In this document: positions 1 through 64,000 of the stretch, piece by piece
How the letters are laid out: each line of letters opens with the position of its first letter
Numbering within the stretch: the first letter of the stretch is position 1
Virus record (IMG/VR): IMGVR_UViG_3300029705_006930
DNA length: 64,000 nucleotides
Reading direction: 5' to 3' (one strand)
From: a virus
Lineage: Duplodnaviria > Heunggongvirae > Uroviricota > Caudoviricetes
The notes under the pieces: model-generated
The model's database searches: none
Seen by the model: only the letters and a program-made list of their open reading frames with translations
Told to the model about the DNA's origin: nothing
Position numbers and translations under genes: made by a program

Positions 1-109
1 TTGTATCTACCCCGCCACAAAATTCATACAGGGCGCAATTTTCACAATTGCAATATTCATCGAACAATATAAGCAATTTCCTCCTTTGCTATATTTTTGT
101 ACTTTAACT

Positions 110-1411
110 CTATATCTCATTTTCAATCTCCTCATCTTCATCGTTATATCGTATCGGACTACCTACGGGAAGCATCTCTAAAAATGCTGCTCCAGGCAAC
201 CAATATTTACTTCCATCATTTGTTCTTTTTGCAACTGAAAAATGTATGTGTGCTATGCGTCCTAAATAATCATCTCTGTGTTCCCAAAATTCTTTGCGTT
301 CTTCATCGCTATATCCAAGAGGCAGCACGACGTTGCTACCTTTATAATCAACTATAAAACTCTGCAGTATATCTTCATTTTCTTTTTTTGTGTAATCAAC
401 TATCATCAAATCTGCTTCATGCATTTGTCTTAGGTATAAGAAACTTTCACTGTTCTGTCGGTATTTATATAAGTCATAATCAAGATTAACTAAAATTCCT
501 GCGTATCCTTTTTCTTTGGCTACTCTGAATGCTTTTAAAATATTTCCTCTGTAACGTCCATTAAATAAAATCGGGGCAAGTTGTATATGTTCGGTAGGTG
601 TAAAATTCGTCTCTAAAAATGTTCGTCGGTCTTTATATATGTTTTTACATGTCTTACGGTTAAATTCTTTCAAAGATAATATGTCATAGATATAAAATAT
701 AATGTCACTTTTATCGCGCTCTGGCAGTCGGACTATCCATCGCTCTTTCATTCGGCGGTCATAAGGGGAGAGGTCTTTTGCATCCTCACCTTTATAAACA
801 AGTTCGCCATCAAATACCACTTCATCAAACGGCAAGTCATTAAATTCCTGCAAGAGTTCATCGAAGCCCTCAAGGACAATGCCGAAGCGTGTATACATTC
901 TTGCTTCGCCACATTCTTTGATAACAGCGCAGCGGGTGCCATTGTACCAACCGGAAACTGTGAACTGTCGCTGACGCACATAGTCTTCGTTACCATAGTA
1001 CAGCCCCGGCATCATCAATGGGATTTCATAAACAGTTCCCGCGCCATATACTGTATTGACCTGTTTGGCTGAAACATTTATTTCAAGGTCTCTCAGCACC
1101 GCATCAATCAAAAAGTCGTGGAGCTCAGCGGGGTAGAGGGTAAGAGAACCATGTATCTTTGCCACAGCTTTTTTATTACCCGCCCCCATATATGTCAGAT
1201 ATTCAAGCAGGTCATCACCTTCGCCTGTCACAAACGGCACAACGTCTTCGGCTGTAATTTCGGACGGCGCCCATTTATCAAAGATAAGGAAACGGCTTAA
1301 CCCAAGACGCGTTTTCCCAAACTGATACAATAAAAAGTCTGTCCACTTGGTATTTGTTGCATTACGGCGCAATATGCGTATTTTTTCATCATAAGATGTT
1401 GTGGCCGCCAA
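110..1411 (-). CDS. ATP-dependent ligase-fold nucleotidyltransferase-like protein, probably non-catalytic
   Basis: Ordered motifs with ligase-like spacing: SGWYNGTR (motif I position, K replaced by W), FDGELV (III), IFYIYDIL (IIIa), EKGYAGILVN (IV, K replaced by N). Window edge; N-terminus at 1411. Confidence 0.35.
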   Translation of the reverse strand: MAATTSYDEKIRILRRNATNTKWTDFLLYQFGKTRLGLSRFLIFDKWAPSEITAEDVVPFVTGEGDDLLEYLTYMGAGNKKAVAKIHGSLTLYPAELHDFLIDAVLRDLEINVSAKQVNTVYGAGTVYEIPLMMPGLYYGNEDYVRQRQFTVSGWYNGTRCAVIKECGEARMYTRFGIVLEGFDELLQEFNDLPFDEVVFDGELVYKGEDAKDLSPYDRRMKERWIVRLPERDKSDIIFYIYDILSLKEFNRKTCKNIYKDRRTFLETNFTPTEHIQLAPILFNGRYRGNILKAFRVAKEKGYAGILVNLDYDLYKYRQNSESFLYLRQMHEADLMIVDYTKKENEDILQSFIVDYKGSNVVLPLGYSDEERKEFWEHRDDYLGRIAHIHFSVAKRTNDGSKYWLPGAAFLEMLPVGSPIRYNDEDEEIENEI

Positions 1412-1455
1412 CGCATCTGCAATTTGTTTAATTTCGTGTATTTATATCGCCCCCT

Positions 1456-2382
1456 TTAAAATAATTCATCATCTGATATATCAGCGGAAATCTCTGCGAC
1501 TGCTTTTTGCGCATCAAGATATTCCTTAATTTCTGGCGGTAACTGTGATGTTACATATGTACGTTCATCAACAGTCATATTTCCAAGCTGTTTTTTGAAT
1601 TGATGATAGAATGCATTACAGTATTCCTGCTGCCAACAATAATTAGGCCGCAACAGATTGCTTGTATTGACAAAAATTGTCTTATGATTATGAAAAACAC
1701 CTTGTACAACAGCACTCATTGGTTTACCAAAGAATATCAATCCAAGCTCTTTTAACAATCCACATATTTCAGAAGTTGTTGATGAACTGTTATAACCTAG
1801 CCCATCCGCAATTTCACCTCGTGATATATACGCATAACGAGGTTGTTTTGACTGTGACTTGCGTTCATCTGCTACTTTGCCCTGATATATTAAAAATTTA
1901 ATATAGATATAATGTAACAATAAAGCTCGAAAGCCATATTTTTTGCCGACACCTAAAGACGCCGTCATCAAAGTCATATATTCACCCTGGGTAATAACTC
2001 GAAAGAACACTTTTATATTCTTATCTGTTTGTCCATTAAAAAACACTGGATTAAGACGGACTATTATTGCGGAACGATTGTCCTGAAATTTTGCTGCATT
2101 TAGAATGACATTGTTAGCATAGAAAAAATCAAGTACAGCATTTAAATTTTCAATATGAGCTTTGCGCACACTCTGAGCATGAATCCCGATATAATTGCAT
2201 AATATTTCAGGATTCACAATACTGATATTGCCATGAGTTTTACAAAACTGTAATCCACAAAATACTGTCAAACTGTTTGGTATAGCTAATTCCGCATCAA
2301 TCATCATTTGCGGAATAAATATTTTTAAATCTTTACAATCGTCTTGAATTGCCTCAGATAATATCTTTAATTCTTCTGTCAT
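1456..2382 (-). CDS. Rep-like protein with winged-helix segment (putative replication initiator)
   Basis: RBS AAGGAGGG before the internal ATG (MTEELKIL). wHTH-like segment YISRGEIADGLGYNSSSTTSEICGLLKELGLI. Iteron-like repeats immediately upstream. Confidence 0.3.
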   Translation of the reverse strand: MTEELKILSEAIQDDCKDLKIFIPQMMIDAELAIPNSLTVFCGLQFCKTHGNISIVNPEILCNYIGIHAQSVRKAHIENLNAVLDFFYANNVILNAAKFQDNRSAIIVRLNPVFFNGQTDKNIKVFFRVITQGEYMTLMTASLGVGKKYGFRALLLHYIYIKFLIYQGKVADERKSQSKQPRYAYISRGEIADGLGYNSSSTTSEICGLLKELGLIFFGKPMSAVVQGVFHNHKTIFVNTSNLLRPNYCWQQEYCNAFYHQFKKQLGNMTVDERTYVTSQLPPEIKEYLDAQKAVAEISADISDDELF

Positions 2383-2440
2383 AAACCCTCCTTCATTTTT
2401 AGATGTCAAAAATCTGCGCCTGCGTCGAAGATATATATAC

Positions 2441-2495
2441 CTATATAAAGAGATACGTATATAAAGAGAAACCTATATAAAGAGATACGATACTC
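2441..2495. repeat. Three tandem iteron-like direct repeats (CCTATATAAAGAGATACG / TATATAAAGAGAAA)
   Basis: Direct repeats read between the Rep-like gene and the integrase; candidate origin iterons. Confidence 0.5.
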
Positions 2496-2620
2496 ATATT
2501 TTTTATAAATAAAAAATATTCGTCCTGTGCCGTTGTGTTGTTGTTTGTTGCGTCGTGTTTTTTGCCGTTGTCACTGTGCCTTGTATGGTTACTGTGGGCT
2601 TTGTCTGTGTTCCTGTGTGC

Positions 2621-3442
2621 CTACCCATTTAATGCGCTGTCAATACTGTCCGCCATCGCATTAATTTCGCCCTGTGTTATTGTAAGGTATGTTTTTGTTA
2701 CGCGCTGGTCACTGTGCTTGTACTTTGCCTGCAAGATGTCCATAACACTGTCGTTGTTCATTGTTTTGCGCGCTGTGTATCCGTATGTTTTGCGCAGTGT
2801 ATGTGTTGCCACGTTCTGTGTGAGGCCCGCCGCCTTTGCACCTTTCTTTAAAATGTCCCACATTTGGTGCAGGCTCATTTGCCCGCCATTGTCACTTTTC
2901 TGGGACTTGATAAGGTAGTCGCTCATTGTATAGTTGCCGTTGAGATGTTCAATGTACATTTCAATGGCTTTTTTTGCGCCCGCTGTTATTTTGTTGCGAT
3001 TGTACTTGCCGGTCTTTTGTTCGTACACATCATAGTAATCTTTTACTGTACCATCCTCATTGAGAACGTCACTGATGCGCGCTCTGAGCAGGTCACTGCC
3101 TCTGTCCCCAATGGTGCAGCCAAACACTACCATCATATAATTGCGGTACTTGTGTCGGCCCCCATGTTCAAGGAAGTAGTTTGCGAGACGCTGAAATTCG
3201 TCCGCGCTGTAAAGAGGCTCTGCACTCTGTGCCTTTTTCACGCCATTGCTTTTGTAAGGCGACGCTGTTCTTGGTGCACGCTGTTTTGGCGCTGGCTTTG
3301 CTGCGGCCATTGCCTGAGCCACTGCATTTGCTATGATGCTCTGGAGCTCGTCCTGTGTCATTTGGAGCTTTGGTGCTGCCGCCTGTGCAGGAAAGTTGAT
3401 TGTATTATTCTGTACGTTTTGTTCTTTTGGCTGAGCGTTCAT
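2621..3442 (-). CDS. int: Tyrosine site-specific recombinase / integrase
   Basis: C-terminal catalytic box HTLRKTYGYTARK ... AKYKHSDQRVTKTYL (R..HxxR..Y). RBS AAGGAGG before the ATG at 3442. Confidence 0.8.
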   Translation of the reverse strand: MNAQPKEQNVQNNTINFPAQAAAPKLQMTQDELQSIIANAVAQAMAAAKPAPKQRAPRTASPYKSNGVKKAQSAEPLYSADEFQRLANYFLEHGGRHKYRNYMMVVFGCTIGDRGSDLLRARISDVLNEDGTVKDYYDVYEQKTGKYNRNKITAGAKKAIEMYIEHLNGNYTMSDYLIKSQKSDNGGQMSLHQMWDILKKGAKAAGLTQNVATHTLRKTYGYTARKTMNNDSVMDILQAKYKHSDQRVTKTYLTITQGEINAMADSIDSALNG

Positions 3443-3514
3443 AGGTGCCTCCTTGTTTGGATTTTTGTTTCCTCTTTTATTGTCTATATTATACCATGAG
3501 AGGGGCTCTTTGAT

Positions 3515-3585
3515 AACGGGGTTTTTGAAAAAACCAAAGAACTTTTTTAAATTTTTTGTGGCGCTTTATATATGTTAATGTATAT
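3515..3585. promoter_or_regulatory. Palindromes upstream of int (GGGGTTTTTTGAAAAAACC; TATATATGTTAATGTATATA)
   Basis: Perfect inverted repeats in the int 5' region; candidate operator or arm-type/att sites. Confidence 0.3.
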
Positions 3586-3599
3586 AAGGAAAGGTTGAT

Positions 3600-4240
3600 G
3601 CGGTTGTTGCGGGGCAGTGTGATTTGGCGCAAAATTAGGCGATTTTTAGGGTGTTTGCAATTGTGTAAGGTCTGGTGTTGGAAATTTGGAAAGGTGTCTT
3701 AATGCCTGAATTTGAGGCTCTGGTGGGGTTATTCTATCACAGTGCTGACGCACTGTGGCGTCGCTGTGCTCCTTTATCTTATCAACGATGAAATGTTTGT
3801 TATTATGTTGCGCGAGAGAGGGTGTGGGGCGCGAAATTTGGGGGCCGGAGAGGTGGGAGGCGCGGTTTTGGGGCGAAATTGGGGCCCGGGTGGCCGGGGC
3901 TAAAATGGGCGTTTCCGGGGGTGTTTTGAGGGGTGTTTGGATAAGTTGCACAAAAATAGAAAAGCCACAGCCGGCTCTGTATGGGGCTAGCTGTGGTTCT
4001 TGTTGTTTATGGGCGTGATTTTGTTGTTTTTATAGTGTTTTGTGGCAAAAATGGTGAAAAAATGTGTAAAAAGGCGCGAAAATGCGTCAAAATGTGTGAT
4101 TTTTGATGATTTTTGGGTGGATTTGGTGTGGAATCAGGGCGAAATGGTGTGGAATGTTGTGTTTGGAGGGTGTTGTGGGGGTGAAAAGTGGACAAATATT
4201 GCTTTTTATGAGCCGAGAGTGAGATATAGCGACGCGTAGC
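3600..4240. other. G+T-skewed non-coding region (C/A-poor on + strand) with G-runs and short repeated motifs
   Basis: Long stretches almost devoid of C. Repeated GGCGCGAAA, GGTGTGGAAT, GAAAATG. Hairpin AGCCACAGCcggctctgtatggggctaGCTGTGGTT. Only low-complexity spurious ORFs. Confidence 0.5.
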
Positions 4241-4306
4241 TTATTATATACATTAAATCTGTCGCAAAGTCAAAATATCCCCCTACGGCAGTTTAAACCG
4301 CTTTAT

Positions 4307-4340
4307 ATCGGTAAATATCAACCTTTGTGAAAAGTTGATA
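4307..4340 (+). terminator. Rho-independent terminator-like hairpin (ATATCAAC..GTTGATAT + T-run)
   Basis: 8 bp perfect stem followed by TTTTTT. Confidence 0.5.
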
Positions 4341-4390
4341 TTTTTTGTACAAAATTTTTCGATTTTTCAAAAATCGGACGCTTGTTGCTA

Positions 4391-4419
4391 TTGACAATCT
4401 GTCGCTCAGGATTTACAAT
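4391..4419 (+). promoter_or_regulatory. SigA-type promoter TTGACA-N17-TACAAT for the sigma-factor gene
   Basis: Consensus -35 and near-consensus -10. Flanked by palindrome CGATTTTTCAAAAATCG (4357–4375) and inverted repeat GTGTAAACcgacaaGTTTACAC (4428–4449). Confidence 0.55.
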
Positions 4420-4545
4420 TTTAAGTGTAAACCGACAAGTTTACACCTACAATTCAATATATCTGTTGTGATTGTTCAAAGGGGGGTACAGATACACAAT
4501 CACAAAATCACACACTATTCAATATTTAAAGGAAGGTATTTATCT

Positions 4546-5241
4546 ATGAAAAAACTCACAAGAAAACAGCTTAAAGCAATAAAAAACACATCAAGCTACA
4601 AATATTTTGAACAATTGAAAACCCTTAAAGGCTCAATGCCGGCAGACAGCAAAAAAACCTATATAGAGCCAAATTCAGACCTTGAAAAATTCGCAAAATT
4701 GCAAGTTATGACCTTAAACAAATATATCCGCCAAGACGGCAAGGGACACAACTTGGCAGCACAAGTTTTGCAAGATTTACAACAGCAAGCTTGTTTGCTT
4801 ATTCTGGAAAACCCTTTAAGCCTTGACTGCTTTACAACAGAACAAGATAAACAGACAGAACAACAGCAACAAGCATTTAAGGCGGTTAAAAATGGTTTAT
4901 ATAGGTATTATTATCACAACTATACAAGCCGCAGCACATCTAAAATTCACAATAACCCGTCAAGTTACATTGCAACAGCTACATATCAAGCAACCGACGA
5001 TATCGGCAAAGATGCACGCGACAGCTATCAAATGGACCTTTACAAATTACATCTGGATGCAATTTTGACAATTTTAACAACGGATGAAAAATACATCTTT
5101 AATGGTTTATTTGTTGAAAACTTAACACAAAAACAACTTGCCGAAAAACTCAATAAATCACAAACTTATGTAGCAAAAACACTTGCAAATATCCGTAGCA
5201 AAATCAAAGCAAATGACCTTGATACACCGATAAACAATTAA
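4546..5241 (+). CDS. Phage-encoded sigma-70 family sigma factor
   Basis: Region-4 HTH LTQKQLAEKLNKSQTYVAKTLANIRSKI; region-2-like upstream segment. RBS AAAGGAAGG; start at codon 68 of the track ORF. Confidence 0.6.
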   Translation: MKKLTRKQLKAIKNTSSYKYFEQLKTLKGSMPADSKKTYIEPNSDLEKFAKLQVMTLNKYIRQDGKGHNLAAQVLQDLQQQACLLILENPLSLDCFTTEQDKQTEQQQQAFKAVKNGLYRYYYHNYTSRSTSKIHNNPSSYIATATYQATDDIGKDARDSYQMDLYKLHLDAILTILTTDEKYIFNGLFVENLTQKQLAEKLNKSQTYVAKTLANIRSKIKANDLDTPINN

Positions 5242-5253
5242 ACCATTATATAA

Positions 5254-5286
5254 AAGGCGGTCACATTTGTGACCGCTTTTTTGTTG
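5254..5286 (+). terminator. Rho-independent terminator (GCGGTCAC-attt-GTGACCGC + T-run)
   Basis: Read directly after the sigma gene stop. Confidence 0.7.
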
Positions 5287-6053
5287 TTCAGGTTATCAAA
5301 AAACATATAAATTATGTACAATTGTTGTAAAATATGGATAAATAAACCATTTTAAACTTTTTGGTAATATTTTTGAGTTTTCATTCAATATATATGCGAC
5401 AGCTAATAGCGGTTAGCGGTTAGGGTGTTAAGCCTTGCCCGCTTGACCGCTTTTTGTCTGTCTGTTTTGCTATGCTTAATTTGTAAGTATAGGACAGGAC
5501 AACCTACCAAGTAGGGACAGCCCAAACGCACAATGTTAGCGTGTTTTGGTTGAAAAAATTTCGGTTTTTTCTTACCTATTGATTGTGTCCCTTTAAAAAA
5601 GGACAGCGGTTCACTCCGCAAGCAAGCCGTCGAGAGATAGTAGATGTTGACACCCTCTTATAAACTGCAAGTAAGGTAGTAAAACAAAAGCCGTAAACGG
5701 CTTGGCTCTTTAAGGTGCCGTTTAGCTAACGGATAAGCGGAAATTGTTCAAAAAAATAATTTTTGTTTGTGAGCGGTTCATTGTGAATATCCAAGGATGT
5801 ACACAACCAAAATGAATTGCCGTCATTACATCTTAGGATGTAAAGGTGGTTACGCAAACGAACAAAAACGAAATTTTCAACAAGAGTATGTGAGAATGTT
5901 TACGATATTTCCAAAGCCGACAGTGAAATGATATATCTGTCGGCTTTTCTTGTAAGCGAATAAGCTCAATAAAAAGTTTGTTCTCTTACAAGATTGTACA
6001 CTCGGTACAGTCTCATTGTAAACATACGCTACATATTCCAAGGAGTAACAATT

Positions 6054-6920
6054 ATGAAACTTAACGAAAAGAAAAACGAAATTTTGTCCGCTATTTCCGC
6101 ACTTAACAAGTTGCTTGTAAACAACGAAAGCAAAAAAGCCGATATCGACAAGGCTCTTGAAAACATCCAGAGCGAAATCAAAGCCTACAATGCCGAAAGA
6201 ACAAGGCTCACTTTTGTTGGGTTGGCTCAGACTGATGAACCTGTTAAAAACGCAATCATTCAGTTGAATTTTGACATCATCAAACTGAAAACAAACAAAG
6301 ACAAGGACACAGATAAAGTGTCATATGAACTTGTAAATGCGAAAAAACAAATCGAATTGCTTGAATTTTCAAAGTATCTCGGTAAAGCAAGTTTTGCAGA
6401 CGAAAACTGGAAATACAAAGTGGAAAAATTCAATCAGCTTATCACATTCAAAGCGGTAAAAGATTTGAATGGCGATATGAACACAATCGCAAAAAGTTTC
6501 TACATCAGCAAACTTGCTGAAAGTGTTGATTTGGGCAAAACACCAACATCAAACACACAGGTTCTCAAACAGTTGCAGACTGTTGTGGACGCAATCATTC
6601 ACGAAAACAAAAGCGAGAATGATGACACAAACAAATTCAAAGTACTGTCTCACGATGTTGCATACATCGTAAAATTGATGTGTAAACGTGCCGACAGCGG
6701 AAAAATCGTAATGCCAAAAGTTTCCTCAATGCACACATTGGTGATGGATGTACTTCACCGTATTGTATGCGACCTCGATTACAAAATCGAATATTCCAAG
6801 AAAAAGGAAGAAGAAACTGCACAGGCTGAAGCCGAAAATGAAATCGAAGCAGCTCAGGAAGAACCAAAAGCTGTAGATGAAAATGCTGAAGAAAAAACAG
6901 CAAAACCAAAAGCGAAATAA
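6054..6920 (+). CDS. Hypothetical early protein, K/E-rich C-terminus
   Basis: RBS AAGGAG; long 5' leader of about 600 nt with hairpins; terminator follows. Confidence 0.6.
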   Translation: MKLNEKKNEILSAISALNKLLVNNESKKADIDKALENIQSEIKAYNAERTRLTFVGLAQTDEPVKNAIIQLNFDIIKLKTNKDKDTDKVSYELVNAKKQIELLEFSKYLGKASFADENWKYKVEKFNQLITFKAVKDLNGDMNTIAKSFYISKLAESVDLGKTPTSNTQVLKQLQTVVDAIIHENKSENDDTNKFKVLSHDVAYIVKLMCKRADSGKIVMPKVSSMHTLVMDVLHRIVCDLDYKIEYSKKKEEETAQAEAENEIEAAQEEPKAVDENAEEKTAKPKAK

Positions 6921-6962
6921 TCGAAAACAAAAATCAAAAATGAATTCAAATCAAAGCTGAAT

Positions 6963-7000
6963 GTGTCACAGCGGGCAAAAGCTCGCTGTGTATCATTGAG
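6963..7000 (+). terminator. Terminator hairpin CACAGCGGGCaaaaGCTCGCTGTG + T-run
   Basis: Stem-loop then TTTTATTTTTT. Confidence 0.5.
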
Positions 7001-7075
7001 CTTTTATTTTTTAAGGCACATCATAGACGCATATGGTGAGCGAAAATGGTTCAAAAAAATTTTTGGAGGTCAAAA

Positions 7076-7243
7076 ATGAAATCATCTTATAAACGCAAAC
7101 TGCGTAAACAAAAACGAGCTGGTTTATTTGCATTTGTTGCTGGCACAATCGGCAGCATCCTTGTAAGCAACTGGTTTGTCGCAATGCTTTTTTATCCATT
7201 GGCTTGGATATTGTTAACCACAAAGGAAATCATTTGGGAGTAA
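7076..7243 (+). CDS. Small membrane protein
   Basis: RBS GGAGG; basic N-terminus then one hydrophobic helix. Confidence 0.4.
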   Translation: MKSSYKRKLRKQKRAGLFAFVAGTIGSILVSNWFVAMLFYPLAWILLTTKEIIWE

Positions 7244-7302
7244 AATGATTTGCAAATCTCTCTCATATATGATAAAATCTAAAACGAAAGGGGGAGATAA
7301 AA

Positions 7303-7845
7303 ATGTACAACGAAAATGAAAAACCATTGGGAATGTCCGATGAAGAATGGGACGAATTAAACAAGCAAGCCTTCTTTCAGCAATGTCCTGACGAAGTAAA
7401 AGAAATTATCCGTAAACAAGGCATAAATCTTACCGATGAAGAACATGAACAAATATGGCAAGATTTACCAAAGTATTTTGCACATCTGCGCAAAGAACAT
7501 AAAAAGAAAAAAATCATAACTATGTTTACACCAGATGGTTTAAATAAAATTTCGCAGTGCATTAGCATTATAAAAACCATAGGTACTCTAATCAATGAGG
7601 ATGTAAAGATTGAACTTGCTCCAATTGAAACAATTTATCGAGCAAACCAAACAGTTTCTCAATTGATTATCGTAGTAATAAACGAAATTAAGTTTGGACA
7701 AGAAGTTGTAGATGGCAAATGTGGCAATTTATTGTCACAGCTCAATGAAATTGCGGATGTAATTAGTTTGTCCACTGATTATAGTGGAGAAAATATTTCA
7801 ATGCACATTTATATAAACGATGCAGTTGTTGTAAAGGAAATATAA
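7303..7845 (+). CDS. Hypothetical protein
   Basis: RBS AAGGGGGAG. Confidence 0.55.
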   Translation: MYNENEKPLGMSDEEWDELNKQAFFQQCPDEVKEIIRKQGINLTDEEHEQIWQDLPKYFAHLRKEHKKKKIITMFTPDGLNKISQCISIIKTIGTLINEDVKIELAPIETIYRANQTVSQLIIVVINEIKFGQEVVDGKCGNLLSQLNEIADVISLSTDYSGENISMHIYINDAVVVKEI

Positions 7846-7846
7846 A

Positions 7847-8071
7847 ATGGAATACGCAGATTTGATAAACAATTTAATTGCATATCGAAAAAGTCAGAAT
7901 ATTACAACTGTCGAACTTGCTCAAAAAATGAATGTAAGTCGACAATCAGTATATAATATTGAAACTTTGAAAAAAGCTGCACCAGATGAAACTTTGCAAA
8001 AAATGTGTCAAGCATTAAATTTGGAACTTGAAATTGTCCCAAAGCAATACAACATCAAATCCCAAAAATGA
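7847..8071 (+). CDS. XRE-family HTH transcriptional regulator
   Basis: ITTVELAQKMNVSRQSVYNIE, a classic Cro/CI-type HTH. Confidence 0.7.
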   Translation: MEYADLINNLIAYRKSQNITTVELAQKMNVSRQSVYNIETLKKAAPDETLQKMCQALNLELEIVPKQYNIKSQK

Positions 8072-8097
8072 ATTTAATTCCAACAACAAGAAAAGCT

Positions 8098-8130
8098 CAC
8101 GGCTCAGGCTGTGGGCTTTTTTGGTTGCTG
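8098..8130 (+). terminator. Terminator-like hairpin + TTTTTT
   Basis: GCTCACGGCTCAGGCTGTGGGCTTTTTT. Confidence 0.4.
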
Positions 8131-8342
8131 TAACAACCACAATGAAAACATCTCATTGAGCCATTAGGGTAAACTGCGACCTCTTTTGACCTCCTGTGTC
8201 GCAGTTCTCCTCAGTGCCTCAAGAATTTTTTCATATTTACTACCTCTTTCGTAATTGATTGGAGAGCCTATGACTACGGTTGTAGGCTCTCTTGTTTATT
8301 ACGAACACACACACTACATCAACGCGAAAGGAGAATAAAAAA

Positions 8343-8639
8343 ATGAAACCAAAGCGTCTTAAAGCGCGCATCAGCTACGAGTCCGCAGCCGGTGTGCCAG
8401 TAACTTTTGACCGCAAAAATCTCAAAGCTTGGATAGACTTTGAAAATGAAACCTTTACATATACCATTCTTGAAGACGGTGACGTTATAGTGCCGGCTGA
8501 TTTCGGCAAAGACCACGACTACATCAGTGTGCTCACAGGGCAGGTATATGTTTTGGTGCACGAAGTAATTTGGAAACCAGGTGAAGAAATGCCACACGCA
8601 AGACTTATCGGCTATGCAACCGATTGGCAGTACATTTAA
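8343..8639 (+). CDS. Hypothetical protein
   Basis: RBS AAAGGAGAA; start at codon 18 of the track ORF. Confidence 0.5.
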   Translation: MKPKRLKARISYESAAGVPVTFDRKNLKAWIDFENETFTYTILEDGDVIVPADFGKDHDYISVLTGQVYVLVHEVIWKPGEEMPHARLIGYATDWQYI

Positions 8640-8651
8640 AGGGAGAAAACT

Positions 8652-8975
8652 ATGGAAGGAAAATTTTTGCTCAATCAGTACACAATTCTGATTGATAAAC
8701 ACGAACTTGCTGAACGCATTGCCGAGTGCGAAAGCACCGCTGTGCTCGAATGTGAACTTATCAACCGCGCCACAACTATGCAACCACAGATACTGCGTAG
8801 TGAAAATAGCTACAGAGAAGCAACAGAACACCACATATATTATCGCAACTCAATTAGCCTTGAACGCAATGCATATAAGGTCACTGTTGTTGGTCTGCAC
8901 AGTCCCGACGGGCTTGAAGAATATGCTATGTTCAACAACACCTTGCGAGATGTCTATATTTCGCTCAAGACATAG
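8652..8975 (+). CDS. Hypothetical protein
   Basis: RBS AAGGGAGAA. Confidence 0.5.
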   Translation: MEGKFLLNQYTILIDKHELAERIAECESTAVLECELINRATTMQPQILRSENSYREATEHHIYYRNSISLERNAYKVTVVGLHSPDGLEEYAMFNNTLRDVYISLKT

Positions 8976-8983
8976 GCGAGCGA

Positions 8984-9012
8984 TTGACAAGCAAAATTTT
9001 TTAGCATAAAAT
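8984..9012 (+). promoter_or_regulatory. SigA-type promoter TTGACA-N17-TAAAAT
   Basis: Followed by operator-like TATGCAAA direct/inverted repeats at about 9030–9090. Confidence 0.5.
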
Positions 9013-9172
9013 ACAACCAATGGTTGTTAATATGCAAATATGCAATAGTTTTGCATAAATATTCATATGCAAAATGTCAACTTTGTGCACTTTGTACAGT
9101 TGATATTTCCATATATTACCAGCAACCAAGCGGTAATGTATACGTTATGATATATGAAAAGGGGGATTAAAT

Positions 9173-9622
9173 ATGGAAATTGAAAATGTAAATAAAAAGT
9201 CGGAGAAAACAACTCAGTATTACAAGGTAAGAGTAATCATATATAGACGTTTGCTGTTTGGATATTATGAAACTTACACAAATTTGATTGATGATGCAGT
9301 ACAGACTGCTGTCACTCAGATGTCGCCAGAGATAATGCATCAAATGTTAGGTGGCAAAGAATACAGTAAATTTTGTAAATGTGTTTATGATATCAAAGGG
9401 TGTAGATGCTATGACATTAATGATGCTCAGGGAATATATTGCTATATTGATTGTGTTGAACAGCCCCGAAAAGATATTGCAAGACAAATTGGTTGGCTTG
9501 AATGTCATTGCAAAGATGATAAAGAAAAAGCATTGCGCAAACATCTGCTTACAATAATCGATACATCAAGAATGAAAGATGGCTTGCGACCAATGTTTGC
9601 CAAACAAATATTAAAATTTTGA
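9173..9622 (+). CDS. Hypothetical Cys-rich protein (paralog pair member)
   Basis: Shares N-terminal KV.VI....YYxTYTNxID(D/E)A motif with the next gene. Confidence 0.55.
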   Translation: MEIENVNKKSEKTTQYYKVRVIIYRRLLFGYYETYTNLIDDAVQTAVTQMSPEIMHQMLGGKEYSKFCKCVYDIKGCRCYDINDAQGIYCYIDCVEQPRKDIARQIGWLECHCKDDKEKALRKHLLTIIDTSRMKDGLRPMFAKQILKF

Positions 9623-9639
9623 TAACGAGGTAAACAATT

Positions 9640-10038
9640 ATGGCAAATTCTATAAATGATGAAAAAGTAGTCAAAGTAGAAATGATAAAAAAATTACCTA
9701 ATCATTTTGCTTATTATAGAACATATACTAATACAATTGATGAAGCACAGAAAATAATGATAACAGATACGTACAATAGTATTTTGTATTGTATGATGAA
9801 TTATAAATCAGCGAGAACTATATTAAAACCGGGAGAAATTCATTGTTATACTTTGCATAACCTTCGTGGAAGTTGGTGTTGGTGTTCCATTGTTTCTAAA
9901 GAAGATGCTAATAATAATCCAGCAACAGAAGTAGATATCCCATCACTTAATCAAGAAGACATTGATAATTATTGGCATATAATATGTAAATTTGTAAAGC
10001 AACATAACAAAGAATTTAAGGAACAAATATTTGGTTAA
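9640..10038 (+). CDS. Hypothetical protein, tandem paralog of 9173..9622
   Basis: YYRTYTNTIDEA versus YYETYTNLIDDA. Confidence 0.55.
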   Translation: MANSINDEKVVKVEMIKKLPNHFAYYRTYTNTIDEAQKIMITDTYNSILYCMMNYKSARTILKPGEIHCYTLHNLRGSWCWCSIVSKEDANNNPATEVDIPSLNQEDIDNYWHIICKFVKQHNKEFKEQIFG

Positions 10039-10041
10039 ATA

Positions 10042-10068
10042 TAGCACTCATACTGAGTGCTCTTTTTA
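10042..10068 (+). terminator. Rho-independent terminator AGCACTCAtactgAGTGCT + TTTTT
   Basis: Perfect hairpin then T-run. Confidence 0.6.
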
Positions 10069-10087
10069 TATAAAAAGGAGGTCAACT

Positions 10088-10339
10088 ATGAAAAATGTAA
10101 TTAGTCCAAACAATCACCTTGGTGATACAGCAGAACAGGCTCTTGCCAATGCAATCATTGTTAAGGCTGCTGAAGACTATCGTGCTGCAAAAACAATCTT
10201 GCAGAAACAGCCGGACAATAAGGGAGCACTGATTGAAATTGACAGTCTGCTGAAATTTTTCCGCAGTGATTGGTTTAAAGTACTCACAAAAGTCAAGGCT
10301 GAATTTCTTATCAGCAAACTTGATGCTGAATTTGCATAA
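10088..10339 (+). CDS. Hypothetical protein
   Basis: RBS AAAGGAGG. Confidence 0.5.
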   Translation: MKNVISPNNHLGDTAEQALANAIIVKAAEDYRAAKTILQKQPDNKGALIEIDSLLKFFRSDWFKVLTKVKAEFLISKLDAEFA

Positions 10340-10481
10340 GGGGGCGGTACCAATGAAAATAAAACGTAAGCTCCTGAGGGCAATCCGCAAAACATACAAA
10401 CACTTGCACTATGCTTTTTGGGATGTATGCAATGCAGACTACTAATGTCACACACAATATGAGCAAAGGGGGAGAATAAAA

Positions 10482-11450
10482 ATGTTCACCAATATGACAG
10501 AGTTTGTGCGAGCGTACAGACAGGGCTGTCGATTTTTATATGCATCATTTGGTTTTGATTTTTCAAAGCCAGTAATTTTTTACAAGACGCGAGGGCCGAT
10601 AACAATTCGCAAACTGGTGCAAAACATTGGCATCTCACACGAGACACATAAAATCGTTATGATAATGCAACAGCCAAATGCAGGACGCACTTGGGAGCGG
10701 AGTCCAAGACTTATAGAAATAAATGCAGAAAACAATTTTGAAATCAATAATTTTAGGCGCAACTATTCTGACCGTCGTATCTCGTATCTGTTTGATAATT
10801 TTAACAGAAAAATAGATGCAAACACTTGGCGTCGTCTAGAAGAAACTATAATTTGGGTTGTAGCTCAACGCAAAGAGCATATTAAAGAAGCACAACCATA
10901 TAGAACACAGCCACAGCCAGAACCATATGTGCGTTATCAGCCGTATACATTGCGCAGTGCTACTAGTTACTCAAGTATAACATTGATACCATATGACAGA
11001 AACAAAGTGTCTGTTTATAAAGGTTTTCAGCCCGGAAAATGGCCACATAAATTGTCAGAAATACAAGACAAAAATGGCTACTACATATATGATATGCGCA
11101 CCAAGTATGCCAACAAAGTAGAAGAAATAAAAGCACAGCGTCGCAAACGCTTGGTTGACAATTATCCCTTTGACGGTATTATTGAAAAGTTTGAAGCTGA
11201 ATATATGGCAGCCAAAAATGAAGTAGCATATTGTATTTTATCGACAGATAACTATACAGTATTGTCTTTAGCTTCGACCGCATTGGGATACATATCATCG
11301 ACGAATAATGCAATCAATACGTTTAAATATCAGGTACAGAAGAAAGTATTCAAAGATATGGACGAAGCCAAACGACGTCGTGCAGATGTTGAAAATAAAA
11401 TAGTTTCGATGAAACGCAGTGTTGCAAATATGCGTTCAACAATGTACTAA
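10482..11450 (+). CDS. Hypothetical protein
   Basis: RBS AAGGGGGAG; 322 aa. Confidence 0.6.
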   Translation: MFTNMTEFVRAYRQGCRFLYASFGFDFSKPVIFYKTRGPITIRKLVQNIGISHETHKIVMIMQQPNAGRTWERSPRLIEINAENNFEINNFRRNYSDRRISYLFDNFNRKIDANTWRRLEETIIWVVAQRKEHIKEAQPYRTQPQPEPYVRYQPYTLRSATSYSSITLIPYDRNKVSVYKGFQPGKWPHKLSEIQDKNGYYIYDMRTKYANKVEEIKAQRRKRLVDNYPFDGIIEKFEAEYMAAKNEVAYCILSTDNYTVLSLASTALGYISSTNNAINTFKYQVQKKVFKDMDEAKRRRADVENKIVSMKRSVANMRSTMY

Positions 11451-11500
11451 AGCGCAAGCTTAAAATAAAAAATTTTATTCACATGAAGGAGAACACAACA

Positions 11501-11866
11501 ATGAATGATTTTATTCAGATGGCAGAAAATCTTATGAGAGAAAATGCTGAACTCAGAGCAGAAAATGCGCGCTATAGAGAGCGCTTGAACGAGGCGCACG
11601 AAGTGACTGCGCCAATTGAACCGCAGAAATGTCTGCGTGATATCATCGCACCACTTGTGGAAAAATACGATGACAAAACAATTCACAATGTAAGCACATT
11701 CCGTCGTGTCTATGAAGAAATGGACATTGACTGGTCGGCTGAAGTTGTGAACTGTATTAAGGCACACAACCTGACACGTATTCCACATAAGGCATACATA
11801 GTAGAAGTTTCACCAGTTTTGACCGCCGAGTTTGAACGCGTGGTGCATTTGCTCTTGGCACAGTAA
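11501..11866 (+). CDS. Hypothetical protein
   Basis: RBS GAAGGAG before the internal ATG. Confidence 0.5.
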   Translation: MNDFIQMAENLMRENAELRAENARYRERLNEAHEVTAPIEPQKCLRDIIAPLVEKYDDKTIHNVSTFRRVYEEMDIDWSAEVVNCIKAHNLTRIPHKAYIVEVSPVLTAEFERVVHLLLAQ

Positions 11867-11914
11867 AGGAGAATACATATGAAAAAGATTTTTTAATTTT
11901 TTAAAAAAAGCTAT

Positions 11915-11942
11915 TGACAAATTGATATGTAAAGTGTATTAT
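11915..11942 (+). promoter_or_regulatory. SigA-type promoter TTGACA-N16/17-TATTAT
   Basis: Directly upstream of the three leader repeats. Confidence 0.55.
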
Positions 11943-11950
11943 GTAGTTGA

Positions 11951-12070
11951 AATAACATACAGCTCATCTTTTTGAGACTGCTTTATTTTTTACAATAATA
12001 ACATACAAATCATCTTTTGTAGCTTTTAATCCTTGATTAAGGAAATATTTTTTTTAAGCAAATAACACAC
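11951..12070 (+). repeat. Three copies of a 21–23 nt motif AATAACATACAAATCATCTTTT in a 5' leader
   Basis: Copies at about 11951, 11996, 12051. Two more copies at 39954 and 40011. Confidence 0.6.
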
Positions 12071-12098
12071 AAATCATCTGTCAAAAGGAGAAATTGCA

Positions 12099-12224
12099 AT
12101 GTTACGTATTGTTAATGATAGGGGACACCTCCTCGCATATTGCGGAAACAAATTTCTTGTTTCGGCAGACAACGAGCGCGAAATGCAAAAAGAACTTGCA
12201 GAGCTCGGTTACACAATGACATAA
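12099..12224 (+). CDS. Small protein (41 aa)
   Basis: RBS AAAAGGAG; below the ORF-track cutoff. Confidence 0.35.
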   Translation: MLRIVNDRGHLLAYCGNKFLVSADNEREMQKELAELGYTMT

Positions 12225-12280
12225 AGGCAAGCCGGCCTTTATATATACAAACACTATTTTTTATAAAAGGAGATTTTAAA

Positions 12281-12727
12281 ATGGCAAAACTTAATCTTAC
12301 AGCAAATGTGCTGTCCCTTGAATCCGCACTTAAACTCGAAGATATCAAAAACGCAATGCGTTGGTGTCCAGATGCTCTCACAGTTATGGACGAAAAAGGC
12401 GAAGAAGAACTCTTCTCTGTTGCTGCAGGTACTTCAAAAGGTTATATCTCACCATACGGCATCACATTTGCTGCTGCAACAGTTCGTGGTGGTAAAGCTT
12501 GCTACACACGCGAAGTTGCACCAGGCACAGAAATGAAAGATATTGCTGAAGTTGTGCTCGCTGAATATGACAAACCAAAAGCATATCTTGAAGTTGTTGA
12601 AGCTCAGGTTGCTGAAGCTCTCGCAAAAGTTGCTGAACGTAGAACAGCTATTATGGCTGAACTTGCTGGCGAATGCGAATGTCCAGACTGCACACCAGAC
12701 TGTCCAACAGCACAGGGCGAAGAATAA
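12281..12727 (+). CDS. Hypothetical protein with strong codon bias and C-terminal Cys cluster
   Basis: RBS AAAAGGAG. Higher GC than neighbours. Followed by an A/C-rich, G-poor leader before the next gene. Confidence 0.6.
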   Translation: MAKLNLTANVLSLESALKLEDIKNAMRWCPDALTVMDEKGEEELFSVAAGTSKGYISPYGITFAAATVRGGKACYTREVAPGTEMKDIAEVVLAEYDKPKAYLEVVEAQVAEALAKVAERRTAIMAELAGECECPDCTPDCPTAQGEE

Positions 12728-12850
12728 TCTTCGCCCAACCTAAACAAACTTATCCGCAATTTAACCCAATATTTTCCATTAACATTAACAAACTTTTAAA
12801 CCGAAATCGTTAACAAACAAACTTAAACACATAAAAGGAGATTAAATATT

Positions 12851-13078
12851 ATGCTTAGAATTTATGTTGGTACAAACACAAACCGTACAGCTTACACACT
12901 TTCCCCAGAAACAACCCTCAGAGCAGCTTTTGAAACTGCAGGCGTGAACTATGAAATGGGTACCGCAACTCTTGATGGTTCCACACTTCAGCCGGGCGAC
13001 CTTGACAAGTCTTTTGCAGACTTCGGCATCACAGGTACAGCTTACCTCCTGAGCATTGTTAAAGCAAACAACGCTTAA
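12851..13078 (+). CDS. Ubiquitin-like beta-grasp protein (ThiS/MoaD-like), non-GG C-terminus
   Basis: 75 aa; MLRIYVG...TLDGSTLQPGD...AYLLSIV pattern resembles ThiS/MoaD. First gene of a Ubl/JAB/E1 operon. Confidence 0.45.
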   Translation: MLRIYVGTNTNRTAYTLSPETTLRAAFETAGVNYEMGTATLDGSTLQPGDLDKSFADFGITGTAYLLSIVKANNA

Positions 13079-13139
13079 TTGATTTTACCTATAGGGGCGG
13101 GAGCAATCCTGCCCCAATCTTTAAAGAGAGGAGCTCAGT

Positions 13140-14540
13140 ATGGCACACACATTTAAAAAATGGATGATAAAAGCCATTCCATATGACAACTTGTTTGACA
13201 TATCGGTGGACTTTGAGAATCCATTCCCGACCGATAATCGTCGCGATGCTACACTCGCGGCTGCATTTCACTGTTTGATTAAAGACAGAATTCCAGAGGG
13301 GGTTAATCGCATTGTAGTGCGTGATATCCACTCATATGACTGCAACGTGAGAGACATTTTTGACTATTATGAGGTTGAAAATGGTTTCAAAAGTTGTATT
13401 TTTTACTACGCAGATTGGGACAATGTGAATCTGCAGAGCAAAATTACATTGCCAAATGAATGGGAAGCTCAGGAAATTGCAAGCAAATTTACTGGATGTT
13501 ATGTTACAAATCACGTATCAAAACAATTGATGGTTATCTTTATTCCGAGCAACTATAACCTTGAAACTTGGCATAGACTTGGTGCATTGTTACCAAAATA
13601 TCCAGTGCTCGAGGATATGTGGGCAGCAAAACCACTTACCGAAGATGAACTCAAGATGTTGAAATCACTGTCAACAGACGGTGTAGATTTTGACACATAT
13701 ATAAAAGCGTGGATTGCGACACTCGACCTGCGCACATCCGCAATCAAAAAAATGTTCAACAAATTCATTATTGATAACATCGAGGAACAGATACGCAATG
13801 CCGAAGATAGACGTAGAAGCCTTGAAAACAATATCACAGACTATGCTGCGAGACTGGCAAGGCTGTATAGCGACCTTGACGGTGTTATTGAAATGATAAA
13901 CCGTCTTATGATAGGTGATGACACTGTTGAAGAAAAAGAAAAGAGACTTATCGAATTCTTGTTAACAAACAAAAATGTTGAGCCAATCAGACGTCGCAAT
14001 GACCGCGTTGAATTCAATGTTCACGCAGCAATTGACTGTTGGGATAACGATATGTTCTCATCTTATATCAATAATCACAACAGTTTATTGTATCGCCATA
14101 CAAGCAGATATTCATATGACCAGTTGAAACGTTTTTATGAGCAGGCATTGTTTGCCGGTCGCTTTAAAATTCAGGGCATTGCTAAATTTGAAATTGCAGC
14201 AACAGGTAATGTGAGACCAATTTCAAAAAATGGGCATTGGCCATCAGCTGAAATCGAAAACTGTATTCCAAATACACATGTGGATAAATTCACTTGTATT
14301 GGTAATCACAGACGTATGCTGGATGATGCTGCAAAAATTCGTGACTATGAACAGGCAATTTTGATTGCTATTCAGATTACACAGTCAGTTAACTGGTCGG
14401 ATGGTGCAGTTATGAATCACTTTATTCCTGAAGTGTTGCACTGTGAACGTCCAATTCTTACAGACAGAACAGGCAATACATACACTGTTGCACAGGTAAT
14501 AAGCATACTTGATGCCGAAATAAAGGAGGTTGAAAAATAA
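13140..14540 (+). CDS. Large hypothetical protein, possible E2-like component
   Basis: Sits in the E2 position of a Ubl-E2-DUB-E1 order. C-terminal PNTHVDKFTCIGN is weakly HPN-Cys-like. E2 assignment is weak. Confidence 0.5.
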   Translation: MAHTFKKWMIKAIPYDNLFDISVDFENPFPTDNRRDATLAAAFHCLIKDRIPEGVNRIVVRDIHSYDCNVRDIFDYYEVENGFKSCIFYYADWDNVNLQSKITLPNEWEAQEIASKFTGCYVTNHVSKQLMVIFIPSNYNLETWHRLGALLPKYPVLEDMWAAKPLTEDELKMLKSLSTDGVDFDTYIKAWIATLDLRTSAIKKMFNKFIIDNIEEQIRNAEDRRRSLENNITDYAARLARLYSDLDGVIEMINRLMIGDDTVEEKEKRLIEFLLTNKNVEPIRRRNDRVEFNVHAAIDCWDNDMFSSYINNHNSLLYRHTSRYSYDQLKRFYEQALFAGRFKIQGIAKFEIAATGNVRPISKNGHWPSAEIENCIPNTHVDKFTCIGNHRRMLDDAAKIRDYEQAILIAIQITQSVNWSDGAVMNHFIPEVLHCERPILTDRTGNTYTVAQVISILDAEIKEVEK

Positions 14541-15475
14541 TGAAACCAATAAGATTGACCGATGATGTAAAAGCGGCTATTCTTGATAAATTTGCAAAAC
14601 AGCTGAGCACGGTTGTACGTGCTTCAACTATTACATTCACACATACGCCAACAGTGGTAAGCACACCGTTAGGCAAAGATGAAAAAGTGCTGATTACTTA
14701 TACAGCAGAAGCATTCCGCAAGCAGCAGATGCTTATTCAGAGTTTTGACAGTGAAGTGGCTTGGCACGGTGTTGTTGAACGTGAAGATGCAAAGCATTTT
14801 ATTATTACAGATATCGTAGTATATCCCCAGACTGTTACCGGCTCAACTGTTGAGATGGACGAAGACAAATATGCTCTTTGGACAATTCAGTTCGGTCGTG
14901 AACACGGCGAAGAAACATTCCAGAAACTGCGTATGCAGGGACATAGCCACGTGAATATGGAATGTTTTGCAAGTGGTACAGACTCTAAACACCAGGATGA
15001 CATCTTGGCAACAACTGACCCAAATGGGTTCTATATTTTCATTATTGCCAATAAAAAAGGCAAATTCTGGAGCACTATTTTCGACCTCGAAGCAAATGTT
15101 CAGTATGAAAATGCTGACATCGAAATCGAGTATGAGGAAGATGAGTACGATGAATTTGTAAGTGCAGCAGAAAGTGTGGTTGTAAAAAAGACTTATACAC
15201 CACCTTACAACTATGGCAATGGCTATCACAACAACGGAGCAGGGTATTCATACGGGGCAAGCGCTTATTCTCAGAAGCCACCTCAGACTCCGCCTATGCC
15301 AGTGCTTCCGACAAATACACAGCCAAAAACAAGCACAAACGAAACAAACACAAAGGCAAACACAAACACAAAAAAGGACGATAAATCCATTGAAGAAGAT
15401 ATCACCAATCTTATTCAGATGTCATTGAACGATATGGAATGGGATGAAGTTGGTGGATGGACAAGCAAAATGTAA
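14540..15475 (+). CDS. JAB/JAMM metallopeptidase (deubiquitinase-like)
   Basis: Upstream Glu (VVERED) then GHSHVNMECFASGTD, i.e. HxHx7Sx2D. Low-complexity Y/G/N/T-rich C-terminal tail. Confidence 0.75.
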   Translation: MKPIRLTDDVKAAILDKFAKQLSTVVRASTITFTHTPTVVSTPLGKDEKVLITYTAEAFRKQQMLIQSFDSEVAWHGVVEREDAKHFIITDIVVYPQTVTGSTVEMDEDKYALWTIQFGREHGEETFQKLRMQGHSHVNMECFASGTDSKHQDDILATTDPNGFYIFIIANKKGKFWSTIFDLEANVQYENADIEIEYEEDEYDEFVSAAESVVVKKTYTPPYNYGNGYHNNGAGYSYGASAYSQKPPQTPPMPVLPTNTQPKTSTNETNTKANTNTKKDDKSIEEDITNLIQMSLNDMEWDEVGGWTSKM

Positions 15476-15484
15476 GGAGAAATT

Positions 15485-16174
15485 ATGGACTTAAGTAAAT
15501 CACTTGACTGGTTTAATCCAGACAGCGTTTCGGAACGCATACATATTATCGGATGCGGTAGTGTAGGTAGTACAGTTGTGGAACTGTTGGCAAGATTCGG
15601 TCTTACAAAGTTCACTCTGTATGATTTTGACCTTGTTGAACCTCACAATATCGCAAACCAGATGTTCAGAAAAACGGACATTGGTAAAACAAAAGTTGAA
15701 GCATTGCAGCAGATTGTATGTGAAATCAATCCAGAGGCGGGCAAAGATATTAAACTTGAACCAGAAGGTTGGCACGGACAGCAGTTGTCTGGCTATGTAG
15801 TTCTTGCTGTTGATAGCATTGAATTGCGTAAAAAGATTTGTGAAGGTTTGCAGATGAATATCTTTGTTAAAGCTGTGTTTGATTTCCGTACAAGTTTGCT
15901 CAACGCACAGCATTATGCAGCCAATTGGCAGGACAAAAAACATCGTGATGACCTCATTGCAACAATGCAGTTCACCGATGAAGAAGCTGCGGCTGAAAAC
16001 CCAGTATCAGCGTGTGGTGTAACACTTGGTGTCGCACCAACAGTAAGACTGATATGCACACTAGGCGTAAGCAATATGATGAACTTTTTCAGAGAAAAGA
16101 AATTGAAAAAAGTTGTATTGGCAGACGCATTTAATTTTGATGCTGACCCTATGGTATTACCTATGGGTCAATAA
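15485..16174 (+). CDS. E1-like ThiF/MoeB-family adenylyltransferase
   Basis: IIGCGSVGSTVVELLARFGL...LYDFDLVEPHNIANQMF, a Rossmann GxGxxG plus D.D.VE.sN..RQ signature. Confidence 0.75.
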   Translation: MDLSKSLDWFNPDSVSERIHIIGCGSVGSTVVELLARFGLTKFTLYDFDLVEPHNIANQMFRKTDIGKTKVEALQQIVCEINPEAGKDIKLEPEGWHGQQLSGYVVLAVDSIELRKKICEGLQMNIFVKAVFDFRTSLLNAQHYAANWQDKKHRDDLIATMQFTDEEAAAENPVSACGVTLGVAPTVRLICTLGVSNMMNFFREKKLKKVVLADAFNFDADPMVLPMGQ

Positions 16175-16199
16175 TACACAATAAGAGAAATGTTTATGG

Positions 16200-16500
16200 T
16201 GAATATTGCACATTGTATGGCAAGCTTTTGCTGTTAGCAGAAGTAAAGAAATGGTAGAGAACATAGAGGCAGGCGCTTAAGGAGCACGCTGAGGTGATTC
16301 CTAAGTACTGCAGCTTCTTGCATCCGACGAGCTCTGAAAAGGTAGGTTTAACAGGAGGATTGGATTACTTACAAGTGAAATTAACCAGTTCAAACCGTAA
16401 AGCTCATCTGAAATTAACGATAAATCCCAGATTTGCATCTCTTTTATCCGGGAATGAAGGGCTTAAAACTATAGCTAGACCATAAACAAGATAGGGAGGA
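16200..16500 (+). ncRNA. Candidate structured non-coding RNA upstream of the RT (contains repeat copy 1)
   Basis: 320 nt gap with repeat TTGCTGTTAGCAGaagtaaaGAAATGGTAGAGAA. An alternative GTG-start 63 aa ORF (16294..16485) with RBS AAGGAG cannot be excluded. Confidence 0.25.
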
Positions 16501-16504
16501 CATT

Positions 16505-17860
16505 ATGGTTTATATCACATATCCAGCACCTAACAAATTTCATCAGATTACATTTGAAGAAATGATGTCGGGCAATGTTAATACAGATAAATTAAGAATT
16601 TTAGGCGGACATAATACGCTTACTTTGCATCTTAACGATGTACCTGCAAACTTAAAAGGTCAGACTTCTGTACGCAAAATGATTGCAGATTTGCAGTATT
16701 TTGTAGGTGTATATTATGACACACTGATGCCACAGATAAAAGAATTTGAGAAGCTTTCAGATGCTCAGCGTCGCAGCGTCAAACAGCGTGACAAGATTGA
16801 AAATTATTTTGAACAGATGGGCGCAACTGCAAATGATGAAGACTTGCAGAAAATCACTGAACAGGTAGATGCGCTGCAGTGTGAAGTTGCAGAACAGCAG
16901 TATAAATATGCTTACTATACATTCGATTTGCGCAAAAGTTCAGCGCCGGAACACATTCCATTGTGGCGACTGCCAAAAGAATACAGACGTACAATCAATG
17001 CTCCGAACATACATCTTAAAAATGCGCTATATGAACTTAAAGAACTGTTTGAAAATATGATGATACGTACATATCATACTGCATCATTTGCGTATGTTAA
17101 ACATCGTGGAACTTTGGATGCTGTAAAACGTCATCAGAGCTGGGAAAGCAAATGGTTTGCAAAGTTTGACTTTTCAGATTTCTTTGGTAGCACAACAATT
17201 GACTTTGTTATGCAACAGTTCTCTCAAATATATCCGTTTAATATGATTTGTGCATATAAAGATGGTAAAGAAGCTCTTTATAAAGCATTGCAGTTGTGTT
17301 TTTTGGACGGTGGACTTCCACAGGGCACACCTATTAGTCCTCTCATCACAAACATAATGATGATACCATTTGACCACGCAATGTCAAAAGCTCTTAAAGA
17401 ATTTAAATATCCAAACAAACACGGTAGTGAACGTTTTGTGTATACAAGATATGCTGATGACCTGCTTATCAGTTGCCGTGTGGATTTTAAAGTGGAAATT
17501 ATTCAGGCATTTATTCTGGAAACTTTAAAATCAATGAATGCGCCTTTTAGCCTTAACGTTAAGAAAACTCGTTACGGTTCTAGTGCAGGTAGCAACTGGA
17601 ATCTTGGGGTGATGCTTAACAAAGACAATAAAATTACAATCGGTGCAGAAAACAAGCGCAGACTTAAAGCTTCTTTGAATTCATTTATCCTTGATATGAA
17701 GAATGAAAAACCTTGGGATATTTCTATGGTGTATAGACTCAGAGGTCAGATTTCTTATTATCGTAATGTGGAAAGGGAAGCAACAAATAACATCATTGCA
17801 GCGATGAACACAAAATATGGTGTTGATGCAGAAGCAATGATGAAATCTATTATAAGTTAA
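16505..17860 (+). CDS. Reverse transcriptase, retron/Abi-like
   Basis: RT motifs FAYVKHRGTLDAV, KFDFSDFFGS, LPQGTPISPLITN, YTRYADDLLIS (YADD). Motif-7 region NLGVMLNKDNKITIGAENKRR aligns to the retron VTGLVIS...IGRE block. Confidence 0.8.
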   Translation: MVYITYPAPNKFHQITFEEMMSGNVNTDKLRILGGHNTLTLHLNDVPANLKGQTSVRKMIADLQYFVGVYYDTLMPQIKEFEKLSDAQRRSVKQRDKIENYFEQMGATANDEDLQKITEQVDALQCEVAEQQYKYAYYTFDLRKSSAPEHIPLWRLPKEYRRTINAPNIHLKNALYELKELFENMMIRTYHTASFAYVKHRGTLDAVKRHQSWESKWFAKFDFSDFFGSTTIDFVMQQFSQIYPFNMICAYKDGKEALYKALQLCFLDGGLPQGTPISPLITNIMMIPFDHAMSKALKEFKYPNKHGSERFVYTRYADDLLISCRVDFKVEIIQAFILETLKSMNAPFSLNVKKTRYGSSAGSNWNLGVMLNKDNKITIGAENKRRLKASLNSFILDMKNEKPWDISMVYRLRGQISYYRNVEREATNNIIAAMNTKYGVDAEAMMKSIIS

Positions 17861-18797
17861 TTTAATTTTTATATATTGAATATCACAGTCATTGTGAAGT
17901 GTTGATGTTATCGGCACTAACGAAATGGTAAGAAAGTATGGCAGGAAGGCCCGCAGGTTCATGATGAAGACGCGTGCGAGCTTACAGCTCCAGCATAAAA
18001 ATTAGAAATGCTGGTACAATGAAAAGGAAGAAAATCATGAACGAAAGCCATACTTTCCAACATCCACAAAACCACGAATTTAAAACGCTTCATTACTCCG
18101 CGACCCTCCGCCAGGAGGGCCCGGGCGCGGTAAAGCGTCAAATAAATAATTGAGAATATATAAAAAAACTTTATTGAATATCTTTAAATTTGTACATAAA
18201 TTTAAGAACTGTTGCTGTTAGCAGCAGTGTCAAACGAACAGGATAAATAAAGAAATACAAATTTCTTTATTTAAATAACTTCTTAGCGTCGTAAGGCGCG
18301 ATGCTCCGACATCGCTCATGACGACGCCAAAGTTATTGAGAATAAAGTTAAAAAAATAATAAGAAAAATAAACAGTGTATATTTGCATAGCAAAGCTATT
18401 GATGTAATCAGTAGTACAGAAATGGTAGGAAAGATTACACGGGACGGTGTCGCCGGTGAGGAGCCACCTCCTTTGCAAACCCCTGCAATATTTCTAAAAC
18501 CTAATTAAAACTATGTCCGAATGGTCAAACATAACAGGAGGACTGAGAAACATCACCTGAAGGATACCAACTGAACCCCCAGTTCAGATGACACGACAGC
18601 TGGAGAAATCTAGACCCATGGGATGGTGATTCAACATTAAATTACAATTCAGACTGTTTATTGCTTTATAGTTTTTGCCAAGCTACGAAAACTCCAAATA
18701 ATGAGTAGTGTGTGACATAAAAGCCAAGCCTCGTCAACTCCCTTTCGGGGCTTGGTAAAGACTATAAAACAAACAATTTAAGTAAAGGAGAATATAT
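17861..18797 (+). ncRNA. About 940 nt structured non-coding region downstream of the RT with three further repeat copies
   Basis: Repeats at 17902–17939, 18212–18224, 18399–18436. GC-rich nested hairpins read at 18097–18140, 18287–18327, 18565–18590 and 18723–18760. Confidence 0.3.
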
Positions 18798-19187
18798 ATG
18801 ACAAAAGCAGAAAAAGCAGCTGGCAGGCTGTTAAGAAGAATGAATAAAGAATACTTGGGTGAGGTAGAAGCATTGATAAAAATGTGTCGACAGCCTAAAG
18901 TTGACCTTTCTGAAATCAGTATTCAGTCCTACAAAGTAACAGTTTTGGCAGAGCTCAAAGACGAATTTTTTGCAATCAAAATGACAGAAGATGAAATGGA
19001 GTATATTTATGACCTCTATGCTTGTCTTGATGCTCCTTTGAATTATTTGTGGGAATGTTGGCGTGATGATGAAGGCTATAACATTTCTGACTCCATTGGT
19101 GATTTAGTTTCTGATATTATAAGCCAGGATATCGAATGTATTTCAGAAGATAACTTAATCGAGGTGAATATGGATGAGACTGAATGA
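18798..19187 (+). CDS. Hypothetical protein
   Basis: RBS AAAGGAG. Confidence 0.55.
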   Translation: MTKAEKAAGRLLRRMNKEYLGEVEALIKMCRQPKVDLSEISIQSYKVTVLAELKDEFFAIKMTEDEMEYIYDLYACLDAPLNYLWECWRDDEGYNISDSIGDLVSDIISQDIECISEDNLIEVNMDETE

Positions 19188-19416
19188 TAAACTCACAATT
19201 TATTTAGACAATGGCAATAAATTGGTTGCTGAATTATATAATCATGCAGGTATAGAAAAAGAAATCTCCGTACATATTGAAAACGCTTCAGGTGTATGTA
19301 TTCAAGATATTTGCACCGTAAAAGCAGTAGAAGAAATTGAATGTTTAGTATGGGGAGATGAAAATTCTGAAGATTATACAGACGAGTTCTATATACCGCT
19401 TTATAAGGAGGTCTAG
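19174..19416 (+). CDS. Hypothetical protein
   Basis: Overlapping start; RBS GAGG. Confidence 0.45.
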   Translation: MRLNDKLTIYLDNGNKLVAELYNHAGIEKEISVHIENASGVCIQDICTVKAVEEIECLVWGDENSEDYTDEFYIPLYKEV

Positions 19417-19418
19417 CT

Positions 19419-19832
19419 ATGATTTCAGATGAATATAGGCGTAGAACAACAGCCGAATTGCTAAATATGGCATCATCAGTGTGGAACAATATGGACACAT
19501 TTTTAAAAACAGTAGATGATTTTCAATATGATTGGATGAAAAATACGCAAATAAATGTATTTGCGCTTGAATTTATGGAACCAATCATGGTTTATGACGG
19601 TTTTTGTATTATGCGTGATAGAACCTATCGCGATTATTATTACATAAGCGAAGATAAAATCGTTAAAGTTATTCCTGAACATATTTTGGCATCAGCTCCA
19701 GATACCGAATACTATGATGAAAATAATAAATTGATTGATACTGAACAGTTGTTGCAGCTACACGACAGTGATGTTTGTGGTGAGACAGATGATTGCCAGT
19801 ATTATGTATGGTTCAGTGAGGTATCACAATGA
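19419..19832 (+). CDS. Hypothetical protein
   Basis: RBS AAGGAGG. Confidence 0.5.
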   Translation: MISDEYRRRTTAELLNMASSVWNNMDTFLKTVDDFQYDWMKNTQINVFALEFMEPIMVYDGFCIMRDRTYRDYYYISEDKIVKVIPEHILASAPDTEYYDENNKLIDTEQLLQLHDSDVCGETDDCQYYVWFSEVSQ

Positions 19833-19916
19833 GTACAACTAATGTAATTGCTGGACTGGTCGCAGTCGGACTGGTCTTGTTTCAAAGTATGAAAAGTATT
19901 GCGGAGGATGAAGAAA

Positions 19917-20294
19917 ATGAAGAAAATTAATTATGATGTTGCATTGCAGATGCGTAATGAAGGCATAACATATGCTGCAATTGCAGAGATGTTTGGAGTA
20001 TCAAAACAGGCCGTACAGCAATTATTGTCAAGGTCTAAGTTTGACCCAAATGATATGCATTCACGCCACAGAAAAGAATTGTTTGAAAGATGTGTTTTCC
20101 CCGGGTTGGCCAGTGCTATAAAAGAACGCTTTCCCAGTATTTCTGATTTTAGCCGTGCATCCGGCATTCCATATACAACTTTATACTATATTTTTATAGG
20201 CAATGTTGAACCGCGTACTTCAACAATCAATGCATTGTGTCAATATTTGGGAAAAACATATGAAGAACTTTTTACAAAGGAAGTGAATGTATGA
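19917..20294 (+). CDS. Putative DNA-binding regulator with two HTH-like segments
   Basis: ITYAAIAEMFGVSKQAVQQL and SGIPYTTLYYIF...LCQYLGKTYEELF. RBS GGAGG is 9 nt before the third in-frame ATG. Confidence 0.45.
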   Translation: MKKINYDVALQMRNEGITYAAIAEMFGVSKQAVQQLLSRSKFDPNDMHSRHRKELFERCVFPGLASAIKERFPSISDFSRASGIPYTTLYYIFIGNVEPRTSTINALCQYLGKTYEELFTKEVNV

Positions 20295-20626
20295 GGTTGA
20301 CAGAACAGACCCCAATAGAAGTTGCGCAGGCATTAAAAAATGCAGACATATCAATTATATATGGTTTAGCGGACGGTATTATGGCAGAAGCAGCTCGCGA
20401 ATATCGTAAAGCGCGAATAATAGTAGAGAGTAAGGCTGTTGTACTTGACAGTGAATTAAAGCGAGCAAAGAAAAAAATTGCAGCTCTGGACAGGTTTTTC
20501 AATTCAAATCGAGCAGTTGTTCTGTGTCGTGAAGAAAAAACCAGGGATTATATTGTATCAAAACTGAGGGCAGAAACGGTTTCAGAGATGCGTGAAAACT
20601 TATATACATATAAAAATAACAATTAA
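20291..20626 (+). CDS. Hypothetical protein
   Basis: Overlapping start. Confidence 0.45.
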   Translation: MRLTEQTPIEVAQALKNADISIIYGLADGIMAEAAREYRKARIIVESKAVVLDSELKRAKKKIAALDRFFNSNRAVVLCREEKTRDYIVSKLRAETVSEMRENLYTYKNNN

Positions 20627-20643
20627 AAAATTAGGAGGACAGT

Positions 20644-20883
20644 ATGGACGGATTAGTTAATATTATGCAAACAGACCTTGAACAGATTCCAACAGGAACA
20701 CTTATTGCATTTGGAAAAGAGTGCTGGAACAAGCGTTACTGTTCAAACTGTCCTCTTGATAAGTATTGCAGAGTCACCAACTGCGTAATGTTTCAGGATT
20801 CCTTTATGGGGTGTGATGATGTGTTGCGTATTGAATTGGCTAACAGACTTGAAAAATATCTTGGAAAGGAGACAAACATATGA
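20644..20883 (+). CDS. Hypothetical Cys-rich small protein
   Basis: RBS AGGAGG; CWNKRYCSNCPLDKYCRVTNC. Confidence 0.5.
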   Translation: MDGLVNIMQTDLEQIPTGTLIAFGKECWNKRYCSNCPLDKYCRVTNCVMFQDSFMGCDDVLRIELANRLEKYLGKETNI

Positions 20884-21314
20884 GATACGAAGAGTGGAAC
20901 AATAAAAAGCAGAAAGCATTTGATGCACTTCCGATTAAATTTGCATTCAGTGAAGAACAGTTTGACCGTGTGTTGAGCGAGTTCGGATTGACAAGAGATA
21001 ATTGTGCTGAATATTTGGCTCGCATTACAGGTAATGGCTTTATGCTTAAAAAAGATGTGCATTTGCTGGGCGAAGTTAGTCAGCAGTATGAAGAAGAACT
21101 TAAAGAATTATTGAAGGATGATGTTTTCGTAGTTGATATGTTCGTCTACGAAATGAAAAATCACGAATATCAGTATACAGAAGAAGATGAGGAAATCACA
21201 GATGCGTGTGGAATAGGCTATGAGCAGTTTAAAGCAGATAAGCGTTTGCGGAAGTTGTTTGCAGAAGCTCGTACACAGTTTTGGAAATTCTGTGCTGATA
21301 ATGATTGGTTTTAA
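20880..21314 (+). CDS. Hypothetical protein
   Basis: Overlapping start. Confidence 0.5.
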   Translation: MRYEEWNNKKQKAFDALPIKFAFSEEQFDRVLSEFGLTRDNCAEYLARITGNGFMLKKDVHLLGEVSQQYEEELKELLKDDVFVVDMFVYEMKNHEYQYTEEDEEITDACGIGYEQFKADKRLRKLFAEARTQFWKFCADNDWF

Positions 21315-21326
21315 GGAGGACAGGCT

Positions 21327-21506
21327 ATGTACGATAAATATGTTGTTAAATATGTTGTAACAACTTTTGATAAAGAGGGCCAGGAATTATTTGAAAGATA
21401 TCATACAAATGAAGAGACTGCTGTTAAAGAAGCTAAGGCTGCTTTAGCATTAGGTCTTAGAGCTAAAATTATTCAGCATAGTGAACTGACTGGTTGGGAG
21501 GAATGA
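21327..21506 (+). CDS. Small hypothetical protein (59 aa)
   Basis: RBS AAGGAGG; below the track cutoff. Confidence 0.4.
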   Translation: MYDKYVVKYVVTTFDKEGQELFERYHTNEETAVKEAKAALALGLRAKIIQHSELTGWEE

Positions 21507-21703
21507 ATGTGAAGTATTTAATTACAGCCATGTATAACGGTCATGAAGTATTTTCGGCAGACCTCACATTTGTTCCACGTCAACATGAACAGTTGAAAAT
21601 TGGAAGAAATTTGTTTGTTATAAGACATGTTCGTTATCACATAGAAGAAGGAACATCATTGTCAACAATGGCCGTAACTTTATATTTAGAGAAGGTTGCA
21701 TAG
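21503..21703 (+). CDS. Small hypothetical protein
   Basis: ATGA overlap with the previous gene; RBS GGGAGG. Confidence 0.45.
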   Translation: MNVKYLITAMYNGHEVFSADLTFVPRQHEQLKIGRNLFVIRHVRYHIEEGTSLSTMAVTLYLEKVA

Positions 21704-21716
21704 GGAGAATCATATA

Positions 21717-21893
21717 TGAAATACGGAATATATACTGAAAATGGCTCAGGCCAAGAATTTTCTACAAAGGAAGCCATTCTTAAAGAAATTAGTCTTATGA
21801 TTGATGACTGTATCACAAACGGTGGTACACAGTTTGATATTGAGGTGTATGCTAATGCTTCATGTTTCAATACAGATGAGGAGGAAGAACAAT
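21717..21893 (+). CDS. Small hypothetical protein (58 aa)
   Basis: RBS AGGGAG. Confidence 0.35.
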
Positions 21894-22242
21894 GAAATTT
21901 TATTTTGACGTAAAAGAAACACACACAAAAACAATTGCTATTGAAGCAGACAATCTTGCTGATGCAGAGAAACGAGTGCGCAATGCATATCAGTATAGAG
22001 AATTTGAAATTGATTATGACATAGCTGATGATGTACAGTTCATTTGTGTTGAAGAGGATGATATTTTCGAGGAAGAAAATGTTGAACACTTTGATTGTCA
22101 CAACGTCATTTATGACGAAGATGATGATTCTTATGTGTGTCCTATTTGCAGCACATATATTTGCTGCGGAGATACTATCAAAGATATGGACTGTTCATTA
22201 CCAAGCTATTGCGATACTTGCGGTGCTAAACTGCATTATTAA
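21892..22242 (+). CDS. Hypothetical protein with C-terminal zinc-ribbon-like Cys cluster
   Basis: CPICSTYICCGD...CDTCGAK. Confidence 0.5.
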   Translation: MKFYFDVKETHTKTIAIEADNLADAEKRVRNAYQYREFEIDYDIADDVQFICVEEDDIFEEENVEHFDCHNVIYDEDDDSYVCPICSTYICCGDTIKDMDCSLPSYCDTCGAKLHY

Positions 22243-22268
22243 CATCTATGTCTGGACGGAGGTTTATT

Positions 22269-22457
22269 ATGAATAAAATCATTATTATCGAAGTTACAGA
22301 ACAACCTGATGAACAAAAATACTGGAGTTATCCTTTGGAAGAAATTCCATATTTAATGGCCGAAATTAAAAACGGAGATAGAGATAATAATTATATTTTC
22401 CACCTGTATGAAGGCAGACTTTATGAAACAGAGGAAACACATATAGGGTGGCCTTGA
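22269..22457 (+). CDS. Small hypothetical protein
   Basis: RBS GGAGG. Confidence 0.4.
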   Translation: MNKIIIIEVTEQPDEQKYWSYPLEEIPYLMAEIKNGDRDNNYIFHLYEGRLYETEETHIGWP

Positions 22458-22487
22458 TATAAAAATGTAATTTTATGAGGTGGTAAT

Positions 22488-22772
22488 ATGAACGAAGAAA
22501 TTAAGCAATACACTATTGAAGATGCCTATACTGATAATACTGAAATAAAAATGTATGAAAAAGGTAAGTTGGTTGATAGAAAGATTATTTCTAATTGGAA
22601 ATTATATGCTTATCTCGAAAGGTTGATAGATGAAGGTTATCAGCAAGCATATGATGTAAAAAAATATGAAAAAGCCGTTCAGAAAGCGAAAGAATCTCTT
22701 ATGCAAGCTGAACTGGAACTTGAAATGGCAAGAGCTAATAAATTATATAGTGAAGAAGAATTGGCTGAATAA
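22488..22772 (+). CDS. Hypothetical protein
   Basis: RBS GAGGTGG. Confidence 0.5.
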   Translation: MNEEIKQYTIEDAYTDNTEIKMYEKGKLVDRKIISNWKLYAYLERLIDEGYQQAYDVKKYEKAVQKAKESLMQAELELEMARANKLYSEEELAE

Positions 22773-22798
22773 ATGATAACTTTTACAGGTACAGATAT

Positions 22799-23164
22799 AT
22801 GAAAATTTATTTTGAAGATGGCGAATTAAAACATCATACACAAATTCCGTTTGAAGTGGATGTGGTAGTGCAAGCAAGTCGTGGTGTAACACAGAACATA
22901 AAAATGTTGGATGCGTTTGCTGAACATTCGTATGACGCAACGGTTTATACCAATTCAATTTTTGCATTTAATAATATATATGCTTGGAATGAAGAACTTG
23001 GAGTGCCGGAAATTTATATTCGTGAAGCTGACAATATGGTATTTACACGTATTGATAGATTAACCAATAGAAAGCTTAAACAAGGACATAATCTTGCAAA
23101 AATGTATGTTGCAGGAGAATTTGATAATGGTGTTGTAGATAAATTTAATCATATAAAAGAGTGA
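22799..23164 (+). CDS. Hypothetical protein
   Basis: ORF track. Confidence 0.45.
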   Translation: MKIYFEDGELKHHTQIPFEVDVVVQASRGVTQNIKMLDAFAEHSYDATVYTNSIFAFNNIYAWNEELGVPEIYIREADNMVFTRIDRLTNRKLKQGHNLAKMYVAGEFDNGVVDKFNHIKE

Positions 23165-23206
23165 ATTTAAGAGGATATTAGAAAAAATATGTAGGGAGGA
23201 TTAATT

Positions 23207-23395
23207 ATGTCGCTTACTGAAATGAAAAGAGAAATCCTATTTAAATATCATAAAGATATAAATTACTGGTGGAAGTTGCTTGGCGAAATGTTTGAAGGGA
23301 CTGATGGGTTTACAAAAGAATATACAATTAAACGCACCCTTGATGGTTCAACTTGTCACATAACATGGAATAATTATAGCTGGACTATTGAATAA
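23207..23395 (+). CDS. Small hypothetical protein
   Basis: RBS AGGGAGG. Confidence 0.45.
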   Translation: MSLTEMKREILFKYHKDINYWWKLLGEMFEGTDGFTKEYTIKRTLDGSTCHITWNNYSWTIE

Positions 23396-23422
23396 ACAAG
23401 TGATAGTTGATGAGGTGATATT

Positions 23423-23590
23423 ATGGGCATACAGAAAAAATATCGTATGTATTACGCAAATATAAATAATGGTCGAGAATTTTACATTGAAGTAAATAAC
23501 TCTGCCGATATTCAAAAAGCTTTGAATAAAAGACCAGAGTATCTTGCTGACCCGGACAGCTGGGAATGCATTGACCAGGAAGAAATAAAA
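23423..23590 (+). CDS. Small hypothetical protein (56 aa)
   Basis: RBS GAGGTG; below the track cutoff. Confidence 0.35.
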
Positions 23591-23647
23591 TAACTGAGGT
23601 TTTTATGTTCAGTACAGATATCATATTGCAATGAAGTAGGTGATTTT

Positions 23648-24100
23648 ATGGATTATTACAAACAGATTACATTTGATGAATTTAATCGTCTTAAAGAAGG
23701 CGATGTTGTCTATGTCAAATGCGGTAATCAATTTTTCAAAAGCAAAATAGTCAGCGAACCATTTTTTAACTTTGGTACAGAAGAACCAGATTGGGAAGTA
23801 GAAACTACAAATGGTTTTTGTGACCAATACAGCTTGTACAACCCTTGTACATATACCATTTACACCCGCGACGAAGCAGCGCGTATTGTCGAACTTTTTG
23901 ATAATATTCTCTGTGAACATAACATCAAAGTTCCAAGCCCTGAAGATGCTGAACGTGAACCGGACAACAATGCTGCACTTTACGGCACAGTATACAGCGC
24001 CCTGCTGGATGATGTCGAACTTGCTCTAACCGAGATTATCTCACAGGCAAGGCGTGATGATGTCGGTGTTATTCCACACGAGTTTTCAGGAGATTTTTAA
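23648..24100 (+). CDS. Hypothetical protein
   Basis: RBS AGGTG. Confidence 0.5.
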   Translation: MDYYKQITFDEFNRLKEGDVVYVKCGNQFFKSKIVSEPFFNFGTEEPDWEVETTNGFCDQYSLYNPCTYTIYTRDEAARIVELFDNILCEHNIKVPSPEDAEREPDNNAALYGTVYSALLDDVELALTEIISQARRDDVGVIPHEFSGDF

Positions 24101-24114
24101 ACAAGGAGACAATA

Positions 24115-24222
24115 ATGACAAAAATCATCATAACAGGTGTTGCAATTTTTATCATTGGTATTCTGATTGGTGCCTACGCAACAGTTAAAGCAGTGAATCA
24201 AATACACTTGGAGGACAGGTAA
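24115..24222 (+). CDS. Small membrane peptide (about 36 aa)
   Basis: RBS AAGGAG; one hydrophobic helix. Confidence 0.3.
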   Translation: MTKIIITGVAIFIIGILIGAYATVKAVNQIHLEDR

Positions 24223-24224
24223 TT

Positions 24225-24536
24225 ATGAAGATATGGGTTGATGATATAAGACCTGCCCCAGAAGGATATGTATGGTGCAAAAGTGTAAACGAAGCAAAGA
24301 TAGTTATAAAACATCCTGACTTATACGCAACTAGAAGACAAAGGAATATTGAAGTTATAGATACAGACCATGACGCTGGGGCATATGCTTATGACGGAGG
24401 AGACTACATTAAACTTTTAGATTGGTTAGAGGAAACAAATAGGAATTATCCAATCAGAATTCACAGTATGAATCCTGTCGGAGTTGCAAATATGAGAGCC
24501 ATTATTCAGAAAAATGGTTGGAAGGAGATTTTATAA
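24225..24536 (+). CDS. Hypothetical protein
   Basis: RBS GGAGGA. Confidence 0.5.
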   Translation: MKIWVDDIRPAPEGYVWCKSVNEAKIVIKHPDLYATRRQRNIEVIDTDHDAGAYAYDGGDYIKLLDWLEETNRNYPIRIHSMNPVGVANMRAIIQKNGWKEIL

Positions 24537-24871
24537 TGTTACAAGCCAAAGAAATCTATGAAAATGCCTTAGCCCTTAATCCGAAATCAAATCCTGATAA
24601 ACCATATAAAGAGAGTTATGTCGTTGATATGATAAATCAGGTTTTAGAACAATCACAGAGATACAATCAGCGTATAAGGACACTAAAGAGAAAAGATGAA
24701 CAACCGGGCGTGCCATATATTAAAGGCATACATAACGAGATTGATTTTGAAATCGAATTTTATGCCCCATTGAGTTATGGTCTAGCAGCATTGATTGCAG
24801 AAGACCTTGGCGATACGCGTCTTGGGCTATTGTATCAAAAACAATTTATGACTTTGCTTACGATGTTTTAA
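24536..24871 (+). CDS. Hypothetical protein
   Basis: RBS GGAAGGAG; ATG at codon 7 of the TTG-initiated track ORF. Confidence 0.5.
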   Translation: MLQAKEIYENALALNPKSNPDKPYKESYVVDMINQVLEQSQRYNQRIRTLKRKDEQPGVPYIKGIHNEIDFEIEFYAPLSYGLAALIAEDLGDTRLGLLYQKQFMTLLTMF

Positions 24872-24908
24872 AATTTGTCACACAATAAAAAATGAAAGGG
24901 AGATTTAT

Positions 24909-25262
24909 ATGCAAGAGGTTAGATTTTTACTTGATTTTTATGTGCCTTTTAACAGGTGGAAAATAGCTTTGATGAATGTTCCCGAAGAACAATATAAAAT
25001 CAATCCAGGTTTAGGAATATCTCTTACACAGTTTGCATATGATGAACACTTGTCCGAAGGTGGTAATCATTATGAATTTGCGTGTCAGGTGCCAAAGCGA
25101 TTTTATAGATTGCTTAGATTACATCCGGATTGGGAGCCTGTAGATGCTGTAGAACTTGCGAGAATGCTTGAAGGTTATATTAAAGCTGATTGGTCTATTG
25201 AATATAATCCTCCAATTATTACATATGAAACAAGCTTTGAGGAACTGATGGGAGGAGTTTAG
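24909..25262 (+). CDS. Array family member 1, C-terminal motif ITYETSFEELMGGV
   Basis: RBS AAAGGGAG; shared C-terminal Y-E-x-x-F-E-E-L-M-G-G motif. Confidence 0.6.
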   Translation: MQEVRFLLDFYVPFNRWKIALMNVPEEQYKINPGLGISLTQFAYDEHLSEGGNHYEFACQVPKRFYRLLRLHPDWEPVDAVELARMLEGYIKADWSIEYNPPIITYETSFEELMGGV

Positions 25263-25263
25263 T

Positions 25264-25590
25264 ATGGAAGAAATGAGTTCAACCAGACTAGCCATTACTC
25301 CGCTGATTGACAAAACACGATATGGATGCGGAGTTGTAGGTGCAGGATATCCATGCGAAATTACATCAGATGCCGTTGAATTTATTAGTAGCATAGCAAC
25401 AGAAACATATACGACGGGAACAGGCCGTGTGGATTATACAATATCACATCCAGCATCCATATATAATGATGTCGTCTCTGAAGGAAGATGTTTGACACAA
25501 GCAGTGTTAGATTATATTTTTAATCATGTATTAATCCAAGGTATTGATTATGAAATGAATTTTGAAGAACTTATGAAAGGAGAGCCATAA
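25264..25590 (+). CDS. Array family member 2 (..IDYEMNFEELMKGEP)
   Basis: RBS GGAGGAG; shared C-terminal motif. Confidence 0.6.
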   Translation: MEEMSSTRLAITPLIDKTRYGCGVVGAGYPCEITSDAVEFISSIATETYTTGTGRVDYTISHPASIYNDVVSEGRCLTQAVLDYIFNHVLIQGIDYEMNFEELMKGEP

Positions 25591-26057
25591 TGGAGATACA
25601 GAATTTTTGTGAATATTTTAATATTCCAACCAACGCAGATATCTCTGTACAACGTGCTGATGACCCATTTGAACGAATGCAGATAGTAGCAGAATATTTT
25701 TCAGGTGGTGGTTGTAAATGTGAACATATAATTAATTTCGATATGGCTCTTTTATATGCTCAACCAAATGAGGCAGTTTACTCTATTTTATATATTGCTA
25801 ATAATATGATACTGAATATTCCAAAACAGTTATTTGATGCAATATTTATTGAATCAAATAATTTTGAGACTGCATCAAATATACCACATTATATAGCTGT
25901 ATTCTCACAATCATCAATGAATTTAGCACAACGAAAAACACAAGTTGAGGAATTGATAAAAAAACATCAGGAGATATTGCATAATCATCATATACCAGAA
26001 ATTATATATGACTTGGATTTTGATAACTTAATGATAGGAGGTAATGCATCATGTTAG
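25590..26057 (+). CDS. Array family member 3 (..IIYDLDFDNLMIGGNASC)
   Basis: RBS AAAGGAGAG; N-terminal FCEYFNIP resembles the DFYEHF N-termini of other members. Confidence 0.6.
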   Translation: MEIQNFCEYFNIPTNADISVQRADDPFERMQIVAEYFSGGGCKCEHIINFDMALLYAQPNEAVYSILYIANNMILNIPKQLFDAIFIESNNFETASNIPHYIAVFSQSSMNLAQRKTQVEELIKKHQEILHNHHIPEIIYDLDFDNLMIGGNASC

Positions 26058-26473
26058 ATTTTTACGAGCATTTTGGATTATCTGAAGATGTTCGGGTAAC
26101 AGCTGAATCTGTAGATGATGAACTACGTATAGTTTGTTGGGATAATGAGACAAAATATATTGTTCCGTTTGATATGATTATCTTGCCAGAGTGGTGGGGT
26201 GATGAAAAAAATGCATATATCCTGACTAAAAATGATACATTTATTCGTATGCCTCATGGTTTGGCTGTAAATGTTTTTGAAAGAGCGCGTGGTGGTTATT
26301 GGCATTATGACAATGATAAATGGGTAGCTGTGTCCTCATGTTATTTAGGTTATGAAAGAATTCAGAAGAAAGCATCTATTTTGCTGCGAAATATAAATAA
26401 TATTTTAATGGAAGAAGATAGTCATAGAAGCTCAATATCTTATGATGTTGAGTTTGATGCATTATTTAAATAA
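26051..26473 (+). CDS. Array family member 4 (..ISYDVEFDALFK)
   Basis: RBS AGGAGG; N-terminus MLDFYEHFGL. Confidence 0.6.
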   Translation: MLDFYEHFGLSEDVRVTAESVDDELRIVCWDNETKYIVPFDMIILPEWWGDEKNAYILTKNDTFIRMPHGLAVNVFERARGGYWHYDNDKWVAVSSCYLGYERIQKKASILLRNINNILMEEDSHRSSISYDVEFDALFK

Positions 26474-26483
26474 AGGAGAACAA

Positions 26484-26813
26484 ATGAATATAACATTTTA
26501 TATACATAGTACAGGGCGTCAATATTTTTTAACTGCGCTGGGCGGTGCAGCCGTGCGTATCAGTCAAAATATGTATACAAGATTACAAAGACATTCTGTG
26601 GATGCAGGCGATGAAATGGTTAACCGAAGAGTTCGCACCAAACGTATTTTAAATATTGAAGATTTAAATTTCGAGAACAATTATAACTACAATACATATC
26701 GTTTGTATGATTTCTTAGAAAGAAATTACAGGTCATGGCGTAACTACACCACAATCACCTCAGAAATTGTTTATGACGAAAATGCTCTATCTTGGGACGC
26801 TCTTTTTCAGTAA
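26484..26813 (+). CDS. Array family member 5 (divergent tail ..IVYDENALSWDALFQ)
   Basis: RBS AAAGGAGAA. Confidence 0.55.
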   Translation: MNITFYIHSTGRQYFLTALGGAAVRISQNMYTRLQRHSVDAGDEMVNRRVRTKRILNIEDLNFENNYNYNTYRLYDFLERNYRSWRNYTTITSEIVYDENALSWDALFQ

Positions 26814-26825
26814 AGGAGATAATAT

Positions 26826-27185
26826 ATGAACGAACATAAACGGATTTTACCAGAAGAGGGTGCCTATGAGGAACGATTTGCTGTTTATCCAAACCCTAAA
26901 GAACCAACTACATATGTGATGGATGTAAGGTCGCTGACAAGATACAATCCAGCGAGCAGTTTGGTTATTGATGATGCAGTTTTGGAATCACTCAGTATAT
27001 TGTCTTACCACAGTTTTGAAGCTGTACGTCCAGATACAACAGTATATTGCATGTTTATAAAAGATGCAGAAAAAGACAATTTTTTAAAAGACCCTGTGCA
27101 TTGGTTGCTACAAACACAAGTTATGAATACTCCAAGAATGGAATATGAGTTGGATTTTGACACACTGATAGGAGTGATAAAATGA
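26826..27185 (+). CDS. Array family member 6 (..MEYELDFDTLIGVIK)
   Basis: RBS AAAGGAG. Confidence 0.6.
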   Translation: MNEHKRILPEEGAYEERFAVYPNPKEPTTYVMDVRSLTRYNPASSLVIDDAVLESLSILSYHSFEAVRPDTTVYCMFIKDAEKDNFLKDPVHWLLQTQVMNTPRMEYELDFDTLIGVIK

Positions 27186-27646
27186 GAAACTTTGAAGAAG
27201 TTTTCCCAATTGATTCTAATATTGAGTGTTATATAGCGCATCAAACATTGGTGAATTTGAAGTTGGCAATAGCAAATAAATATGACACATCACAAATAAT
27301 GACGACAATAGCTTTTGATTATGTGATACGTATATTCCCGGCGTCCCATCTTGATAACCCAATTACAATTATTAGTATAAATGGGCGCAAATATTGGTTA
27401 TCTTATAAGTTATATACCAAAATATTTATGCGCAGCCGCAGAAATCAGCGTGTGTTGTTTAATGAAGACAATCAACAAGAGGATATTGGACTGGTTATTA
27501 TGATTAGCAATAGTCCGGTGCATTTAGACAACGTATCGGATATTGTAACGGAAATTATTGAGCAAAAATGGTCAGGGCCCATAGGCATAATGAATGAGTT
27601 ACAGCAAATTGAATATATAGGGAGTTTTGAAGATTTATTAAAGTAA
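27182..27646 (+). CDS. Array family member 7 (..IEYIGSFEDLLK)
   Basis: RBS AGGAG. Confidence 0.6.
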   Translation: MRNFEEVFPIDSNIECYIAHQTLVNLKLAIANKYDTSQIMTTIAFDYVIRIFPASHLDNPITIISINGRKYWLSYKLYTKIFMRSRRNQRVLFNEDNQQEDIGLVIMISNSPVHLDNVSDIVTEIIEQKWSGPIGIMNELQQIEYIGSFEDLLK

Positions 27647-27658
27647 GGAGATGATTTT

Positions 27659-28144
27659 ATGGCACACATAGATTTAGGCAATGAATATTATACACATGTT
27701 ATCTCGGAAATCAGAATTACGCCTCCAGAATCTGTAAATGATATGTTGATTCCAAGCAGAGCAATTCATTGTAACCCTTATACAGACAACGTATGGGCAC
27801 AAATCAGATTTCACTTACATAATCAATTATGTCACCGTGGCTATATATATTGGATTGAAAATGCAATATCTAAACCAGATGGTATGGTGTATTTAAATTT
27901 GTCTCCATATCCTGTATTAGGTCGTGATAAGCAATGTTGTATGAGTAAAGAATTGTTTGAAATGCTTCTTGAATATGCAAGAAATATCAAGCACTATGGT
28001 AGCTTACACAGTACTTGTGATTGGCAAAGCAGGGAATATACAATGCTGAAAGTGCGCGAGACAATTTCTGCAATGCTTAAAAAAATAGAATATGCAATGG
28101 ATTTTGATGAGCTCTTAGGAGGTCAGAAATATGACAGCGATTGA
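27659..28144 (+). CDS. Array family member 8 (..IEYAMDFDELLGGQKYDSD)
   Basis: RBS AAGGAG. Confidence 0.6.
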   Translation: MAHIDLGNEYYTHVISEIRITPPESVNDMLIPSRAIHCNPYTDNVWAQIRFHLHNQLCHRGYIYWIENAISKPDGMVYLNLSPYPVLGRDKQCCMSKELFEMLLEYARNIKHYGSLHSTCDWQSREYTMLKVRETISAMLKKIEYAMDFDELLGGQKYDSD

Positions 28145-28499
28145 TTTATTAACACAAAAGGATGTACCTAAAGGAGCATATCGAGTATTGATAGTATGTG
28201 ATGCCACTATAGGTTTTGTGTGTAAGCATTATGCATTGATAGAAAATGAAAACAAAACTTGTCAATATATTATCGAGTGTCAAATACAAGGGGATTTGGA
28301 AAAGTTTTATAGTGCCACATATCAAGGCTTGAAGATGGAATTCTATCGGGTTACTACAGTTGAACAGCCTGCAATAACCGAGGATTCACTTGAAATTCAG
28401 AGGATGATAGATTTCTTATTTCAGGTATATCACATAAATTTAAAGTACGAAAATATGTGTTATGAAATTGATTTTGACCAGTTGATGGGAGGAATATAA
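28131..28499 (+). CDS. Array family member 9 (..MCYEIDFDQLMGGI)
   Basis: RBS GGAGG. Confidence 0.6.
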   Translation: MTAIDLLTQKDVPKGAYRVLIVCDATIGFVCKHYALIENENKTCQYIIECQIQGDLEKFYSATYQGLKMEFYRVTTVEQPAITEDSLEIQRMIDFLFQVYHINLKYENMCYEIDFDQLMGGI

Positions 28500-28951
28500 T
28501 GTTTGCAACAATGGTAAATGGTGAAAAACATCTGATAACGCAAGTTGATTGGAGGCCTATATTTAATGATGATGGAAAATGTATTGAAAGAGAAATTTCT
28601 ATAAAGTTCGACTATGATGAATCATTGCGAGCAGCAAAATATAGAGTTGGCTGGTTTGTTGATGAGCATGTAAATAACGAAATACAAGTACATTTAAAAT
28701 TGCGTAATGATAAAACAATTCCAGTTATGATTCCTACGATACTCGCAGAAGCAATGGTGGAATATCAACGCAAATTGCAAAAAGAAGGGTTCTGTGGTTT
28801 GGCTACAGGAGCTCCAGAGTGGTTGTTGACATGGTATTCTGAACAACAACTGAAATTTGGAACTGAAAATGTATTTCATTTTAATAGAACAAATGAAATT
28901 AAGACAATGACTTATGAAGTGGATTTATTTGAGGAGTTGATAAACAGTTGA
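28499..28951 (+). CDS. Array family member 10 (..MTYEVDLFEELINS)
   Basis: RBS GGGAGG. Confidence 0.6.
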   Translation: MFATMVNGEKHLITQVDWRPIFNDDGKCIEREISIKFDYDESLRAAKYRVGWFVDEHVNNEIQVHLKLRNDKTIPVMIPTILAEAMVEYQRKLQKEGFCGLATGAPEWLLTWYSEQQLKFGTENVFHFNRTNEIKTMTYEVDLFEELINS

Positions 28952-29238
28952 ACAAACAAGATGAAGGATATGCCACACTGGGTGATATGACTGCAATATT
29001 TGCAACCATAAATGACCGGACAGACTATTTGGAACATCTGGCGAATTCATCAGCAGCCCGTATTATGGATATAGAGTCAAAAAGTGATTGTTATATAACT
29101 CAATCTTCGCTATATTGTATGCGCGATGACCTCTTACAGCAGATTAGTGAGCTTCGAGAGACAGTGAACATTTTGCTGGACAAGTATAATGCACTAAACC
29201 CACCTATCAGCTTTGATGAAATGATGGAAGGAGAATAA
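28948..29238 (+). CDS. Array family member 11 (..PPISFDEMMEGE), TTG start
   Basis: RBS GAGGAG 11 nt upstream of the TTG. Confidence 0.5.
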   Translation: MNKQDEGYATLGDMTAIFATINDRTDYLEHLANSSAARIMDIESKSDCYITQSSLYCMRDDLLQQISELRETVNILLDKYNALNPPISFDEMMEGE

Positions 29239-29239
29239 T

Positions 29240-29530
29240 ATGCATTTTAATGAACATCTTCGTAGGGTATGGGAGCGAACTACTGCTGCAATAACTACAT
29301 CTGACCATACGGAAAATACAGTGACTTCGTATGTTACAACAAGAAGTGTTCCTGATTATTGTACTACAAGCTGGACAGCACAACCATCATATAAACAATG
29401 GGTACATAAAGATGATTTGGATGCATTAAGATATTCCCTTGGCTGGGCAACGTCAAATCCGGCAGTAAAAGAGCCAGTATCACCGAAATACGATATGGAG
29501 TTTGAAGATTTGTTCAAGGAGGAGACATAA
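29240..29530 (+). CDS. Array family member 12 (..PKYDMEFEDLFKEET)
   Basis: RBS GGAAGGAG. Confidence 0.6.
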   Translation: MHFNEHLRRVWERTTAAITTSDHTENTVTSYVTTRSVPDYCTTSWTAQPSYKQWVHKDDLDALRYSLGWATSNPAVKEPVSPKYDMEFEDLFKEET

Positions 29531-29763
29531 TGCCGCCGAGACCAACATTTTTTGATGAGTTTACAGAAAATATAGTGCACAACACAATGCGAGAATTATC
29601 TGAATATGCAGCCCACTCCACGTTATCAATGGAAGACTCATTAGCTGATTTGAAAGAAACGTTGAAACGACTAAACATAAGTATTAATTTTGTAGAAACA
29701 GAATCTTTGACAGAAATTACATATGAGGCAGAATTTGAAGATTTAATGAAAGGAGATAAGTAA
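29530..29763 (+). CDS. Array family member 13 (..ITYEAEFEDLMKGDK)
   Basis: RBS AAGGAGGAG. Confidence 0.6.
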   Translation: MPPRPTFFDEFTENIVHNTMRELSEYAAHSTLSMEDSLADLKETLKRLNISINFVETESLTEITYEAEFEDLMKGDK

Positions 29764-30311
29764 TGTATTTTATTGGTGATACACATTTTGGCCATAAAAA
29801 TATTTTGGCCTATGATAACAGGCCTTTTAGTTCTATTGAACATCATGATGGCGAAATAATTCGACGCTGGAATAATAAGGTTACAGATATGAATGCAGAC
29901 GTTTATATGCTTGGTGATGTATCTTGGTATGGCGTTGAAAAAACAGTTGAAATTTTGAATCAGTTGAATGGTAAGAAGCATTTGATTGTGGGCAACCATG
30001 ACCATGCATTGCTTAAATCTAAAGCATTTAGAGATTGCTTTGTTGAAATTGCGGACTATAAAGAATTATATCTTGACAAAAAGACCGCAATTGTTTTGTC
30101 ACATTATCCAATTCCTACATATCGTAACTGTTACCACGGTTGGTATCATTTTTATGCTCATGTACATAACGGTTATAAACATAATATGATTTTAAAAATT
30201 AAGCAGCAGATGTGTGACTTGTATCAGAAACCACATAATATGTTTAATGTTGGAGCAATGATGCCGTGTTGTAATTTTGCACCGGTCGCCTTGGACGAAA
30301 TTGTGAGGTAA
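29763..30311 (+). CDS. Calcineurin-like metallophosphoesterase
   Basis: GDTHFG ... GDVSW ... GNHD motifs. Confidence 0.7.
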   Translation: MYFIGDTHFGHKNILAYDNRPFSSIEHHDGEIIRRWNNKVTDMNADVYMLGDVSWYGVEKTVEILNQLNGKKHLIVGNHDHALLKSKAFRDCFVEIADYKELYLDKKTAIVLSHYPIPTYRNCYHGWYHFYAHVHNGYKHNMILKIKQQMCDLYQKPHNMFNVGAMMPCCNFAPVALDEIVR

Positions 30312-30317
30312 TTACAT

Positions 30318-30671
30318 ATGATTAAACTTACTTTGACAGATGAGCAGGCACAGATTGTTGCTCAAGCTTGTGAATTTTATGCACGTGTAAGATATGGCCA
30401 GTTTAATGAAATCATTATAACAACATTGGAATGTGAACGTCCTTTTCCAAAAGATTTTAATGAGAGACGTGATGCCGCGCAGACATTGCTATTTGAGGCA
30501 CGCAAGTATTTACTTCCTGAATTGCACGGAGTTGGGCACAGCTATGGACTGGGACACGATGAAGTAAGTGATAAAGCCTATGACGTATATCAGGTTCTAA
30601 GAAAAGAACTTGGTGACAGTAGAGAACCATTTAGCTATTATGATTTGCCCAAAACAGAACGTTGTGAATAA
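30318..30671 (+). CDS. Hypothetical protein
   Basis: ORF track. Confidence 0.5.
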   Translation: MIKLTLTDEQAQIVAQACEFYARVRYGQFNEIIITTLECERPFPKDFNERRDAAQTLLFEARKYLLPELHGVGHSYGLGHDEVSDKAYDVYQVLRKELGDSREPFSYYDLPKTERCE

Positions 30672-30684
30672 GAGGTGATGGTTT

Positions 30685-31164
30685 ATGAAAAAATCATTTA
30701 ATCATTTAAGTTGGGTTGTTGTTTATTATGATTGCAATGCACAAAAAATCAAACCTTATGATATTTTAAAAAGTCGCGAAGACTTTATTAAACAGCTCAA
30801 AAAGAGATGTGCAACCAAAGAAGAGTTTTCAGAGCGTATGCGCGGCGAAATGATGTATCGTTATTGGTCTAAATGTGAGTGGGAACTTATCATTGAAATT
30901 GATGAAAATGACCACATTTGGTTAAAACCCTGGGTAGGATGTCGAGACCCCGAAAATTGTAACATTGATGTAACGGATTGGGAAAATGGATTTGACTGGC
31001 GAAAATTTGCTAAAAAACATATTGGTGACCAGGTGTACCGAAATAAAGCTAAAATTGATGTTTATGACCAGCTACGATGGCGATGGGACGAATTCATTGA
31101 TTATTGCTGGTATACAAGACTTAGATATGAACGTGACGATGCAAAGTTTCATAGAGAGCTATAA
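30685..31164 (+). CDS. Hypothetical protein
   Basis: RBS GAGGTG. Confidence 0.5.
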   Translation: MKKSFNHLSWVVVYYDCNAQKIKPYDILKSREDFIKQLKKRCATKEEFSERMRGEMMYRYWSKCEWELIIEIDENDHIWLKPWVGCRDPENCNIDVTDWENGFDWRKFAKKHIGDQVYRNKAKIDVYDQLRWRWDEFIDYCWYTRLRYERDDAKFHREL

Positions 31165-31167
31165 ATT

Positions 31168-31395
31168 ATGAATTTATATGGTGATTATATGAATAAAAAG
31201 ATGGAAGGAAAGATTGAAGAATCTTATAGGCATATTAAACCGTATCTTAAAGACCAAGAAATTTTAAAAGATATGTGTGAGCGTTGCGAGAGGTATTGTG
31301 GTAGGCAGCACGATTATGAAGAATGTTTGGATATGCCTTGTTTCAAATGTTTCTTGGGATATTCATATCTTCAATGGGAAACATCATGGGAATAA
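31168..31395 (+). CDS. Hypothetical Cys-rich small protein
   Basis: ORF track. Confidence 0.4.
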   Translation: MNLYGDYMNKKMEGKIEESYRHIKPYLKDQEILKDMCERCERYCGRQHDYEECLDMPCFKCFLGYSYLQWETSWE

Positions 31396-31419
31396 AAACA
31401 AACTTTTATGAGGTGAATT

Positions 31420-31725
31420 ATGGAAGTAAAAGAAGCAATTAAATACATTAATGATATTTTATCCTCTGATTATCATTATGATGAAACATTGGGATATCAA
31501 CTAACTTCAGATGATATTGAATGGTTAGAGATAGCAAAAGAAGCTCTTGAAAAACAGATTCCAAAGAAGCCTGAGAAGCTGACGTATAAGTTGCTGATTG
31601 ATGATGGTTGGATGTATGGATGTCCTACTTGTGGGTGTGCTTGTGGAGAAAACAAGTATCATCCAGACGTTACCAAAGGTGATATTTATTGTACACAGTG
31701 TGGGCAGATGTTGGATTGGAAGTAA
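31420..31725 (+). CDS. Zinc-ribbon protein
   Basis: CPTCGCACGE...CTQCGQ; RBS GAGGTG. Confidence 0.5.
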   Translation: MEVKEAIKYINDILSSDYHYDETLGYQLTSDDIEWLEIAKEALEKQIPKKPEKLTYKLLIDDGWMYGCPTCGCACGENKYHPDVTKGDIYCTQCGQMLDWK

Positions 31726-31752
31726 TAAAAATAAAATTTTAAGAGGTTGATT

Positions 31753-31971
31753 ATGGTTAAAGCGTATTCAAGAGGTTGGGAAATTTATTATGATGGCGAG
31801 AACTGGAGATATGTAGACAACAACGAAATCGAAAACGATTCTCGTCCTTGTAAGAAATGTGGATGTGTGCCGACAAAAGAAGGTTATGATGCTTGTTTAG
31901 GGCATATCAAAGGAGCAAAGTCTGCTTGTTGTGGGCATGGTGCAGAAGAACCATATATTATATATGAATAA
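31753..31971 (+). CDS. Small Cys-rich protein
   Basis: RBS AAGAGGTTG; CKKCGC...CCGHG. Confidence 0.45.
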   Translation: MVKAYSRGWEIYYDGENWRYVDNNEIENDSRPCKKCGCVPTKEGYDACLGHIKGAKSACCGHGAEEPYIIYE

Positions 31972-31988
31972 TAAAAATAGAGTTTTAA

Positions 31989-32174
31989 TTGAGGCAATTT
32001 ATGAAATACATAGCGACTATACGAATCCCAACACAAATTCCAAATAAAAATAGGATGGTATTTTCAGTAGAATGTGCATTTAAACAATTAGAAGATATAA
32101 AGAAACAATATAATGTGTTGCGGTCAAAATGGATTGACGGCGATTTAGTGGTAGAGTTTGAGGTAGAAATATGA
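31989..32174 (+). CDS. Small hypothetical protein
   Basis: ORF track. Confidence 0.4.
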   Translation: MRQFMKYIATIRIPTQIPNKNRMVFSVECAFKQLEDIKKQYNVLRSKWIDGDLVVEFEVEI

Positions 32175-32440
32175 AGTATAAAGTAATTAATATTTGTACA
32201 AATGAAGATGTAACAAATAAATATCCTTGGGTTATCACACCAAATGGAAATCTTTATTATCTGGATGGCGGAGATTTAACAGGTGATTTTGACGCTGAAT
32301 ATATTATTGAAGGAATTTATTTGCCTAATGATAAAATCCCAGAAAAAGATGAGTATTATCTTGACATGTCTGAAACTTCTGCTGCTTATGTTAATGGCTG
32401 GAATGATTGTCTTGAAGAAATTTTGGAGAGAAGCAAATAA
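32171..32440 (+). CDS. Hypothetical protein
   Basis: Overlapping start. Confidence 0.45.
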   Translation: MKYKVINICTNEDVTNKYPWVITPNGNLYYLDGGDLTGDFDAEYIIEGIYLPNDKIPEKDEYYLDMSETSAAYVNGWNDCLEEILERSK

Positions 32441-32466
32441 AAATGAAGTTTTAAGAGGTGGAAAAT

Positions 32467-32736
32467 ATGTTTGATATGAGTAAAGTATGCGAATATGCGT
32501 GTGATAGATATTATCAGGTGGTATATAGTTTAGGTCAGTACGATGTCGAGCAAAGCGTTCATGGTCTACTTCTGAATTATTATAGTGGCAATGTGGTTTT
32601 ATTGTCTGAAAAGGGAATATATCATATTAAGTATAAAGACATTGTTTTTATGAGACCAGTTGAACCACTCACAAATAAACTTAGTAAAGAGTTTAATGAG
32701 CTATTGGAATCTTTTAGAGAAGATAATATATCTTAA
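32467..32736 (+). CDS. Hypothetical protein
   Basis: RBS GAGGTGG before the internal ATG. Confidence 0.45.
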   Translation: MFDMSKVCEYACDRYYQVVYSLGQYDVEQSVHGLLLNYYSGNVVLLSEKGIYHIKYKDIVFMRPVEPLTNKLSKEFNELLESFREDNIS

Positions 32737-32749
32737 AACATACATTTAT

Positions 32750-33109
32750 ATGGTGATGAATATGAAATATATAATTGATTTAGATGCATTTAAAGATTGT
32801 TTGCATTTGCTAAGACACCCGATATTAAAATATGGCATTATAGACGCAGTCTATGTGAATGATGTAATCGAATTACTCGATAAATTCCCAAAAGAAAAAT
32901 ATGGCAATGAATGTATGGATATGCTTGAAAAGTTAGCTGATATTAATGAAGAAAATAATAATGATAAGTCAGAAAATTCACCAATTACAGCAATGAAATG
33001 TTGTGAATCAGAATCTGAGCATGAGTGGGTAGAATTAGTGTCATTATCTTATCCGCAGACAAGCGAAACCTATTGTAAAAAATGTGGTAAAAGGAGAGAT
33101 AATTTATGA
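32750..33109 (+). CDS. Hypothetical protein with C-terminal CxxC
   Basis: Start uncertain; ATGs at 32750, 32756 and 32762. Confidence 0.4.
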   Translation: MVMNMKYIIDLDAFKDCLHLLRHPILKYGIIDAVYVNDVIELLDKFPKEKYGNECMDMLEKLADINEENNNDKSENSPITAMKCCESESEHEWVELVSLSYPQTSETYCKKCGKRRDNL

Positions 33110-33360
33110 AAAAGATTTTAGTAATTATTTCAATGATAGCAATGTTCTTATTTGGTGCTTGCAGTGCTACAAATGTAGGTGCCGAACAGGATAATCCAAT
33201 TAAGATTTGGTTTGAAAATCATAATGGTAACCTTCTAACCTGTAAAGTTGTTGATGATAATACTGGAGTTAATTATATAGTTGTTGCATCAAATTACGAT
33301 GGAAGTGTAACAATCACACCACGCCTTAATGCTGATGGTACTTTGTATGTAAGTAAATAA
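33106..33360 (+). CDS. Lipoprotein (signal peptide with lipobox LFGAC)
   Basis: MKKILVIISMIAMFLFGAC. Confidence 0.6.
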   Translation: MKKILVIISMIAMFLFGACSATNVGAEQDNPIKIWFENHNGNLLTCKVVDDNTGVNYIVVASNYDGSVTITPRLNADGTLYVSK

Positions 33361-33374
33361 AGGAGAATTCATAC

Positions 33375-33658
33375 ATGAAAAGGCACCATCGGAACAACAA
33401 AGTAAATATGTCAGAGATATTATTAGATGGTTAGGCAAGGAGCCTCCTCACGAATTTTCTGCAGCGGCATATTATCAGTTTATAAGAGAAAATATTGACG
33501 AGCTGAAAAAAGTTCAGGCACATTATTACGAAGAACGTGGTAAAACATTGTGGGTAAGTCCATATAAAAAGAGCGGACAAAGTAAACATCATTATTATTC
33601 TGTTATGGATGAAGAAGAGGATGCTGATTGGCGAGCCAGCATGGATTTTGATTGGTAG
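33375..33658 (+). pseudogene. Frameshifted small gene (A4 homopolymer at 33378–33381)
   Basis: Strong RBS AAGGAG + ATG opens a 20-codon frame. The +1 frame continues for about 90 codons (..IRWLGKEPPHEF..MDFDW). One extra A would fuse them. Confidence 0.4.
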
Positions 33659-33668
33659 GTGATTTCTG

Positions 33669-33962
33669 ATGAATATTATTGAAAATGTTATAGTTGGCAA
33701 TCCAACTTTGAACCCAGCAACTGTTTTTGCTTATGATACAGAAGATTGGGAGCTGATTGAAAAGCCTAAAACTTTGTTCACAGCAGAACGTTATCTGCCC
33801 AAAATTATGAAAGATGTTGGCATTGTAAACAGCATTTCAGAGGTTAGACGAAATCAGCCCGGCCTCTGCATAACATTGGAGCAAGAAGAATTCCGGACTA
33901 TAAAATGGGGCAAAAAATTTTTATTCATCCTTGTTGGAGAGGAAACTGATGGAAACCATTAG
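33669..33962 (+). CDS. Hypothetical protein
   Basis: ORF track. Confidence 0.5.
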   Translation: MNIIENVIVGNPTLNPATVFAYDTEDWELIEKPKTLFTAERYLPKIMKDVGIVNSISEVRRNQPGLCITLEQEEFRTIKWGKKFLFILVGEETDGNH

Positions 33963-34203
33963 AGATATCTTATATGAATATATTTTAGATTTAAAACAGC
34001 GGAAACGTATATATAAAGTACCAAGTGTTCAAAGTCCTACAATTACATTTTATACTTCAGACTTTAAAAGAATGTTGAATCTCATTGATAAATATATAGA
34101 TGAAATCAAATGTCGAGATTCACTTTATTGCGAATATTTCTGCAATAAGAAAGGAAACAAAAATGCCCGAAGAAAAGAAACAAAATCCATGCGAGACTTG
34201 TGA
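33949..34203 (+). CDS. Hypothetical protein
   Basis: RBS GGAGAGG. Confidence 0.45.
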   Translation: METIRDILYEYILDLKQRKRIYKVPSVQSPTITFYTSDFKRMLNLIDKYIDEIKCRDSLYCEYFCNKKGNKNARRKETKSMRDL

Positions 34204-34300
34204 ACGCAGTTGTGATGGTTGGGAGGCTATGTTTTGTTGCGCTCGTTGCCATTATTTAGGCATTGAAGATTGTGACAGATGCGACCCATGGGATATATAG
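34163..34300 (+). CDS. Small Cys-rich protein (45 aa)
   Basis: RBS AAAGGAAAC; CETCERSC...CCARCH...CDRC. Overlaps the previous ORF. Confidence 0.3.
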   Translation: MPEEKKQNPCETCERSCDGWEAMFCCARCHYLGIEDCDRCDPWDI

Positions 34301-34308
34301 GAGGAAAT

Positions 34309-34518
34309 ATGAAACAAGAAAAAACAATTTCAGAAATGATTGCTGAATACACAGCTAAAGGATATACGATGTATACAAAAGGCGAAGGAGACAACATTAT
34401 TGGCTATCGTTTTGGTGAACCTATTGAAGCTATGGCCCTATGGGTTGATGATGGCTTTAAAACACCTGAAGAAGCTTTTATGTATTGGTACAATCAACAT
34501 AAGGAGAAGAAATCATGA
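34309..34518 (+). CDS. Small hypothetical protein
   Basis: RBS AGGAGG. Confidence 0.5.
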   Translation: MKQEKTISEMIAEYTAKGYTMYTKGEGDNIIGYRFGEPIEAMALWVDDGFKTPEEAFMYWYNQHKEKKS

Positions 34519-35006
34519 TAGGATTAATACTCACAATTTTTAGCATTGGTTTTATATATATGACAATTTGTGTCATTGCTTCATATAACCGCTTACACAA
34601 GAAATGGCGTAAATTTGAAAAAACACCGTATGTAAGATATGCAGTATATGATGCAGGAGATTTGCATCTCAAATATTCGCAGATTGATAATTTGCTTGAA
34701 TACTTCTATGACGGCGGAGAAGCTGAGATGATTGTATCAGGTAATATTGGTGTTATCAAACCAACTCAAATGAATTGTGATGCGTTTCATCTCAATTATC
34801 ATACTAGAGGTAATATGGTGGCACCTGTAACAAAGCAGTATAAAGTAAGATTTTCATTTATAGATTATCTAAAATATTGCAATAAGATTACCAAAATTGA
34901 ACAGATGCGAAAGCATGAAGAAGCAGTCCGTGAAAAAAATAAAAATAATGAAACGGTTGAATTGATTGCTATTTTAAACCAAGGAAAAGCCAAAATGAAA
35001 GGATGA
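34515..35006 (+). CDS. Membrane-anchored hypothetical protein
   Basis: N-terminal TM helix. Confidence 0.5.
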   Translation: MIGLILTIFSIGFIYMTICVIASYNRLHKKWRKFEKTPYVRYAVYDAGDLHLKYSQIDNLLEYFYDGGEAEMIVSGNIGVIKPTQMNCDAFHLNYHTRGNMVAPVTKQYKVRFSFIDYLKYCNKITKIEQMRKHEEAVREKNKNNETVELIAILNQGKAKMKG

Positions 35007-35010
35007 TTGT

Positions 35011-35412
35011 ATGAGCTCCTGGACACATATTGTTGCAGCAATGGCGGTTAATACATATGAGCGGAAAGACGATATTGCTGCTTATGTTCGTCACATTATG
35101 CGCGACGCTCCTAAAATTACAGGTAGTGAAAGTGATGCTGACATTTTTGTAGTCGAAAGACCGGGCCATGATATTGGCTGCTATCCTGATTGTGGACGGT
35201 GTCCATATGAAAATAGTGAAGGATGTAATCCACCTGAAGAATATGTATGCAAGAATGGGCATTATACAACTACGGTAATCATTACTGTTTTTGGTAATTT
35301 AAGAGACCGTCTAAAAGACCGTACCAAGCAAGAATATAAGGAGTTCAAAAAATATATCAAACAGCAAGGATGGTCTATTGAATATCAAACTTGCAATATT
35401 GAAGGATGGTAA
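35011..35412 (+). CDS. Hypothetical protein
   Basis: ORF track. Confidence 0.5.
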   Translation: MSSWTHIVAAMAVNTYERKDDIAAYVRHIMRDAPKITGSESDADIFVVERPGHDIGCYPDCGRCPYENSEGCNPPEEYVCKNGHYTTTVIITVFGNLRDRLKDRTKQEYKEFKKYIKQQGWSIEYQTCNIEGW

Positions 35413-35413
35413 T

Positions 35414-35770
35414 ATGATAACACGAGAGAAATCTGTAGCAGAACTTTATCCTAACCTTGATGCTATTTGGACTGTTATGGTTATGGAAAAAGTAGAAAAA
35501 GATAAAGTTACTGGGCTAATTGATACTGGTTGTACAGTTGTTTGGGGCTGGTATAAAAATTACGAAGATGCTAAGCGAGCTGTAATAAATAATATTACTG
35601 ACATTTGGGAAGGTATTTATCACTATGCAGTCGTCCAGCGCATCACAGAAGGTATCATTCCTGTACCTCTTGATGAGGAGCACTGGTTTAAATATAATCG
35701 TTACACTCATCAGTACGATGAGATTAAAACGCCCGACCTTGGGCACTGTATGATTAGGTCAATAGGATAA
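35414..35770 (+). CDS. Hypothetical protein
   Basis: RBS GAAGGATGG. Confidence 0.45.
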   Translation: MITREKSVAELYPNLDAIWTVMVMEKVEKDKVTGLIDTGCTVVWGWYKNYEDAKRAVINNITDIWEGIYHYAVVQRITEGIIPVPLDEEHWFKYNRYTHQYDEIKTPDLGHCMIRSIG

Positions 35771-35785
35771 ACGGAGGTGAATCCA

Positions 35786-36598
35786 ATGATAGATTGTAAA
35801 TTTAATGTTGAAAGACGACTTCAGCATCTTGCTGATTATGTAAAGGTAAATGACTTGACGGATAAAAAGCTTGCAGTTTTGCAGGTGGGAGATAATCCAG
35901 CTTCTAATTCTTACATAAAAGGCAAGAAAAAAGATGCGGACAAAGTAGGAATAACAGTACATCATATTAAATACGAGAACGACATCACGACTGATAAAAT
36001 TATTGAAGATATCAAACAGCTCAATAATAATGATGATGTGCTGGGCATTATTGTTCAGATGCCAATTCCAGAACATCTGGACAAAGAAAAGATTATTTCA
36101 ACTATTATTGACAATAAAGACGTTGACGGTTTTAAAAAGACAAGTCCATTCTTGCCATGCACACCGCTTGGTATTATATCAATTTTGGACGACATTAAGT
36201 ATGATGTTAAAGGCAGGACTGTATGCATTTTAGGACAGGGTCATGTGGGACGACCATTGACTCAGCTTCTGATGGATAGAGGGGCAACAATTGTTAGCTG
36301 TAATAGCAAGACACCTTTGCTGCAACGCAATTGTTATATGCGAACAAGTGATGTCCTTATTAGTGCAGTTGGACGCAAAGATTTGGTATTGCCAGGTAAT
36401 TTTTGGGATATGTTTTCTCAACGTTATGAATTTCCAGAAGTAATGATTGATGTTGGCATTAATCGCGATGAAAATGGTAAATTGTGCGGAGACTTTAGCC
36501 CAGAACTTTATGATTATGTAGAGAAAATTACTCCAGTGCCAGGTGGAGTCGGTCTTTATACAAGAGTCTCACTGCTTGAGAACACTATATATAAATAA
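35786..36598 (+). CDS. folD: Bifunctional methylene-THF dehydrogenase/cyclohydrolase
   Basis: VGDNPASNSYIKGKKK, GIIVQMPIP, DVDGF, TPLGI, GQGHVGRP, TPVPGGVG. Confidence 0.8.
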   Translation: MIDCKFNVERRLQHLADYVKVNDLTDKKLAVLQVGDNPASNSYIKGKKKDADKVGITVHHIKYENDITTDKIIEDIKQLNNNDDVLGIIVQMPIPEHLDKEKIISTIIDNKDVDGFKKTSPFLPCTPLGIISILDDIKYDVKGRTVCILGQGHVGRPLTQLLMDRGATIVSCNSKTPLLQRNCYMRTSDVLISAVGRKDLVLPGNFWDMFSQRYEFPEVMIDVGINRDENGKLCGDFSPELYDYVEKITPVPGGVGLYTRVSLLENTIYK

Positions 36599-36619
36599 GT
36601 ATATAAAGGGGGAATGTCA

Positions 36620-36811
36620 ATGAGTGTAATGCAGTGTAAAAATCCAAACTGCAACATTGAATTTGAAGCTGGAAATAATTCAAGAAATACTAAATATTGT
36701 GAACGCTGCAGAAAAGAGATGCGGGATGCATATATGAAACAGTATCGTGCAACCCATCGACAGAAGAATATTGAGTATCAAAAACTGTATCGACGACATG
36801 CGGCACTTTAA
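36620..36811 (+). CDS. Small basic zinc-ribbon protein
   Basis: RBS AAAGGGGGA; CKNPNC...CERC. Confidence 0.5.
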   Translation: MSVMQCKNPNCNIEFEAGNNSRNTKYCERCRKEMRDAYMKQYRATHRQKNIEYQKLYRRHAAL

Positions 36812-36876
36812 TTTGTTCTTGCAAAGAAAGTATGAAAAGAGTACTATGGAAGTAAGAACAGAAATGAGGTGTAGTT

Positions 36877-37770
36877 ATGATATTTGATTGGATTTTGGCA
36901 ACTGGGTTGGGAGCAGCATTGTTTGGCAAGACAATCAGTGAACAAGCTAATAAAAAAATAATCATGCAATCACAAATTGATAAGGAAAAGAAAATTGCAG
37001 ATGCTAAAGCCAGTTTGAAAGATGAATACATTAAGACATTTCATCATTATTGGTCTCATCCAGAATTGGCACCAGTTTATTTAGGCCGCTATTTTGTTAG
37101 AGCAACAACTAAGGAAGAAATATGTGAAATTCTGAATAAAGAACTCAAAGATTTTATTCTAAGTTATGCAAAAGGCAACCATAAAAATTGTGTTGTGGAT
37201 TCAGTATTGTATCCTGAAAATACATCAGCTATTTATATTTTAGAATCTATGCCTTTGATTATGACCAAAGAAGAACAAGAAAGAATCTTACAAGAAACCA
37301 ATTACAATCCTCCTGCATTAAGACGCAGAGATTTTCTAACGCCAGATTTTTTTTCAGAAGAATATCCAGATGATATCATTATAGATATGAATGAATATTG
37401 TTATTATGGAGCACAGCCTTGGAAATATATGAAATTTACCACAGGTTCACCATATGCTATGTATCATCAAAAGCACTGTATAAAAACAAAAATATATTTA
37501 CAGCATGAAAATGACCCCAAGTTTCGCCGGGCGGCCAATGGGTTAGGCAGAATGCCTCTTACACCAGAAGAAATGAGAACGCCTAAAGATATAAAACGGT
37601 CATATCCATACAATAGAAATAATCAAGAAGAACGCAAGTTTTACGCTGTTGCTCTTACAGATGAATATTATCGTTTAAAAGGGGAAACTATATCGATAGC
37701 TGACCTGAAACTACTATTGCGTTATGCAAATATTAGTGAGGAATATCAGAAACAACACATTATTTGGTAA
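36877..37770 (+). CDS. Hypothetical protein
   Basis: ORF track. Confidence 0.55.
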   Translation: MIFDWILATGLGAALFGKTISEQANKKIIMQSQIDKEKKIADAKASLKDEYIKTFHHYWSHPELAPVYLGRYFVRATTKEEICEILNKELKDFILSYAKGNHKNCVVDSVLYPENTSAIYILESMPLIMTKEEQERILQETNYNPPALRRRDFLTPDFFSEEYPDDIIIDMNEYCYYGAQPWKYMKFTTGSPYAMYHQKHCIKTKIYLQHENDPKFRRAANGLGRMPLTPEEMRTPKDIKRSYPYNRNNQEERKFYAVALTDEYYRLKGETISIADLKLLLRYANISEEYQKQHIIW

Positions 37771-37905
37771 ACATTTCCAGTTGAAATTGGATAATTTAGG
37801 AAGATAATTAGAATATACAATGCTGGCAGTATCGTAAATAATTTTAACAACTATTGGTTGTGAGGTTTTATCACACAGCCTTCTAAAATTATGAGGTGAG
37901 CCAAA

Positions 37906-38322
37906 ATGTGTATTCTAATTATTATTTTTCTATTGAATTTTGGCAGTAAAAGGTATAATATTAGTTATACAATAACAACTAATGGTTGTAAAATTTCTAT
38001 GAAAGGAAAACACAATATGCCGAAATACTGTCTCAAAGATGTTTTTGCATCAATTACAGGTTGCATAAATGCAAACAATAAAAATTCAGCCACCAGTTGT
38101 TTATTGCGAGTCTTATTATTTTGTAATGAAGATTGTTGTGTAGAATTATATATTGATAATATAATTTATAATTCAGCTTCATACATAGAAAATGAGCATT
38201 TAATATTTACAGCAGGTAAAATGAATCAATTAAAAATATTTAAAATAAATAAATTTGAAACTAAAGGCGACAAAATATTTCTACAGGTAAACGATAATAC
38301 CGATATTATAATTTGCACATAA
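37906..38322 (+). CDS. Hypothetical protein in a very AT-rich island
   Basis: Followed by hairpin AGTTCttcgGAACT + T-run (38333–38356). Start uncertain. Confidence 0.35.
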   Translation: MCILIIIFLLNFGSKRYNISYTITTNGCKISMKGKHNMPKYCLKDVFASITGCINANNKNSATSCLLRVLLFCNEDCCVELYIDNIIYNSASYIENEHLIFTAGKMNQLKIFKINKFETKGDKIFLQVNDNTDIIICT

Positions 38323-38420
38323 ATTATTTAAAAAAGTTCTTCGGAACTTTTTAAAAACCTATTATCAAAAGATGGTTTGTGTGTTATTATTATAGTAGAA
38401 AACAGGAAAGGAGAAAGTGT

Positions 38421-38861
38421 ATGGGATTTAAGTTTATACCTACAACAACAATTCCAAAGTCGGGCGAAATTCGGCTTGGATATGTAAATGCAGATAATGG
38501 CAACCATAAATATACTGGTATCAGACCATATTTGATTGTATCAAACAATGTGTACAATAACACATCAAACCACGCGGAAGTAATTCCTTTTACAACACGT
38601 AGATTTGACAGTAAAAATCCTGTACACATTCAGTTTCCAAAGGGTGAAGTTAAAGGCTTAAATGAAAATTCAACATTAGTAATTGAAGGCCGCACAACTC
38701 TGCCACATAACCAATTAACCGAACCAATTGGTTATTTCAATAGTGATAATTGGAAGAAGGCTGCGACTGGTCTTCTGTATCAGAATCCTCATATTAAATA
38801 TGCCTTTGATGAAGGAGTGCACAATACATTATTTTTTAATCATTTATTGACTGCTAAATAA
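38421..38861 (+). CDS. MazF/PemK-family endoribonuclease toxin-like protein
   Basis: GEIRLGYVN...GIRPYLIVSNNVYNN..EVIPFTT..PVHIQF matches the MazF/PemK core (RP.LV.S...N......V.P.T). RBS AAAGGAG. Confidence 0.6.
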   Translation: MGFKFIPTTTIPKSGEIRLGYVNADNGNHKYTGIRPYLIVSNNVYNNTSNHAEVIPFTTRRFDSKNPVHIQFPKGEVKGLNENSTLVIEGRTTLPHNQLTEPIGYFNSDNWKKAATGLLYQNPHIKYAFDEGVHNTLFFNHLLTAK

Positions 38862-38938
38862 AACGACATCACCATATTTCATCTTGAAAAATTTACATAT
38901 TATTGTTATTATGTAAATTATAAGATGAGGTGAAATAC

Positions 38939-39931
38939 ATGGATTATACTCGATTAATTGATGAATTTTTAGATGCAGTTGCAAGAAATGAAAATCCAAA
39001 ACAGCATTATAATTATATAAAAGTATTTTCTATCATTAAGAACTATGTTATTGAGAAAAATAAAAGCCTGGAAGAAATGAACCTAAAAGAGCTGGATGAA
39101 TTATTTTTCACTCGCTTCACAGGCAGAGCAGATAGTATCAAGCGCATAGTCACTTATTGTCGTCGATATATAAGATGGCTGCAAACAACGGGCCATTTAT
39201 CTTTTAGGGACGCTGAAAGTCATATTTTATTTGACTTAAGATATTATAATACAAGTTATATTACATCACATAAATTGTATCGTGCAGCTAAATTAAGCAG
39301 TGTGTTTTTTAGTACCGAAGAATATGTTGATTATATGTCTACTGTTTTCGATGAAAAATTAACACAAGGCGACAACACTCGTTATTATACCGATATCGCA
39401 GTTTTTTATTTAAGCTGGTTGGGATTTACAATTGATGAAATGCTGAAATTGAAGAAAAATGATTTTGATTTTTCATCGCGAACTATTGCCGGCAAATATA
39501 TCTCTGATGAGCGAATGCTTACCTTTTTAAACAAGTATAACCAATCTGATACTTATGAAAAATTACGCAAAGGCCATAATTTCACAACAGAAGAATATGT
39601 TTATAATGAATATGAGTTTTTAAAAGGGAAAACGACAGCTTTAAATGAGATGGCCATTTATAACATATTCCGAACAACACGACAACGTATCAATGAATTT
39701 AACAGGGATAATATAGATAATCAAATTGAAAATAAAGTTGATTTCAACAATATTAAAAAATCTGCACTGTTTGAATATATTTATACAGTCCAGAAGATTT
39801 CATATTTTGAAACAACAACTTCTGGTGTTGCTCTTTTCGCTTCGTTTATTAAAGATGAAATACCGACAAGTGCAATTATGCCGTTAATTGAAGATTATAA
39901 TCTATGGGTAGAAATTAGAGGCTCGCTGTAA
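38939..39931 (+). CDS. Hypothetical protein (N-terminus weakly like recombinase SAM/core-binding domain)
   Basis: ATG at codon 4 of the track ORF; no tyrosine-recombinase catalytic box seen. Confidence 0.5.
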   Translation: MDYTRLIDEFLDAVARNENPKQHYNYIKVFSIIKNYVIEKNKSLEEMNLKELDELFFTRFTGRADSIKRIVTYCRRYIRWLQTTGHLSFRDAESHILFDLRYYNTSYITSHKLYRAAKLSSVFFSTEEYVDYMSTVFDEKLTQGDNTRYYTDIAVFYLSWLGFTIDEMLKLKKNDFDFSSRTIAGKYISDERMLTFLNKYNQSDTYEKLRKGHNFTTEEYVYNEYEFLKGKTTALNEMAIYNIFRTTRQRINEFNRDNIDNQIENKVDFNNIKKSALFEYIYTVQKISYFETTTSGVALFASFIKDEIPTSAIMPLIEDYNLWVEIRGSL

Positions 39932-39953
39932 AGGCGAGCTTCTAAATCACTCA

Positions 39954-40030
39954 AATAACATACAAACCATCTTTTAATATAGGTTATGTATGTTCTTTTT
40001 TAAAACTTGTATAACATACAAATCATCTTG
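39954..40030 (+). repeat. Two more copies of the ATAACATACAAA(T/C)CATCTT motif, with an inverted partial copy between
   Basis: Copies at 39954–39975 and 40011–40030. GGTTATGTATGTT between them is the reverse complement of the motif core. Confidence 0.55.
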
Positions 40031-40207
40031 GGAAAAGGGGCTGACAATATGAAATGAACCATAAGAAGAGGAAGACGATTTTCCTCATGTATTTTATGTA
40101 CGTTTTTAATTTTAATATTTTCAATTTGTCCCACAGTTAATGCTTACGCATACAATGAGGGCACAAATTCAGATGTATATTCATTATATGGCAATTTTGA
40201 TATCAAG

Positions 40208-40738
40208 TTGAAGAAATATGCTTATTTGCAATGTCGACAAAATAATTTGTCATACTCCATGTTTTTAGCAGTCGTATACAACGAAAGCAGATTTCAGACA
40301 GATGCCGTGCACATAAATCAAAATGGTTCGATAGATAGAGGATTGTGTCAGATTAATGATGCTTGTTTTGACTTTTTATATAACAAGGGTGTTTTGAATT
40401 CAAAAGAAGAATTATTTAATCCTTATATAAATATCGACTGTTATATAGCACTGATGAAGTATCACAAAACGTATACAAGAGACGATAGCAAGGCATTACT
40501 TAGATATCAGGTAGGCGAAGGTAAATATCGCCGTAAATATAATGAAGGCACACTGACTAACCCAACACATCAAAGGGTTTTAGATTTGGAATTAAAATAT
40601 CGTACATATTTAAATTCTCTTTCAGCACAGTTAGAACTTCAGAATGTTATTACAACACCTTATTTGTTGAATGATTATCCGGAGTTAAATCGATTGTTGC
40701 TTTTTAAAATATATGACACACATAACATACTAATTTGA
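40208..40738 (+). CDS. Lytic transglycosylase (SLT domain), probably frameshifted from an upstream signal-peptide ORF
   Basis: ESRFQTDAVHINQNGSIDRGLCQIN SLT motif. Open frame extends upstream without ATG (..PTVNAYAYNEG..). Separate frame at 40054 encodes MNHKKRKTIFLMYFMYVFNFNIF signal-like peptide. Confidence 0.55.
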   Translation: MKKYAYLQCRQNNLSYSMFLAVVYNESRFQTDAVHINQNGSIDRGLCQINDACFDFLYNKGVLNSKEELFNPYINIDCYIALMKYHKTYTRDDSKALLRYQVGEGKYRRKYNEGTLTNPTHQRVLDLELKYRTYLNSLSAQLELQNVITTPYLLNDYPELNRLLLFKIYDTHNILI

Positions 40739-40756
40739 AGGGATAGGTGACACAAA

Positions 40757-40945
40757 ATGTTAACAGGAAAAGTATATTGCGCTAATTGTGGTAAAGAACT
40801 CACAGAAATTGAAATAATGAATATGCAGCCAATGCAAATAACATTTCCTTTTGGAACTGAACATGATAGTGAGAATTTTACATTTAGTTTTTGCCATACT
40901 TGTTTAGACCATTTTGCTGATACATATTGTTCAATACCTAATTAA
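40757..40945 (+). CDS. Small zinc-ribbon protein
   Basis: CANCGK...CHTC. Confidence 0.5.
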   Translation: MLTGKVYCANCGKELTEIEIMNMQPMQITFPFGTEHDSENFTFSFCHTCLDHFADTYCSIPN

Positions 40946-41006
40946 TTTACTCTTTGTTTTTTCGGCAAAAGCCTGAAAATAAATATTTTAAATGAAAAGG
41001 AGATTT

Positions 41007-42227
41007 ATGGAAACAAGATTTAGTTTTACCGGGAAACTTGTATTCCCAAAAGAAGGCTCTAAACAGCCTTTTGTGGTGTCCTCATCATACAAAGATGCTG
41101 GCTCACAGAAAGAAATTCCATCTTTGCGAATGAATGTCGGCATCCGCGAAGGTGAAGCAAATACTGCTTATATCAGTGCGTTTGGTTCAGCAGATAATGG
41201 CAGAGATATTTTCTCAATAGACAAAGACAATAACAAGATTTCGGTTGCTTGGAAAGACCGATTTGATGCAGATGTTATTGAATCTGTAGCTTCTTATCGT
41301 CTTTATACTGTTGACTTAGCTGACCCAGAACAGAAGGCAGATTTGCGAGAAGCACTTAAAACCGATGACTATTCTATTGTGTCTGAAAAATATGGTGTAA
41401 CAAATAAAGATGGTGCTGATGCAATGCTTAAAGCTTTGCAGTCAGAACGTAAACAGTTTATTACTTCATATGATTTTATTGAATACCTGTCAAAAGAACT
41501 TCCTAAATGCAAACACAAAGTAACTGCAACAGGTCGAGTACGTAAAAGATTTTATAAGGACAGATATTCTGATAATTTTGAAGTTACAGCTATTTATGCT
41601 GTAACCAATGACACAAAAGAAAAACTGAGTCTCACAATGGACTTGTACTACAACAAAGATTGTGTTGATGCAACTGACCTGGAAACTGAAAAACGTATTT
41701 ATGTAAACGGTTATGTGCAGCAGTACATCAATAAAGATGAGGGTAACAAAATGATGCCTCAGCAGGCAATTCTTGATTTGTCAAAGTATCAGCTTGAAAC
41801 AAACCCGCGACATAAACAGTTGGCTGACTATAAACGTAGCTATCTTGAAGGCTTAGACGAAGAATATGTACATATGAATTGGGAAGTGCGCTATCTCAAT
41901 GGTGCAGATGTGGTTGAGTTTACAAAAGATTTGCTTACTCCGGCACAGCTTGCTCAGGTGGAACTTGGCATAAAAAATGTGGAAGATTTTAAACCACGCG
42001 GAAACATTTTTGGTGAACGAGTTGTCGAATATCGTCTTGCTGACCCAAAACTTATGGGTGATTTTGCTGATGGTTTGGTAAAAACAGGTGAGTATCCAAA
42101 TGAATTTGAAGCTCAGATTTATGTTCCTAACAAGACAGTAAATATTGAAGCAGAAGTTGCAAAAGTTACAGCACCTAAAGAAACTAAAAAAGCAATTGAC
42201 GAAATCAGTGAAGAAGACCTCTTTTAA
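41007..42227 (+). CDS. Hypothetical replication-module protein (possible ssDNA-binding/annealing)
   Basis: RBS AAAGGAG before the ATG at codon 6. Position before ATPase, helicase and primase. Function not established. Confidence 0.5.
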   Translation: METRFSFTGKLVFPKEGSKQPFVVSSSYKDAGSQKEIPSLRMNVGIREGEANTAYISAFGSADNGRDIFSIDKDNNKISVAWKDRFDADVIESVASYRLYTVDLADPEQKADLREALKTDDYSIVSEKYGVTNKDGADAMLKALQSERKQFITSYDFIEYLSKELPKCKHKVTATGRVRKRFYKDRYSDNFEVTAIYAVTNDTKEKLSLTMDLYYNKDCVDATDLETEKRIYVNGYVQQYINKDEGNKMMPQQAILDLSKYQLETNPRHKQLADYKRSYLEGLDEEYVHMNWEVRYLNGADVVEFTKDLLTPAQLAQVELGIKNVEDFKPRGNIFGERVVEYRLADPKLMGDFADGLVKTGEYPNEFEAQIYVPNKTVNIEAEVAKVTAPKETKKAIDEISEEDLF

Positions 42228-42238
42228 GGAGAAAGTAA

Positions 42239-43393
42239 ATGGGATTTGGTAAAAAGAACAGAGTGGACTTGAATCCGCTTCATTATAATATAGGCCTTTT
42301 GGGTGAAGGTGGTATCGGTAAAACTACATTGTTTAAAGAAGTTTGTGAAACTCTTGCGCCAGAAGTAAATGGTGCAAGCGGATATCTTCATTTGGACATT
42401 GGTAAAGAGGATGGTTCAGAAGCGCTCGAAGGTCTTAATTCAGAAAAGGTTCGTAATTGGGCAAAATTTGCAGCAGTTGTAGATGATATTGTAAAGAATA
42501 AATATACTGACCCTGATTATGCCAATTTGCAAACAGTTATTGTGGATACATGGGATGAACTTATTAAAATTACAGAACCTGAAGTAATCCGTTTACACAA
42601 TAAAGAAAATCCAGATAAACCTAAAATTACTTCTATTAAACAGGCATATGGTGGATTCTCTGGTGGCCCGGATAAAGTAACTGAGCTCATTTTGGATAAA
42701 CTTTGGGAACTTAAAGAAGTTGATGTGCACTTTATGACAATTATCCACACAAAATCTAAGGAAGTAGATGACCCTGTTACTGGTGCATCATATTCAATTC
42801 TGACATCAGATACTACTCAGAGATATTTCAATGCTCTGAAAAATAAACTGCATTTCCTTGGTGTTGCTTATGTCGACAGAACCATTGTCAAGGAAAAAAC
42901 TGGCAAGAAAGATATTATGACTAAGAAGGATATTGAACGTAGTATTGTAACAGATGAAAAGCGTGTAATTAAATTCAGAGATAATAACTATAGTGTGGAT
43001 GCAAAATCACGTTTTGCAGAAATTACAGATAGTGTACCTTTTGATAAAGATGAATTCATTAAAGCTATCCAGGATGCAATCCTTGCTGAAAGTGCAAAAG
43101 GTAATCGTACAGAAGAAGAAAATAAAAAGCTACAGAAGGAAGCAGACGCAAAGAAAACAGAACAGGCAAAATCATATGCAAAATCTAAGGTGGAAGCTGA
43201 AGACTATGCTGAAAAATCCAATGAATATATTGCATATATCAAAGACAATTTCACCAAATGTACTGCTGCAACCAAAGCAGAAGTAAAAGCAACTATGGCT
43301 GAATACAACTTTGAAAAATTTACTGATGACAATATTCCGCTTGAGGCATTGGAAAAGATTACCAATATTATTTCAGCTTCATTGAAAGGTTAA
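42239..43393 (+). CDS. P-loop NTPase (AAA/RecA-like), K/E-rich C-terminus
   Basis: Walker A GEGGIGKTTL. Confidence 0.6.
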   Translation: MGFGKKNRVDLNPLHYNIGLLGEGGIGKTTLFKEVCETLAPEVNGASGYLHLDIGKEDGSEALEGLNSEKVRNWAKFAAVVDDIVKNKYTDPDYANLQTVIVDTWDELIKITEPEVIRLHNKENPDKPKITSIKQAYGGFSGGPDKVTELILDKLWELKEVDVHFMTIIHTKSKEVDDPVTGASYSILTSDTTQRYFNALKNKLHFLGVAYVDRTIVKEKTGKKDIMTKKDIERSIVTDEKRVIKFRDNNYSVDAKSRFAEITDSVPFDKDEFIKAIQDAILAESAKGNRTEEENKKLQKEADAKKTEQAKSYAKSKVEAEDYAEKSNEYIAYIKDNFTKCTAATKAEVKATMAEYNFEKFTDDNIPLEALEKITNIISASLKG

Positions 43394-43397
43394 AAGA

Positions 43398-43916
43398 ATG
43401 GCAAGAATAGTTACTTGTGCTGTGACAAAAGAAAAAGGAACCAGTGATGTTTTTTATAAGGCGGACAATGGAAAATGGTATAAGAGCGAATCTGTATTTC
43501 GTCAGTTTCAGAAAGATAAACACACCAGAGAAACTATTCAACGTGTTTTACTTACATATCTTGGATATCAGAAAGGAGAGCCATTTCCGGCTCTCCTCAA
43601 CAAAAAGATAAAAGAATATTCTTTTTATTCACCAGAAGTATTGCTTGAAACAATTACAAAGTGTGAAAAAGACATTACATGGGCATTCAATAATAAAGAA
43701 TTTTCTTCTACACAAGGCAAAATATTTTATATGTTTGCAATCATTTCAAATCATATCAGTGATGTGAATAGACAAAACAATAAAGTGAATGAGCTAAGAA
43801 ATAAACAAACTCAAAAACACATCGATACCATCCAAGAAATGGACATTTCAACCATCGGCACATCAAAAAAAGGTAAAGATATTACGGATTTCTTGGAGGA
43901 TGATTTATGGAATTAG
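43398..43916 (+). CDS. Hypothetical protein
   Basis: ORF track. Confidence 0.5.
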   Translation: MARIVTCAVTKEKGTSDVFYKADNGKWYKSESVFRQFQKDKHTRETIQRVLLTYLGYQKGEPFPALLNKKIKEYSFYSPEVLLETITKCEKDITWAFNNKEFSSTQGKIFYMFAIISNHISDVNRQNNKVNELRNKQTQKHIDTIQEMDISTIGTSKKGKDITDFLEDDLWN

Positions 43917-45379
43917 ATGTATTGTTGCAAAAAATTAATGAACATCGTGGTGAAATTGAAGCCCCATTTGTTTTTTGTTTATGGAAGAATCCGGATTTAT
44001 ATGATGATTATAAATTTGTAAACGAAAAAGAAGACGATATCATTCGTAATCCTGATGCACAGTTTTATTTCAATTTAGGTAGAGCACTGTATAAAGCTGG
44101 ATATCGCAATTTTGACCATATTGCTGTCTACACTTTTCTTCAAGACAAAGAAACAATAAAAAAGCAGTTTGACAGTTATGGTGGTTTCAAAGAAGTTGAA
44201 GAATTTAAAGGCTTAGTCAGCATAGAGAATGTTAATGCATATTTTGATAAAGTAGCAAGACTTAATATTCTTGATGAAATGTGCAAGATGATGTTTTCAT
44301 CATTTGATAAACTTGAAAAGTTTGATAGGATGACAAGTCAGCAGATTTACGATTATTTTGAGTACAAATTAAATGACATTAGTATCACCGCAACGCATGA
44401 TGTTGAAGAAGAAAGTTTGGTCATTGATGATGCTTTTATTGAAGAGTGCAATAGCGGTGATACTGTTGGAATCAGTTATGGCAAGCAGTGCCCATTATTG
44501 AATTATTTAACATTAGGAGTTCCACTTGGTGAAATGTATATGATTGCTGGACATAGTGGTGCAGGCAAATCTAGTTTTGCATTTGAAAATATGGCTATTC
44601 CAATGGCCCAAGACGGCATAAAGGTAGCTATTGTTTCTAATGAAATGCGAAGCAAAGATTATAAAGTAATGTTACTTGCCCATATATTAACAAAAGACCT
44701 AAATTATTGGGGCTTGACACGCAAACAAATAAAAATAGGCCACTTTACAGACGAACAAAAGATAATGATTGCCAAGGCACAAAAAATTAGTAAAGAAAAA
44801 TATAGCAATCTCAAATTTGTGAAACTGTTTGATAATGATGTTTCTAAAGTTATGAAATACATCAAGATGAACGCCAAAAAAGGTTATCAGGTTTTTCTAT
44901 GGGACACAATGAAGAGTGATGATAGTCTTGATGAAAAAATGTTTTTGCAATTATTAGTCAATAGCAGAAAGGTTTTTCAGTTGGCATCAAAAGAAAACAT
45001 TGCAATTATTACAACTTATCAGTTGGCACTATATACCGTTAATCAAAGATATTTGGATGCGGGATGTCTTGCAAATGGTAAACAGATAAAAGAAGTGTTT
45101 TCTGAAATGGTTTACATGCGTACTTTATGGGATGACGAATACACAGGCAAAAAATTTGATTGTCGACCATACAATTTACAGCGTAATGCAGAGGGCAAAT
45201 ATACTGGTGTTAAGCAATATGTTGAATTAAACCCAGATAATAAATATATAGTTGTCTTTTTGGATAAGACTCGCAATGATGAAGACAAGCAGCAGGTTTT
45301 ATACGAAGTAAACGGTCGTTTTAATAGCTGGAAAGAAATTGGCCGTTGCAACATAGTTAATGAACATGGAAGGTATTAA
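43907..45379 (+). CDS. DnaB-like replicative helicase
   Basis: Walker A GHSGAGKSSFA; RecA-fold C-terminal domain with long N-terminal domain. Confidence 0.7.
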   Translation: MELDVLLQKINEHRGEIEAPFVFCLWKNPDLYDDYKFVNEKEDDIIRNPDAQFYFNLGRALYKAGYRNFDHIAVYTFLQDKETIKKQFDSYGGFKEVEEFKGLVSIENVNAYFDKVARLNILDEMCKMMFSSFDKLEKFDRMTSQQIYDYFEYKLNDISITATHDVEEESLVIDDAFIEECNSGDTVGISYGKQCPLLNYLTLGVPLGEMYMIAGHSGAGKSSFAFENMAIPMAQDGIKVAIVSNEMRSKDYKVMLLAHILTKDLNYWGLTRKQIKIGHFTDEQKIMIAKAQKISKEKYSNLKFVKLFDNDVSKVMKYIKMNAKKGYQVFLWDTMKSDDSLDEKMFLQLLVNSRKVFQLASKENIAIITTYQLALYTVNQRYLDAGCLANGKQIKEVFSEMVYMRTLWDDEYTGKKFDCRPYNLQRNAEGKYTGVKQYVELNPDNKYIVVFLDKTRNDEDKQQVLYEVNGRFNSWKEIGRCNIVNEHGRY

Positions 45380-45381
45380 CA

Positions 45382-46188
45382 ATGAGCAGAAAAGTAAGAA
45401 ACAAAACTGGAGCTGTTTGTTTTAACACCGATGGTAAAGAATTTACATATCTTGATGATGGCACTCGTGATAGACATAACAATATTTTATATAAGGTGAT
45501 ATTCAAAAGTGGATATTCAACTTATGTTCAGGCTAACAAAATAGTCACTGGAAATATTCATGATTATGGCAGTCCAACAATACATGGCGTTGGATGTACT
45601 GATTACAAAGGCGCGTCTTACGAGCCAGAATATAAACTGTGGATTAAAATTTTTCACAGATGTTACAGTACTTCATATCATAAGAGATTTCCATCATACA
45701 CTAATTGTTCAGTTGATTTAAGATGGCATCACTATTCTCATTTTAAAAATGACATCAATAAAATTTGTAATTATAAAGAATGTTTACAATATAATGATGG
45801 GAAACGCCTTGTTATTGATAAAGATATCTTAGTTTATAAAAATAAACAATACTCATTACAAACTTGTTGTATAGTTCCTGAGCCCATCAATATTTTTATC
45901 ACTAATGTTAAATCTGACAATACATCTGGTTTAATCGGAGTGCATAAACGTCATAGTCACTATGTTGTCGTGTTTTCATATAAAAATCAGACAATACAGG
46001 GAGGAACATATAGCAATCCTGTTGATGCTGTCAATGCATATTATCAGCATAAATTATGCAAACTAGCAGATTTGTTAATTCAATATGATTGGATTGATGA
46101 CCGAGTAAAAACAGGATTATATGCATATTTTGATAAACAAAAAGAAGAGCAGCTTCGCATTGCTTTAGCACTTCAAAAAATCAGATAA
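45382..46188 (+). CDS. Putative free-standing endonuclease/DNA-binding protein with AP2-like C-terminal domain
   Basis: SGLIGVHKRHSHYVVVFSYKNQTIQGGTYSNPVDAVNAY resembles AP2 domains of phage HNH-AP2 proteins. Inserted between helicase and primase. Confidence 0.3.
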   Translation: MSRKVRNKTGAVCFNTDGKEFTYLDDGTRDRHNNILYKVIFKSGYSTYVQANKIVTGNIHDYGSPTIHGVGCTDYKGASYEPEYKLWIKIFHRCYSTSYHKRFPSYTNCSVDLRWHHYSHFKNDINKICNYKECLQYNDGKRLVIDKDILVYKNKQYSLQTCCIVPEPINIFITNVKSDNTSGLIGVHKRHSHYVVVFSYKNQTIQGGTYSNPVDAVNAYYQHKLCKLADLLIQYDWIDDRVKTGLYAYFDKQKEEQLRIALALQKIR

Positions 46189-46217
46189 GGCGGTGAGGCT
46201 TTATCAATGTATTACAA

Positions 46218-47234
46218 TTGAATGATTATCTGCAAGCACGTCCGGACGACGTACTTAAAGTCCTTAATTCATTGGGATTACCTAATTTGTCACATAACAG
46301 AGGACGAAATGAAATCAGATATTCATCAAGAGTAGGTAGCAATCCTACCTCAAATATTTTTTATTTAGATACACTTAGGTATTACAGCTTTTCAATGGGT
46401 GAAAGTGGAAATCTTTACACATTGGTGATGAACAATCAGAATTGTAATTTCCCGCAAGCCTTAGAATATGTGGCGCAAGTAGTTGGACTTTCCAAAAATG
46501 AATTCAATACTGAAATCAAATTACCATTTGGTGGCTTCTATAAAAAACTCATAAAACAACAGCGCGAACCTGAGTTGGACATACCTACATATCCTGATTC
46601 GCTCCTTGAGGAATACAACGGGCAGCTAAGTCTACAATTTTTTAATGATGGCATCAATTTCCAAACACAAGAAAAATATCATATTGGGGTTGATTTTTCT
46701 GCAATGCGCATAGCAATTCCACAATGGACAATTAATGGTCAGTTATGCGGAATTATGGGCAGAGCAATGGGAAAAGATGTACCGCATGAAGAACGTTGGC
46801 TACCTATTATTCCGTGCACGAAAAGCTACACATTATTTGGCTATCATCAAAACTATCATAAAATTCAAGAAAAAAATATGTGCATTGTATTTGAAAGTGA
46901 AAAAGCTGTATGTCAGCTTGATAGTTTTGGTTGTTATATTGGACTTGCAACAGGGGGATGTCATATTTCTTCAACACAAGCCAAATATTTGCGTGCATTA
47001 AGAGTTGAAAAAATTATTATTGCTTATGATGAGGGCCTTGATGAAGAACATATTATTGCCCAGGCACAAAGACTTCGCAGTAATGAAAATCAGCTTGTTA
47101 GAGGAGCGAAGATAGGATATATCTGGGACGATAATAATACATATTTGCCACTTGGCAGCAAAATGAATGCAGCTGATGTTGGTAAAGAAAAATTTATAAA
47201 ATTAATCAAAGAAAAAGTGAGGTGGCTCGAATAG
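46218..47234 (+). CDS. DNA primase (TOPRIM domain), TTG start
   Basis: IVFESEKAV ... IIAYDEGLD TOPRIM acidic motifs. No in-frame ATG near the 5' end. Confidence 0.55.
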   Translation: MNDYLQARPDDVLKVLNSLGLPNLSHNRGRNEIRYSSRVGSNPTSNIFYLDTLRYYSFSMGESGNLYTLVMNNQNCNFPQALEYVAQVVGLSKNEFNTEIKLPFGGFYKKLIKQQREPELDIPTYPDSLLEEYNGQLSLQFFNDGINFQTQEKYHIGVDFSAMRIAIPQWTINGQLCGIMGRAMGKDVPHEERWLPIIPCTKSYTLFGYHQNYHKIQEKNMCIVFESEKAVCQLDSFGCYIGLATGGCHISSTQAKYLRALRVEKIIIAYDEGLDEEHIIAQAQRLRSNENQLVRGAKIGYIWDDNNTYLPLGSKMNAADVGKEKFIKLIKEKVRWLE

Positions 47235-48325
47235 CTGTAAGAGAAAAAGATATAACACTTGAAGAATTACAAAAACAAGGTAAAAAATTATATTCAATTT
47301 CAAAAGCAGACACAATTGACCAGTGTCATTATCAGGCATATCTTGCATACATCGTACACAGTAAATCGGTTCCTAATATTTATTCATTAATGGGTTCTAA
47401 AATTCATGACACTTTAGAAGGCATTATGAATCAGAAAAATACAACGGAAGATTTGATTGTAGCTCTAGATAATGAGCTTGAAGATATGCAAATGCTTGGA
47501 TTTGATTTTCCTCGCGATAGCAGAGGAAAAACATCTATCCGTGATAATTGGATAAAAAATATGCGTCATTTCTGTAGCAATTTTATACCGCCACGAGGCG
47601 AGTTTGAAACTGAACAGTTATTTATATATCCACTCACAAAAGACAGATATGTACGAGGTTATATTGACCTTGTTCAGCATCTGGATAAAGATACAAAAAC
47701 AATTTCAATTTGGGACTGGAAAACTTCCTCACAATTTTCTCAGGAAACATTATTGGAACACGGCAGACAGCTTGTTATATATGCCATTGCAAAAGAAGCA
47801 GAAGGCTATACCGTCAAAGACGTAGGCTGGATAATGCTTAAATATGTTGAAATTGTTTTTCAAGGCAAATTGCGCAGAAATTCTAAAGAAAAAACTAAGA
47901 TTACCAAAGTTTGTGACCGTTATAAGATAGTACAAACATTGCAGCCATATTTAGAGCAAGAGCTGATAGAAGCTGGCTATGATGATATAGATATTGAAAT
48001 GTTTATGATAGATGCACTGGAAAATAATTCATTGGATAAGCTTCCAAATGAAATTCGTTCCAAATTTATCATTAAACCATATGTAAGGCGCTATCCGATA
48101 ACCGAAAAGCTCAAACAGGAAACCTTAGATTACATAAATCATCAGGCTGATATTTTTGAGTCATTGCCTAAAAATGATAAATCAGCCTGGAAGCCTAAAG
48201 TGATTGATAAAGGCAATGAATTTTTCTGCAATTATCTTTGTGATTATAAGTCTTCTTGCGAATATATTGCCAGATATAATCTTGAAAAACAGTTGGCAAA
48301 AACTTCAGATGAAGAATTATTTTAG
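47222..48325 (+). CDS. PD-(D/E)XK nuclease, Cas4/RecB-like with C-terminal Cys cluster
   Basis: YIDLVQ...IWDWKTSS (D..E/D.K) and CNYLCDYKSSCEY. Confidence 0.6.
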   Translation: MARIAVREKDITLEELQKQGKKLYSISKADTIDQCHYQAYLAYIVHSKSVPNIYSLMGSKIHDTLEGIMNQKNTTEDLIVALDNELEDMQMLGFDFPRDSRGKTSIRDNWIKNMRHFCSNFIPPRGEFETEQLFIYPLTKDRYVRGYIDLVQHLDKDTKTISIWDWKTSSQFSQETLLEHGRQLVIYAIAKEAEGYTVKDVGWIMLKYVEIVFQGKLRRNSKEKTKITKVCDRYKIVQTLQPYLEQELIEAGYDDIDIEMFMIDALENNSLDKLPNEIRSKFIIKPYVRRYPITEKLKQETLDYINHQADIFESLPKNDKSAWKPKVIDKGNEFFCNYLCDYKSSCEYIARYNLEKQLAKTSDEELF

Positions 48326-48333
48326 GAGGAAAT

Positions 48334-49029
48334 ATGCAGAATTATCATTGCCATACCAGTTATAGTAATTTGTTTTCATTTGACTCTATTGCATCTTATG
48401 AAGATTATGCAAAACGAGCTCAGGAACTTGGGCACAAAGTTATTTCATCTGTCGAACACGGCTGGCAATGTAATTATTATGTACCATATGGCATAGCTCA
48501 AAAATATGGATTGAAATTTGTTTTTGGTACAGAAGCATATTGGGTAAAAGACAGGATAGAAAAAGATAATAAGAATAACCATATTATTATTCTTGCAAAA
48601 AATGAAAACGGCAGACAAGCCATAAATGATATTTTAGCAGAAGCTAATATTACAGGTTACTATTATAAACCACGTTTGGATACAAAACTGATTCTGTCTT
48701 TACCCGCCAATGATGTCTTTATTACAACAGCATGTGTTGGATTTTATGGATATGGTTTTGAAGAAAGTGAAAAATTTATTGTTCAGTTGCATAAGCACTT
48801 TAAAAATAATTTTATGCTTGAAATTCAAAATCATAATACTGACAAGCAAAGAGAATTAAATAACCAAATTAAAAAGTGGTCAAAAAAATACAATATTGAA
48901 ATGATTGTTGGGTTAGATAGTCATTATATATATCCAGAGGATGCTGGTCTTCGTGATGAAGCTCTTAAATCAAAAGGCATTATTTATGAAGATGAATCTG
49001 GTTGGTATTCTAAATGCCGTTTAATTTAG
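48334..49029 (+). CDS. DnaE/PolC-type polymerase PHP-domain fragment
   Basis: YHCHTSYSNLFSFDSIAS PHP signature; RBS AGGAGG. Confidence 0.65.
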   Translation: MQNYHCHTSYSNLFSFDSIASYEDYAKRAQELGHKVISSVEHGWQCNYYVPYGIAQKYGLKFVFGTEAYWVKDRIEKDNKNNHIIILAKNENGRQAINDILAEANITGYYYKPRLDTKLILSLPANDVFITTACVGFYGYGFEESEKFIVQLHKHFKNNFMLEIQNHNTDKQRELNNQIKKWSKKYNIEMIVGLDSHYIYPEDAGLRDEALKSKGIIYEDESGWYSKCRLI

Positions 49030-49277
49030 TAATAAATTAAATAATTACTGGGGAAAATCGGTGAAGTCCTCCAATGATATAGGATAATACCGAGGTAAAC
49101 AATAAAATTGCGTAAGGTTTATTGTCACCGTAGAGCATAGATAGTGAATAAATATAATCTATCCAAGAGTCTCCAGCATCCCACCTAAATATAGAGGATG
49201 AAAATATATGCCGAGCTTACATAATGGAAAAATGTAAGAACTATGGGGTAAAAAACCTATAGGATAACAAAACTGAT
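49030..49277 (+). other. About 250 nt structured spacer splitting the DnaE-like gene (candidate ORF-less group I intron)
   Basis: Hairpins ACAATAAAattgcgtaaggTTTATTGT and CATCCcacctaaatatagaGGATG. No RBS-less continuation checked. Confidence 0.3.
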
Positions 49278-51809
49278 ATGGACTATCCCTCTGACAATGA
49301 ATGCATAAAGCGTTTTTTAGACCAAGGAATTTTTACTGAGACAGAAATTCAACGTGCAATGGATAACACAGATATCTGCTTAACATTTGAGAATTTTTAT
49401 TTTAGTAAAGATATTAAACTACCAACTTTATATCCAGACAAGACTCAAGAGGAAAAGAACAAGATATATTCAAGACTGATTACAAAAAAGTTTAAAGAAT
49501 ATATGAAATATGTTCCTGCTGAAGACTATGACAGATATTATCAAGGTGTTAAAGAAGAAGTTCAGGTATATAAAGATACTGGTATGGTTGACTATCCGCT
49601 AATCAACTATGAAGTTATTAAGCGCGGGATTGAATTGGGCGGGGTAATTACAGATAGTGGACGTGGTTCCGCTGTTGGCTTCTTCACAAACACATTGTGT
49701 GGATTCTCAAAAGTTGACCGTTTTACATCTGCAATTCATCTTTATCCAGAGCGCTTTATGTCAACAAGCCGAATATTAGAGTCCGGCTCCCTACCAGATA
49801 TTGACTTTAACGTAGCTAATACTGAGCCTTTTGAACGAGCACAAAAAGAAATACTTGGAGAAGAACATTCATATCCAATGATTGCATTTGGCACTTTGAA
49901 AAAGAAATCTGCTTTTAAGCTTTATGCAAGAGCAAAAGATGTGCCAGCTGCCATTGCAAATGAAATCACAAAACAGATTGAAAAATATGAAAATGATTTA
50001 AAACATGCCGATGATGATGACAGGCGCGATATAAATATCTATGACTATGTAGATGAACAGTATCATGACCATTTGAGACAGAGTGAATCATATTGGGGTA
50101 TCATTTCTGACCGCAAAAAAGCTCCATCGGCACATCTCTTATATCAAGGCAATATTCGTAAAGAAATTGGGCTCATTAAATGTAAGAGTGAAAGTACCAA
50201 GAAGGAATGCATCACTTGTGTTATTGATGGTGCAGTCGCAGAAGAATATAAATTTTTGAAAAATGACCTGCTCACTGTAAATGTGGTGGATATTATTGAC
50301 CGTGTTTTTAAACGTATTGGCATTGAGCATTTTAATGTAAATACATTGTTGGGACTTATTAAAAATGATAAACCGACTTGGGATATTTATGCTAAAGGTT
50401 TGACTATAGGTGTTAACCAATGTGAAAAAGCCTCAACAACAAAAAAAGCAATGCGATATAAACCACGAAACCCATCTGAGCTCTCGGCATTTATAGCAGG
50501 TATTCGTCCAGGCTTTAAATCAATGTATCCGATTTTTGAAAGTAGACAGCCGTTCTCATATGGAGTTGCTACACTGGATAATCTGCTGATTACCGAAGAA
50601 CTTCCGATTCCCTTTATGATTTTCCAGGAACAGACAATGAAAGTCCTTAACTATGCTGGATTTCCAATGGACGAATGCTATGGTCTTATTAAAGCTATCA
50701 GTAAAAAGAAACCAGAAAAGGTAAAAGCAATCAAAGATGATTTTATTAAAAATTTCTGCAAACAAATTCAAGAAGATAATGGACTTGATTTTGAAATTGC
50801 ACAAAATAACAGTGAAAAAGTATGGACAGTAGTAAATGATAACTCAGGTTATGCATTTAACAGTTCTCATGCATACTGTATGGCGTTGGATAGCTTATAT
50901 TGTGCTTATCTCAAATCTCACTATCCTTATGAATTTTATGAGGTACTTCTCACATTTTATTCCAACAAAGGCAACAAAGATAAAGTTGCTGAACTGAAAA
51001 GAGAAATGCTCCAAGGTTTTGGTATCAGAGAAGGCAAGTTTAAGTTTGGCAATGATAATCGCAGCTTTAAAGCCGACAAAGAAAACGGTGTTATATATTC
51101 ATCACTATTATCATTAAAAAATATGAACCAGAAATGTTCTGAGGACTTATATGCTTTATCACAAAAAAAACAATATACAAACTTTTTTACACTGCTCAAA
51201 GATATTAAACAACTTAAGAGTCTGAAATCTGACCAGCTTAATATTTTGATTAATATTGGATATTTTGATGATTTTGGTACAGTCCCACAGATTCAGACAT
51301 TTGTAAAAGCATATGACGACCTTTATGGACGAGCTCAATTTTCCAAAGATAATCTGGATGCTAATTATGCAGCACTTATTGCTGCTGACAGTACGCAGAC
51401 TGAAAAACAATATCGCAACTTTGATTATGAAAATGCATTGCATAAATTGTGGATGCAAATTCCGCCAATTAAATTAGGTTTGCATCAGAAAATTAAAAAC
51501 GAACTTGAATATTTTGGATACATACAAACAATCATACCAAAGCTCTCAGATGAATATGTAGTCGTAACTGATAAGATTGACAAATATTCGAAACTGACGG
51601 TCACGGTTTATGTATTACAGACTGGAGCAATTCATACTTATCGAATGCGAAGCAGAGTTGCAGAGCAATGCGGAACAATTAATGTGGGCGATATTATTAA
51701 ACTGATGAAGTTTAGCGAAGAAAAGAAATGGACAAAAAATGTCAACGGAGATTGGGTACACACAGATGAAACCGAAACACTCATTAAAAAATATGCACTG
51801 ACAAGATGA
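49278..51809 (+). CDS. DNA polymerase III alpha (DnaE-type) catalytic core
   Basis: Palm motif GRGSAVGFF; 843 aa, which with the 231 aa PHP ORF gives about 1074 aa. Confidence 0.7.
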   Translation: MDYPSDNECIKRFLDQGIFTETEIQRAMDNTDICLTFENFYFSKDIKLPTLYPDKTQEEKNKIYSRLITKKFKEYMKYVPAEDYDRYYQGVKEEVQVYKDTGMVDYPLINYEVIKRGIELGGVITDSGRGSAVGFFTNTLCGFSKVDRFTSAIHLYPERFMSTSRILESGSLPDIDFNVANTEPFERAQKEILGEEHSYPMIAFGTLKKKSAFKLYARAKDVPAAIANEITKQIEKYENDLKHADDDDRRDINIYDYVDEQYHDHLRQSESYWGIISDRKKAPSAHLLYQGNIRKEIGLIKCKSESTKKECITCVIDGAVAEEYKFLKNDLLTVNVVDIIDRVFKRIGIEHFNVNTLLGLIKNDKPTWDIYAKGLTIGVNQCEKASTTKKAMRYKPRNPSELSAFIAGIRPGFKSMYPIFESRQPFSYGVATLDNLLITEELPIPFMIFQEQTMKVLNYAGFPMDECYGLIKAISKKKPEKVKAIKDDFIKNFCKQIQEDNGLDFEIAQNNSEKVWTVVNDNSGYAFNSSHAYCMALDSLYCAYLKSHYPYEFYEVLLTFYSNKGNKDKVAELKREMLQGFGIREGKFKFGNDNRSFKADKENGVIYSSLLSLKNMNQKCSEDLYALSQKKQYTNFFTLLKDIKQLKSLKSDQLNILINIGYFDDFGTVPQIQTFVKAYDDLYGRAQFSKDNLDANYAALIAADSTQTEKQYRNFDYENALHKLWMQIPPIKLGLHQKIKNELEYFGYIQTIIPKLSDEYVVVTDKIDKYSKLTVTVYVLQTGAIHTYRMRSRVAEQCGTINVGDIIKLMKFSEEKKWTKNVNGDWVHTDETETLIKKYALTR

Positions 51810-51868
51810 GGTGATATTGTATAGCATTTACAGCAAAAGAAATTGAATATTTACAACAACATATTACA

Positions 51869-52339
51869 GTGCTTGTCGATACACGTGAAAAGGTATGGGA
51901 ACATATTAGGCAATATCTTATTGCAAATGATATTCCATATAAAATGCAAACACTGCAAAGTGGTGATTATTCCTTCATTTTGGAATATGACGACCAAGTA
52001 CATATATTTGTAAAGCAGATAGTAATTGAACGCAAGAATTCTTTAACAGAACTAGCAGCTTGTTTTTCTACAGAGCGAGCCAGATTTGAACGTGAATTTG
52101 AACGACTTAAAAAATCTAAAACCATGTGTTTTTTACTTGTAGAGAATAGTTCATTCGATGGTATATACAAGGGCAACTATCGCACACAAATGAATCCGAA
52201 ATCATATGAAGCCAGCTTAATATCTTGGCTTACAAAGTATAATATCATTCCAATTTTTTGTGATAAAGAAAATAGTGGACGGGTTATTCATAATATTTTT
52301 AAACAATACTTGCGGAATTACTTGTTAGATAAAATTTAA
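51869..52339 (+). CDS. ERCC4/XPF-type nuclease-like protein (possible resolvase), GTG start
   Basis: LVDTREK ... GDYSF ... IERK motifs. No upstream in-frame ATG. Confidence 0.4.
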   Translation: MLVDTREKVWEHIRQYLIANDIPYKMQTLQSGDYSFILEYDDQVHIFVKQIVIERKNSLTELAACFSTERARFEREFERLKKSKTMCFLLVENSSFDGIYKGNYRTQMNPKSYEASLISWLTKYNIIPIFCDKENSGRVIHNIFKQYLRNYLLDKI

Positions 52340-52358
52340 TCATAAAGGAGCAATCACT

Positions 52359-52592
52359 ATGGGAAGAAGAATGGTCAACAATAATGATTTATTTAGCAAC
52401 ACTATACCGATGGAAACTATGTTTCATACTGTTGATGATGAAACTGTTCGGCCATTATATATGATAAGACGAAATCAGATGGGAGAATATTCCTTCTGGG
52501 TTCCTCTTGATGAAACCTGTACAGGATGGAAACACATCAATTCTTCCTATAGCGGTGCTTTTGAAAAGGAGAGAATTAAGTGGGGAAAATAA
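52359..52592 (+). CDS. Hypothetical protein
   Basis: RBS AAAGGAG. Confidence 0.5.
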   Translation: MGRRMVNNNDLFSNTIPMETMFHTVDDETVRPLYMIRRNQMGEYSFWVPLDETCTGWKHINSSYSGAFEKERIKWGK

Positions 52593-52798
52593 TAATTTTC
52601 AAAGAAGCAGTCTTTGATACTGTTGTAACTGATACCGAAGAATTTGAAGCACTGATATGGATTGCTAATAAAAAATATAAAGTTTGTGATGAACATAAAT
52701 ATTTTTACATATTGGAAAATGATTTTGATGATACAAAACGTGGTATTTCAAAAGATTTTGAAAACGAACTATATGATGTAATGGAGGTAGATAAATGA
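52580..52798 (+). CDS. Hypothetical protein
   Basis: Overlapping start. Confidence 0.45.
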   Translation: MGKIIIFKEAVFDTVVTDTEEFEALIWIANKKYKVCDEHKYFYILENDFDDTKRGISKDFENELYDVMEVDK

Positions 52799-53475
52799 AA
52801 GTAACATTGATTGCACATACGCCAAATCCAGAAAATGTTGTGGCAACTGCAGCAAAGCTTTGTTATAGCTCTAAAACTTTAACAGAGCTATATGACGAAA
52901 CAATCAATAAAGACAACGAAAAATATTTAAACAAACTTGCAGAACTGGGACATACAAGCCCATTGGAACATGCGACTTTCACCTTTGGCATCGAAGGTGT
53001 TTCCCGCGCTTTGCTTGCACAGATAACACGCCACAGAATTGCATCCTACAGTGTTAAATCTCAACGTTATGTGTCTGAAGTAAATAGTCACTATGTAATT
53101 CCAGATGAAATTATGAAATCATCAGAAGCCCGAATTATCTATGCTGACGCTCTTGATAAAGTTTCAAAAGCCTATGACCAACTTTCAAAACTTGGTATCG
53201 AAAAAGAAGATGCTCGTTTTGTGCTTCCAAATGCAACAGCTACTCAGATGATTGTCACAATGAATGCCCGTAGTTTGTTAAATTTCTTTGGATTGCGTTG
53301 TTGTAACCGAGCACAGTGGGAAATACGAGCACTCGCTGATGAAATGTTGAAATTGTGCCTTGAGGTTGCACCAACATTGTTTGGTAAAGCAGGAGCTTCC
53401 TGTGTGTACGGTACCTGTTCAGAAGGAGCTATGTGTTGTGGCCATCCAAGAAAGGCAGAAGAATATGCAAGATAA
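52795..53475 (+). CDS. thyX: Flavin-dependent thymidylate synthase
   Basis: RHRIASYSVKSQRY ThyX motif. Confidence 0.85.
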   Translation: MKVTLIAHTPNPENVVATAAKLCYSSKTLTELYDETINKDNEKYLNKLAELGHTSPLEHATFTFGIEGVSRALLAQITRHRIASYSVKSQRYVSEVNSHYVIPDEIMKSSEARIIYADALDKVSKAYDQLSKLGIEKEDARFVLPNATATQMIVTMNARSLLNFFGLRCCNRAQWEIRALADEMLKLCLEVAPTLFGKAGASCVYGTCSEGAMCCGHPRKAEEYAR

Positions 53476-54025
53476 TTTTATTATTCTTCTTGTTGGTAAA
53501 AGTGGTTCTGGCAAATCAACTATTGCAAATGAACTGGACAATCAGTTTGGTTGGACACAGGTTCAGTCATATACTACACGTCCAAGACGCCATCAGAATG
53601 AAACAGGACATATATTTGTTAACGACGAACAATTTGATAAATTATCTGATTTTGTAGCTTATACAGAATTCAATGGTTTTAGATATGGGGCTACTCAACA
53701 GCAAGTCGAAGATAACCAGATTTATGTTATTGACCCTGCCGGAATCAAATATTTTCAAGAACAATATACAGGCAAAAAAAATATTTACATATATTACATT
53801 GATGTACCCGTACAGACTCGTCTTGAAAGAATGATAAAACGAGGAGACTCTGCAGGTAAGGCATTAAGTCGTCTTAAACATGATAAAGAAGCATTTAAAA
53901 CAATTGATGATATTGAGAATGTAATTTATATCAACAATGAAAATTTATATGATGCTGTATCAAAAGTTCATATTTCTGTTGTGGTACAACAGTGTATGCA
54001 AGATATACAAAAAGAAAAAGACTAA
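53465..54025 (+). CDS. Guanylate-kinase-like (d)NMP kinase
   Basis: P-loop LLVGKSGSGKST; TTRPRR...GHIF GK motif. Start overlaps the thyX stop. Confidence 0.6.
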   Translation: MQDNFIILLVGKSGSGKSTIANELDNQFGWTQVQSYTTRPRRHQNETGHIFVNDEQFDKLSDFVAYTEFNGFRYGATQQQVEDNQIYVIDPAGIKYFQEQYTGKKNIYIYYIDVPVQTRLERMIKRGDSAGKALSRLKHDKEAFKTIDDIENVIYINNENLYDAVSKVHISVVVQQCMQDIQKEKD

Positions 54026-54040
54026 CTTTGGAGGAATTAT

Positions 54041-54289
54041 ATGCGCTATACAATTAAAAACATTGAGCGTGATGATGCAATGAGACATATACATAAGATG
54101 ATACTTGGGTGTGAATGCGAATTTGATATCAGAATGTTTGATGTAGGTGAAAGTCTGTATTTTAAAGTTTTTACCGAAGATGAAATTCATCGTGAAATCG
54201 TCACAAGCCATATCGAATCAATTACTGAATATGACAATAAACTCATTGTTCAGACACGTAATACAAAATACACTTTTGAAAAAGTTTAA
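54041..54289 (+). CDS. Hypothetical protein
   Basis: RBS GGAGG. Confidence 0.5.
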   Translation: MRYTIKNIERDDAMRHIHKMILGCECEFDIRMFDVGESLYFKVFTEDEIHREIVTSHIESITEYDNKLIVQTRNTKYTFEKV

Positions 54290-54300
54290 GGAAAATAATA

Positions 54301-54479
54301 ATGAATATATTTTTTTGGCTGCTTGTAATTATTGCAGCAATCATATTGTGGTTTACCCTGCGCAAAATCTTCACTTGCACAGGCAAATATATCAATAAGG
54401 TTTTAGATGACACAAAAGAAATTATGTCATTTGAAGATAAAGAAGATAAAGAAGAAACAAAGAAAAAGGAGATTAACTA
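54301..54479 (+). CDS. Small membrane protein (59 aa)
   Basis: RBS AAGGAAAA; N-terminal TM helix. Confidence 0.35.
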
Positions 54480-55373
54480 ATGAAGAAAAACGGTTTTGTT
54501 GGTGGTGTTCTTGCCGCAGCAATTATTGTAATTGCGCTTTTAGGGATAATCACTTGTATTGAAAAAATTCCAACAGGGTACGTTGGCGTTGTATATAAAA
54601 TGTCCGGTGGTGTGCAGGACGAAATTCTCACACAGGGCTGGCATATTGTTTCTCCAACCAAAAAGGTTAAGGAATTTACTGTTGGTAATGAGCAGATTGT
54701 TATGACAAAAGACGAACGCGATGGCAGCAAAGGTGATGACAGCTTTGCTGTAGCTACAGCAGATAATGCAAATATTGATATTAGTTTTCAGATGTTATAC
54801 AGATATGATGCTCAAACAGTTGTGAATACATTTAAAGATTATAAAGGCATGAGCGGTGAAGATATTGTTAATAACCGAGTGCGTACATTACTTAAATCTA
54901 AAATTTCCGAAGTTACAACCGATTACACAATGATGGATATTTACTCTGGTGACAGAACGACAATCAATCAGGAAATCACAGAACATCTCAATGAAGAATT
55001 CCATCGTCAGTTTGGTATCAATGTTTTGGATGCTTCTATTGTTGATGTACATCCAAGCGAACAACTGCAGGACACAATTAACAAACGTGTAGATGCAATC
55101 CAGAAAAAACAGGAGGCAGAAGCAAATCAGGAACGTATTAAAGTAGAAAAAGAAACAGAACTTATTCAGGCAGAAGCAGATGCAAAAATTGCCGAAGCAA
55201 AAGCACAGGCAGAAGCACGAGTAATCGAAATTGAAGCACAGGCAGAAGCCGAAGCAAATCGTCTTATTGCACAGAGTATTACCCCAGAACTTATCGCTAT
55301 GAAAGAAGCCGAAGCTCGTCTTGTTCACGGCTGGGTGGAAATCACAGGCTCAGAAGCCGTAGTAGTTAAATAA
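54480..55373 (+). CDS. SPFH/band-7 (prohibitin/HflC-like) membrane protein
   Basis: N-terminal TM helix, SPFH core, A/E/Q-rich coiled-coil tail. Confidence 0.7.
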   Translation: MKKNGFVGGVLAAAIIVIALLGIITCIEKIPTGYVGVVYKMSGGVQDEILTQGWHIVSPTKKVKEFTVGNEQIVMTKDERDGSKGDDSFAVATADNANIDISFQMLYRYDAQTVVNTFKDYKGMSGEDIVNNRVRTLLKSKISEVTTDYTMMDIYSGDRTTINQEITEHLNEEFHRQFGINVLDASIVDVHPSEQLQDTINKRVDAIQKKQEAEANQERIKVEKETELIQAEADAKIAEAKAQAEARVIEIEAQAEAEANRLIAQSITPELIAMKEAEARLVHGWVEITGSEAVVVK

Positions 55374-55426
55374 TAAATTGAATAACAATCTCCGCAGGGG
55401 AAACTCTGTGGAGAACAAGGATAACT

Positions 55427-56749
55427 ATGAGACAAATATTAAATATGAGAGAAACATTAACGCGAGTAAGTTTTTTATTTAAGACTATTGCGAGTACACC
55501 AAGGACAACTGAAAAGAAACGATTGTTGCGTTATATCAACAGCTCAGAACCAGAGAATGTATGTGAAATGTTTCTGTATACTTTACGATTTTTATTGGAT
55601 AACAATGTAACAACAGGTATCGATAAAAAGAAACTCAAAGCTCAAATTAATATGCCTGATATTAATTTTCCAATGAAATGGTCACATATGTTGGAATATA
55701 TCAAAGAAAACAATACAGGAAGGCATGAAGATATTCGCAGAGCACAGCTCTTTATCGAAGATAATCCCGAGAATGCGGAATTTATTGCTGATATTATAAC
55801 AAAATCATATAGGTTAGGACTGACAGCCAAAACAGTAAATGAAGTTTATGAAGATTTTATTCCTGTTTGGTCAGTACAGCAGGCATATCCTTTGGAAAAA
55901 TATCCGCTTAAGGACGGAGAATGGTTTTCTTTATCACAAAAGCTTAATGGGTTCCATGCCTCATATTACAAGGGTAAATTAATAAGCCGACAAGGAAAAG
56001 AAATCAAAGGTTGTAAGCACGTTATTAACGCAATAAACAACTTTAAACTTCAAGATTTCTTTATTGATGGCGAGCTTATCCGGCGTAATGATATTGAACC
56101 TCATCTCTCAGACGAAGAAAATTTTCGACAGACTGTTTCAATTGCGAATTCTGATTCTGACGACAAAACAGACCTGTGTTTTATTTATTATGATATCATT
56201 CCAGCTGATGATTTTGACAAAGGCAAATGTGAAATAACATATCGCCAACGTCTTAATGACATGCATAAATTAAACAGTATAATTCTGCAGACTCCATTTT
56301 ATAAAACGTTTCATATGGTGAAATGGTTTTATCACGGCAATGACCAAAAGAAAATTCAGTTTTGGCTTGATTATGCAAATGAAAATGATATGGAGGGTCT
56401 TATGTTAAATAAGGATACTGTATATCAATGCAAACGTAATTCAGGCATTTTAAAGGTAAAAAGTTGGAAACATTGTGACCTTAGAGTAACGGGCGTTGAA
56501 GAAGGCGATGGCAAATACAAAGGAACCCTTGGAAAACTGATTGTGGACTATAAAGGAAATACTTTGGGATTAAGTGGAATGAGCGATGAGGAACGTTATA
56601 TATTTTGGAATAATCCACAGGACATAGTTGGGAAGATTGTGCTCGTTAAATATAAACAGGAAACAAAAGACAAAACAGGTAAACGTAGTTTGCAGTTCGC
56701 AACCTACCAAGGTGTTAGAACTGATAAAGATGAAGTCAGCTACAATTAA
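55427..56749 (+). CDS. ATP-dependent DNA ligase
   Basis: KLNGFHA (I), FIDGELI (III), EGLMLNK (IV), ILKVKSW (V). Confidence 0.65.
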   Translation: MRQILNMRETLTRVSFLFKTIASTPRTTEKKRLLRYINSSEPENVCEMFLYTLRFLLDNNVTTGIDKKKLKAQINMPDINFPMKWSHMLEYIKENNTGRHEDIRRAQLFIEDNPENAEFIADIITKSYRLGLTAKTVNEVYEDFIPVWSVQQAYPLEKYPLKDGEWFSLSQKLNGFHASYYKGKLISRQGKEIKGCKHVINAINNFKLQDFFIDGELIRRNDIEPHLSDEENFRQTVSIANSDSDDKTDLCFIYYDIIPADDFDKGKCEITYRQRLNDMHKLNSIILQTPFYKTFHMVKWFYHGNDQKKIQFWLDYANENDMEGLMLNKDTVYQCKRNSGILKVKSWKHCDLRVTGVEEGDGKYKGTLGKLIVDYKGNTLGLSGMSDEERYIFWNNPQDIVGKIVLVKYKQETKDKTGKRSLQFATYQGVRTDKDEVSYN

Positions 56750-56765
56750 TAGATGGGGGAATAAA

Positions 56766-58065
56766 ATGAACGTAAAAGATTGGCTTGGAGAAGAAAATCA
56801 GCTCGGCATTGATATTGCTACAAAAAAATATATTAAAAACGAATCCTTTGATGAATTTATCGGAAGAATTTCAAATAATAATCCAGAAATTAAAAGAATT
56901 ATTTTAGAAAAGAAATATCTGCATGGTGGCAGAACACTCAGTAACTACAATACGGGTAATGGTGCATCCACATCCAACTGTTATTCAAGTGGTTACTGCC
57001 CGGATGATACAGCAGGTATTCTGGAGCTAAATAAAAATATAGGTCTTACATATAAAGCACAGGGTGGGCAGGGTTTATCTCTGAGTAAAATCCGTCCAAA
57101 GGGCTGTAAAATCAGCAAAGGTGGATATGAAACTGATGGCATCATTCCATTTATGCAGATGTTTGATACTACAACAGCAAGTATTTCACAGGGCGGTTCA
57201 AGAAAAGGAGCTCTGATGATGTCTCTTGACTGCTGGCATAAAGAGGTTAAAGATTTTATCACAATCAAAACCGATACAAATCTTATTACAAAAGCAAATC
57301 TGTCAGTTGAAATTGACGATGAATTTATGACCTGTGTCAGAAAATATTATGATGAAGGCTTGGTATTTGAAAAACAAGTAAACTTTACTTATGATGGCGG
57401 TGAAACCAGATATATGGTGAAACCTATTGAAGTATATCAGCTGATTTGTAAAACGGCTCATGAATATGCTGAGCCAGGCATTATCTATACTGAGCAGTTT
57501 CGCAACTATAATTTAATGCAGTACGATGATGAATATCAGATTGTAACTGGTAACCCATGTGGAGAACAGCCTTTGCCACAGAATGGGGCGTGCAATCTGG
57601 GCAGTATTAACCTTGCAGAATTTGTAAAACACCCATATTCATCAGAATCAGAGTTTGATTTTGTAGATTTCCGCAATACAGTAGAAATTGCAATCAGAGC
57701 ATTGGATGACGTACTGGATTATGGTGCTGAACTTCATGCTTTGCCAGAACAGAGAGAAATGGCAAAGAATTATCGCAATATAGGTCTTGGCATTATGGGC
57801 CTTGCTTCAATGCTTTTTAAGATGGGCATTAAATATGGCAGTGATGAATCTCTCCATCTTGTAGATACCATTGGCTATACAATGTTTAGAACTGCTTTGG
57901 AGACATCTACTGAGCTCGCAAAAGAAAAAGGAACTTTCCCAAAATATAAAGATGTTGTTTTTGATGCAGAAATTATTAAGGCACATTTTAATGCAGACGA
58001 AATCGCAGAGCTCCGCAAATATGGTCTTCGCAACTGCTCATTGCTTTCAATCGCTCCAAGTGGGT
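56766..58065 (+). CDS. nrdJ: Class II (NrdJ-like) ribonucleotide reductase, exon 1
   Basis: NPCGEQPL...ACNLGSINL catalytic motif; RBS GGGGGA. Exon ends ..SIAPSG + t. Confidence 0.75.
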
Positions 58066-59266
58066 TGACTAACTGGCTCACATAAAACATTTTTAATTGC
58101 TGGAACATCCTTAGAGCTTCATAAACTACAACATAATGATGAAATATACATAAGTGTGAATGTTTGAAAATTATGAAGATTGGATAATCAGCAGCGAAGC
58201 TCTGAATAGGAGAACGTTCAACGACTATCCCTTAATGGGAGTACACTGCAAGTGATTGGCAGTGGAAATAAAATGTACTAATTATTTATAAACTTAGGTA
58301 AAAGTAATAATAGAATTAAAAAATATAACATATGACGACATATATAATTTATATATAACACAACAAAAATCACAGCGACAAGTAGCAAACATACTTCACA
58401 TTGGGCAAACATCGGTTAGAAGGTTGTTACAAAAATATAATATTCCATCTAGGACTTCAGAAGAAAGCAAACAAACTCCAGATTTCATTGCTCGTCAAGC
58501 AGAACTTGCTCATAGATATCAAAATGAGTATAGAAAAATAATTGTCAAACAGTGTAAATGGTGTGGAAAAGATTTCGAAGTAGATGGTGAACATAAAAGA
58601 AAAAAATATTGCTCCCCAGAATGTGTTTCTATGTCTCAAAAATCTAAAACCAAAACACAATTTTGCCAGCGTTGTGGTAAAGAAATAAAAATATCATCTG
58701 GAAGACATTATAAAAGAATCTATTGTGATGAATGTAATGTTGTTGGCAGAAGTGAAAAGCAAATTAATAAGATACAAACTACTTGTGGATATTGTGATGC
58801 AAAAATCGAAGTAATTCCAAGTGTATATAAGGCAAATCGTTTTTGTTATTGCGATATGAATTGCATGGCTAAGCATTACGCAGAAATATATAGCGGGGAA
58901 AATAATCCCTCTTGGAAAGGTGGAAAATCACATCATTACACAGGTGGGTTTTATAATGCTCGGCAAAAGGCAAGAGAAAGAGATAAATATACTTGTCAAA
59001 TATGTGGAATTACGGAAACTGACTTTGGTCAACAAATGAGTGTGCACCATATCAAAAATTATAGATTATTTGAAGATAAGGCTGAAGCAAATAAACTTGA
59101 TAATTTAATATGTCTATGTGAACCTTGTCACCGATTTGTACATTCGAACAATAATAAAGAAGGATTGTTTATAAATAATTAGTAAAGATATAGTCTCAAC
59201 TTATATGAAAATATAAGCAGCCAGAAGATGGCGGCGATGGTGTAGCGAACCATCGCGAAGACATTG
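58066..59266 (+). mobile_element. Group I intron interrupting the RNR gene, carrying an HNH homing endonuclease ORF
   Basis: Exon 1 ends in U and the intron ends in G. Splicing restores SIAPSG-SIGTMLNVTTGCEP. In-frame stop just inside the intron. Confidence 0.65.
58424..59182 (+). CDS. HNH homing endonuclease (intron-encoded)
   Basis: Multiple CxxC zinc knuckles; HNH core VHHIKNY...NLICLCEPCHRFVH. Confidence 0.75.
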   Translation: MLQKYNIPSRTSEESKQTPDFIARQAELAHRYQNEYRKIIVKQCKWCGKDFEVDGEHKRKKYCSPECVSMSQKSKTKTQFCQRCGKEIKISSGRHYKRIYCDECNVVGRSEKQINKIQTTCGYCDAKIEVIPSVYKANRFCYCDMNCMAKHYAEIYSGENNPSWKGGKSHHYTGGFYNARQKARERDKYTCQICGITETDFGQQMSVHHIKNYRLFEDKAEANKLDNLICLCEPCHRFVHSNNNKEGLFINN

Positions 59267-60246
59267 CAATTGGCACAATGCTCAATGTGACAACAGGATG
59301 TGAACCTGCATTTAGATTGTCATATAAACGTAAAACAGAAAGCTTACATAAAGATAAAGAAGTTTATTACGATGTATTTCTTCCGGAAATAGAAGAATTT
59401 AAACGTCTTTACCCAAACAAAGAATTGCCAGAGTACTTTGTATCAAGTGAAAATATTTGCTGGGCAGACCGAGTAAAAATGCAGTCAGTATTGCAGGAAC
59501 ATATTGATACAGCTATTTCATCAACAGTAAATCTGCCAAATTCAGCAACAATTGAAGATGTTGAAGACCTGTATTTGTATGCTTGGGAACAAGGTCTTAA
59601 GGGTATTACAATCTACCGTGATGGCTGTGCAAGAACTGGTATTCTCACAACAGATAAAACTGGTAAAAAAGAATCACCTGAAACATCGGAAAAGATAATA
59701 TCAGCTGAATTGCCAAGAGGCTACATTATGGATGTAAGTGACGACCTTATTGGTTATAAACGTAAACTTAATACAGGTTGTGGTTCAATTCATATGGAAG
59801 TATATTTCGATGAAATATCTGGTGAACCACAAGAAACCTTTGTCAACATTGGCTCTAGCGGCGGCTGTGAACGTAATTATCAACTCATCTCACGCCTTAT
59901 ATCTCTTGCATTAAGAGGTGGTGTTCCAATTGAATCTATCATTGACCAAACAATGAGTATTCGCCCTTGCACAGCTTATATCAACAGAACAAAAGCAAAA
60001 GGGGATACTTCAAAGGGAACTTCTTGCCCGAGCGCCATAGGCTATGCTTTACAAGAATTACAAAAGAAAATTAATGATAGGTGTTTTGGTTGCGAAGAAG
60101 AAATTGCAGAATCAGAATGCAATTGTAATATAGAAGACAAAGCAAGAATAAGTACATATACACCTTGTCCAGAATGTTCATCCCAATTGCAATTTGAAGG
60201 TGGTTGTATTATCTGTAAAAATTGTGGGTGGTCAAAATGCGATTAA
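59267..60246 (+). CDS. nrdJ: Class II RNR, exon 2
   Basis: ..GTMLNVTTGCEPAF; C-terminal Cys-rich tail CPECS...CKNCGWSKCD. Total 759 aa in frame. Confidence 0.75.
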
Positions 60247-60773
60247 AGCAATGTAAAAAATGTAAACAAGAACTACCTACTTCTATGTTCTATAAAAGTT
60301 CTTACACAAAAGATGGATTTAGAGATTATTGTAAAGAATGTTGTAAACAAAACAATAAAAATTATTATGTAAAACATAGAACAGAGATAATTGAAAGAAC
60401 TAAACAGTATGTTGACAACAATAAAGAAAAAATTAAAGAGTATCAGAATCAATATTCTTATGTACATAGAGATGATAGAAAAGAATATCAAAAAATATTA
60501 TTTGATGATAAAAGAGAATTTTTAAATTCTTTAAAATACCCTTGTGTAAAATGTGGAGAGGACAGGCCATGGATAATTGATTTTCATCATATAAATCCTA
60601 AAAATAAATGTTTTACGGTTGGAAATAAATATCGTGGAAATATAGAAGTAATACAAGCAGAAGTTGAAAAATGTATATGCTTATGTAGAAATTGTCATGC
60701 TGAATTTCATTGGATATATGGCGCTGTTCCAAAATATCCTGAATTAGCATTAAATGAATATTTAGCGCAATAA
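60237..60773 (+). CDS. Free-standing HNH endonuclease
   Basis: DFHHINPKNK...CLCRNCHAEFH; overlaps the RNR stop. Confidence 0.7.
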   Translation: MRLKQCKKCKQELPTSMFYKSSYTKDGFRDYCKECCKQNNKNYYVKHRTEIIERTKQYVDNNKEKIKEYQNQYSYVHRDDRKEYQKILFDDKREFLNSLKYPCVKCGEDRPWIIDFHHINPKNKCFTVGNKYRGNIEVIQAEVEKCICLCRNCHAEFHWIYGAVPKYPELALNEYLAQ

Positions 60774-60779
60774 ACAATA

Positions 60780-60806
60780 CAGAGGGCTGGGAACTCCAGC
60801 CCTCCC
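60780..60806. terminator. Hairpin AGAGGGCTGGgaactCCAGCCCTC
   Basis: 9 bp stem; weak T-run. Confidence 0.3.
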
Positions 60807-60819
60807 AAAAGGAGAAATA

Positions 60820-61197
60820 ATGTATATAGTTTTAGTATATATCGGCGTTTTCATTGTGATATGGAGTATTCTTTTCGTCATCTTGAAATTATGTGCTGAT
60901 ATTGATAAGCAATGGCGTATAAGCTATCCAGTCATTAATTTTAATATATTTATGAATGCATATACGTTAGCCTCTGAACAATGGGAACTAGATGAGCGTA
61001 CAGTAACCTTTTGGGATATGAGGTACTACGGAACATTTAGAACTACGTTCAAATTTAATTATTTGGATTATAGAAAATATAAAAAATGGAGAGAAACCTG
61101 TAAAACCGAAGAATGGAACAATAAACAGTATCAGGTTTTAGACCAGATTATTCAAAAATATAAGGAGAATAATAATGCATCAGCATATAAAGGTTAA
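60820..61197 (+). CDS. Membrane protein
   Basis: RBS AAAAGGAG; N-terminal TM helix. Confidence 0.5.
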
Positions 61198-61609
61198 ATA
61201 CTTTACAGATAAAATTGATAATCTTGCAAGCATTAAAAAAGGTAATTGGATTGATTTGCGAGCAGCTGAGGATGTAGAACTGAAAGCTGGCGAATTTAAG
61301 CTTATTCCACTTGGTATTGCAATGCAGCTTCCAGAGGGCTACGAAGCACATATTGTCCCTCGCAGTTCTACATTTAAAAACTTTGGCATAATTCAGACAA
61401 ACCATTGTGGTATTATCGACAACTCATACTGCGGAGACAATGACCAGTGGCTTTTCCCTGCATATGCGTTGCGTGACACTGTAATTAAAACAAATGACCG
61501 TATTTGTCAGTTTCGTATAATGGAAATTCAGCCAGAAATTACTTTTGAAGAAATATCAGTACTGAGCGGCCCAAACCGTGGTGGATTCGGTTCAACAGGA
61601 ATTAATTAA
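61175..61609 (+). CDS. dut: dUTP diphosphatase
   Basis: [23 protein letters not shown] trimeric dUTPase motifs. Confidence 0.85.
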
Positions 61610-61620
61610 GGAGAAAGAAT

Positions 61621-62118
61621 ATGAGTGTTGTAGCCGCAAAAGTTTATCCCGATAAGGTTGTTATCGCAGCTGACTCTATTATGATAAAAGGCTGGTCAAA
61701 ACGCAATACAAATGTGACAAAATTAGCAGAAATCAATGAAATGATTATTGGTGGTGTGGGCACCGCACAGGAAGACAGTTTGATGTGGCACTATATGCGC
61801 ACCCATAAACCACTATCCGCGACCGAAAAAGATATCCTTGCCTTTATTATTGAATTCTCTCAGTGGAAAAATACTATGATAGGGAACAGCAATATTGAAA
61901 ATGAATATTTGCTAATTTTCCAAGGACATTTATTCCAGATTGATAATATGTTTGTAAATGAAATAACAGACTATTCAGCAATTGGTGCAGGTGAAGACTA
62001 TGCGTTGGCAGCACTTTACCTTGGGCATACCCCTAAAGAGGCCACAAAAGTTGCCTGTGAATTGTCTTGTTATGTTTGTGAACCTATTATTGAATATGAA
62101 ATGAAAAAGGAAAAATAA
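61621..62118 (+). CDS. HslV/proteasome-beta-like Ntn-hydrolase peptidase
   Basis: Ser2 after Met; VVIAADSIMIKG ... GGVGTAQE ... SAIGAGEDYALAAL parallels HslV TT..AGDGQ..GFAGGTADA..IGSGGPYA. Confidence 0.45.
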   Translation: MSVVAAKVYPDKVVIAADSIMIKGWSKRNTNVTKLAEINEMIIGGVGTAQEDSLMWHYMRTHKPLSATEKDILAFIIEFSQWKNTMIGNSNIENEYLLIFQGHLFQIDNMFVNEITDYSAIGAGEDYALAALYLGHTPKEATKVACELSCYVCEPIIEYEMKKEK

Positions 62119-62204
62119 AATAATTACTGCAAAAAAATATATGTCCGTGAACTTTGTTTGGTGAACACGAGGCTCCCTTTATTCACCTTCATATGATTTA
62201 GCAA

Positions 62205-62232
62205 TAGAGCCGTCAGATAAGCGGCGGCTCTA
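62205..62232 (+). terminator. Hairpin AGAGCCGtcagataagcgGCGGCTCT
   Basis: 7–8 bp stem. Confidence 0.3.
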
Positions 62233-62267
62233 TAATATAATACATTATTATACAAGGAGGTATTTTT

Positions 62268-62411
62268 ATAGGAGAAGATTTTAATTATACATATCAAAAT
62301 AATTACACACTTGTTACTTTTGACGATGAAACTAATTTACATATCATTTTAAAATTTACCGATGACTCCAACGATATGTTCGACATGTTTGTCGAGGAGC
62401 TTATATCATAG
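62268..62411 (+). CDS. Possible small ORF (about 48 aa) with non-canonical ATA start
   Basis: RBS AAGGAGG + 7 nt spacer. Open frame to ..NDMFDMFVEELIS. No ATG/GTG/TTG at the 5' end. Confidence 0.2.
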   Translation: MGEDFNYTYQNNYTLVTFDDETNLHIILKFTDDSNDMFDMFVEELIS

Positions 62412-62419
62412 GAGGCTAT

Positions 62420-64000
62420 ATGAAAAGAGTTGCATGTTTATATCGTGTTTCAACAAAAGGACAAGTTGATAAAGATGACATTCCTATGCAGCGTAAAGAA
62501 TGCAGTGAATTTATTAAAAAACAGGGATGGCAATTAGTCAATGAATATTATGAAAAAGGTGTCAGTGGCTATAAAAAATCAGCAGACCAACGTGATGTAT
62601 TGCAAACAATCAAGAATGATGCTTTAAATAATCAGTTTGACATTCTGCTTGTCTATATGTTTGACAGATTAGGACGACGCGAAGATGAAACTCCATTTAT
62701 TCTTGAATGGTTTACAAAACAAGGTATAGAAATGTGGAGTGTTAAAGAAGGCCAACAGTCCTTTTCACAACATATTGATAAATTACTTAACTACATACGT
62801 TTCTGGCAAGCCAGCGGTGAAAGTCATAAGACTTCTATGCGTGTTGATAGTAGCCATAGGCAAATGGCTGAAGAAGGCAAATTTAGAGGCGGCGATGCAC
62901 CATATGGATATATGCTTGTAAAAACAGGTGTATTCAATAAAAAGAAAAAAGAATTATTAAAATTAGTCATCAATACCATTGAGGCCCCTATTGTGCAGCT
63001 TATATATAAGTTAGCTTTGGAGGGATATGGTCAAACAAAAATAGCCAAATATTTAAATGAGCACGGCATAAAAACTCGAAACAATAAAATGTGGAATAGT
63101 GGTACAATTGGTTATATCCTAAAAAATCCAATTTATAAAGGTTATCCTGCATATAGAAAGAAAACAGGACAAGGAGAGGGAGTTCATAATTTGCCAAGTT
63201 CAGAATGGATATTATCTTCGGCACAGCAAATTGAGCTTGTTATAATTTCAGAGAATGATTGGGATAGAGTGCAGGAATTACGTACACAACATCATAATTC
63301 TCCTAATCATAACACAATCACAAATTCACCATTATTATTAGTTGGGTTGACTTACTGTGGATGCTGTAAAAGTCCATTGACTACCACTTATTCATATAAG
63401 TACAATAAAGATAAAACAAAGGTATATCAGCGACCAAAATATCGTTGCTCTGGTAAGGCAAATGCAAAAGCACTCTGTGATGGACAAACCGTTTATAGCG
63501 CAGAGAAATATGAAAAAGCTGTTTTAAATCAGATTGATATTTATTTAAATAAAATCAAAAATACACCACAATCTCAACAAGATACAACAGCTAATGATTT
63601 TCAAAAAAATATTAAATCTCTCGAGCATAAATTAGCAAAAATCAATAATATGATAGAAATATTATCTGATGAAGTTGGTAATGCCTTGATAGGAGAAAGT
63701 CGATTTACACCAGAAGTTTTGGCAGAACAAATTAACAAAAAACAACAAGATAAAATTTTAATACAAAATGAACTTGACAAAATAAAACAAGAGGCAGATA
63801 ATTATAACCATGAACAAATCAATACACAGCAATTAAACCAAGTTATTCCAATCTGGAAAGAAAGGTTTGACGGATTTTCAACTGAAAAGAAAAAACGTTT
63901 ATTGCGTATCTTGATTTCACGCATTGAATTTAATAGAGATACAATTATTATAGATTTTAATACAACTATTCAATGCTTTTTAGATGCTATCACTGCATAA
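62420..64000 (+). CDS. Large serine recombinase (integrase)
   Basis: Resolvase N-terminal domain YRVSTKGQ...LLVYMFDRLGRR; recombinase and zinc-ribbon/coiled-coil C-terminal domains. TAA at the window end. Confidence 0.85.
   Translation: MKRVACLYRVSTKGQVDKDDIPMQRKECSEFIKKQGWQLVNEYYEKGVSGYKKSADQRDVLQTIKNDALNNQFDILLVYMFDRLGRREDETPFILEWFTKQGIEMWSVKEGQQSFSQHIDKLLNYIRFWQASGESHKTSMRVDSSHRQMAEEGKFRGGDAPYGYMLVKTGVFNKKKKELLKLVINTIEAPIVQLIYKLALEGYGQTKIAKYLNEHGIKTRNNKMWNSGTIGYILKNPIYKGYPAYRKKTGQGEGVHNLPSSEWILSSAQQIELVIISENDWDRVQELRTQHHNSPNHNTITNSPLLLVGLTYCGCCKSPLTTTYSYKYNKDKTKVYQRPKYRCSGKANAKALCDGQTVYSAEKYEKAVLNQIDIYLNKIKNTPQSQQDTTANDFQKNIKSLEHKLAKINNMIEILSDEVGNALIGESRFTPEVLAEQINKKQQDKILIQNELDKIKQEADNYNHEQINTQQLNQVIPIWKERFDGFSTEKKKRLLRILISRIEFNRDTIIIDFNTTIQCFLDAITA

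What the first reader, a model, noticed from the sequence alone, without database searches (positions are those of the whole stretch)
12851..18797. Ubl/JAB/E1 operon and RT-ncRNA locus form one contiguous accessory island
The E1 stop (16174) and the RT start (16505) are separated only by the repeat-containing spacer. Both loci are embedded among otherwise tiny early genes. The physical coupling suggests a composite defence or counter-defence island, and possibly functional linkage, carried by the phage.
Basis: inference. Interest (0 to 1): 0.55.

Follow-up and report, generated by a model that had tools for sequence, protein, structure and literature searches.

The report
Phage retron-like RT fused to ubiquitin-like system
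This phage carries one conserved cassette that joins a retron-type reverse transcriptase and several structured RNAs to a complete ubiquitin-like tagging pathway, a combination found in hundreds of gut phages that I could not find described in the papers I could search.

Summary
Window 12281-18662 (+) is one cassette:
- p149, an orphan protein
- Ubl, with a ubiquitin fold
- p466, with a C-terminal E2/RWD-like domain and an invariant His...Cys pair
- a JAB/JAMM peptidase
- a minimal ThiF-type E1
- ncRNA unit 1
- a retron-clade RT
- three more ncRNA units

Scans that started from JAB and scans that started from RT each recovered the other half:
- RT scans: 60/61 and 74/74 loci with upstream room carry E1.
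- JAB scan: 132/145 loci carry RT, and most of the rest are cut by a contig end.

The relatives fall into at least 31 RT and 61 p466 sequence clusters, in phage contigs of two size classes. The flanking genes are not conserved.

The ncRNA units (about 300 nt) have retron hallmarks: a closing a1/a2 helix, a G right after a1, and a covarying hairpin. All 122 model matches lie on the coding strand. Their central part evolves faster than synonymous sites.

Some lineages insert an RNase H1 gene into the cassette or fuse Ubl to p149.

Most likely this is a single retron-like system whose output is Ubl conjugation, used in phage conflicts. The target and the direction (defence or counter-defence) are untested.

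The parts
11914..11942 (+). Sigma-70-like promoter consensus (TTGACA-17-TATTAT) upstream of the cassette. This is a candidate only.
   Evidence: 11 of 12 consensus positions matched. The number of such sites in the region is no higher than in shuffled sequence, so it is a lead, not a finding.
12281..12727 (+). p149, the sixth conserved cassette gene. It is an orphan protein with a beta-rich N-terminal part and a long C-terminal helix.
   Evidence: It is conserved upstream of Ubl in most loci. It has no Pfam, PDB or NCBIfam match. In at least 9 loci it is fused in frame behind Ubl, always with the junction ..DNA|A...
12851..13078 (+). Ubiquitin-like protein (75 aa) ending in ..KANNA.
   Evidence: The AF2 model has pLDDT 92.4 and a beta-grasp topology. 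Foldseek matches ubiquitin, NEDD8, SUMO and bacterial BilA (8tyx_A) with TM 0.6-0.68. A sequence profile gives weak hits to SAMP2 and MoaD-like proteins. The conserved C-terminal Ala is followed by 1-4 extra residues in about a third of relatives.
13140..14540 (+). p466, a large E2-like protein: an N-terminal domain, a coiled coil, and a C-terminal UBC/RWD-like domain carrying the motif P-x-P-H-x5-C-x-G.
14540..15475 (+). JAB/JAMM metallopeptidase with a low-complexity C-terminal tail.
   Evidence: The JAMM residues E72, H135-x-H137, S145 and D148 are conserved in 204 of 206 relatives. A sequence profile hits Rpn11 weakly, at E 0.006. No Pfam or PADLOC model matches.
15485..16174 (+). Minimal E1 (229 aa): a ThiF/MoeB-type adenylation domain with a conserved Cys in the motif VSACG.
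   Evidence: ThiF 1.4e-20. CBASS Cap2-type E1-E2 models 3e-17. UBA5, Uba1, MccB and Cap2 among solved structures. ThiF and 6A-MBL cap2_3 in NCBIfam. The GxGxxG motif and C177 are conserved in 200-202 of 203 relatives.
16191..16488 (+). ncRNA unit 1 (298 nt), retron msr/msd-like.
   Evidence: A perfect 10-bp a1/a2 helix (TGTTTATGGT / ACCATAAACA) closes the unit. G follows a1 and AG precedes a2. The conserved hairpin HP2 and the GAAATGGTAG motif are present. The covariance model scores it at 48.8 bits.
16505..17860 (+). Retron-clade reverse transcriptase (451 aa) with catalytic YADD, an N-terminal extension and a lineage-specific insert at about aa 70-135.
   Evidence: PADLOC retron RT_II-A 2e-41. 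NCBIfam retron_St85_RT 1e-46, but 159.5 bits is below the 235-bit cut-off. The closest solved structures are the Ec83 and Ec78 retron RTs. Y(A/S)DD is conserved in 189 of 194 relatives.
17866..18166 (+). ncRNA unit 2 (301 nt).
   Evidence: A perfect 12-bp a1/a2 helix, G after a1 and AG before a2. The fold z-score is -4.7. The covariance model scores it at 36.2 bits.
18167..18349 (+). ncRNA unit 3 (183 nt, a short unit that lacks the GAAATGG motif).
   Evidence: A 9-bp a1/a2 helix, G after a1 and AG before a2. The fold z-score is -6.8. The covariance model scores it at 45.2 bits.
18367..18662 (+). ncRNA unit 4 (296 nt).
   Evidence: A 10-bp a1/a2 helix, G after a1 and AG before a2. The covariance model scores it at 48.5 bits.

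Best explanation
Window 12281-18662 is one functional system, not two neighbouring ones. It is a phage-borne, retron-like element whose protein partner is a complete ubiquitin-like conjugation pathway.

Shown by sequence and comparison:
- The RT belongs to the retron clade.
- It is flanked by 2-4 units of a conserved structured RNA (four in this window). Each unit has a closing a1/a2 helix, a G at the inner end of a1 and a covarying hairpin. This is the layout from which retron RTs prime msDNA on the 2'-OH of that G.
- The Ubl has a ubiquitin fold.
- The catalytic residues of E1, the E2-like protein and JAB are invariant across relatives.

Inferred:
- The RT copies the variable 3' part of each unit into msDNA. 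RNase H trims the template; it comes from the host, or from the cassette in some lineages.
- JAB exposes the Ubl C-terminal Ala by removing short extensions, or p149 where the two are fused.
- E1 adenylates the Ubl and takes it onto Cys177, then passes it to Cys386 of the E2-like p466. p466 attaches it to a target.
- As in other retrons, the RT-msDNA complexes act as the sensing and gating scaffold for this effector module. The several fast-evolving msDNAs supply different sensors.
- p149 is an adaptor, or the first acceptor through its N-terminus.

The biological role is most likely conflict. I favour a prophage or phage immunity system that tags proteins of competing phages, as Bil systems tag the phage central tail fiber (PMC10557695, citing Hor et al.).
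For: Linkage:
- RT-seeded scans found E1 directly upstream of RT in 60/61 loci and in 74/74 loci with room.
- JAB-seeded scans found RT in 132/145 loci, and most of the others are truncated.
- At 60% identity the relatives form 31 RT, 61 p466 and 51 JAB clusters.
- Host contigs fall into two size classes, about 45-52 kb and 90-150 kb.
- The window's flanking genes have no detectable relatives, while the cassette proteins are 24-59% identical to theirs.

Further ties between the two halves:
- An RNase H1 gene sits inside the Ubl half in one lineage and after the RT in another.
- The ncRNA starts 10-60 nt after the E1 stop.

Retron-like RNA:
- All 83 + 39 covariance-model matches are on the + strand, directly upstream and downstream of the RT.
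- Hairpin HP2 covaries: 118 cells changed on both sides against 36 in shuffles, with 0 of 500 shuffles reaching that value.
- The a1/a2 helices exceed the shuffled control in 33 of 81 units. G follows a1 in 39 of 46 units and G precedes a2 in 37 of 46.

Ubl pathway:
- Ubl fold, E2-like fold, invariant catalytic residues.
- Ubl C-terminal extensions and Ubl-p149 fusions, both of which need a peptidase.
- The gene order Ubl-E2-DUB-E1 is that of BilABCD (PMC10557695).

Conflict signature:
- The central part of the ncRNA diverges 2.3 times faster than 4-fold sites within one phage species. It is also a hot spot in a second species.
- STAND NTPase genes lie nearby in 27 loci.
Against: - Nothing here shows msDNA, Ubl conjugates or any phenotype.
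- The RT scores below NCBIfam's retron cut-off. At the positions of the retron NAxxH and VTG motifs it reads AVKRH and NLG.
- No toxic effector is present, unlike most retrons.
- The cassette lies in the early region, on the early-gene strand, and is nearly fixed within a phage species. That fits counter-defence or host takeover as well as it fits defence.
- One lineage keeps the Ubl genes and an ncRNA 5' module without an RT. Distant relatives of the E1-JAB-E2 module lack an RT.
- Fast evolution of the ncRNA centre could reflect weak constraint rather than selection. For very close genome pairs it is only 3.5% diverged.
Confidence: 0.6

Rival explanations
1. The same single machine is used by the phage against its host, not against other phages. 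It is expressed early. The Ubl pathway tags and disables host defence or housekeeping proteins, and the msDNAs act as decoys or specificity factors. This would make it counter-defence or host takeover.
For: - The cassette sits among early genes on the same strand, behind a promoter-like site.
- It is present in essentially every genome of a phage species that has enough sequence. That is unlike the patchy distribution of typical accessory defence genes.
- An acidic 158-aa protein lies inside the cassette in 51 loci.
- The fast-evolving RNA centre fits an arms race with variable host factors.
Against: - Both halves have their nearest relatives in anti-phage systems: retrons, and Cap2- or Bil-type E1/E2/JAB.
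- Relatives occur in an isolate genome and on contigs of 200-500 kb, which suggests prophages that could protect lysogens.
- STAND NTPase genes recur nearby.
- A natural deletion variant exists.
Confidence: 0.25
2. The cassette serves the phage's own replication or particle maturation and is not a conflict function. For example, msDNA might act as primer or regulator, and Ubl conjugation and cleavage might be a maturation step for a phage protein such as p149.
For: - It is nearly fixed within a species.
- All catalytic residues are under strong purifying selection.
- The Ubl-p149 fusions resemble ubiquitin-fusion precursors that are simply processed.
Against: - The cassette is not in a structural or replication module, and its flanks differ completely between lineages.
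- It occurs in unrelated phage size classes.
- A 1.7-kb deletion of p149, Ubl and the p466 N-terminus persists in a natural genome.
- A core function would not be expected to have a hypervariable RNA centre.
Confidence: 0.1
3. Two independent systems, a Bil-like Ubl operon and a retron, merely share an insertion hot spot. This is the weak form of the first reader's 'composite island'.
For: - Distant relatives of the E1-JAB-E2 module exist without an RT (L202, L205).
- One lineage lacks the RT.
- No physical interaction has been shown.
Against: - The order and spacing are conserved in more than 30 diverged lineages, while the flanks are not.
- The RT clade was never found without the Ubl genes: 60 of 61 loci, the exception being a 771-nt fragment, and 74 of 74.
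- The retron part has no other effector gene.
- RNase H is inserted within the Ubl half.
Confidence: 0.04
4. A diversity-generating retroelement or another mobile retroelement: the repeated units around the RT are template and variable repeats, and the hypervariability is RT-made.
For: An RT is flanked by repeated non-coding units, and their centres are hypervariable between near-identical genomes.
Against: - The RT's best matches are retron RTs, not DGR or group II intron RTs.
- Variation is not confined to adenines, and conserved A's are common.
- The variable parts lie in no protein gene.
- There is no Rfam intron or other RNA family match.
- For the closest genome pairs the centre is only 3.5% diverged, so there is no ongoing hypermutation.
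Confidence: 0.03

Closest known systems
Retrons (RT + msr/msd ncRNA + effector), especially the St85/Ec78/Ec83-type RTs (types I-A and II-A)
   Same: - The RT's nearest relatives by three libraries are retron RTs.
- The ncRNA lies next to the RT. It is closed by a1/a2 inverted repeats, has a conserved G at the inner end of a1, and has a conserved 5' part with a variable 3' part.
- There is a fixed partnership with accessory protein genes.
- RNase H is involved, which matches the known dependence of retron msDNA on RNase H1 (PMC8989520 title and abstract, listed).
   Different: - The partner is a Ubl-E2-JAB-E1 pathway plus p149. ThiF, ubiquitin and JAB are not mentioned at all in the retron classification paper (PMC7736814).
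- There are 2-4 ncRNA units on both sides of the RT instead of one upstream.
- The units are about 300 nt long.
- At the positions of the retron NAxxH and VTG motifs the RT reads AVKRH and NLG. It also scores below NCBIfam's cut-off.
- The RT has an N-terminal extension.
- The element is carried by phages of gut Clostridia.
BilABCD (bacterial ISG15-like) ubiquitination systems, types I and II
   Same: - The four activities come in the same gene order, Ubl-E2-DUB(JAB)-E1 (PMC10557695).
- The Ubl is a single beta-grasp domain that matches BilA structurally.
- The E2 has a conserved His near its catalytic Cys.
- The Ubl often needs C-terminal processing by the JAB peptidase.
   Different: - No PADLOC or Pfam model detects the Ubl, the E2-like protein or JAB.
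- The reactive residue is Ala in most relatives, not the universally conserved Gly of BilA.
- The E1 is a minimal 229-aa single adenylation domain. BilD has tandem inactive and active adenylation domains plus a CYS domain.
- The E2-like protein is 466 aa, with an extra N-terminal domain and a coiled coil.
- The cassette also has p149, an RT and ncRNAs.
- It is phage-encoded.
Type II CBASS Cap2 (E1-E2) and Cap3 (JAB)
   Same: - The E1 domain's best defence-library hits are Cap2-type E1-E2 models.
- An E1/E2/JAB set is tied to a nucleotide-polymerising enzyme, which suggests that conjugation may regulate that enzyme.
   Different: - There is no CD-NTase and no cyclic-nucleotide effector.
- E1 and E2 are separate proteins.
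- A dedicated Ubl is present, whereas in CBASS the CD-NTase C-terminus itself is conjugated.
Diversity-generating retroelements of phages
   Same: A phage RT with nearby repeated units, and local hypervariability between closely related genomes.
   Different: - The RT belongs to a different clade.
- There is no adenine-specific pattern.
- There is no variable repeat inside a target protein gene.

Membership tests
Retron | The RT's nearest relatives are retron RTs | tested here: met
   PADLOC: the listed top 25 of 58 hits are all retron RT models, the best being RT_II-A at 2e-41. PDB profile search: retron RTs at 2e-29 and below, ahead of group II intron and DRT RTs. NCBIfam: the best hit is retron_St85_RT at 1e-46.
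Retron | The RT passes a curated retron family threshold and keeps the retron-specific NAxxH and VTG motifs (the motif definition is from my own knowledge of the retron literature) | tested here: not met
   The 159.5-bit score is below the NCBIfam cut-off of 235. In the alignment to the Ec83 and Ec78 RTs, NAKIH aligns with AVKRH and VTG aligns with NLG.
Retron | An ncRNA next to the RT, closed by a1/a2 inverted repeats | tested here: met
   All four window units have perfect helices of 9-12 bp. Across loci the best helix averages 9.6 against 7.4 in shuffles, and 33 of 81 units exceed the 95th percentile of the shuffled control. The helix sequences differ between units.
Retron | A conserved priming guanosine at the inner end of a1 | tested here: met
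   G follows a1 in 39 of 46 units and in all four window units. G precedes a2 in 37 of 46. This is sequence-level evidence only.
Retron | Production of branched RNA-DNA msDNA | not testable with these tools
   Indirect support only: RNase H1 genes were recruited into the cassette in two positions.
Retron | A cognate effector gene or genes in fixed synteny | tested here: met
   The E1-JAB-E2-Ubl genes accompany the RT in 60/61 and 74/74 loci. The effector type is unprecedented for retrons.
BilABCD-type bacterial ubiquitination | A Ubl with a ubiquitin-like beta-grasp fold | tested here: met
   AF2 pLDDT 92.4. Foldseek matches ubiquitin, NEDD8 and BilA with probability 1.00 and TM 0.6-0.68.
BilABCD-type bacterial ubiquitination | A universally conserved reactive C-terminal Gly, often followed by residues that the DUB removes (PMC10557695) | tested here: not met
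   The conserved residue is Ala (..K-A/Q-D-N/S/G/C-A). Only a minority end in GG. Extensions of 1-4 residues, or a fused p149, follow the Ala in about a third of relatives.
BilABCD-type bacterial ubiquitination | An E1 adenylation domain with a catalytic Cys | tested here: met
   ThiF 1.4e-20. The GxGxxG motif and Cys177 are conserved in at least 200 of 203 relatives. The architecture is minimal, unlike BilD.
BilABCD-type bacterial ubiquitination | An E2 with a UBC fold and a catalytic Cys with a nearby His | tested here: inconclusive
BilABCD-type bacterial ubiquitination | A JAB/JAMM deubiquitinase | tested here: met
   The full JAMM motif is invariant in 204 of 206 relatives. A profile match to Rpn11 is weak.
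BilABCD-type bacterial ubiquitination | Gene order Ubl-E2-DUB-E1 | tested here: met
   Window order compared with PMC10557695.
BilABCD-type bacterial ubiquitination | Recognised by existing defence-system models | tested here: not met
   PADLOC gives no hit for Ubl or JAB, and only a marginal LmuB hit (E 0.04) for p466. The E1 hits CBASS-type E1-E2 models.
Diversity-generating retroelement | A DGR-clade RT with a template/variable repeat pair that differs at adenines, the variable repeat lying in a protein gene | tested here: not met
   The RT is of the retron clade. Variation is not adenine-specific and lies in non-coding RNA units.

The most novel reading that the evidence does not exclude
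The several fast-evolving msDNAs made by one RT are programmable specificity modules for ubiquitin-like tagging. Each RT-msDNA complex would recruit the E2-like enzyme to a different target or sense a different trigger. Alternatively, the Ubl is joined to the msDNA itself, or to p149's N-terminus on an msDNA scaffold. Either way it would be the first nucleic-acid-guided or nucleic-acid-linked ubiquitin-like conjugation system in prokaryotic viruses.
Probability: 0.2. Interest if true: 0.92.

Novelty: new variant of a known kind. Interest (0 to 1): 0.8.

Why it matters
- **A new retron output.** Retrons are known to pair an RT and msDNA with nucleases, NTPases, proteases, TIR domains and similar effectors. 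A ubiquitin-like conjugation pathway as the partner would link two defence themes that have been studied separately.
- **A testable question for Bil-type systems.** How bacterial or phage Ubl systems choose when and what to tag is open. Here a sensor-like RNA/DNA component is genetically welded to the pathway, so the question can be tested directly.
- **Scale.** The family is large. IMG/VR holds at least 512 RT relatives and 413 JAB relatives, and the protein collection holds 841 Ubl clusters. It sits in abundant gut Clostridia phages and is annotated only as hypothetical.
- **Retron biology and tools.** Several ncRNA units per RT, and units with a conserved 5' handle and a freely variable body, are relevant to retron-based genome-editing tools.
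- **A concrete biochemical lead.** The recurrent Ubl-p149 fusion points to N-terminal conjugation or precursor processing.

Tried and rejected
- **Megablast against INPHARED phages:** no match for the region.
- **Rfam:** nothing at gathering thresholds for the whole window. For 12000-19500 at E up to 5 there were only three chance-level hits.
- **tRNA scan of the window:** none.
- **p466:**
  - The single-sequence scan of viral contigs found nothing.
  - The single-sequence protein search found only a 98% identical copy.
  - The alignment search returned mostly one subgroup, so the AF2 alignment was shallow and the N-terminal 260 residues were not modelled.
  - Pfam scans of 12 diverse members gave no consistent family.
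- **p149:** no Pfam, PDB or NCBIfam match.
- **Matches of the variable ncRNA parts elsewhere in the 64-kb window (possible targets):** only chance-level short matches.
- **Consensus structure for the hypervariable centre:** RNAalifold found pairs only in the invariant ends.
- **Close relatives of the window's flanking genes,** to test whether the cassette is patchy in this phage's own lineage: none in IMG/VR.
- **Group B loci (L034-L060):** the RT abuts E1 and neither covariance model finds a unit. An element flanked by inverted repeats and lying between tRNA genes was noted, but it does not fit the G/AG rule, so I do not claim it.
- **Rejected readings:**
  - DGR and group II intron.
  - The promoter and terminator scans, as evidence: their counts equal those in shuffled sequence.
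- **Literature:** six full-text searches and four targeted look-ups found no paper linking an RT or retron with Ubl, E1 or JAB genes. The nearest is a gut-virome preprint that notes a phage protein family with a UBA5-like fold (10.64898/2026.03.05.709809). Subscription-only papers were not searchable.

Full report
**1. What is in the window**

On the + strand between 12.2 and 18.7 kb lie six genes in tight array.

- p149: 12281-12727.
- A 75-aa protein (Ubl): 12851-13078.
- p466: 13140-14540.
- A 311-aa protein (JAB): 14540-15475. Its start overlaps the p466 stop.
- A 229-aa protein (E1): 15485-16174.
- After a 330-nt spacer, a 451-aa protein (RT): 16505-17860.
- After the RT, 940 nt with no credible ORF, up to the next gene at 18798.

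The rest of the window is phage-like. It has many small + strand ORFs, a tyrosine recombinase, a DnaB-like helicase, a PolIII-alpha-like polymerase and two ATP-dependent ligase-like genes. The cassette is larger than stated on both sides.

**2. The proteins**

*E1.*
- It matches ThiF at 1.4e-20.
- It matches CBASS Cap2-type E1-E2 models at 3e-17.
- Among solved structures it matches UBA5, Uba1, MccB and Cap2.

*RT.*
- It matches RVT_1 and PADLOC retron RT models, the best being RT_II-A at 2e-41.
- It matches NCBIfam retron_St85_RT at 1e-46. The score of 159.5 bits is below the curated 235.
- The closest solved structures are the Ec83 and Ec78 retron RTs.
- In those alignments the retron NAxxH and VTG motifs correspond to AVKRH and NLG.
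- I therefore place the RT in the retron clade but outside the curated families.

*JAB.*
- No Pfam or PADLOC model detects it.
- It carries the full JAMM signature (E72, H135-x-H137, S145, D148).
- A sequence profile hits Rpn11 weakly.

*Ubl.*
- With a 30-sequence alignment the 75-aa protein folds with pLDDT 92.4 into a beta-grasp.
- It matches ubiquitin, NEDD8, SUMO and the bacterial Ubl BilA with TM 0.6-0.68.

*p466.*
- It has no sequence-family match.
- Only its C-terminal 200 residues were modelled with moderate confidence.
- It carries a P-x-P-H-x5-C-x-G motif.
- I read it as a large E2-like enzyme. This is probable, not proven.

*p149.* It is an orphan protein.

*Conservation of catalytic residues* across about 200 relatives:
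- p466 H380 and C386: 202/203.
- JAMM residues: 204/206.
- E1 Cys177: 200/203.
- RT Y(A/S)DD: 189/194.

**3. The RNA**

A 43-nt element occurs four times, once in the E1-RT spacer and three times after the RT. Each copy lies about 30 nt inside a unit closed by a perfect long-range helix:
- 16191-16200 with 16479-16488
- 17866-17877 with 18155-18166
- 18167-18175 with 18341-18349
- 18367-18376 with 18653-18662

All four units fold the same way:
- the closing helix;
- a small variable hairpin;
- a 9-bp hairpin with a 3-nt loop that keeps pairing through compensatory changes;
- a short conserved single-stranded motif;
- a long variable body.

I built a covariance model from 20 such units from eight lineages. 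In 65 sources it found 83 matches, all on the cassette strand. The layout was constant: one unit starting 10-60 nt after the E1 stop, and one to three units in tandem starting 12-50 nt after the RT stop. A second-round model added 39 more matches in further lineages, again all on the + strand.

The hairpin covaries: 118 cells changed on both sides against 36 in shuffles, and 0 of 500 shuffles reached that value. Slid controls were far lower.

Closing helices exceed the shuffled control in 33 of 81 units. Unit lengths cluster near 300 nt. G follows a1 in 39 of 46 units and G precedes a2 in 37 of 46, with AG in 28. All four window units obey both rules.

This is the geometry from which retron RTs prime msDNA on the 2'-OH of the G at the end of the a1/a2 stem. 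That statement rests on established retron knowledge. No msDNA was observed here.

**4. Are the two halves linked?**

The evidence is as follows.

- *RT-seeded scan of viral contigs:* 61 loci at about 40% identity. E1 lies directly upstream of RT in 60, and the exception is a 771-nt fragment. JAB is present in 59. None of the window's flanking genes has a hit.
- *JAB-seeded scans of viral contigs and of GTDB genomes:* these do not depend on the RT. They gave 145 loci, of which 119 have all six genes and 132 have the RT. Most of the rest end before the RT position.
- *Scan seeded from the most divergent RTs:* 80 loci. All 74 with room upstream carry the Ubl genes.
- *Diversity:* at 60% identity the relatives form 31 RT, 61 p466, 51 JAB and 19 E1 clusters.
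- *Host contigs:* two size classes, about 45-52 kb and 90-150 kb. The genome hits are gut and rumen Clostridia MAGs with a few Bacteroidales bins.
- *One abundant lineage* is SPbeta-like, with a YonO-type polymerase gene, and occurs on contigs up to 499 kb and in an isolate genome. This suggests prophages.

Real exceptions are few.
- One lineage (L169/L178) has E1 followed by an ncRNA 5' module and then a BRO-like gene, with no RT.
- Two distant relatives have an E1-JAB-E2-like module and no RT.

Two further observations tie the halves together.
- An RNase H1 gene lies between Ubl and the E2-like gene in one lineage, and after the RT and its downstream unit in another.
- The retron part has no other candidate effector.

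I conclude that this is one system.

**5. Clues to how the Ubl part works**

- The gene order Ubl-E2-DUB-E1 is that of BilABCD operons (PMC10557695).
- In nearly all relatives the Ubl ends ..K-A/Q-D-N/S/G/C-Ala. About a third carry 1-4 more residues after that Ala, and a few end in GG. BilA has a conserved Gly followed by removable residues, which its JAB peptidase trims. By analogy the Ala is the reactive end and JAB matures it.
- In at least nine loci from several lineages Ubl and p149 are one ORF. The junction always joins the Ubl's terminal Ala to residue 2 (Ala) of p149. This is either a precursor that JAB cuts or a genetic mimic of an N-terminal Ubl-p149 conjugate. Either way p149 works with the Ubl.
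- The E1 is a bare adenylation domain of ThiF/MoeB size, unlike the multi-domain BilD.

**6. Evolution of the RNA body**

*First species.* I compared 26-32 genomes of one phage species (the L002 group).
- Cassette genes differ by 1-4% at the nucleotide level.
- The first 80 nt and the last 40 nt of the ncRNA units are as conserved as the genes.
- The central part (about 220 nt) differs by 20-36% from the reference and has many indels. There are 31 distinct sequences in 32 genomes.
- Pairwise, the centre shows 21% mismatches plus 14% gaps, against 9.2% at 4-fold degenerate sites of E1, JAB and RT. That is 2.3 times faster.
- The variation is not adenine-specific. For the closest genome pairs it is only 3.5%. 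So there is no DGR-like mutagenesis and no continuous hypermutation.

*Second species.* The L074 group (34 genomes) shows a 120-nt hot spot of 14-24% against 2-4% in the genes.

This fits diversifying selection on the msDNA-coding body. Very weak constraint could give a similar picture.

*Presence within a species.* In the first species the cassette is present in every genome with enough sequence. One genome has a 1.7-kb deletion that removes part of p149, the Ubl and the p466 N-terminus. One contig diverges just before the cassette and then ends.

**7. Best reading and alternatives**

I commit to a single retron-like system whose effector is Ubl conjugation. The steps are as follows.
- The RT makes one msDNA per unit.
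- RNase H trims the template.
- RT-msDNA complexes sense a trigger and gate the pathway.
- JAB matures the Ubl.
- E1 (Cys177) and the E2-like p466 (Cys386) attach the Ubl to a target.
- p149 acts as adaptor or first acceptor.

The anatomy is shown. The flow of events is inferred from retrons and Bil systems.

For the biological role I favour phage- or prophage-borne immunity against competing phages. The reasons are the nearest relatives of both halves, the prophage hints, and nearby STAND NTPase genes in 27 loci. Use against the host early in infection is a serious rival. It is favoured by the early-region position and by near-fixation within a species.

A housekeeping role, simple co-location and a DGR are progressively less likely, for the reasons given under the rival explanations.

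**8. Novelty**

I found no paper that links an RT or retron with Ubl, E1 or JAB genes.
- The retron classification paper does not mention ThiF, ubiquitin or JAB.
- The Bil papers do not mention reverse transcriptase.
- The Aravind-lab conflict-systems paper treats Ubl systems and RTs separately.
- A 2026 gut-virome preprint only notes a phage protein family with a UBA5-like fold.

All database entries for the family are 'hypothetical protein'. The library lacks most subscription journals, so prior description cannot be excluded.

I rate it a new variant of a known kind. It is a retron-like system with an unprecedented effector module, several ncRNA units per RT and a phage home. It can equally be described as a Bil-like system with a built-in RT/RNA component.

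Noticed in passing
window 3001-4000: GC content jumps to 0.478 against about 0.35 elsewhere, with a strong negative AT skew. The stretch overlaps the tyrosine-recombinase gene (2621-3442, - strand) and the region just downstream of it. It could be an attachment or regulatory region, or foreign DNA.
   Followed up: no
window 110-1411 (-) and 55427-56749 (+): There are two ATP-dependent DNA-ligase-like genes in one phage window. The window also holds a DnaB-like helicase (43907-45379) and a PolIII-alpha-like polymerase (49278-51809).
   Followed up: no
window 18661-18772 and 18675-18702: A 30-nt-arm imperfect inverted repeat lies directly after the last ncRNA unit, and a promoter-like site sits inside it, just before the next gene at 18798. 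It may mark the end of the cassette transcript or the start of the next one.
   Followed up: no
L083, L086, L125, L127, L238-L242 (between Ubl and the E2-like gene); L165 12022-12648 (after the RT and unit 2): An RNase H1 gene (Cauli_VI hybrid-binding domain plus RNase_H) was recruited into the cassette at two different positions in different lineages. The window has none.
   Followed up: partly
L238 13655-14131, and homologues in 51 loci: A highly acidic 158-aa protein is encoded between JAB and E1 in many lineages. It has no family match. In the window, JAB instead has a long low-complexity tail.
   Followed up: partly
L238 19322-20228, and homologues in 27 loci (for example L003, L039, L077, L156, L165, L167): A STAND-type NTPase gene (nSTAND3/AAA, faint NACHT) lies within 10 kb of the cassette in several unrelated lineages. 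This suggests a neighbourhood rich in defence-like genes.
   Followed up: partly
L286, L294, L295, L298, L307, L314, L317, L319, L198, L180: Ubl and p149 are fused into one ORF. The Ubl's terminal Ala is joined to Ala2 of p149 (..DNA|AK..). In L169 and L178 the two genes are separate but in the order Ubl then p149.
   Followed up: yes
L035 about 11020-11420 (group B, L034-L060): In this lineage the RT abuts E1 with a 14-nt gap. Three tRNA-like genes follow the RT, with a 155-nt element between them flanked by a perfect 13-nt inverted repeat. Neither covariance model finds an ncRNA unit here.
   Followed up: partly
L002 11751-14110; L169 11813-13488; L035 4170-4978: Arrays of paralogous genes of about 90 aa lie next to the cassette in several lineages. 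Their products end in a shared ..F-D/E-E/D-L-L/I.. motif.
   Followed up: no
L208 (same contig as L027) compared with L207 12108-13818; L215 after 10977: There is a natural 1.7-kb deletion that removes part of p149, the Ubl and the p466 N-terminus in an otherwise 91-97% identical genome. In a second contig, homology stops 1 kb before the cassette and the contig then ends.
   Followed up: partly
L202 7243-9776 (Allochromatium humboldtianum) and L205 4467-11054 (Waltera contig): Distant relatives lack the RT. L202 has E1, JAB and a 351-aa protein with the same H-P-H...C-x-G motif, next to a D5-like primase. L205 has a p149-like gene, two large unknown genes, JAB, E1 and a 428-aa unknown gene.
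   Followed up: partly

Follow-up and report, generated by a model that had tools for sequence, protein, structure and literature searches.

The locus analysed here constitutes a single cassette that is conserved in temperate, SPbeta-like gut-Clostridia phages and in which genes for a ubiquitin-like protein (Ubl), a 466-aa protein, a candidate JAB peptidase and a ThiF/E1-like adenylyltransferase are followed, in this 5' to 3' order, by a retron-clade reverse transcriptase (RT) as the last gene. Besides these genes there are two to five RNA units, encoded on the same strand as the RT and each composed of a promoter-like box, a variable P0 hairpin, the P1 tag (a hairpin of invariant shape with a conserved tail) and a structured, lineage-specific body that measures 190-400 nt; the RT mRNA has one of these units as its leader, and the others are found 3' of the RT. 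In the window, i.e. the whole stretch of 64,000 nucleotides that was analysed, these units are M0 to M3 (Table 1). An RT beside genes for Ubl, the 466-aa protein, JAB and ThiF/E1 was found in about 200 related phage or prophage loci, and the view of the first-pass annotation that the RT stands alone had to be given up. For this widespread arrangement of RT, Ubl genes and tagged RNAs we found no earlier description, and full-text literature searches yielded none of a phage E1/JAB/Ubl-RT cassette.

The linkage was seen from both sides: an E1 homologue is present in 161 of the 180 RT-bearing loci, mostly directly upstream of the RT, and the reverse, E1-anchored search detected an RT downstream in 28 of 28 loci. 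In one locus (L111) the E1 gene has been relocated downstream of the RT, and the RT-E1 linkage thus outlasts rearrangement. The genes that flank the cassette vary between loci, and the gene downstream of the M3 3' hairpin is likewise not conserved. Synteny inside one broad phage group could partly stem from common descent and not from function. In a protein search with the RT, 4,528 sequences matched at E<=0.001, a number to be taken as an upper bound because other retron RTs may be among them; scores of 348 bits or more were reached by the best 120, and a search of GTDB species genomes yielded 399 hits. One variant of the system is present in the genome record of Ruminococcus sp. AF12-5, and a megablast of 12-22 kb against GenBank phages gave no match. 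The phage group has transcription machinery of its own, with a sigma-like protein encoded at 4345-5241 of the window and a YonO-like RNA polymerase in relatives.

Table 1. Positions of the cassette genes, RNA units and their elements in the window
Feature	Position	Strand	Basis or details
Ubl (beta-grasp), 75 aa	12851..13078	+	First cassette gene; AF2 and Foldseek
466-aa cassette protein	13140..14540	+	Syntenic homologues, 19-32% identity, in most loci
JAB/MPN-type metallopeptidase candidate, 311 aa	14540..15475	+	JAMM motif in translation
ThiF/E1-like adenylyltransferase, 229 aa	15485..16174	+	Pfam ThiF, E=1.4e-20
M0, RT leader RNA	16198..16504	+	Covariance model, repeat search, box and P0 analysis
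M0 promoter-like box	16198-16207	+	GGTGAATATT
M0 P0 hairpin	16206-16223	+	TTGC/GCAA
M0 P1 tag hairpin	16225-16243	+	
M0 tail	16244-16259	+	UAAAGAAAUGGUAGAG
63-aa GTG ORF inside M0	16294..16485	+	No tblastn match in about 200 related loci
Retron-clade RT, 451 aa	16505..17860	+	ORF intact; profiles and predicted fold
M1	17876..18173	+	Box TTGAATATC, P0, P1, tail, long-range helix, GC-rich 3' hairpin
M1 P0	17883-17897	+	TCACA/TGTGA
M1 P1	17899-17917	+	
M1 11-bp long-range helix	17930-17940 with 18047-18057	+	GAAAGUAUGGC/GCCAUACUUUC
M2, short variant	18174..18373	+	Box, P0, P1 (18209-18227), divergent tail, two hairpins
M3	18374..18797	+	Box AGTGTATATT, P0, P1, tail, body, 3' hairpin
M3 P0	18382-18394	+	TTTGC/GCAAA
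M3 P1	18396-18414	+	
M3 25-bp long hairpin, conserved	~18657-18776	+	Just before ribosome-binding site of next gene

Genes of a putative ubiquitin-like system

The AF2 model of the Ubl (pLDDT 93) has ubiquitin, NEDD8, SUMO and the bacterial Ubl-DUB complex 8tyx as its top Foldseek matches, and the gene is syntenic in 61 loci. Its C-terminus reads VKANNA in the window and is conserved with the family consensus VVKADNA; there is no Gly-Gly, and a C-terminal glycine for adenylation or conjugation is absent. Some homologues possess 1-30 additional residues beyond the conserved C-terminus, which suggests processing. The 466-aa protein has no match in Pfam, PADLOC, PHROGs or NCBIfam, and a word-indexed homology search returned only the protein itself. 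The profile of its family gave a weak N-terminal match to the RWD domain (E=0.034), and the protein possibly has an E2/RWD-like N-terminus. A single Cys, C386, and a single His, H380, are invariant in the family. The 311-aa JAB candidate contains the JAMM motif H-S-H-x7-S-x2-D (GHSHVNMECFASGTD); no Pfam JAB model matches it at threshold, and it is syntenic in nearly all loci with 31-48% identity. The E1 matches PADLOC Cap2-type E1-E2 models with E-values down to 3e-17, and in NCBIfam it matches ThiF and the 6A-MBL cap2_3 model.

The order of Ubl, large middle protein, JAB and E1 resembles that of Bil/Bub operons (Ubl, E2, JAB deubiquitinase, E1), as do the ubiquitin fold of the 75-aa protein and the JAMM motif, and the match to Cap2-type E1 models recalls Cap2/Cap3 of CBASS. 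Unlike Bil/Bub and CBASS, however, the cassette is encoded by phages and prophages and joined to an RT and tagged RNAs, and no PADLOC model matches the JAB candidate or the middle protein. Further differences to Bil/Bub are the Asp/Asn-Asn-Ala end of the Ubl in place of Gly, and a 466-aa protein in which no E2 domain is recognisable beyond the weak RWD match.

A reverse transcriptase of the retron clade

The RT, to which the first-pass annotation had attributed all RT motifs, is encoded by an intact ORF that matches Pfam RVT_1 (E=3.7e-18), and its LPQGTPISP and YTRYADD motifs are invariant among 58 homologues. By sequence and predicted fold, including the thumb, it belongs to the retron clade, with Ec78, Ec83 and St85 as best matches. 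The retron-like character that had been noticed at first pass was found concordantly with PADLOC (retron RT_II-A, 2e-41), with NCBIfam (retron St85 family, 1e-46, at a score of 159 bits that lies under the curated cutoff of 235 bits), in a comparison of the RT family profile with the PDB (Ec83 RT, 4e-31), and with Foldseek, where the best matches for the AF2 model (pLDDT 91.5) were the retron Eco7/Ec78 and Ec83 RTs (TM 0.75-0.82, target-normalised). Among the PADLOC matches listed (best 25 of 58), all are retron models. At its N-terminus the RT of the window is extended by a conserved stretch of about 135 aa, with a helical insertion of about 60 aa in it. Retron RTs are characterised by regions X and Y with the motifs NAxxH and VTG (PMC7736814), and in the alignment to Ec83, NAKIH corresponds to AVKRH and VTG to NLG. 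H210 and G368, which are the most conserved residues according to PMC7736814, are invariant in the RT family; the other residues of the X and Y motifs are not kept.

Other RT classes were rejected. An affinity to Abi or DRT enzymes, which the first-pass annotation had also considered, is unsupported because UG/DRT models score far lower (Drt2 1.6e-12 and Drt3a 4e-6, in short stretches only, versus 1e-46 for retron St85), and DRT structures rank lower in the fold search. In agreement with the earlier statement that features of group II maturases are missing, the NCBIfam group II model (3e-20) is far below the retron model, group II structures rank below retron RTs, and Rfam gave no match to group II intron RNA domains, neither at gathering threshold in the window nor at E up to 10 in 16100-18850. 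The structure of a DGR RT ranks only 26th in the fold search, and a repeat search within 16100-18850 detected no long TR/VR-like repeat. Neither Pfam nor the AF2 model revealed an integrase or endonuclease domain in the RT. In four loci (L216, L217, L187, L141), a gene for RNase H1, with hybrid-binding domain and RNase H domain, is found at differing positions in or adjoining the cassette, and a fifth candidate (L170) is a weak match with 28% identity. That RNase H1 has joined some cassettes argues indirectly for real cDNA synthesis or RNA-DNA hybrid chemistry.

Tagged RNA units on both sides of the reverse transcriptase

The first-pass annotation had described a four-copy repeat with a shortened third copy, and both points proved correct. 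The repeat search returned one four-copy family at 16222, 17896, 18206 and 18393 (60-79% identity to the reference copy), in agreement with the coordinates given at first pass, and the repeat consists of an 8-bp stem (P1), a 3-nt G-T-N loop and then a single-stranded UAMAG..AAUGGUA tail; in the third copy (18209), the hairpin is kept and the tail is different. With a covariance model, only these four sites were detected in the 64-kb window, all on the + strand (E 1e-9 to 7.5e-7), and the next-best match had an E-value of 0.71; as the model was trained partly on these four copies, the informative part is the absence of any other match in the window. About 80 P1 copies from independent loci show strong covariation and are nearly all on the RT strand. 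In 55 distinct copies outside model building, 98.6% of the cells pair, with compensatory changes in six of the eight pairs, and 70 of 71 tag matches in loci outside the training set are on the RT strand.

Family-wide, tags are positioned 200-320 nt ahead of the RT start and 30-70 nt beyond its stop, and RT lineages of 36-57% identity and widely different GC contents have kept one on either flank. The tag sequence differs among lineages and is common within a locus, as in group A with CTCTTCGGTTATATCCAAGAG on both RT sides, a pattern compatible with co-evolution of the tag and a binder encoded in the locus. Some 125 nt past the tag there is a second motif, ACAGGAGGA, which is limited to near relatives of the window. 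In group B (L034-L060) there is no tag; the RT directly follows E1, and three tRNA genes take the place of M1-M3. Some members of the RT family can therefore do without the tag.

Two further candidate explanations for the tag were rejected. A CRISPR repeat or RNA anti-CRISPR had been considered for its hairpin-plus-handle appearance, and in JGI metagenomes an exact-pattern scan found the tag only five times, each time singly and never in an array; when viral sequences were scanned with the window-type tag, most matches were due to chance and one, L082, was a true relative. A tRNA primer-binding site (TGGTA.. as complement of ..ACCA) would apply to the clade of the window only, as other lineages have UUGAU or UUGAG.

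The view that the flanks hold structured non-coding RNA stood in part. In folding against dinucleotide shuffles, the 3' region is clearly structured (z of -4.1 for 17890-18170, -7.2 for 18200-18360 and -2.6 for 18388-18797), whereas the M0 spacer 16215-16504 is no more stable than shuffles (z=0.06), with the exception of the tag hairpin. The variable M0 body extends to the ribosome-binding site of the RT. M1 has orthologues of 310-336 nt in four loci (L062, L099, L100, L101), the M2 layout of a tag and two hairpins is kept in four relatives together with a length of 187-220 nt, and in seven loci, 14 of the 25 pairs that form the M3 3' hairpin show compensatory changes. The order M0-RT-M1-M2-M3 and the module lengths recur in relatives whose RTs are 46-57% identical, and the bodies keep length and hairpin layout but not sequence. 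For consensus folds of M1, M2 and the group A spacers, the bodies are too divergent to align, P1 excepted; at the end of the M2 alignment, a weak 5-pair stem was predicted besides P1. Covariation and recurring architecture thus support the modules as conserved RNA units. Their reading as retron ncRNA is by analogy only, because the a1/a2 inverted repeat was sought and not found: RNAduplex comparisons of the 60 nt upstream of the tag, or of the tail itself, with the 3' part of M0 gave a mean z of about 0 in 25 loci, a test that short or bulged stems could escape, and the repeat search detected no inverted repeat of at least 12 nt spanning M0. The flanks were also compared with Rfam, as had been suggested at first pass, and no known RNA family was found, with nothing credible at gathering threshold in the window or at E up to 10 in 16100-18850; ARAGORN found no tRNA or tmRNA in the window. 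M1 and M2 contain no ORF at all. The 63-aa GTG ORF inside M0, which had been put forward as a possible accessory protein, has no family match and no tblastn match in about 200 related loci, and to judge from the sequence comparison it is probably not a gene.

A promoter-like box, TGnWATWTT or GTAATGnATT, lies 10-30 nt upstream of every tag. The repeats had been suspected to act as promoters themselves, which is partly right; what was found is a box just upstream of each, with the repeat downstream of it, and each module is hence probably its own transcription unit. Scans for sigma-70 promoters and intrinsic terminators performed no better than with shuffled sequences.

The main alternative, and a real possibility, is that phage transcription units have the tags as promoter-proximal leaders and that the RT does not template from these RNAs. 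P0 would then be a 5' stabiliser, P1 and tail would be the binding site of a phage antiterminator, RNA chaperone or processing factor, and the region 3' of the RT would be an island of small RNAs and leaders with a logic comparable to lambda nut sites. The box upstream of every tag is in line with this, as is a variable hairpin that abuts the tag, since a stem of at least 6 bp ends at P1 in 79% of 77 tags versus 18% in shuffles. A number of tags precede unrelated ORFs at 1.5-3 kb from the RT, tag-to-ORF distances concentrate at 230-310 nt whether the ORF is the RT or another gene, and in the tagless group B box and P0 hairpin precede tRNA-Gln while the RT is without an upstream spacer of its own. 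A phage group that encodes a sigma-like protein and, in relatives, a YonO-like RNA polymerase would also suit leader signals. Against leaders, a general signal would be expected at more operons, but in the 64-kb window and in two 20-kb loci tags were found only at the RT flanks (in the latter at 257 nt before the RT start and at 67 and 331 nt beyond the stop). M1 and M2 have conserved lengths although they lack an ORF, and the tag is retained on both RT sides across the diverged lineages. Phage small-RNA and tRNA islands and lambda nut leaders do share the short units, the own promoter-like box and the hairpin near the presumed 5' end, and one subgroup even has tRNA genes there behind the same box and P0; what differs from such islands is the confinement of the tags to the RT flanks and the bodies of 190-400 nt, which are not tRNAs and belong to no Rfam family.

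Direct repeats on both sides of an RT also recall a remnant or active LTR-like or other mobile retroelement with E1, JAB and Ubl as unrelated neighbours, and in some loci these repeats are long and identical (at least 128 nt on both RT sides in L151, 48-70 nt in L137 and L171). We regard such an element as very improbable, as the position after E1 is shared by the RTs of about 200 loci and no insertion polymorphism was observed, and as the RT has no integrase or endonuclease domain and is accompanied by more than two repeats, each heading a distinct conserved module.

Possible function and relation to known systems

We tentatively favour, at somewhat below an even chance, that the tag is the RNA handle of the RT and that the bodies are templates for cDNA, working with the Ubl machinery like a retron with new effectors. 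The P1 tag would be recognised by the RT in the role of the retron msr stem-loop and linker, and the RT would make cDNA or RNA-DNA hybrids from several tagged RNAs with the variable bodies as templates. Its products would act together with Ubl, E1 and JAB, as the retron RT-msDNA complex does with its effector, and the outcome could be superinfection exclusion by the prophage, or counter-defence or host takeover early in infection. Counted against this reading are the missing a1/a2 repeat, the tagless group B and an M0 body that folds like shuffles, and also the distant tags before unrelated ORFs and the 230-310 nt spacing, which fits leader function as well. That RT, tagged RNAs and Ubl/E1/JAB form one machine in which reverse transcription is mechanistically coupled to Ubl conjugation is rather doubtful. 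In such a case, the DNA or hybrid made by the RT might license or target the E1-activated Ubl or become covalently attached to it, or the RT itself might be modified by the Ubl system, and the cassette would represent a phage-borne RT system beyond retrons, DRTs, DGRs and Bil, with priming without an a1/a2 stem.

RTs of group II introns bind DIVa at their own start codon, and the RT could similarly bind the tags as a regulator of its own mRNA and of neighbouring RNAs, with the bodies uncopied and catalysis reserved for another substrate. One tag indeed lies in the leader of the RT, the tags co-vary with the RT lineage, and the a1/a2 priming structure was not found. We nevertheless consider this unlikely, because the catalytic motifs do not vary, the tag is 200-320 nt away from the RT start codon instead of at the ribosome-binding site, and the RNase H1 genes of some cassettes argue for cDNA synthesis.

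Among the closest known systems are the retrons of types I-A and II-A (Ec78/Eco7, Ec83, St85/Sen2), which consist of an RT, an msr-msd ncRNA and an effector. The likeness comprises the RT sequence (thumb included) and predicted fold, a structured RNA unit that is conserved immediately 5' of the RT and on its strand, a conserved hairpin and linker with a variable body (as msr is conserved and msd variable), the genetic linkage of the RT with partner genes that are not RTs, and a location on temperate phages, as is the case for retrons such as Ec73. Unlike in retrons, no a1/a2 inverted repeat was detected, several tagged RNAs on both RT sides replace the one ncRNA, the RT is extended N-terminally by a conserved 70-135 aa, only parts of the NAxxH and VTG motifs are retained, and the NCBIfam score stays at 159 versus the family cutoff of 235 bits. 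The partners also differ from those of the 13 retron types, whose classification has neither 'ThiF' nor 'ubiquitin' (PMC7736814), as they are here Ubl, the 466-aa protein, JAB and ThiF/E1. DRT2 and DRT9 likewise combine an RT with a neighbouring structured ncRNA that is not of the retron a1/a2 design. These systems synthesise cDNA from a scaffolded template by RTs of the UG/Abi lineage, whereas the RT described here is of the retron clade, and DRT structures rank below retron RTs in the fold search.

Retron-clade RTs are currently seen as bacterial defence sensors with one ncRNA and one of 13 effector types. The large RT family described here departs from this picture by its phage location, its several tagged RNAs and its Ubl gene partners, and if the parts work together, it would link reverse transcription with prokaryotic ubiquitin-like signalling. 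The variant in the genome record of Ruminococcus sp. AF12-5 would make the system tractable, and RTs that accept several natural templates via a short, portable hairpin tag would be of interest for retron-based DNA-writing tools. If the tags are leaders instead, they would still represent a conserved, covarying RNA motif of an abundant group of gut phages.

A retron-like reverse transcriptase with a ubiquitin-like gene set

The 451-aa reverse transcriptase (RT) ORF was confirmed, and its assignment by the first-pass annotation to the retron-like rather than the group II enzymes was upheld, as its top profiles are retron models, well ahead of those for group II, Drt2 and Drt3a. The RT matches RT_II-A of PADLOC (2e-41) and the NCBIfam retron St85 family (1e-46), the latter with 159 bits, under the 235-bit cutoff. 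The family profile aligns with the Ec83 and Ec78 retron RTs of known structure along the entire enzyme, and the AlphaFold model (pLDDT 91.5) superposes best on the retron Eco7/Ec78 and Ec83 RTs (TM 0.75–0.82, normalised to target); the fold is already known. At the two retron signature motifs, NAxxH and VTG (PMC7736814), the family has AVKRH and NLG, with the key H and G invariant. An N-terminal extension is conserved throughout the family, and the RT of the window has an added helical insertion of about 60 aa. The protein search returned 4,528 matches at E ≤ 0.001, a number that may include other retron RTs and so is an upper bound; the best 120 all have at least 348 bits, and GTDB species genomes gave 399 hits for the family.

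The RT had been thought to stand alone, which is not the case: in every group of related loci it is preceded by four genes, encoding a 75-aa protein, a 440–500-aa protein, a JAMM-motif (HxHx7SxxD) protein that is a JAB peptidase candidate, and a ThiF/E1 enzyme. An E1-anchored search found 29 loci, and the RT is present in 28/28 with enough downstream sequence; in L111, the E1 gene has been relocated downstream of the RT, and genes beyond the cassette are not conserved in either direction. The 75-aa protein (predicted pLDDT 93) structurally matches ubiquitin, NEDD8, SUMO and a bacterial ubiquitin-like protein (Ubl). Its conserved C-terminus is VVKADNA (KANNA in the window), not Gly-Gly, and some homologues have 1–30 extra residues past this motif. 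This suggests that the C-terminus is processed and that the protein is an E1 substrate of an unusual kind; a JAB peptidase could remove the extensions. Just upstream of the Ubl gene lies a 195-aa ORF with a sub-threshold Zot-like P-loop hit and nothing else; conserved at 18 related loci, it may belong to the cassette as a sixth member. Another small protein (158 aa in L216) is encoded near the cassette in 18 other loci, between JAB and E1 in L216, L217 and L187, and is absent from the window. Searches of the full-text literature turned up no account of phages in which an RT is joined to ThiF, JAB and Ubl genes, and the words 'ThiF' and 'ubiquitin' are both absent from the paper that classifies retrons (PMC7736814).

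Tagged RNA modules on both sides of the reverse transcriptase gene

The reported four-copy repeat is real. In register, it consists of an 8-bp hairpin (P1) that has a 3-nt loop and, after the hairpin, a conserved tail, for example CUUUUGCU-GUU-AGCAGAAG-UAAAGAAAUGGUAGAG, and this tag shows compensatory changes already among the four copies of the window (GCU/AGC versus GAU/AUC, CUU/AAG versus GUG/CAC). With 24 copies from the window and seven relatives as its input, a covariance model detects no site in the 64 kb beyond these four, each of which is on the RT strand. It gave 71 hits in 99 further loci, none used for model building; 70/71 are on the RT strand, and they cluster 200–320 nt before the RT start and 30–70 nt after the RT stop, with a few additional hits 0.3–3 kb downstream. 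In the independent copies, 98.6% of P1 cells pair, with compensatory changes at six of the eight pairs, and the observed covariation score, taken from an alignment fitted to the model, was reached by 0/500 shuffles. More distant lineages have a different hairpin at the same places, such as CTCTTCGG-TTATAT-CCAAGAG then GAATTTGT in RT subgroup A, and the family-wide consensus is GCUUY-stem-loop-stem-RAAG-UAAC-AAnUUGA, then a purine-rich stretch.

Tags head the RNA modules M0, before the RT gene, and M1, M2 and M3, 3' of it. The proposed structure of the flanks holds for the three downstream modules, which fold much better than shuffles, but not for the upstream module. The layout M0-RT-M1-M2-M3 is kept in L062, L099, L100 and L101 (RTs 46–57% identical to that of the window), with conserved module lengths of about 310–336, 187–220 and 373–415 nt; L065 and L098 have M0 and M3 only. 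The variable remainders of the modules, their bodies, diverge too fast for alignment, except the 3' end of M3, which forms a 25-bp hairpin, 14 pairs of which covary. M3 of the window also contains CACCUCCUUU, paired with GGUGAGGAG in the predicted fold; CACCUCCUUU is the same sequence as the 3' end of 16S rRNA, the anti-Shine-Dalgarno. UAACAGGAGGAYUG is common to M0 and M3, about 125–135 nt past the tag. An HNH/RRXRR endonuclease gene inserted directly 3' of an M3-type module in one close relative suggests that this junction is an insertion hotspot. In some loci, such as L151 and L137, the modules on the two sides of the RT are identical over 48 to at least 128 nt, which indicates recent duplication or gene conversion between them.

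Retron ncRNAs are defined by a1/a2 inverted repeats, which enclose the msr-msd and set the position of the branching G (PMC12673091, PMC7736814). At 25 loci, two 5' segments, the 60 nt that precede the tag and the 45 nt that come next after it, were compared with the 3' part of M0, and the energies of the duplexes were no different from those of shuffles (mean z -0.05 and -0.12). Single modules have long-range helices beginning right after the tail, such as an 11-bp helix in M1 of the window, and no common a1/a2 design emerged among them. With a retron-like RT and no a1/a2 signal in the RNA, retron membership is therefore supported for the protein, not for the RNA. The distinguishing features are the multi-RNA architecture with a hairpin tag, the undetected a1/a2 stem, the phage-borne location and the obligate ubiquitin-like partner set.

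Templates or leaders

We propose that the tag may be the RNA handle of the RT and that the bodies of the tagged RNAs would be its templates, a reading to which we give slightly less than an even chance. It is favoured by the restriction of the tags to the flanks of the RT within stretches of 64 kb and 20 kb, their conserved placement on either side of the RT across distant lineages, each of which has its own tag sequence, the bodies being constant in size and variable in sequence, the intact RT catalytic residues, and the recruitment of RNase H1 into some cassettes. In a very common variant, a gene for an RNase H1 that has a hybrid-binding domain lies between the Ubl and the large protein, and the Ubl of this variant was found on >350 contigs, among them a record of Ruminococcus sp. 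AF12-5. Other positions also occur (see table), in L141 downstream of the RT behind a tag-led leader; L170 has a weak match, and the window is without the gene. That the RT is instead a regulatory RNA binder is improbable, and a mobile retroelement is very improbable; a small share of the probability is given to none of the readings.

The tags could also be purely promoter-proximal leaders and not RT templates, which we regard as a doubtful yet serious alternative. In its favour, upstream of each tag there is a promoter-like box (TGnWATWTT or GTAATGnATT) and P0, a second small hairpin of arbitrary sequence that ends at the P1 foot; a stem of at least 6 bp is found at this position in 79% of 77 copies versus 18% of shuffles. 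Some tags lie up to 3 kb off and head unrelated ORFs, and the distance from tag to next ORF is about 230–310 nt for RT and other genes alike. Furthermore, RT subgroup B has no tag and an RT fused into the E1 operon, and has the same box and a P0-type hairpin ahead of its tRNA genes, at tRNA-Gln. In this subgroup (L035, also L041 and L055), the RT lies 14 nt past E1, and the downstream non-coding region contains tRNA-Gln, tRNA-Leu, tRNA-Met and a structured spacer, about 160 nt long, that a 12-bp helix (GGTATTGTGTAG...CTACACAATACC) closes. The template and leader readings are compatible, since the same tagged leader could serve as the 5' region of an mRNA and also as a substrate of the RT.

Coordinates of features in the window and in related phage or prophage loci (L numbers)
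Feature	Locus	Position	Strand
ATP-dependent DNA ligase-like gene	window	110-1411	-
Tyrosine-integrase-like gene	window	2621-3442	-
Weak sigma-factor-like ORF	window	4345-5241	
195-aa ORF	window	12140-12727	
Ubl	window	12851-13078	
RT	window	16505-17860	
M1 11-bp helix	window	17930-17940 with 18047-18057	+
CACCUCCUUU in M3	window	18465-18474	+
ATP-dependent DNA ligase-like gene	window	55427-56749	+
Serine integrase	window	62420 to end	
RNase H1 (hybrid-binding domain + RNase H), in or beside cassette	L216	10330-10971	
RNase H1 (same domains), in or beside cassette	L217	10331-10975	
RNase H1 (same domains), adjoining RT	L187	1053-1691	
RNase H1 (same domains), adjoining RT	L141	5212-5838	
HNH/RRXRR endonuclease	L065	7090-8349	
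Identical modules	L151	3840-3968 = 5590-5718	
Identical modules	L137	3397-3445 = 5316-5364	
Subgroup B tRNA region	L035	4940-5550	
YonO-like, YonV_C and sigma-like genes	L216	1-2228 and 2967-4142	

The phage setting

The window is phage-like, with nearly all genes on the + strand, a GC content of about 35% and strong Shine-Dalgarno sequences as ribosome-binding sites; it has no tRNA and no Rfam match. Elsewhere it has genes for a DNA polymerase, a DnaB-like helicase, ligases and a ribonucleotide reductase, which together with the integrases identify it as a large temperate phage. Both integrase types occur in this one window, as do two separate ATP-dependent DNA ligase-like genes and a weak sigma-factor-like ORF. 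The bins of the relatives belong to Oscillospiraceae, Lachnospiraceae, Acutalibacteraceae, Christensenellales and similar Clostridia. The genes upstream of the cassette in relatives include those for a YonO-like RNA polymerase of the RdRP fold, a YonV_C-domain protein and a sigma-like protein; the first two, near the RNase H1 variant, point to SPbeta-like phages, and the three together suggest phages of this type that bring transcription machinery of their own, which may be what reads the conserved promoter-like box.

Follow-up and report, generated by a model that had tools for sequence, protein, structure and literature searches.

An array of small prophage genes with mostly dissimilar bodies and a shared acidic C-terminal tail

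How do thirteen neighbouring genes, most of whose products have no detectable similarity in their bodies, come to end in the same short peptide, and what might this peptide do? The question is raised by a locus within a 64 kb stretch of DNA (64,000 nucleotides, hereafter the window). The ORF list and a check of ribosome-binding sites (RBS) agreed with the first-pass annotation that 13 consecutive small ORFs lie on the + strand between 24909 and 29763, that they encode 77 to 161 aa, and that each has an upstream Shine-Dalgarno sequence. The carrier of the array is an integrated prophage and not a free jumbo phage. The array sits in the early/DNA-metabolism arm, with a reverse transcriptase on one side and replication genes on the other, and structural genes do not adjoin it. 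This prophage is large, and its host is an uncultured Firmicute. The genes, numbered g1 to g13, are laid out as follows.

24909..29763, + strand: whole array, a co-directional run of 13 genes that abut or overlap, without intergenic regulatory space.
24909..25262, + strand: g1, 117 aa; core ITYETSFEELM at 25218-25250 (16.5 bits), then GGV from the g2 RBS.
25264..25590, + strand: g2, 108 aa; core IDYEMNFEELM at 25543-25575 (16.0 bits), then KGEP (AAAGGAG is the g3 RBS).
25590..26057, + strand: g3, 155 aa; core IIYDLDFDNLM at 26001-26033; N-terminal NFCEYF; paralogue of g4.
26051..26473, + strand: g4, 140 aa; core ISYDVEFDALF at 26435-26467; N-terminal DFYEHF; paralogue of g3.
26484..26813, + strand: g5, 109 aa from the RBS-bearing ATG (123 aa from an alternative upstream ATG at 26442); degenerate tail IVYDENALSWDALF at 26766-26807, with a 3-residue insertion.
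26826..27185, + strand: g6, 119 aa; core MEYELDFDTLI at 27138-27170 (14.0 bits).
27182..27646, + strand: g7, 154 aa; core IEYIGSFEDLL at 27608-27640; N-terminal NFEEVF.
27659..28144, + strand: g8, 161 aa; core IEYAMDFDELL at 28085-28117; the tail is a recombinant of two sister-haplotype tails.
28131..28499, + strand: g9, 122 aa; core MCYEIDFDQLM at 28455-28487 (18.4 bits), then GGI (GGGAGGA is the g10 RBS).
28499..28951, + strand: g10, 150 aa; tail MTYEVDLFEELI at 28907-28942, with a one-residue insertion (5.4 bits).
28948..29238, + strand: g11, 96 aa, TTG start; degenerate tail PPISFDEMM at 29194-29226, without the Tyr.
29240..29530, + strand: g12, 96 aa; Thr/Ser-rich body; tail PKYDMEFEDLF at 29483-29515 (16.7 bits).
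29530..29763, + strand: g13, 77 aa; tail ITYEAEFEDLM at 29716-29748 (17.5 bits), then KGDK (AAAGGAG serves as RBS for the downstream phosphoesterase gene).

The array-wide C-terminal motif is [IM]-x-Y-[ED]-x-[DENS]-F-[ED]-x-L-[MLIF], an acidic core of 11 residues. The regular expression Y[EDAI]x[DENS]x{0,1}F[ED]x[LM][MLIF] matched 11 of the 13 genes, in each case at most 8 residues from the stop, and had no match outside the array tails in a six-frame translation of the window. With a profile of the core, ten members scored 12.9 to 18.4 bits and g10 5.4 bits, compared to 4.4 bits for the best unrelated six-frame ORF. At the DNA level, the pattern TAYGANNNNRRNTTYGANNNNYT occurred 8 times, always within the array; the mean in shuffled sequences was 0.04, and none of 100 shuffles reached 8. 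All three counts confine the motif to the array, and the common tail noticed at first reading is thus real. The copies in g5 (IVYDENALSWDALFQ) and g11 (PPISFDEMMEGE) are degenerate. The same tail was also looked for in other proteins, and a profile search of 1.84 billion of them returned own-lineage variants only. The motif is known from a single uncultured lineage, and independent lineages give no comparative support.

Tail conservation acts on the protein level, since codon positions 1 and 2 of the tail alignment are far more informative than position 3 (13.4, 13.4 and 5.9 bits, respectively). Leu codons are mixed (CTG, CTT, CTC, TTA, TTG), Glu and Asp are interchangeable, and every core substitution between strains stays within one class of residue (L>F, A>V, E>D, I>M, M>I, D>E, L>F). 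Among close strains, conservation of the core did not significantly exceed that of the body (4/89 compared to 63/909 substitutions, P = 0.5), which counts against the docking-peptide explanation given below. The tail DNA copies are only 62 to 73% identical to one another, so that the shared tails are not explained by recent gene conversion.

Could the likeness of the peptides be a by-product of a signal in the nucleotides, the conserved 3' ends serving the next gene as promoters, recombination sites, coupling elements or enhancers of translation initiation? The motif does lie at -45 to -12 relative to the next start codon, the final residues are RBS-encoded, codon usage in the motif is AU- and purine-rich, and recombination is seen in tail DNA. 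However, three-base periodicity is strict, with third positions nearly free, and the motif keeps to the reading frame of the gene before it in every case, while its spacing from the following ATG varies (about 20 to 33 nt) and is not a multiple of 3. The junctions have no shared RNA fold (z-scores from -2.3 to +1.3, mean near 0), promoter-like and terminator-like sites are not enriched in the array, and Rfam gave no match for it. A nucleotide-level origin therefore seems very unlikely.

The tail had initially been described as ending in (K/G)G. This part of the motif did not stand: the terminal G-G, K-G or E-G residues are an in-frame reading of the GGAGG or AAGGAG RBS of the next gene, and carry no independent peptide signal. 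After the motif come 1 to 8 variable residues, dictated by that RBS; GG occurs in four of the 13 tails, and five have no Gly at all. A ubiquitin-like diglycine reading fails as a result. It would make the proteins ubiquitin-like modifiers or substrates, with LMGG ends exposed by a JAB peptidase and adenylated by a ThiF-like E1. A ThiF/E1 gene (15485-16174) does lie 9-10 kb upstream of the array, adjoined by a gene with a JAMM-type H-x-H-x7-S-x2-D motif (14540-15475), and GG can be read in those four tails. However, Gly is not invariant, the glycines come from in-frame GGAGG, the post-motif residues differ in number and kind, and the g4 model, of medium confidence, does not appear to be a beta-grasp. 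The modifier reading is already largely refuted, and we hold it to be extremely improbable.

The bodies had been called largely unrelated, and this is correct for most of them: BLASTP, phmmer, leave-one-out profiles and hhalign gave no significant body similarity other than for g3/g4 and, weakly, between the pre-tail helices of g1 and g9 (hhalign E = 0.0086). The exceptions qualify the statement. Over their full length, g3 and its allele h3 can be aligned with g4 (body-only E about 1e-6 for h3 against g4; hhalign E = 4.6e-5 for g3/g4), and g7 is collinear with g3 and g4 over 15 invariant columns, without being significant alone by profile search. Proteins g3 and g4 are true paralogues, as g7 probably is. 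The N-terminal DFYEHF-like start reported for several genes was recovered as [DN]F-x-E-x-F in g1, g3, g4 and g7, and loosely in g13. Common descent thus accounts for at least part of the tail sharing. Extended to the whole array, this would mean a single paralogue family diverged after tandem duplication, the simplest origin of such an array, in which the C-terminal segment forms part of the structure itself or serves self-association (for example as a terminal strand and helix cap, or as a dimer interface), evolves most slowly and has no external partner. The pre-tail helix common to g1 and g9 fits this, as does the order found in every member, namely an amphipathic helix, a linker of 5 to 12 residues and the tail. 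In contrast, the other members show no body similarity by leave-one-out profiles or hhalign, sizes spread from 77 to 161 aa, and the body types appear by eye to be beta-rich (g4, g9), helical (g11, g13) or Thr/Ser-rich (g12). Moreover, in an AF2 model of g4, a single model of medium confidence built from three sequences (pLDDT 66), the body reaches about 80, whereas tail residues 123-140 are below 50 and not packed against it. We regard the paralogue-family account as possible but doubtful. If it is true, the array is no more than one of the usual hyperplastic regions, here in an uncultured prophage.

The unpacked tail of the g4 model, and the presence of the tail on differing bodies, fit a portable docking or sorting peptide. 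The docking signal first suggested for the tail thus keeps part of its ground, as the tail is array-restricted and selected as protein; it loses the part that common descent explains. The explanation we prefer, which we consider quite possible though short of probable, is that the array is a lineage-specific set of fast-evolving accessory genes, in which tails are portable docking peptides, bodies are variable and tails serve as cassette junctions. The phage would be a large temperate one of a Firmicute, with these small accessory genes in its early/DNA-metabolism arm. Each tail would be an acidic-amphipathic peptide, roughly extended over [IM]-x-Y-x-h-x-F and then forming a one-turn [ED]-x-L-[ML] helix, by which all members may dock onto a single partner; the bodies may provide different activities or targets. 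We infer that the tail binds a partner, and a role in host takeover or anti-defence is likewise inferred; the packaging and degron roles first suggested are putative.

The rate of evolution is in keeping with part of the earlier suggestion of a diversifying family: pooled dN/dS was 0.37 for the array and 0.08 for flanking genes. The genes thus evolve faster than their flanks, but with dN/dS below 1, positive diversifying selection is unsupported.

Cassette variation could be followed by comparing strains. The source contig and five contigs from other samples (L001-L006) were 100% identical over the array stretches covered. A sister haplotype, carried by contigs L099 and L232, has a 14th cassette, an extra gene of 139 aa (h9) with its own tail. 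The place where the two haplotypes switch register is the following.

28100..28110, + strand: crossover site, the D-F-D codons (GATTTTGATGA) at which the 13- and 14-cassette haplotypes change register.

Blastn segments of L099 meet at these positions, and in a three-way DNA alignment g8 follows h8 of L099 up to GATTTTGATGA and h9 of L099 beyond. As the indel breakpoint falls inside the D-F-D codons of a tail, tails double as in-frame cassette junctions, in the one event of cassette gain or loss observed. According to the docking-peptide explanation, the junction would be made of the same 30-45 nucleotides together with the RBS of the next gene, and tail-tail recombination would insert or delete whole cassettes in frame. 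Elsewhere in the array, h3 (L099 and L100) is about 50% identical to g3, with conserved ends and a replaced centre (window 25700-25975); g1 is disrupted in the L099/L232 haplotype, and the N-terminus of g11 is kept as coding sequence in L099.

The logic of the array appears to come closest to that of four known systems: T-even internal proteins, promoter-early stem-loop (PeSL) cassettes, hub-binding tails and PRANC adaptors. In T4-type hyperplastic regions, PeSLs are short conserved ORFan borders that act as recombination points, adding, deleting or swapping genes between close relatives (PMC2839356; PMC4122927). The breakage of the h9 indel within the conserved tail GATTTTGATGA is alike. PeSLs are, however, non-coding promoter-terminator units, whereas an array junction is coding sequence plus RBS, with the frame preserved; a promoter with a terminator stem-loop was not found at array junctions, where there was neither site enrichment nor a shared fold. 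Integron gene cassettes were rejected as a model for want of attC-like sites: genes abut or overlap, and junctions have no local inverted repeats.

Short acidic-hydrophobic C-terminal motifs on otherwise unrelated proteins are also seen in the SSB tip (D-D-D-I-P-F), in clamp-binding Q-L-[SD]-L-F and in T4 gp45-binding tails; for the array, a hub is putative. The E. coli SSB C-terminus is M-D-F-D-D-D-I-P-F, and M-D-F-D-E-L-L of g8 resembles it, as a resemblance only. The SSB tip needs a free terminal carboxylate, whereas array tails add 1 to 8 variable residues past L-[MLIF], so the SSB type was discarded. So was the sliding-clamp motif (Q-L-[SD]-L-F or Q-L-x-L-x-L), since all tails have D, S, N or E before the F, and never Q. 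No sliding clamp or SSB gene was identified within the window.

A more specific form of docking would have the tail send diverse proteins into the procapsid for co-injection, perhaps with later trimming by the prohead protease. Encapsulin cargo carries C-terminal targeting peptides, and the encapsulin shell has the HK97 fold. The capsid-targeting sequence of T4 is N-terminal, about 10 residues long, and is removed by the prohead protease. According to PMC3012670, IPI, IPII, IPIII and their variants in T-even phages are hypervariable small proteins with a short targeting peptide, encoded at polymorphic loci and used in counter-defence. The array follows the same logic, in that its bodies are diverse and a short peptide at one end is all that they share. 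Its peptide is, however, C-terminal, 1 to 8 residues from the end, in contrast with a T4 signal that ends at a protease site; it is acidic, and no known targeting peptide was found to resemble it in sequence. The array lies in the early/DNA-metabolism arm, away from head genes, and genes for a capsid, a scaffold or a prohead protease were not seen anywhere in the window. Loading into the capsid is thus a putative destination only, and an unlikely one.

Beyond the general docking explanation, the tail might be the address tag of a phage-encoded machine, with bodies as adaptors or payloads: either the tail would be a new kind of C-terminal targeting peptide that loads the 13-14 proteins into the capsid, to be co-injected as an arsenal against defence, or the proteins would bring various host proteins to a single phage enzyme (for instance a protease, or the E1/JAB system nearby). 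In both cases, in-frame recombination at the tag would add and remove specificities. We think this rather improbable. Host-protein recruitment, if true, would be a prokaryotic-virus counterpart to the poxvirus PRANC/F-box adaptor families. Poxvirus ankyrin/PRANC (F-box-like) proteins and similar viral adaptors form multigene families, whose bodies bind targets and vary, whereas the C-terminal module is conserved and connects to a single cellular machine. The PRANC module is a folded domain of about 40-50 residues in eukaryotic viruses, unlike the 11-residue prophage peptide, whose machine is putative. If the tail is a docking tag, the array would be compact, natural, modular phage weaponry, with one address peptide reused for many payloads that are unrelated to each other; the tag would at the same time be a recombination joint, allowing in-frame payload swaps that preserve translation of the next gene. 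It would further offer a portable peptide to send cargo to a phage or host hub, and a search rule for similar hidden families, namely shared termini across ORFan arrays. As a minor observation, three replication proteins of the same prophage have C-terminal ends EEDLF, DEELF and EDDLWN.

The array occupies positions 24909-29763 and consists of thirteen plus-strand ORFs of 77 to 161 aa (g1 to g13), each preceded by a strong Shine-Dalgarno sequence. Adjacent genes touch or share a few bases, so that no space is left for intergenic signals. The existence of a thirteen-gene array with a common C-terminal tail, described in the first-pass annotation, was borne out. The pattern Y[EDAI]x[DENS]x{0,1}F[ED]x[LM][MLIF] was matched by 11 of the 13 proteins, at most 8 residues from the stop, and had no other match when the 64 kb window was translated in all six frames. 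When ORFs were scored with a profile built on the core of 11 residues, [IM]-x-Y-[ED]-x-[DENS]-F-[ED]-x-L-[MLIF], ten members reached 12.9 to 18.4 bits and g10 5.4 bits, and the best other ORF of the window 4.4 bits. The corresponding DNA pattern occurred 8 times, compared to 0.04 expected. The tail copies of g5 and g11 are degenerate, and all members share the same layout: an amphipathic helix, a linker of 5 to 12 residues, and the tail. A candidate tail-like stretch at the N-terminus of the reverse transcriptase, 'ITFEEMMSG', was rejected, as it fell outside the 32 best matches of the tail profile.

The '(K/G)G' ending initially included in the motif has another origin. Inspection of the DNA showed that the residues past L-[MLIF] are an in-frame reading of the ribosome-binding site (RBS) of the next gene: ATG-GGA-GGA yields M-G-G, AAA-GGA-GAG yields K-G-E, and GAA-GGA-GAA yields E-G-E, while proteins with a stop codon ahead of the RBS end in K or Q. 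The ending is therefore explained by gene packing. A ubiquitin-like diglycine reading of the tail was dropped, because the glycines overlap the RBS, and we consider a link of the tails to the nearby E1/JAB genes hardly credible. We conclude that the shared tail is real and statistically clear-cut; one component of it, the glycines encoded by the RBS, is artefactual.

A signal acting at the nucleotide level would also produce a shared sequence at the gene ends. In the tail core, the first and second codon positions each carried 13.4 bits of information and the third 5.9 bits; five different codons are in use for the tail Leu, Glu and Asp replace one another, and the tail DNA copies are only 62 to 73% identical. 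The junction RNAs had no common fold (z-scores from -2.3 to +1.3, mean near zero), a consensus scan of the array revealed no surplus of promoter-like or terminator-like sites, and Rfam gave no match on the array. The codon-position pattern, the RNA folds, the promoter scan and Rfam led us to reject a nucleic-acid signal, which we rate as very improbable. Recent gene conversion as the source of tail sharing was likewise rejected, given the low identity of the DNA copies. Codon-position bias, synonymous variety, low DNA identity and unlike RNA folds thus indicate that the tail was shaped by long-term selection on the peptide.

The tail-less bodies were then compared by BLASTP, phmmer, leave-one-out profiles (with shuffled and natural sequences as decoys) and, for small alignments, hhalign. 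No mutual similarity was detected, with two exceptions. The g3 and g4 bodies are related (hhalign E = 4.6e-5), and a sister strain has an intermediate allele that bridges them at E of about 1e-6 on the bodies alone; g1 and g9 match weakly over the helix preceding the tail (E = 0.0086). In addition, g7 is collinear with g3 and g4, including an N-terminal [DN]F-x-E-x-F start, a resemblance that is not significant for g7 alone. The earlier description of largely unrelated bodies thus agrees with the lack of detectable similarity among most members, but not with the paralogous g3/g4 pair or, weakly, with g1/g9, and the shared 'DFYEHF'-like start is retained for g1, g3, g4 and g7 and, loosely, g13. 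Together with the common helix-linker-tail layout, these alignments indicate that part of the array demonstrably arose by tandem duplication; the other members may or may not share that descent. They bear on the possibility that the array is one diverged family in which the tail is built into the protein structure or mediates self-association, as do the predicted structures. The single-sequence AlphaFold model of g9 had a pLDDT of 35, too low for interpretation. The g4 model, built from the g3/g4/g7 alignment (pLDDT 66, pTM 0.58), is predicted to contain a multi-strand sheet (pLDDT about 80) and a long C-terminal helix, and its tail (residues 123-140) has a pLDDT below 50 and is unpacked against the body. 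We regard such a structural role as rather unlikely, though worth keeping in mind.

New evidence, namely cassette recombination inside the tail, came from variation within the lineage. A sister haplotype found in two independent samples (contigs L099 and L232; 89 to 96% DNA identity) carries 14 cassettes, that is, array genes each with its own tail. The extra gene, which follows the g8 orthologue, encodes 139 aa; its body is novel, and its tail is IVYDVEFDELLGGKKYDSD. The tail of the g8 orthologue is IEYEIDFDDLSIM. The g8 tail in the window is a hybrid of these two tails, and in a three-way DNA alignment the partner switches within GATTTTGATGA, the D-F-D-coding stretch that they share. Hence one cassette was gained or lost by in-frame recombination between tails, with both the tail and the next RBS kept. 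Other changes were observed: in g3, the central segment is replaced while the ends are conserved (dS about 1), and the 14-cassette haplotype has a disrupted g1 (L099:9800-10192, L232:3966-4320), of which only the C-terminal 42 residues, tail included, stay in frame behind a different start.

Pooled dN/dS was 0.37 for the array, compared to 0.08 for the flanking genes. The array members are genuine genes, on which selection is relaxed or in part diversifying. The proposal of a diversifying family is upheld as far as faster evolution than the flanks is concerned, but positive selection is not supported. All tail-core substitutions between strains kept the residue class, and their rate (4/89) was not significantly lower than in the bodies (63/909).

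Outside the lineage, the family could not be traced. Pfam and PHROGs gave no matches on array members, and 50,697 GenBank phage records had no DNA or protein match for the 13 proteins (megablast, tblastn), even at E <= 1. The only match of g8 among 5.8 billion proteins was its own 93%-identical variant, and a tail alignment search returned nothing at E <= 10. A profile of the tail and preceding helix retrieved eight proteins from 1.84 billion representatives at E <= 0.001, the level above which weaker tail-only matches may lie, and all eight were strain-level variants of proteins in the array itself. When viral and genome collections were scanned with degenerate DNA patterns, the matches listed were scattered single hits in unrelated proteins, and none formed an array. 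The same tail had been proposed for a search in related phages; viral and metagenome contigs do contain relatives of the two flanking genes, cREC_REC and phosphoesterase, but these relatives are without it. As far as these searches can see, the tail family is restricted to one uncultured lineage.

Two other viral contigs with a cREC_REC homologue (L011:10330-10973, L017:12316-12923) have adjacent small downstream genes sharing their own, different acidic-hydrophobic C-termini, ...DAVxIDSV[LI]xIL and ...SD[FI]LxxLEE; shared tails on adjoining small genes may recur in this phage group. The viral contigs L042, L031 and others like them have no relation to the window's lineage; in them, a small ORF ending in YDMDFDELMDYIGDGDPAEILG lies directly upstream of a gene of roughly 200 aa that is beta-clamp-like by eye; this is the pattern-scan family YDMDFDELM... 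A clamp-binding reading of the array tail was dropped, as no clamp was identified in the window and the motif is without Gln. Clamp-binding motifs are defined by a leading Gln and the SSB tip by a free C-terminus, neither of which applies to the array tails, so that the likeness to both is superficial.

The tail hydrophobics lie at -2, 0, +2, +4, +7 and +8 relative to Tyr, a spacing that suggests an extended amphipathic stretch and, after it, a helix of one turn, in the style of many hub-binding peptides. Our preferred reading, held tentatively and at slightly less than even chances, is that the accessory array evolves fast and its proteins carry a portable peptide for docking: the tail would dock the array proteins, and would also serve as a recombination joint for cassettes. 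A version in which the docking tail is a packaging signal recalls the T-even internal proteins, whose capsid-targeting signal is N-terminal whereas the array tail is C-terminal; the likeness is an analogy, membership is not claimed, and we consider this version improbable. As regards the joint, the junctions behave like PeSL cassettes, the junction-recombining units of T4-type hyperplastic regions (PMC2839356). The PeSL joint, however, is a promoter-terminator unit, whereas that of the array is coding sequence plus RBS. We class the array among the hyperplastic accessory arrays of phages, here with a terminal tag common to its members.

The ends of the window were as follows:

110-3442, opposite strand: left end, tyrosine recombinase and ligase-like gene, higher GC content
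62420-64000, with L233:12573-20498 (contig): prophage right edge, serine recombinase then host genes

Beyond this serine recombinase, the source contig carries ordinary bacterial genes (PTS EIIC, peptidase M28, acetyltransferase, pseudouridine synthase, MerR, RecD2-like helicase). The element is therefore an integrated prophage and not, given the adjoining host genes, a free jumbo phage of 208 kb. The Pol III alpha that it encodes shares 36 to 39% identity with its counterparts in large Firmicute siphoviruses (Geobacillus E3, Bacillus Sophrita, Bacillus pW2, Lactococcus WRP3). None of the window's genes was identified as structural. The array lies within a long co-directional run, with sigma-like and HTH genes, the E1/JAB cluster, a retron-type reverse transcriptase and the cREC_REC gene upstream, and a phosphoesterase, many small ORFs and a replication and nucleotide-metabolism module downstream.

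Positions 12851-16174 are a possible ubiquitin-like conjugation cluster: a 75-aa ORF, a 466-aa ORF without matches, a 311-aa ORF in which a JAMM-type motif, H-S-H-x7-S-G-T-D, is seen by eye and which has no Pfam match, and a 229-aa ThiF/E1 protein matching the E1 part of CBASS-type E1-E2 models. The reverse transcriptase (16505-17860; PADLOC RT_II-A, E = 2e-41) has a 150-residue N-terminal extension, and a 43-nt direct repeat flanks it in three copies (16222, 17896, 18393); this locus (16222-18435) had no Rfam match and no template/variable repeat pair expected of a diversity-generating retroelement. In the replication module, three proteins (40992-42227, 43398-43916, 47390-48325) have acidic-hydrophobic tips, SEEDLF, FLEDDLWN and SDEELF, at their extreme C-terminus, which look like replisome hub-binding tails; of these proteins, those of 411 aa and 172 aa had no informative family match. 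The ribonucleotide reductase large subunit (locus 56730-60246) is encoded in two ORFs, 56730-58085 and 59278-60246, of which the second has a TSCPD domain; an HNH endonuclease gene (58424-59182) separates them, an arrangement that suggests an intron or split gene. Finally, the PHP domain (48334-49029) is coded apart from Pol III alpha (49278-51809).
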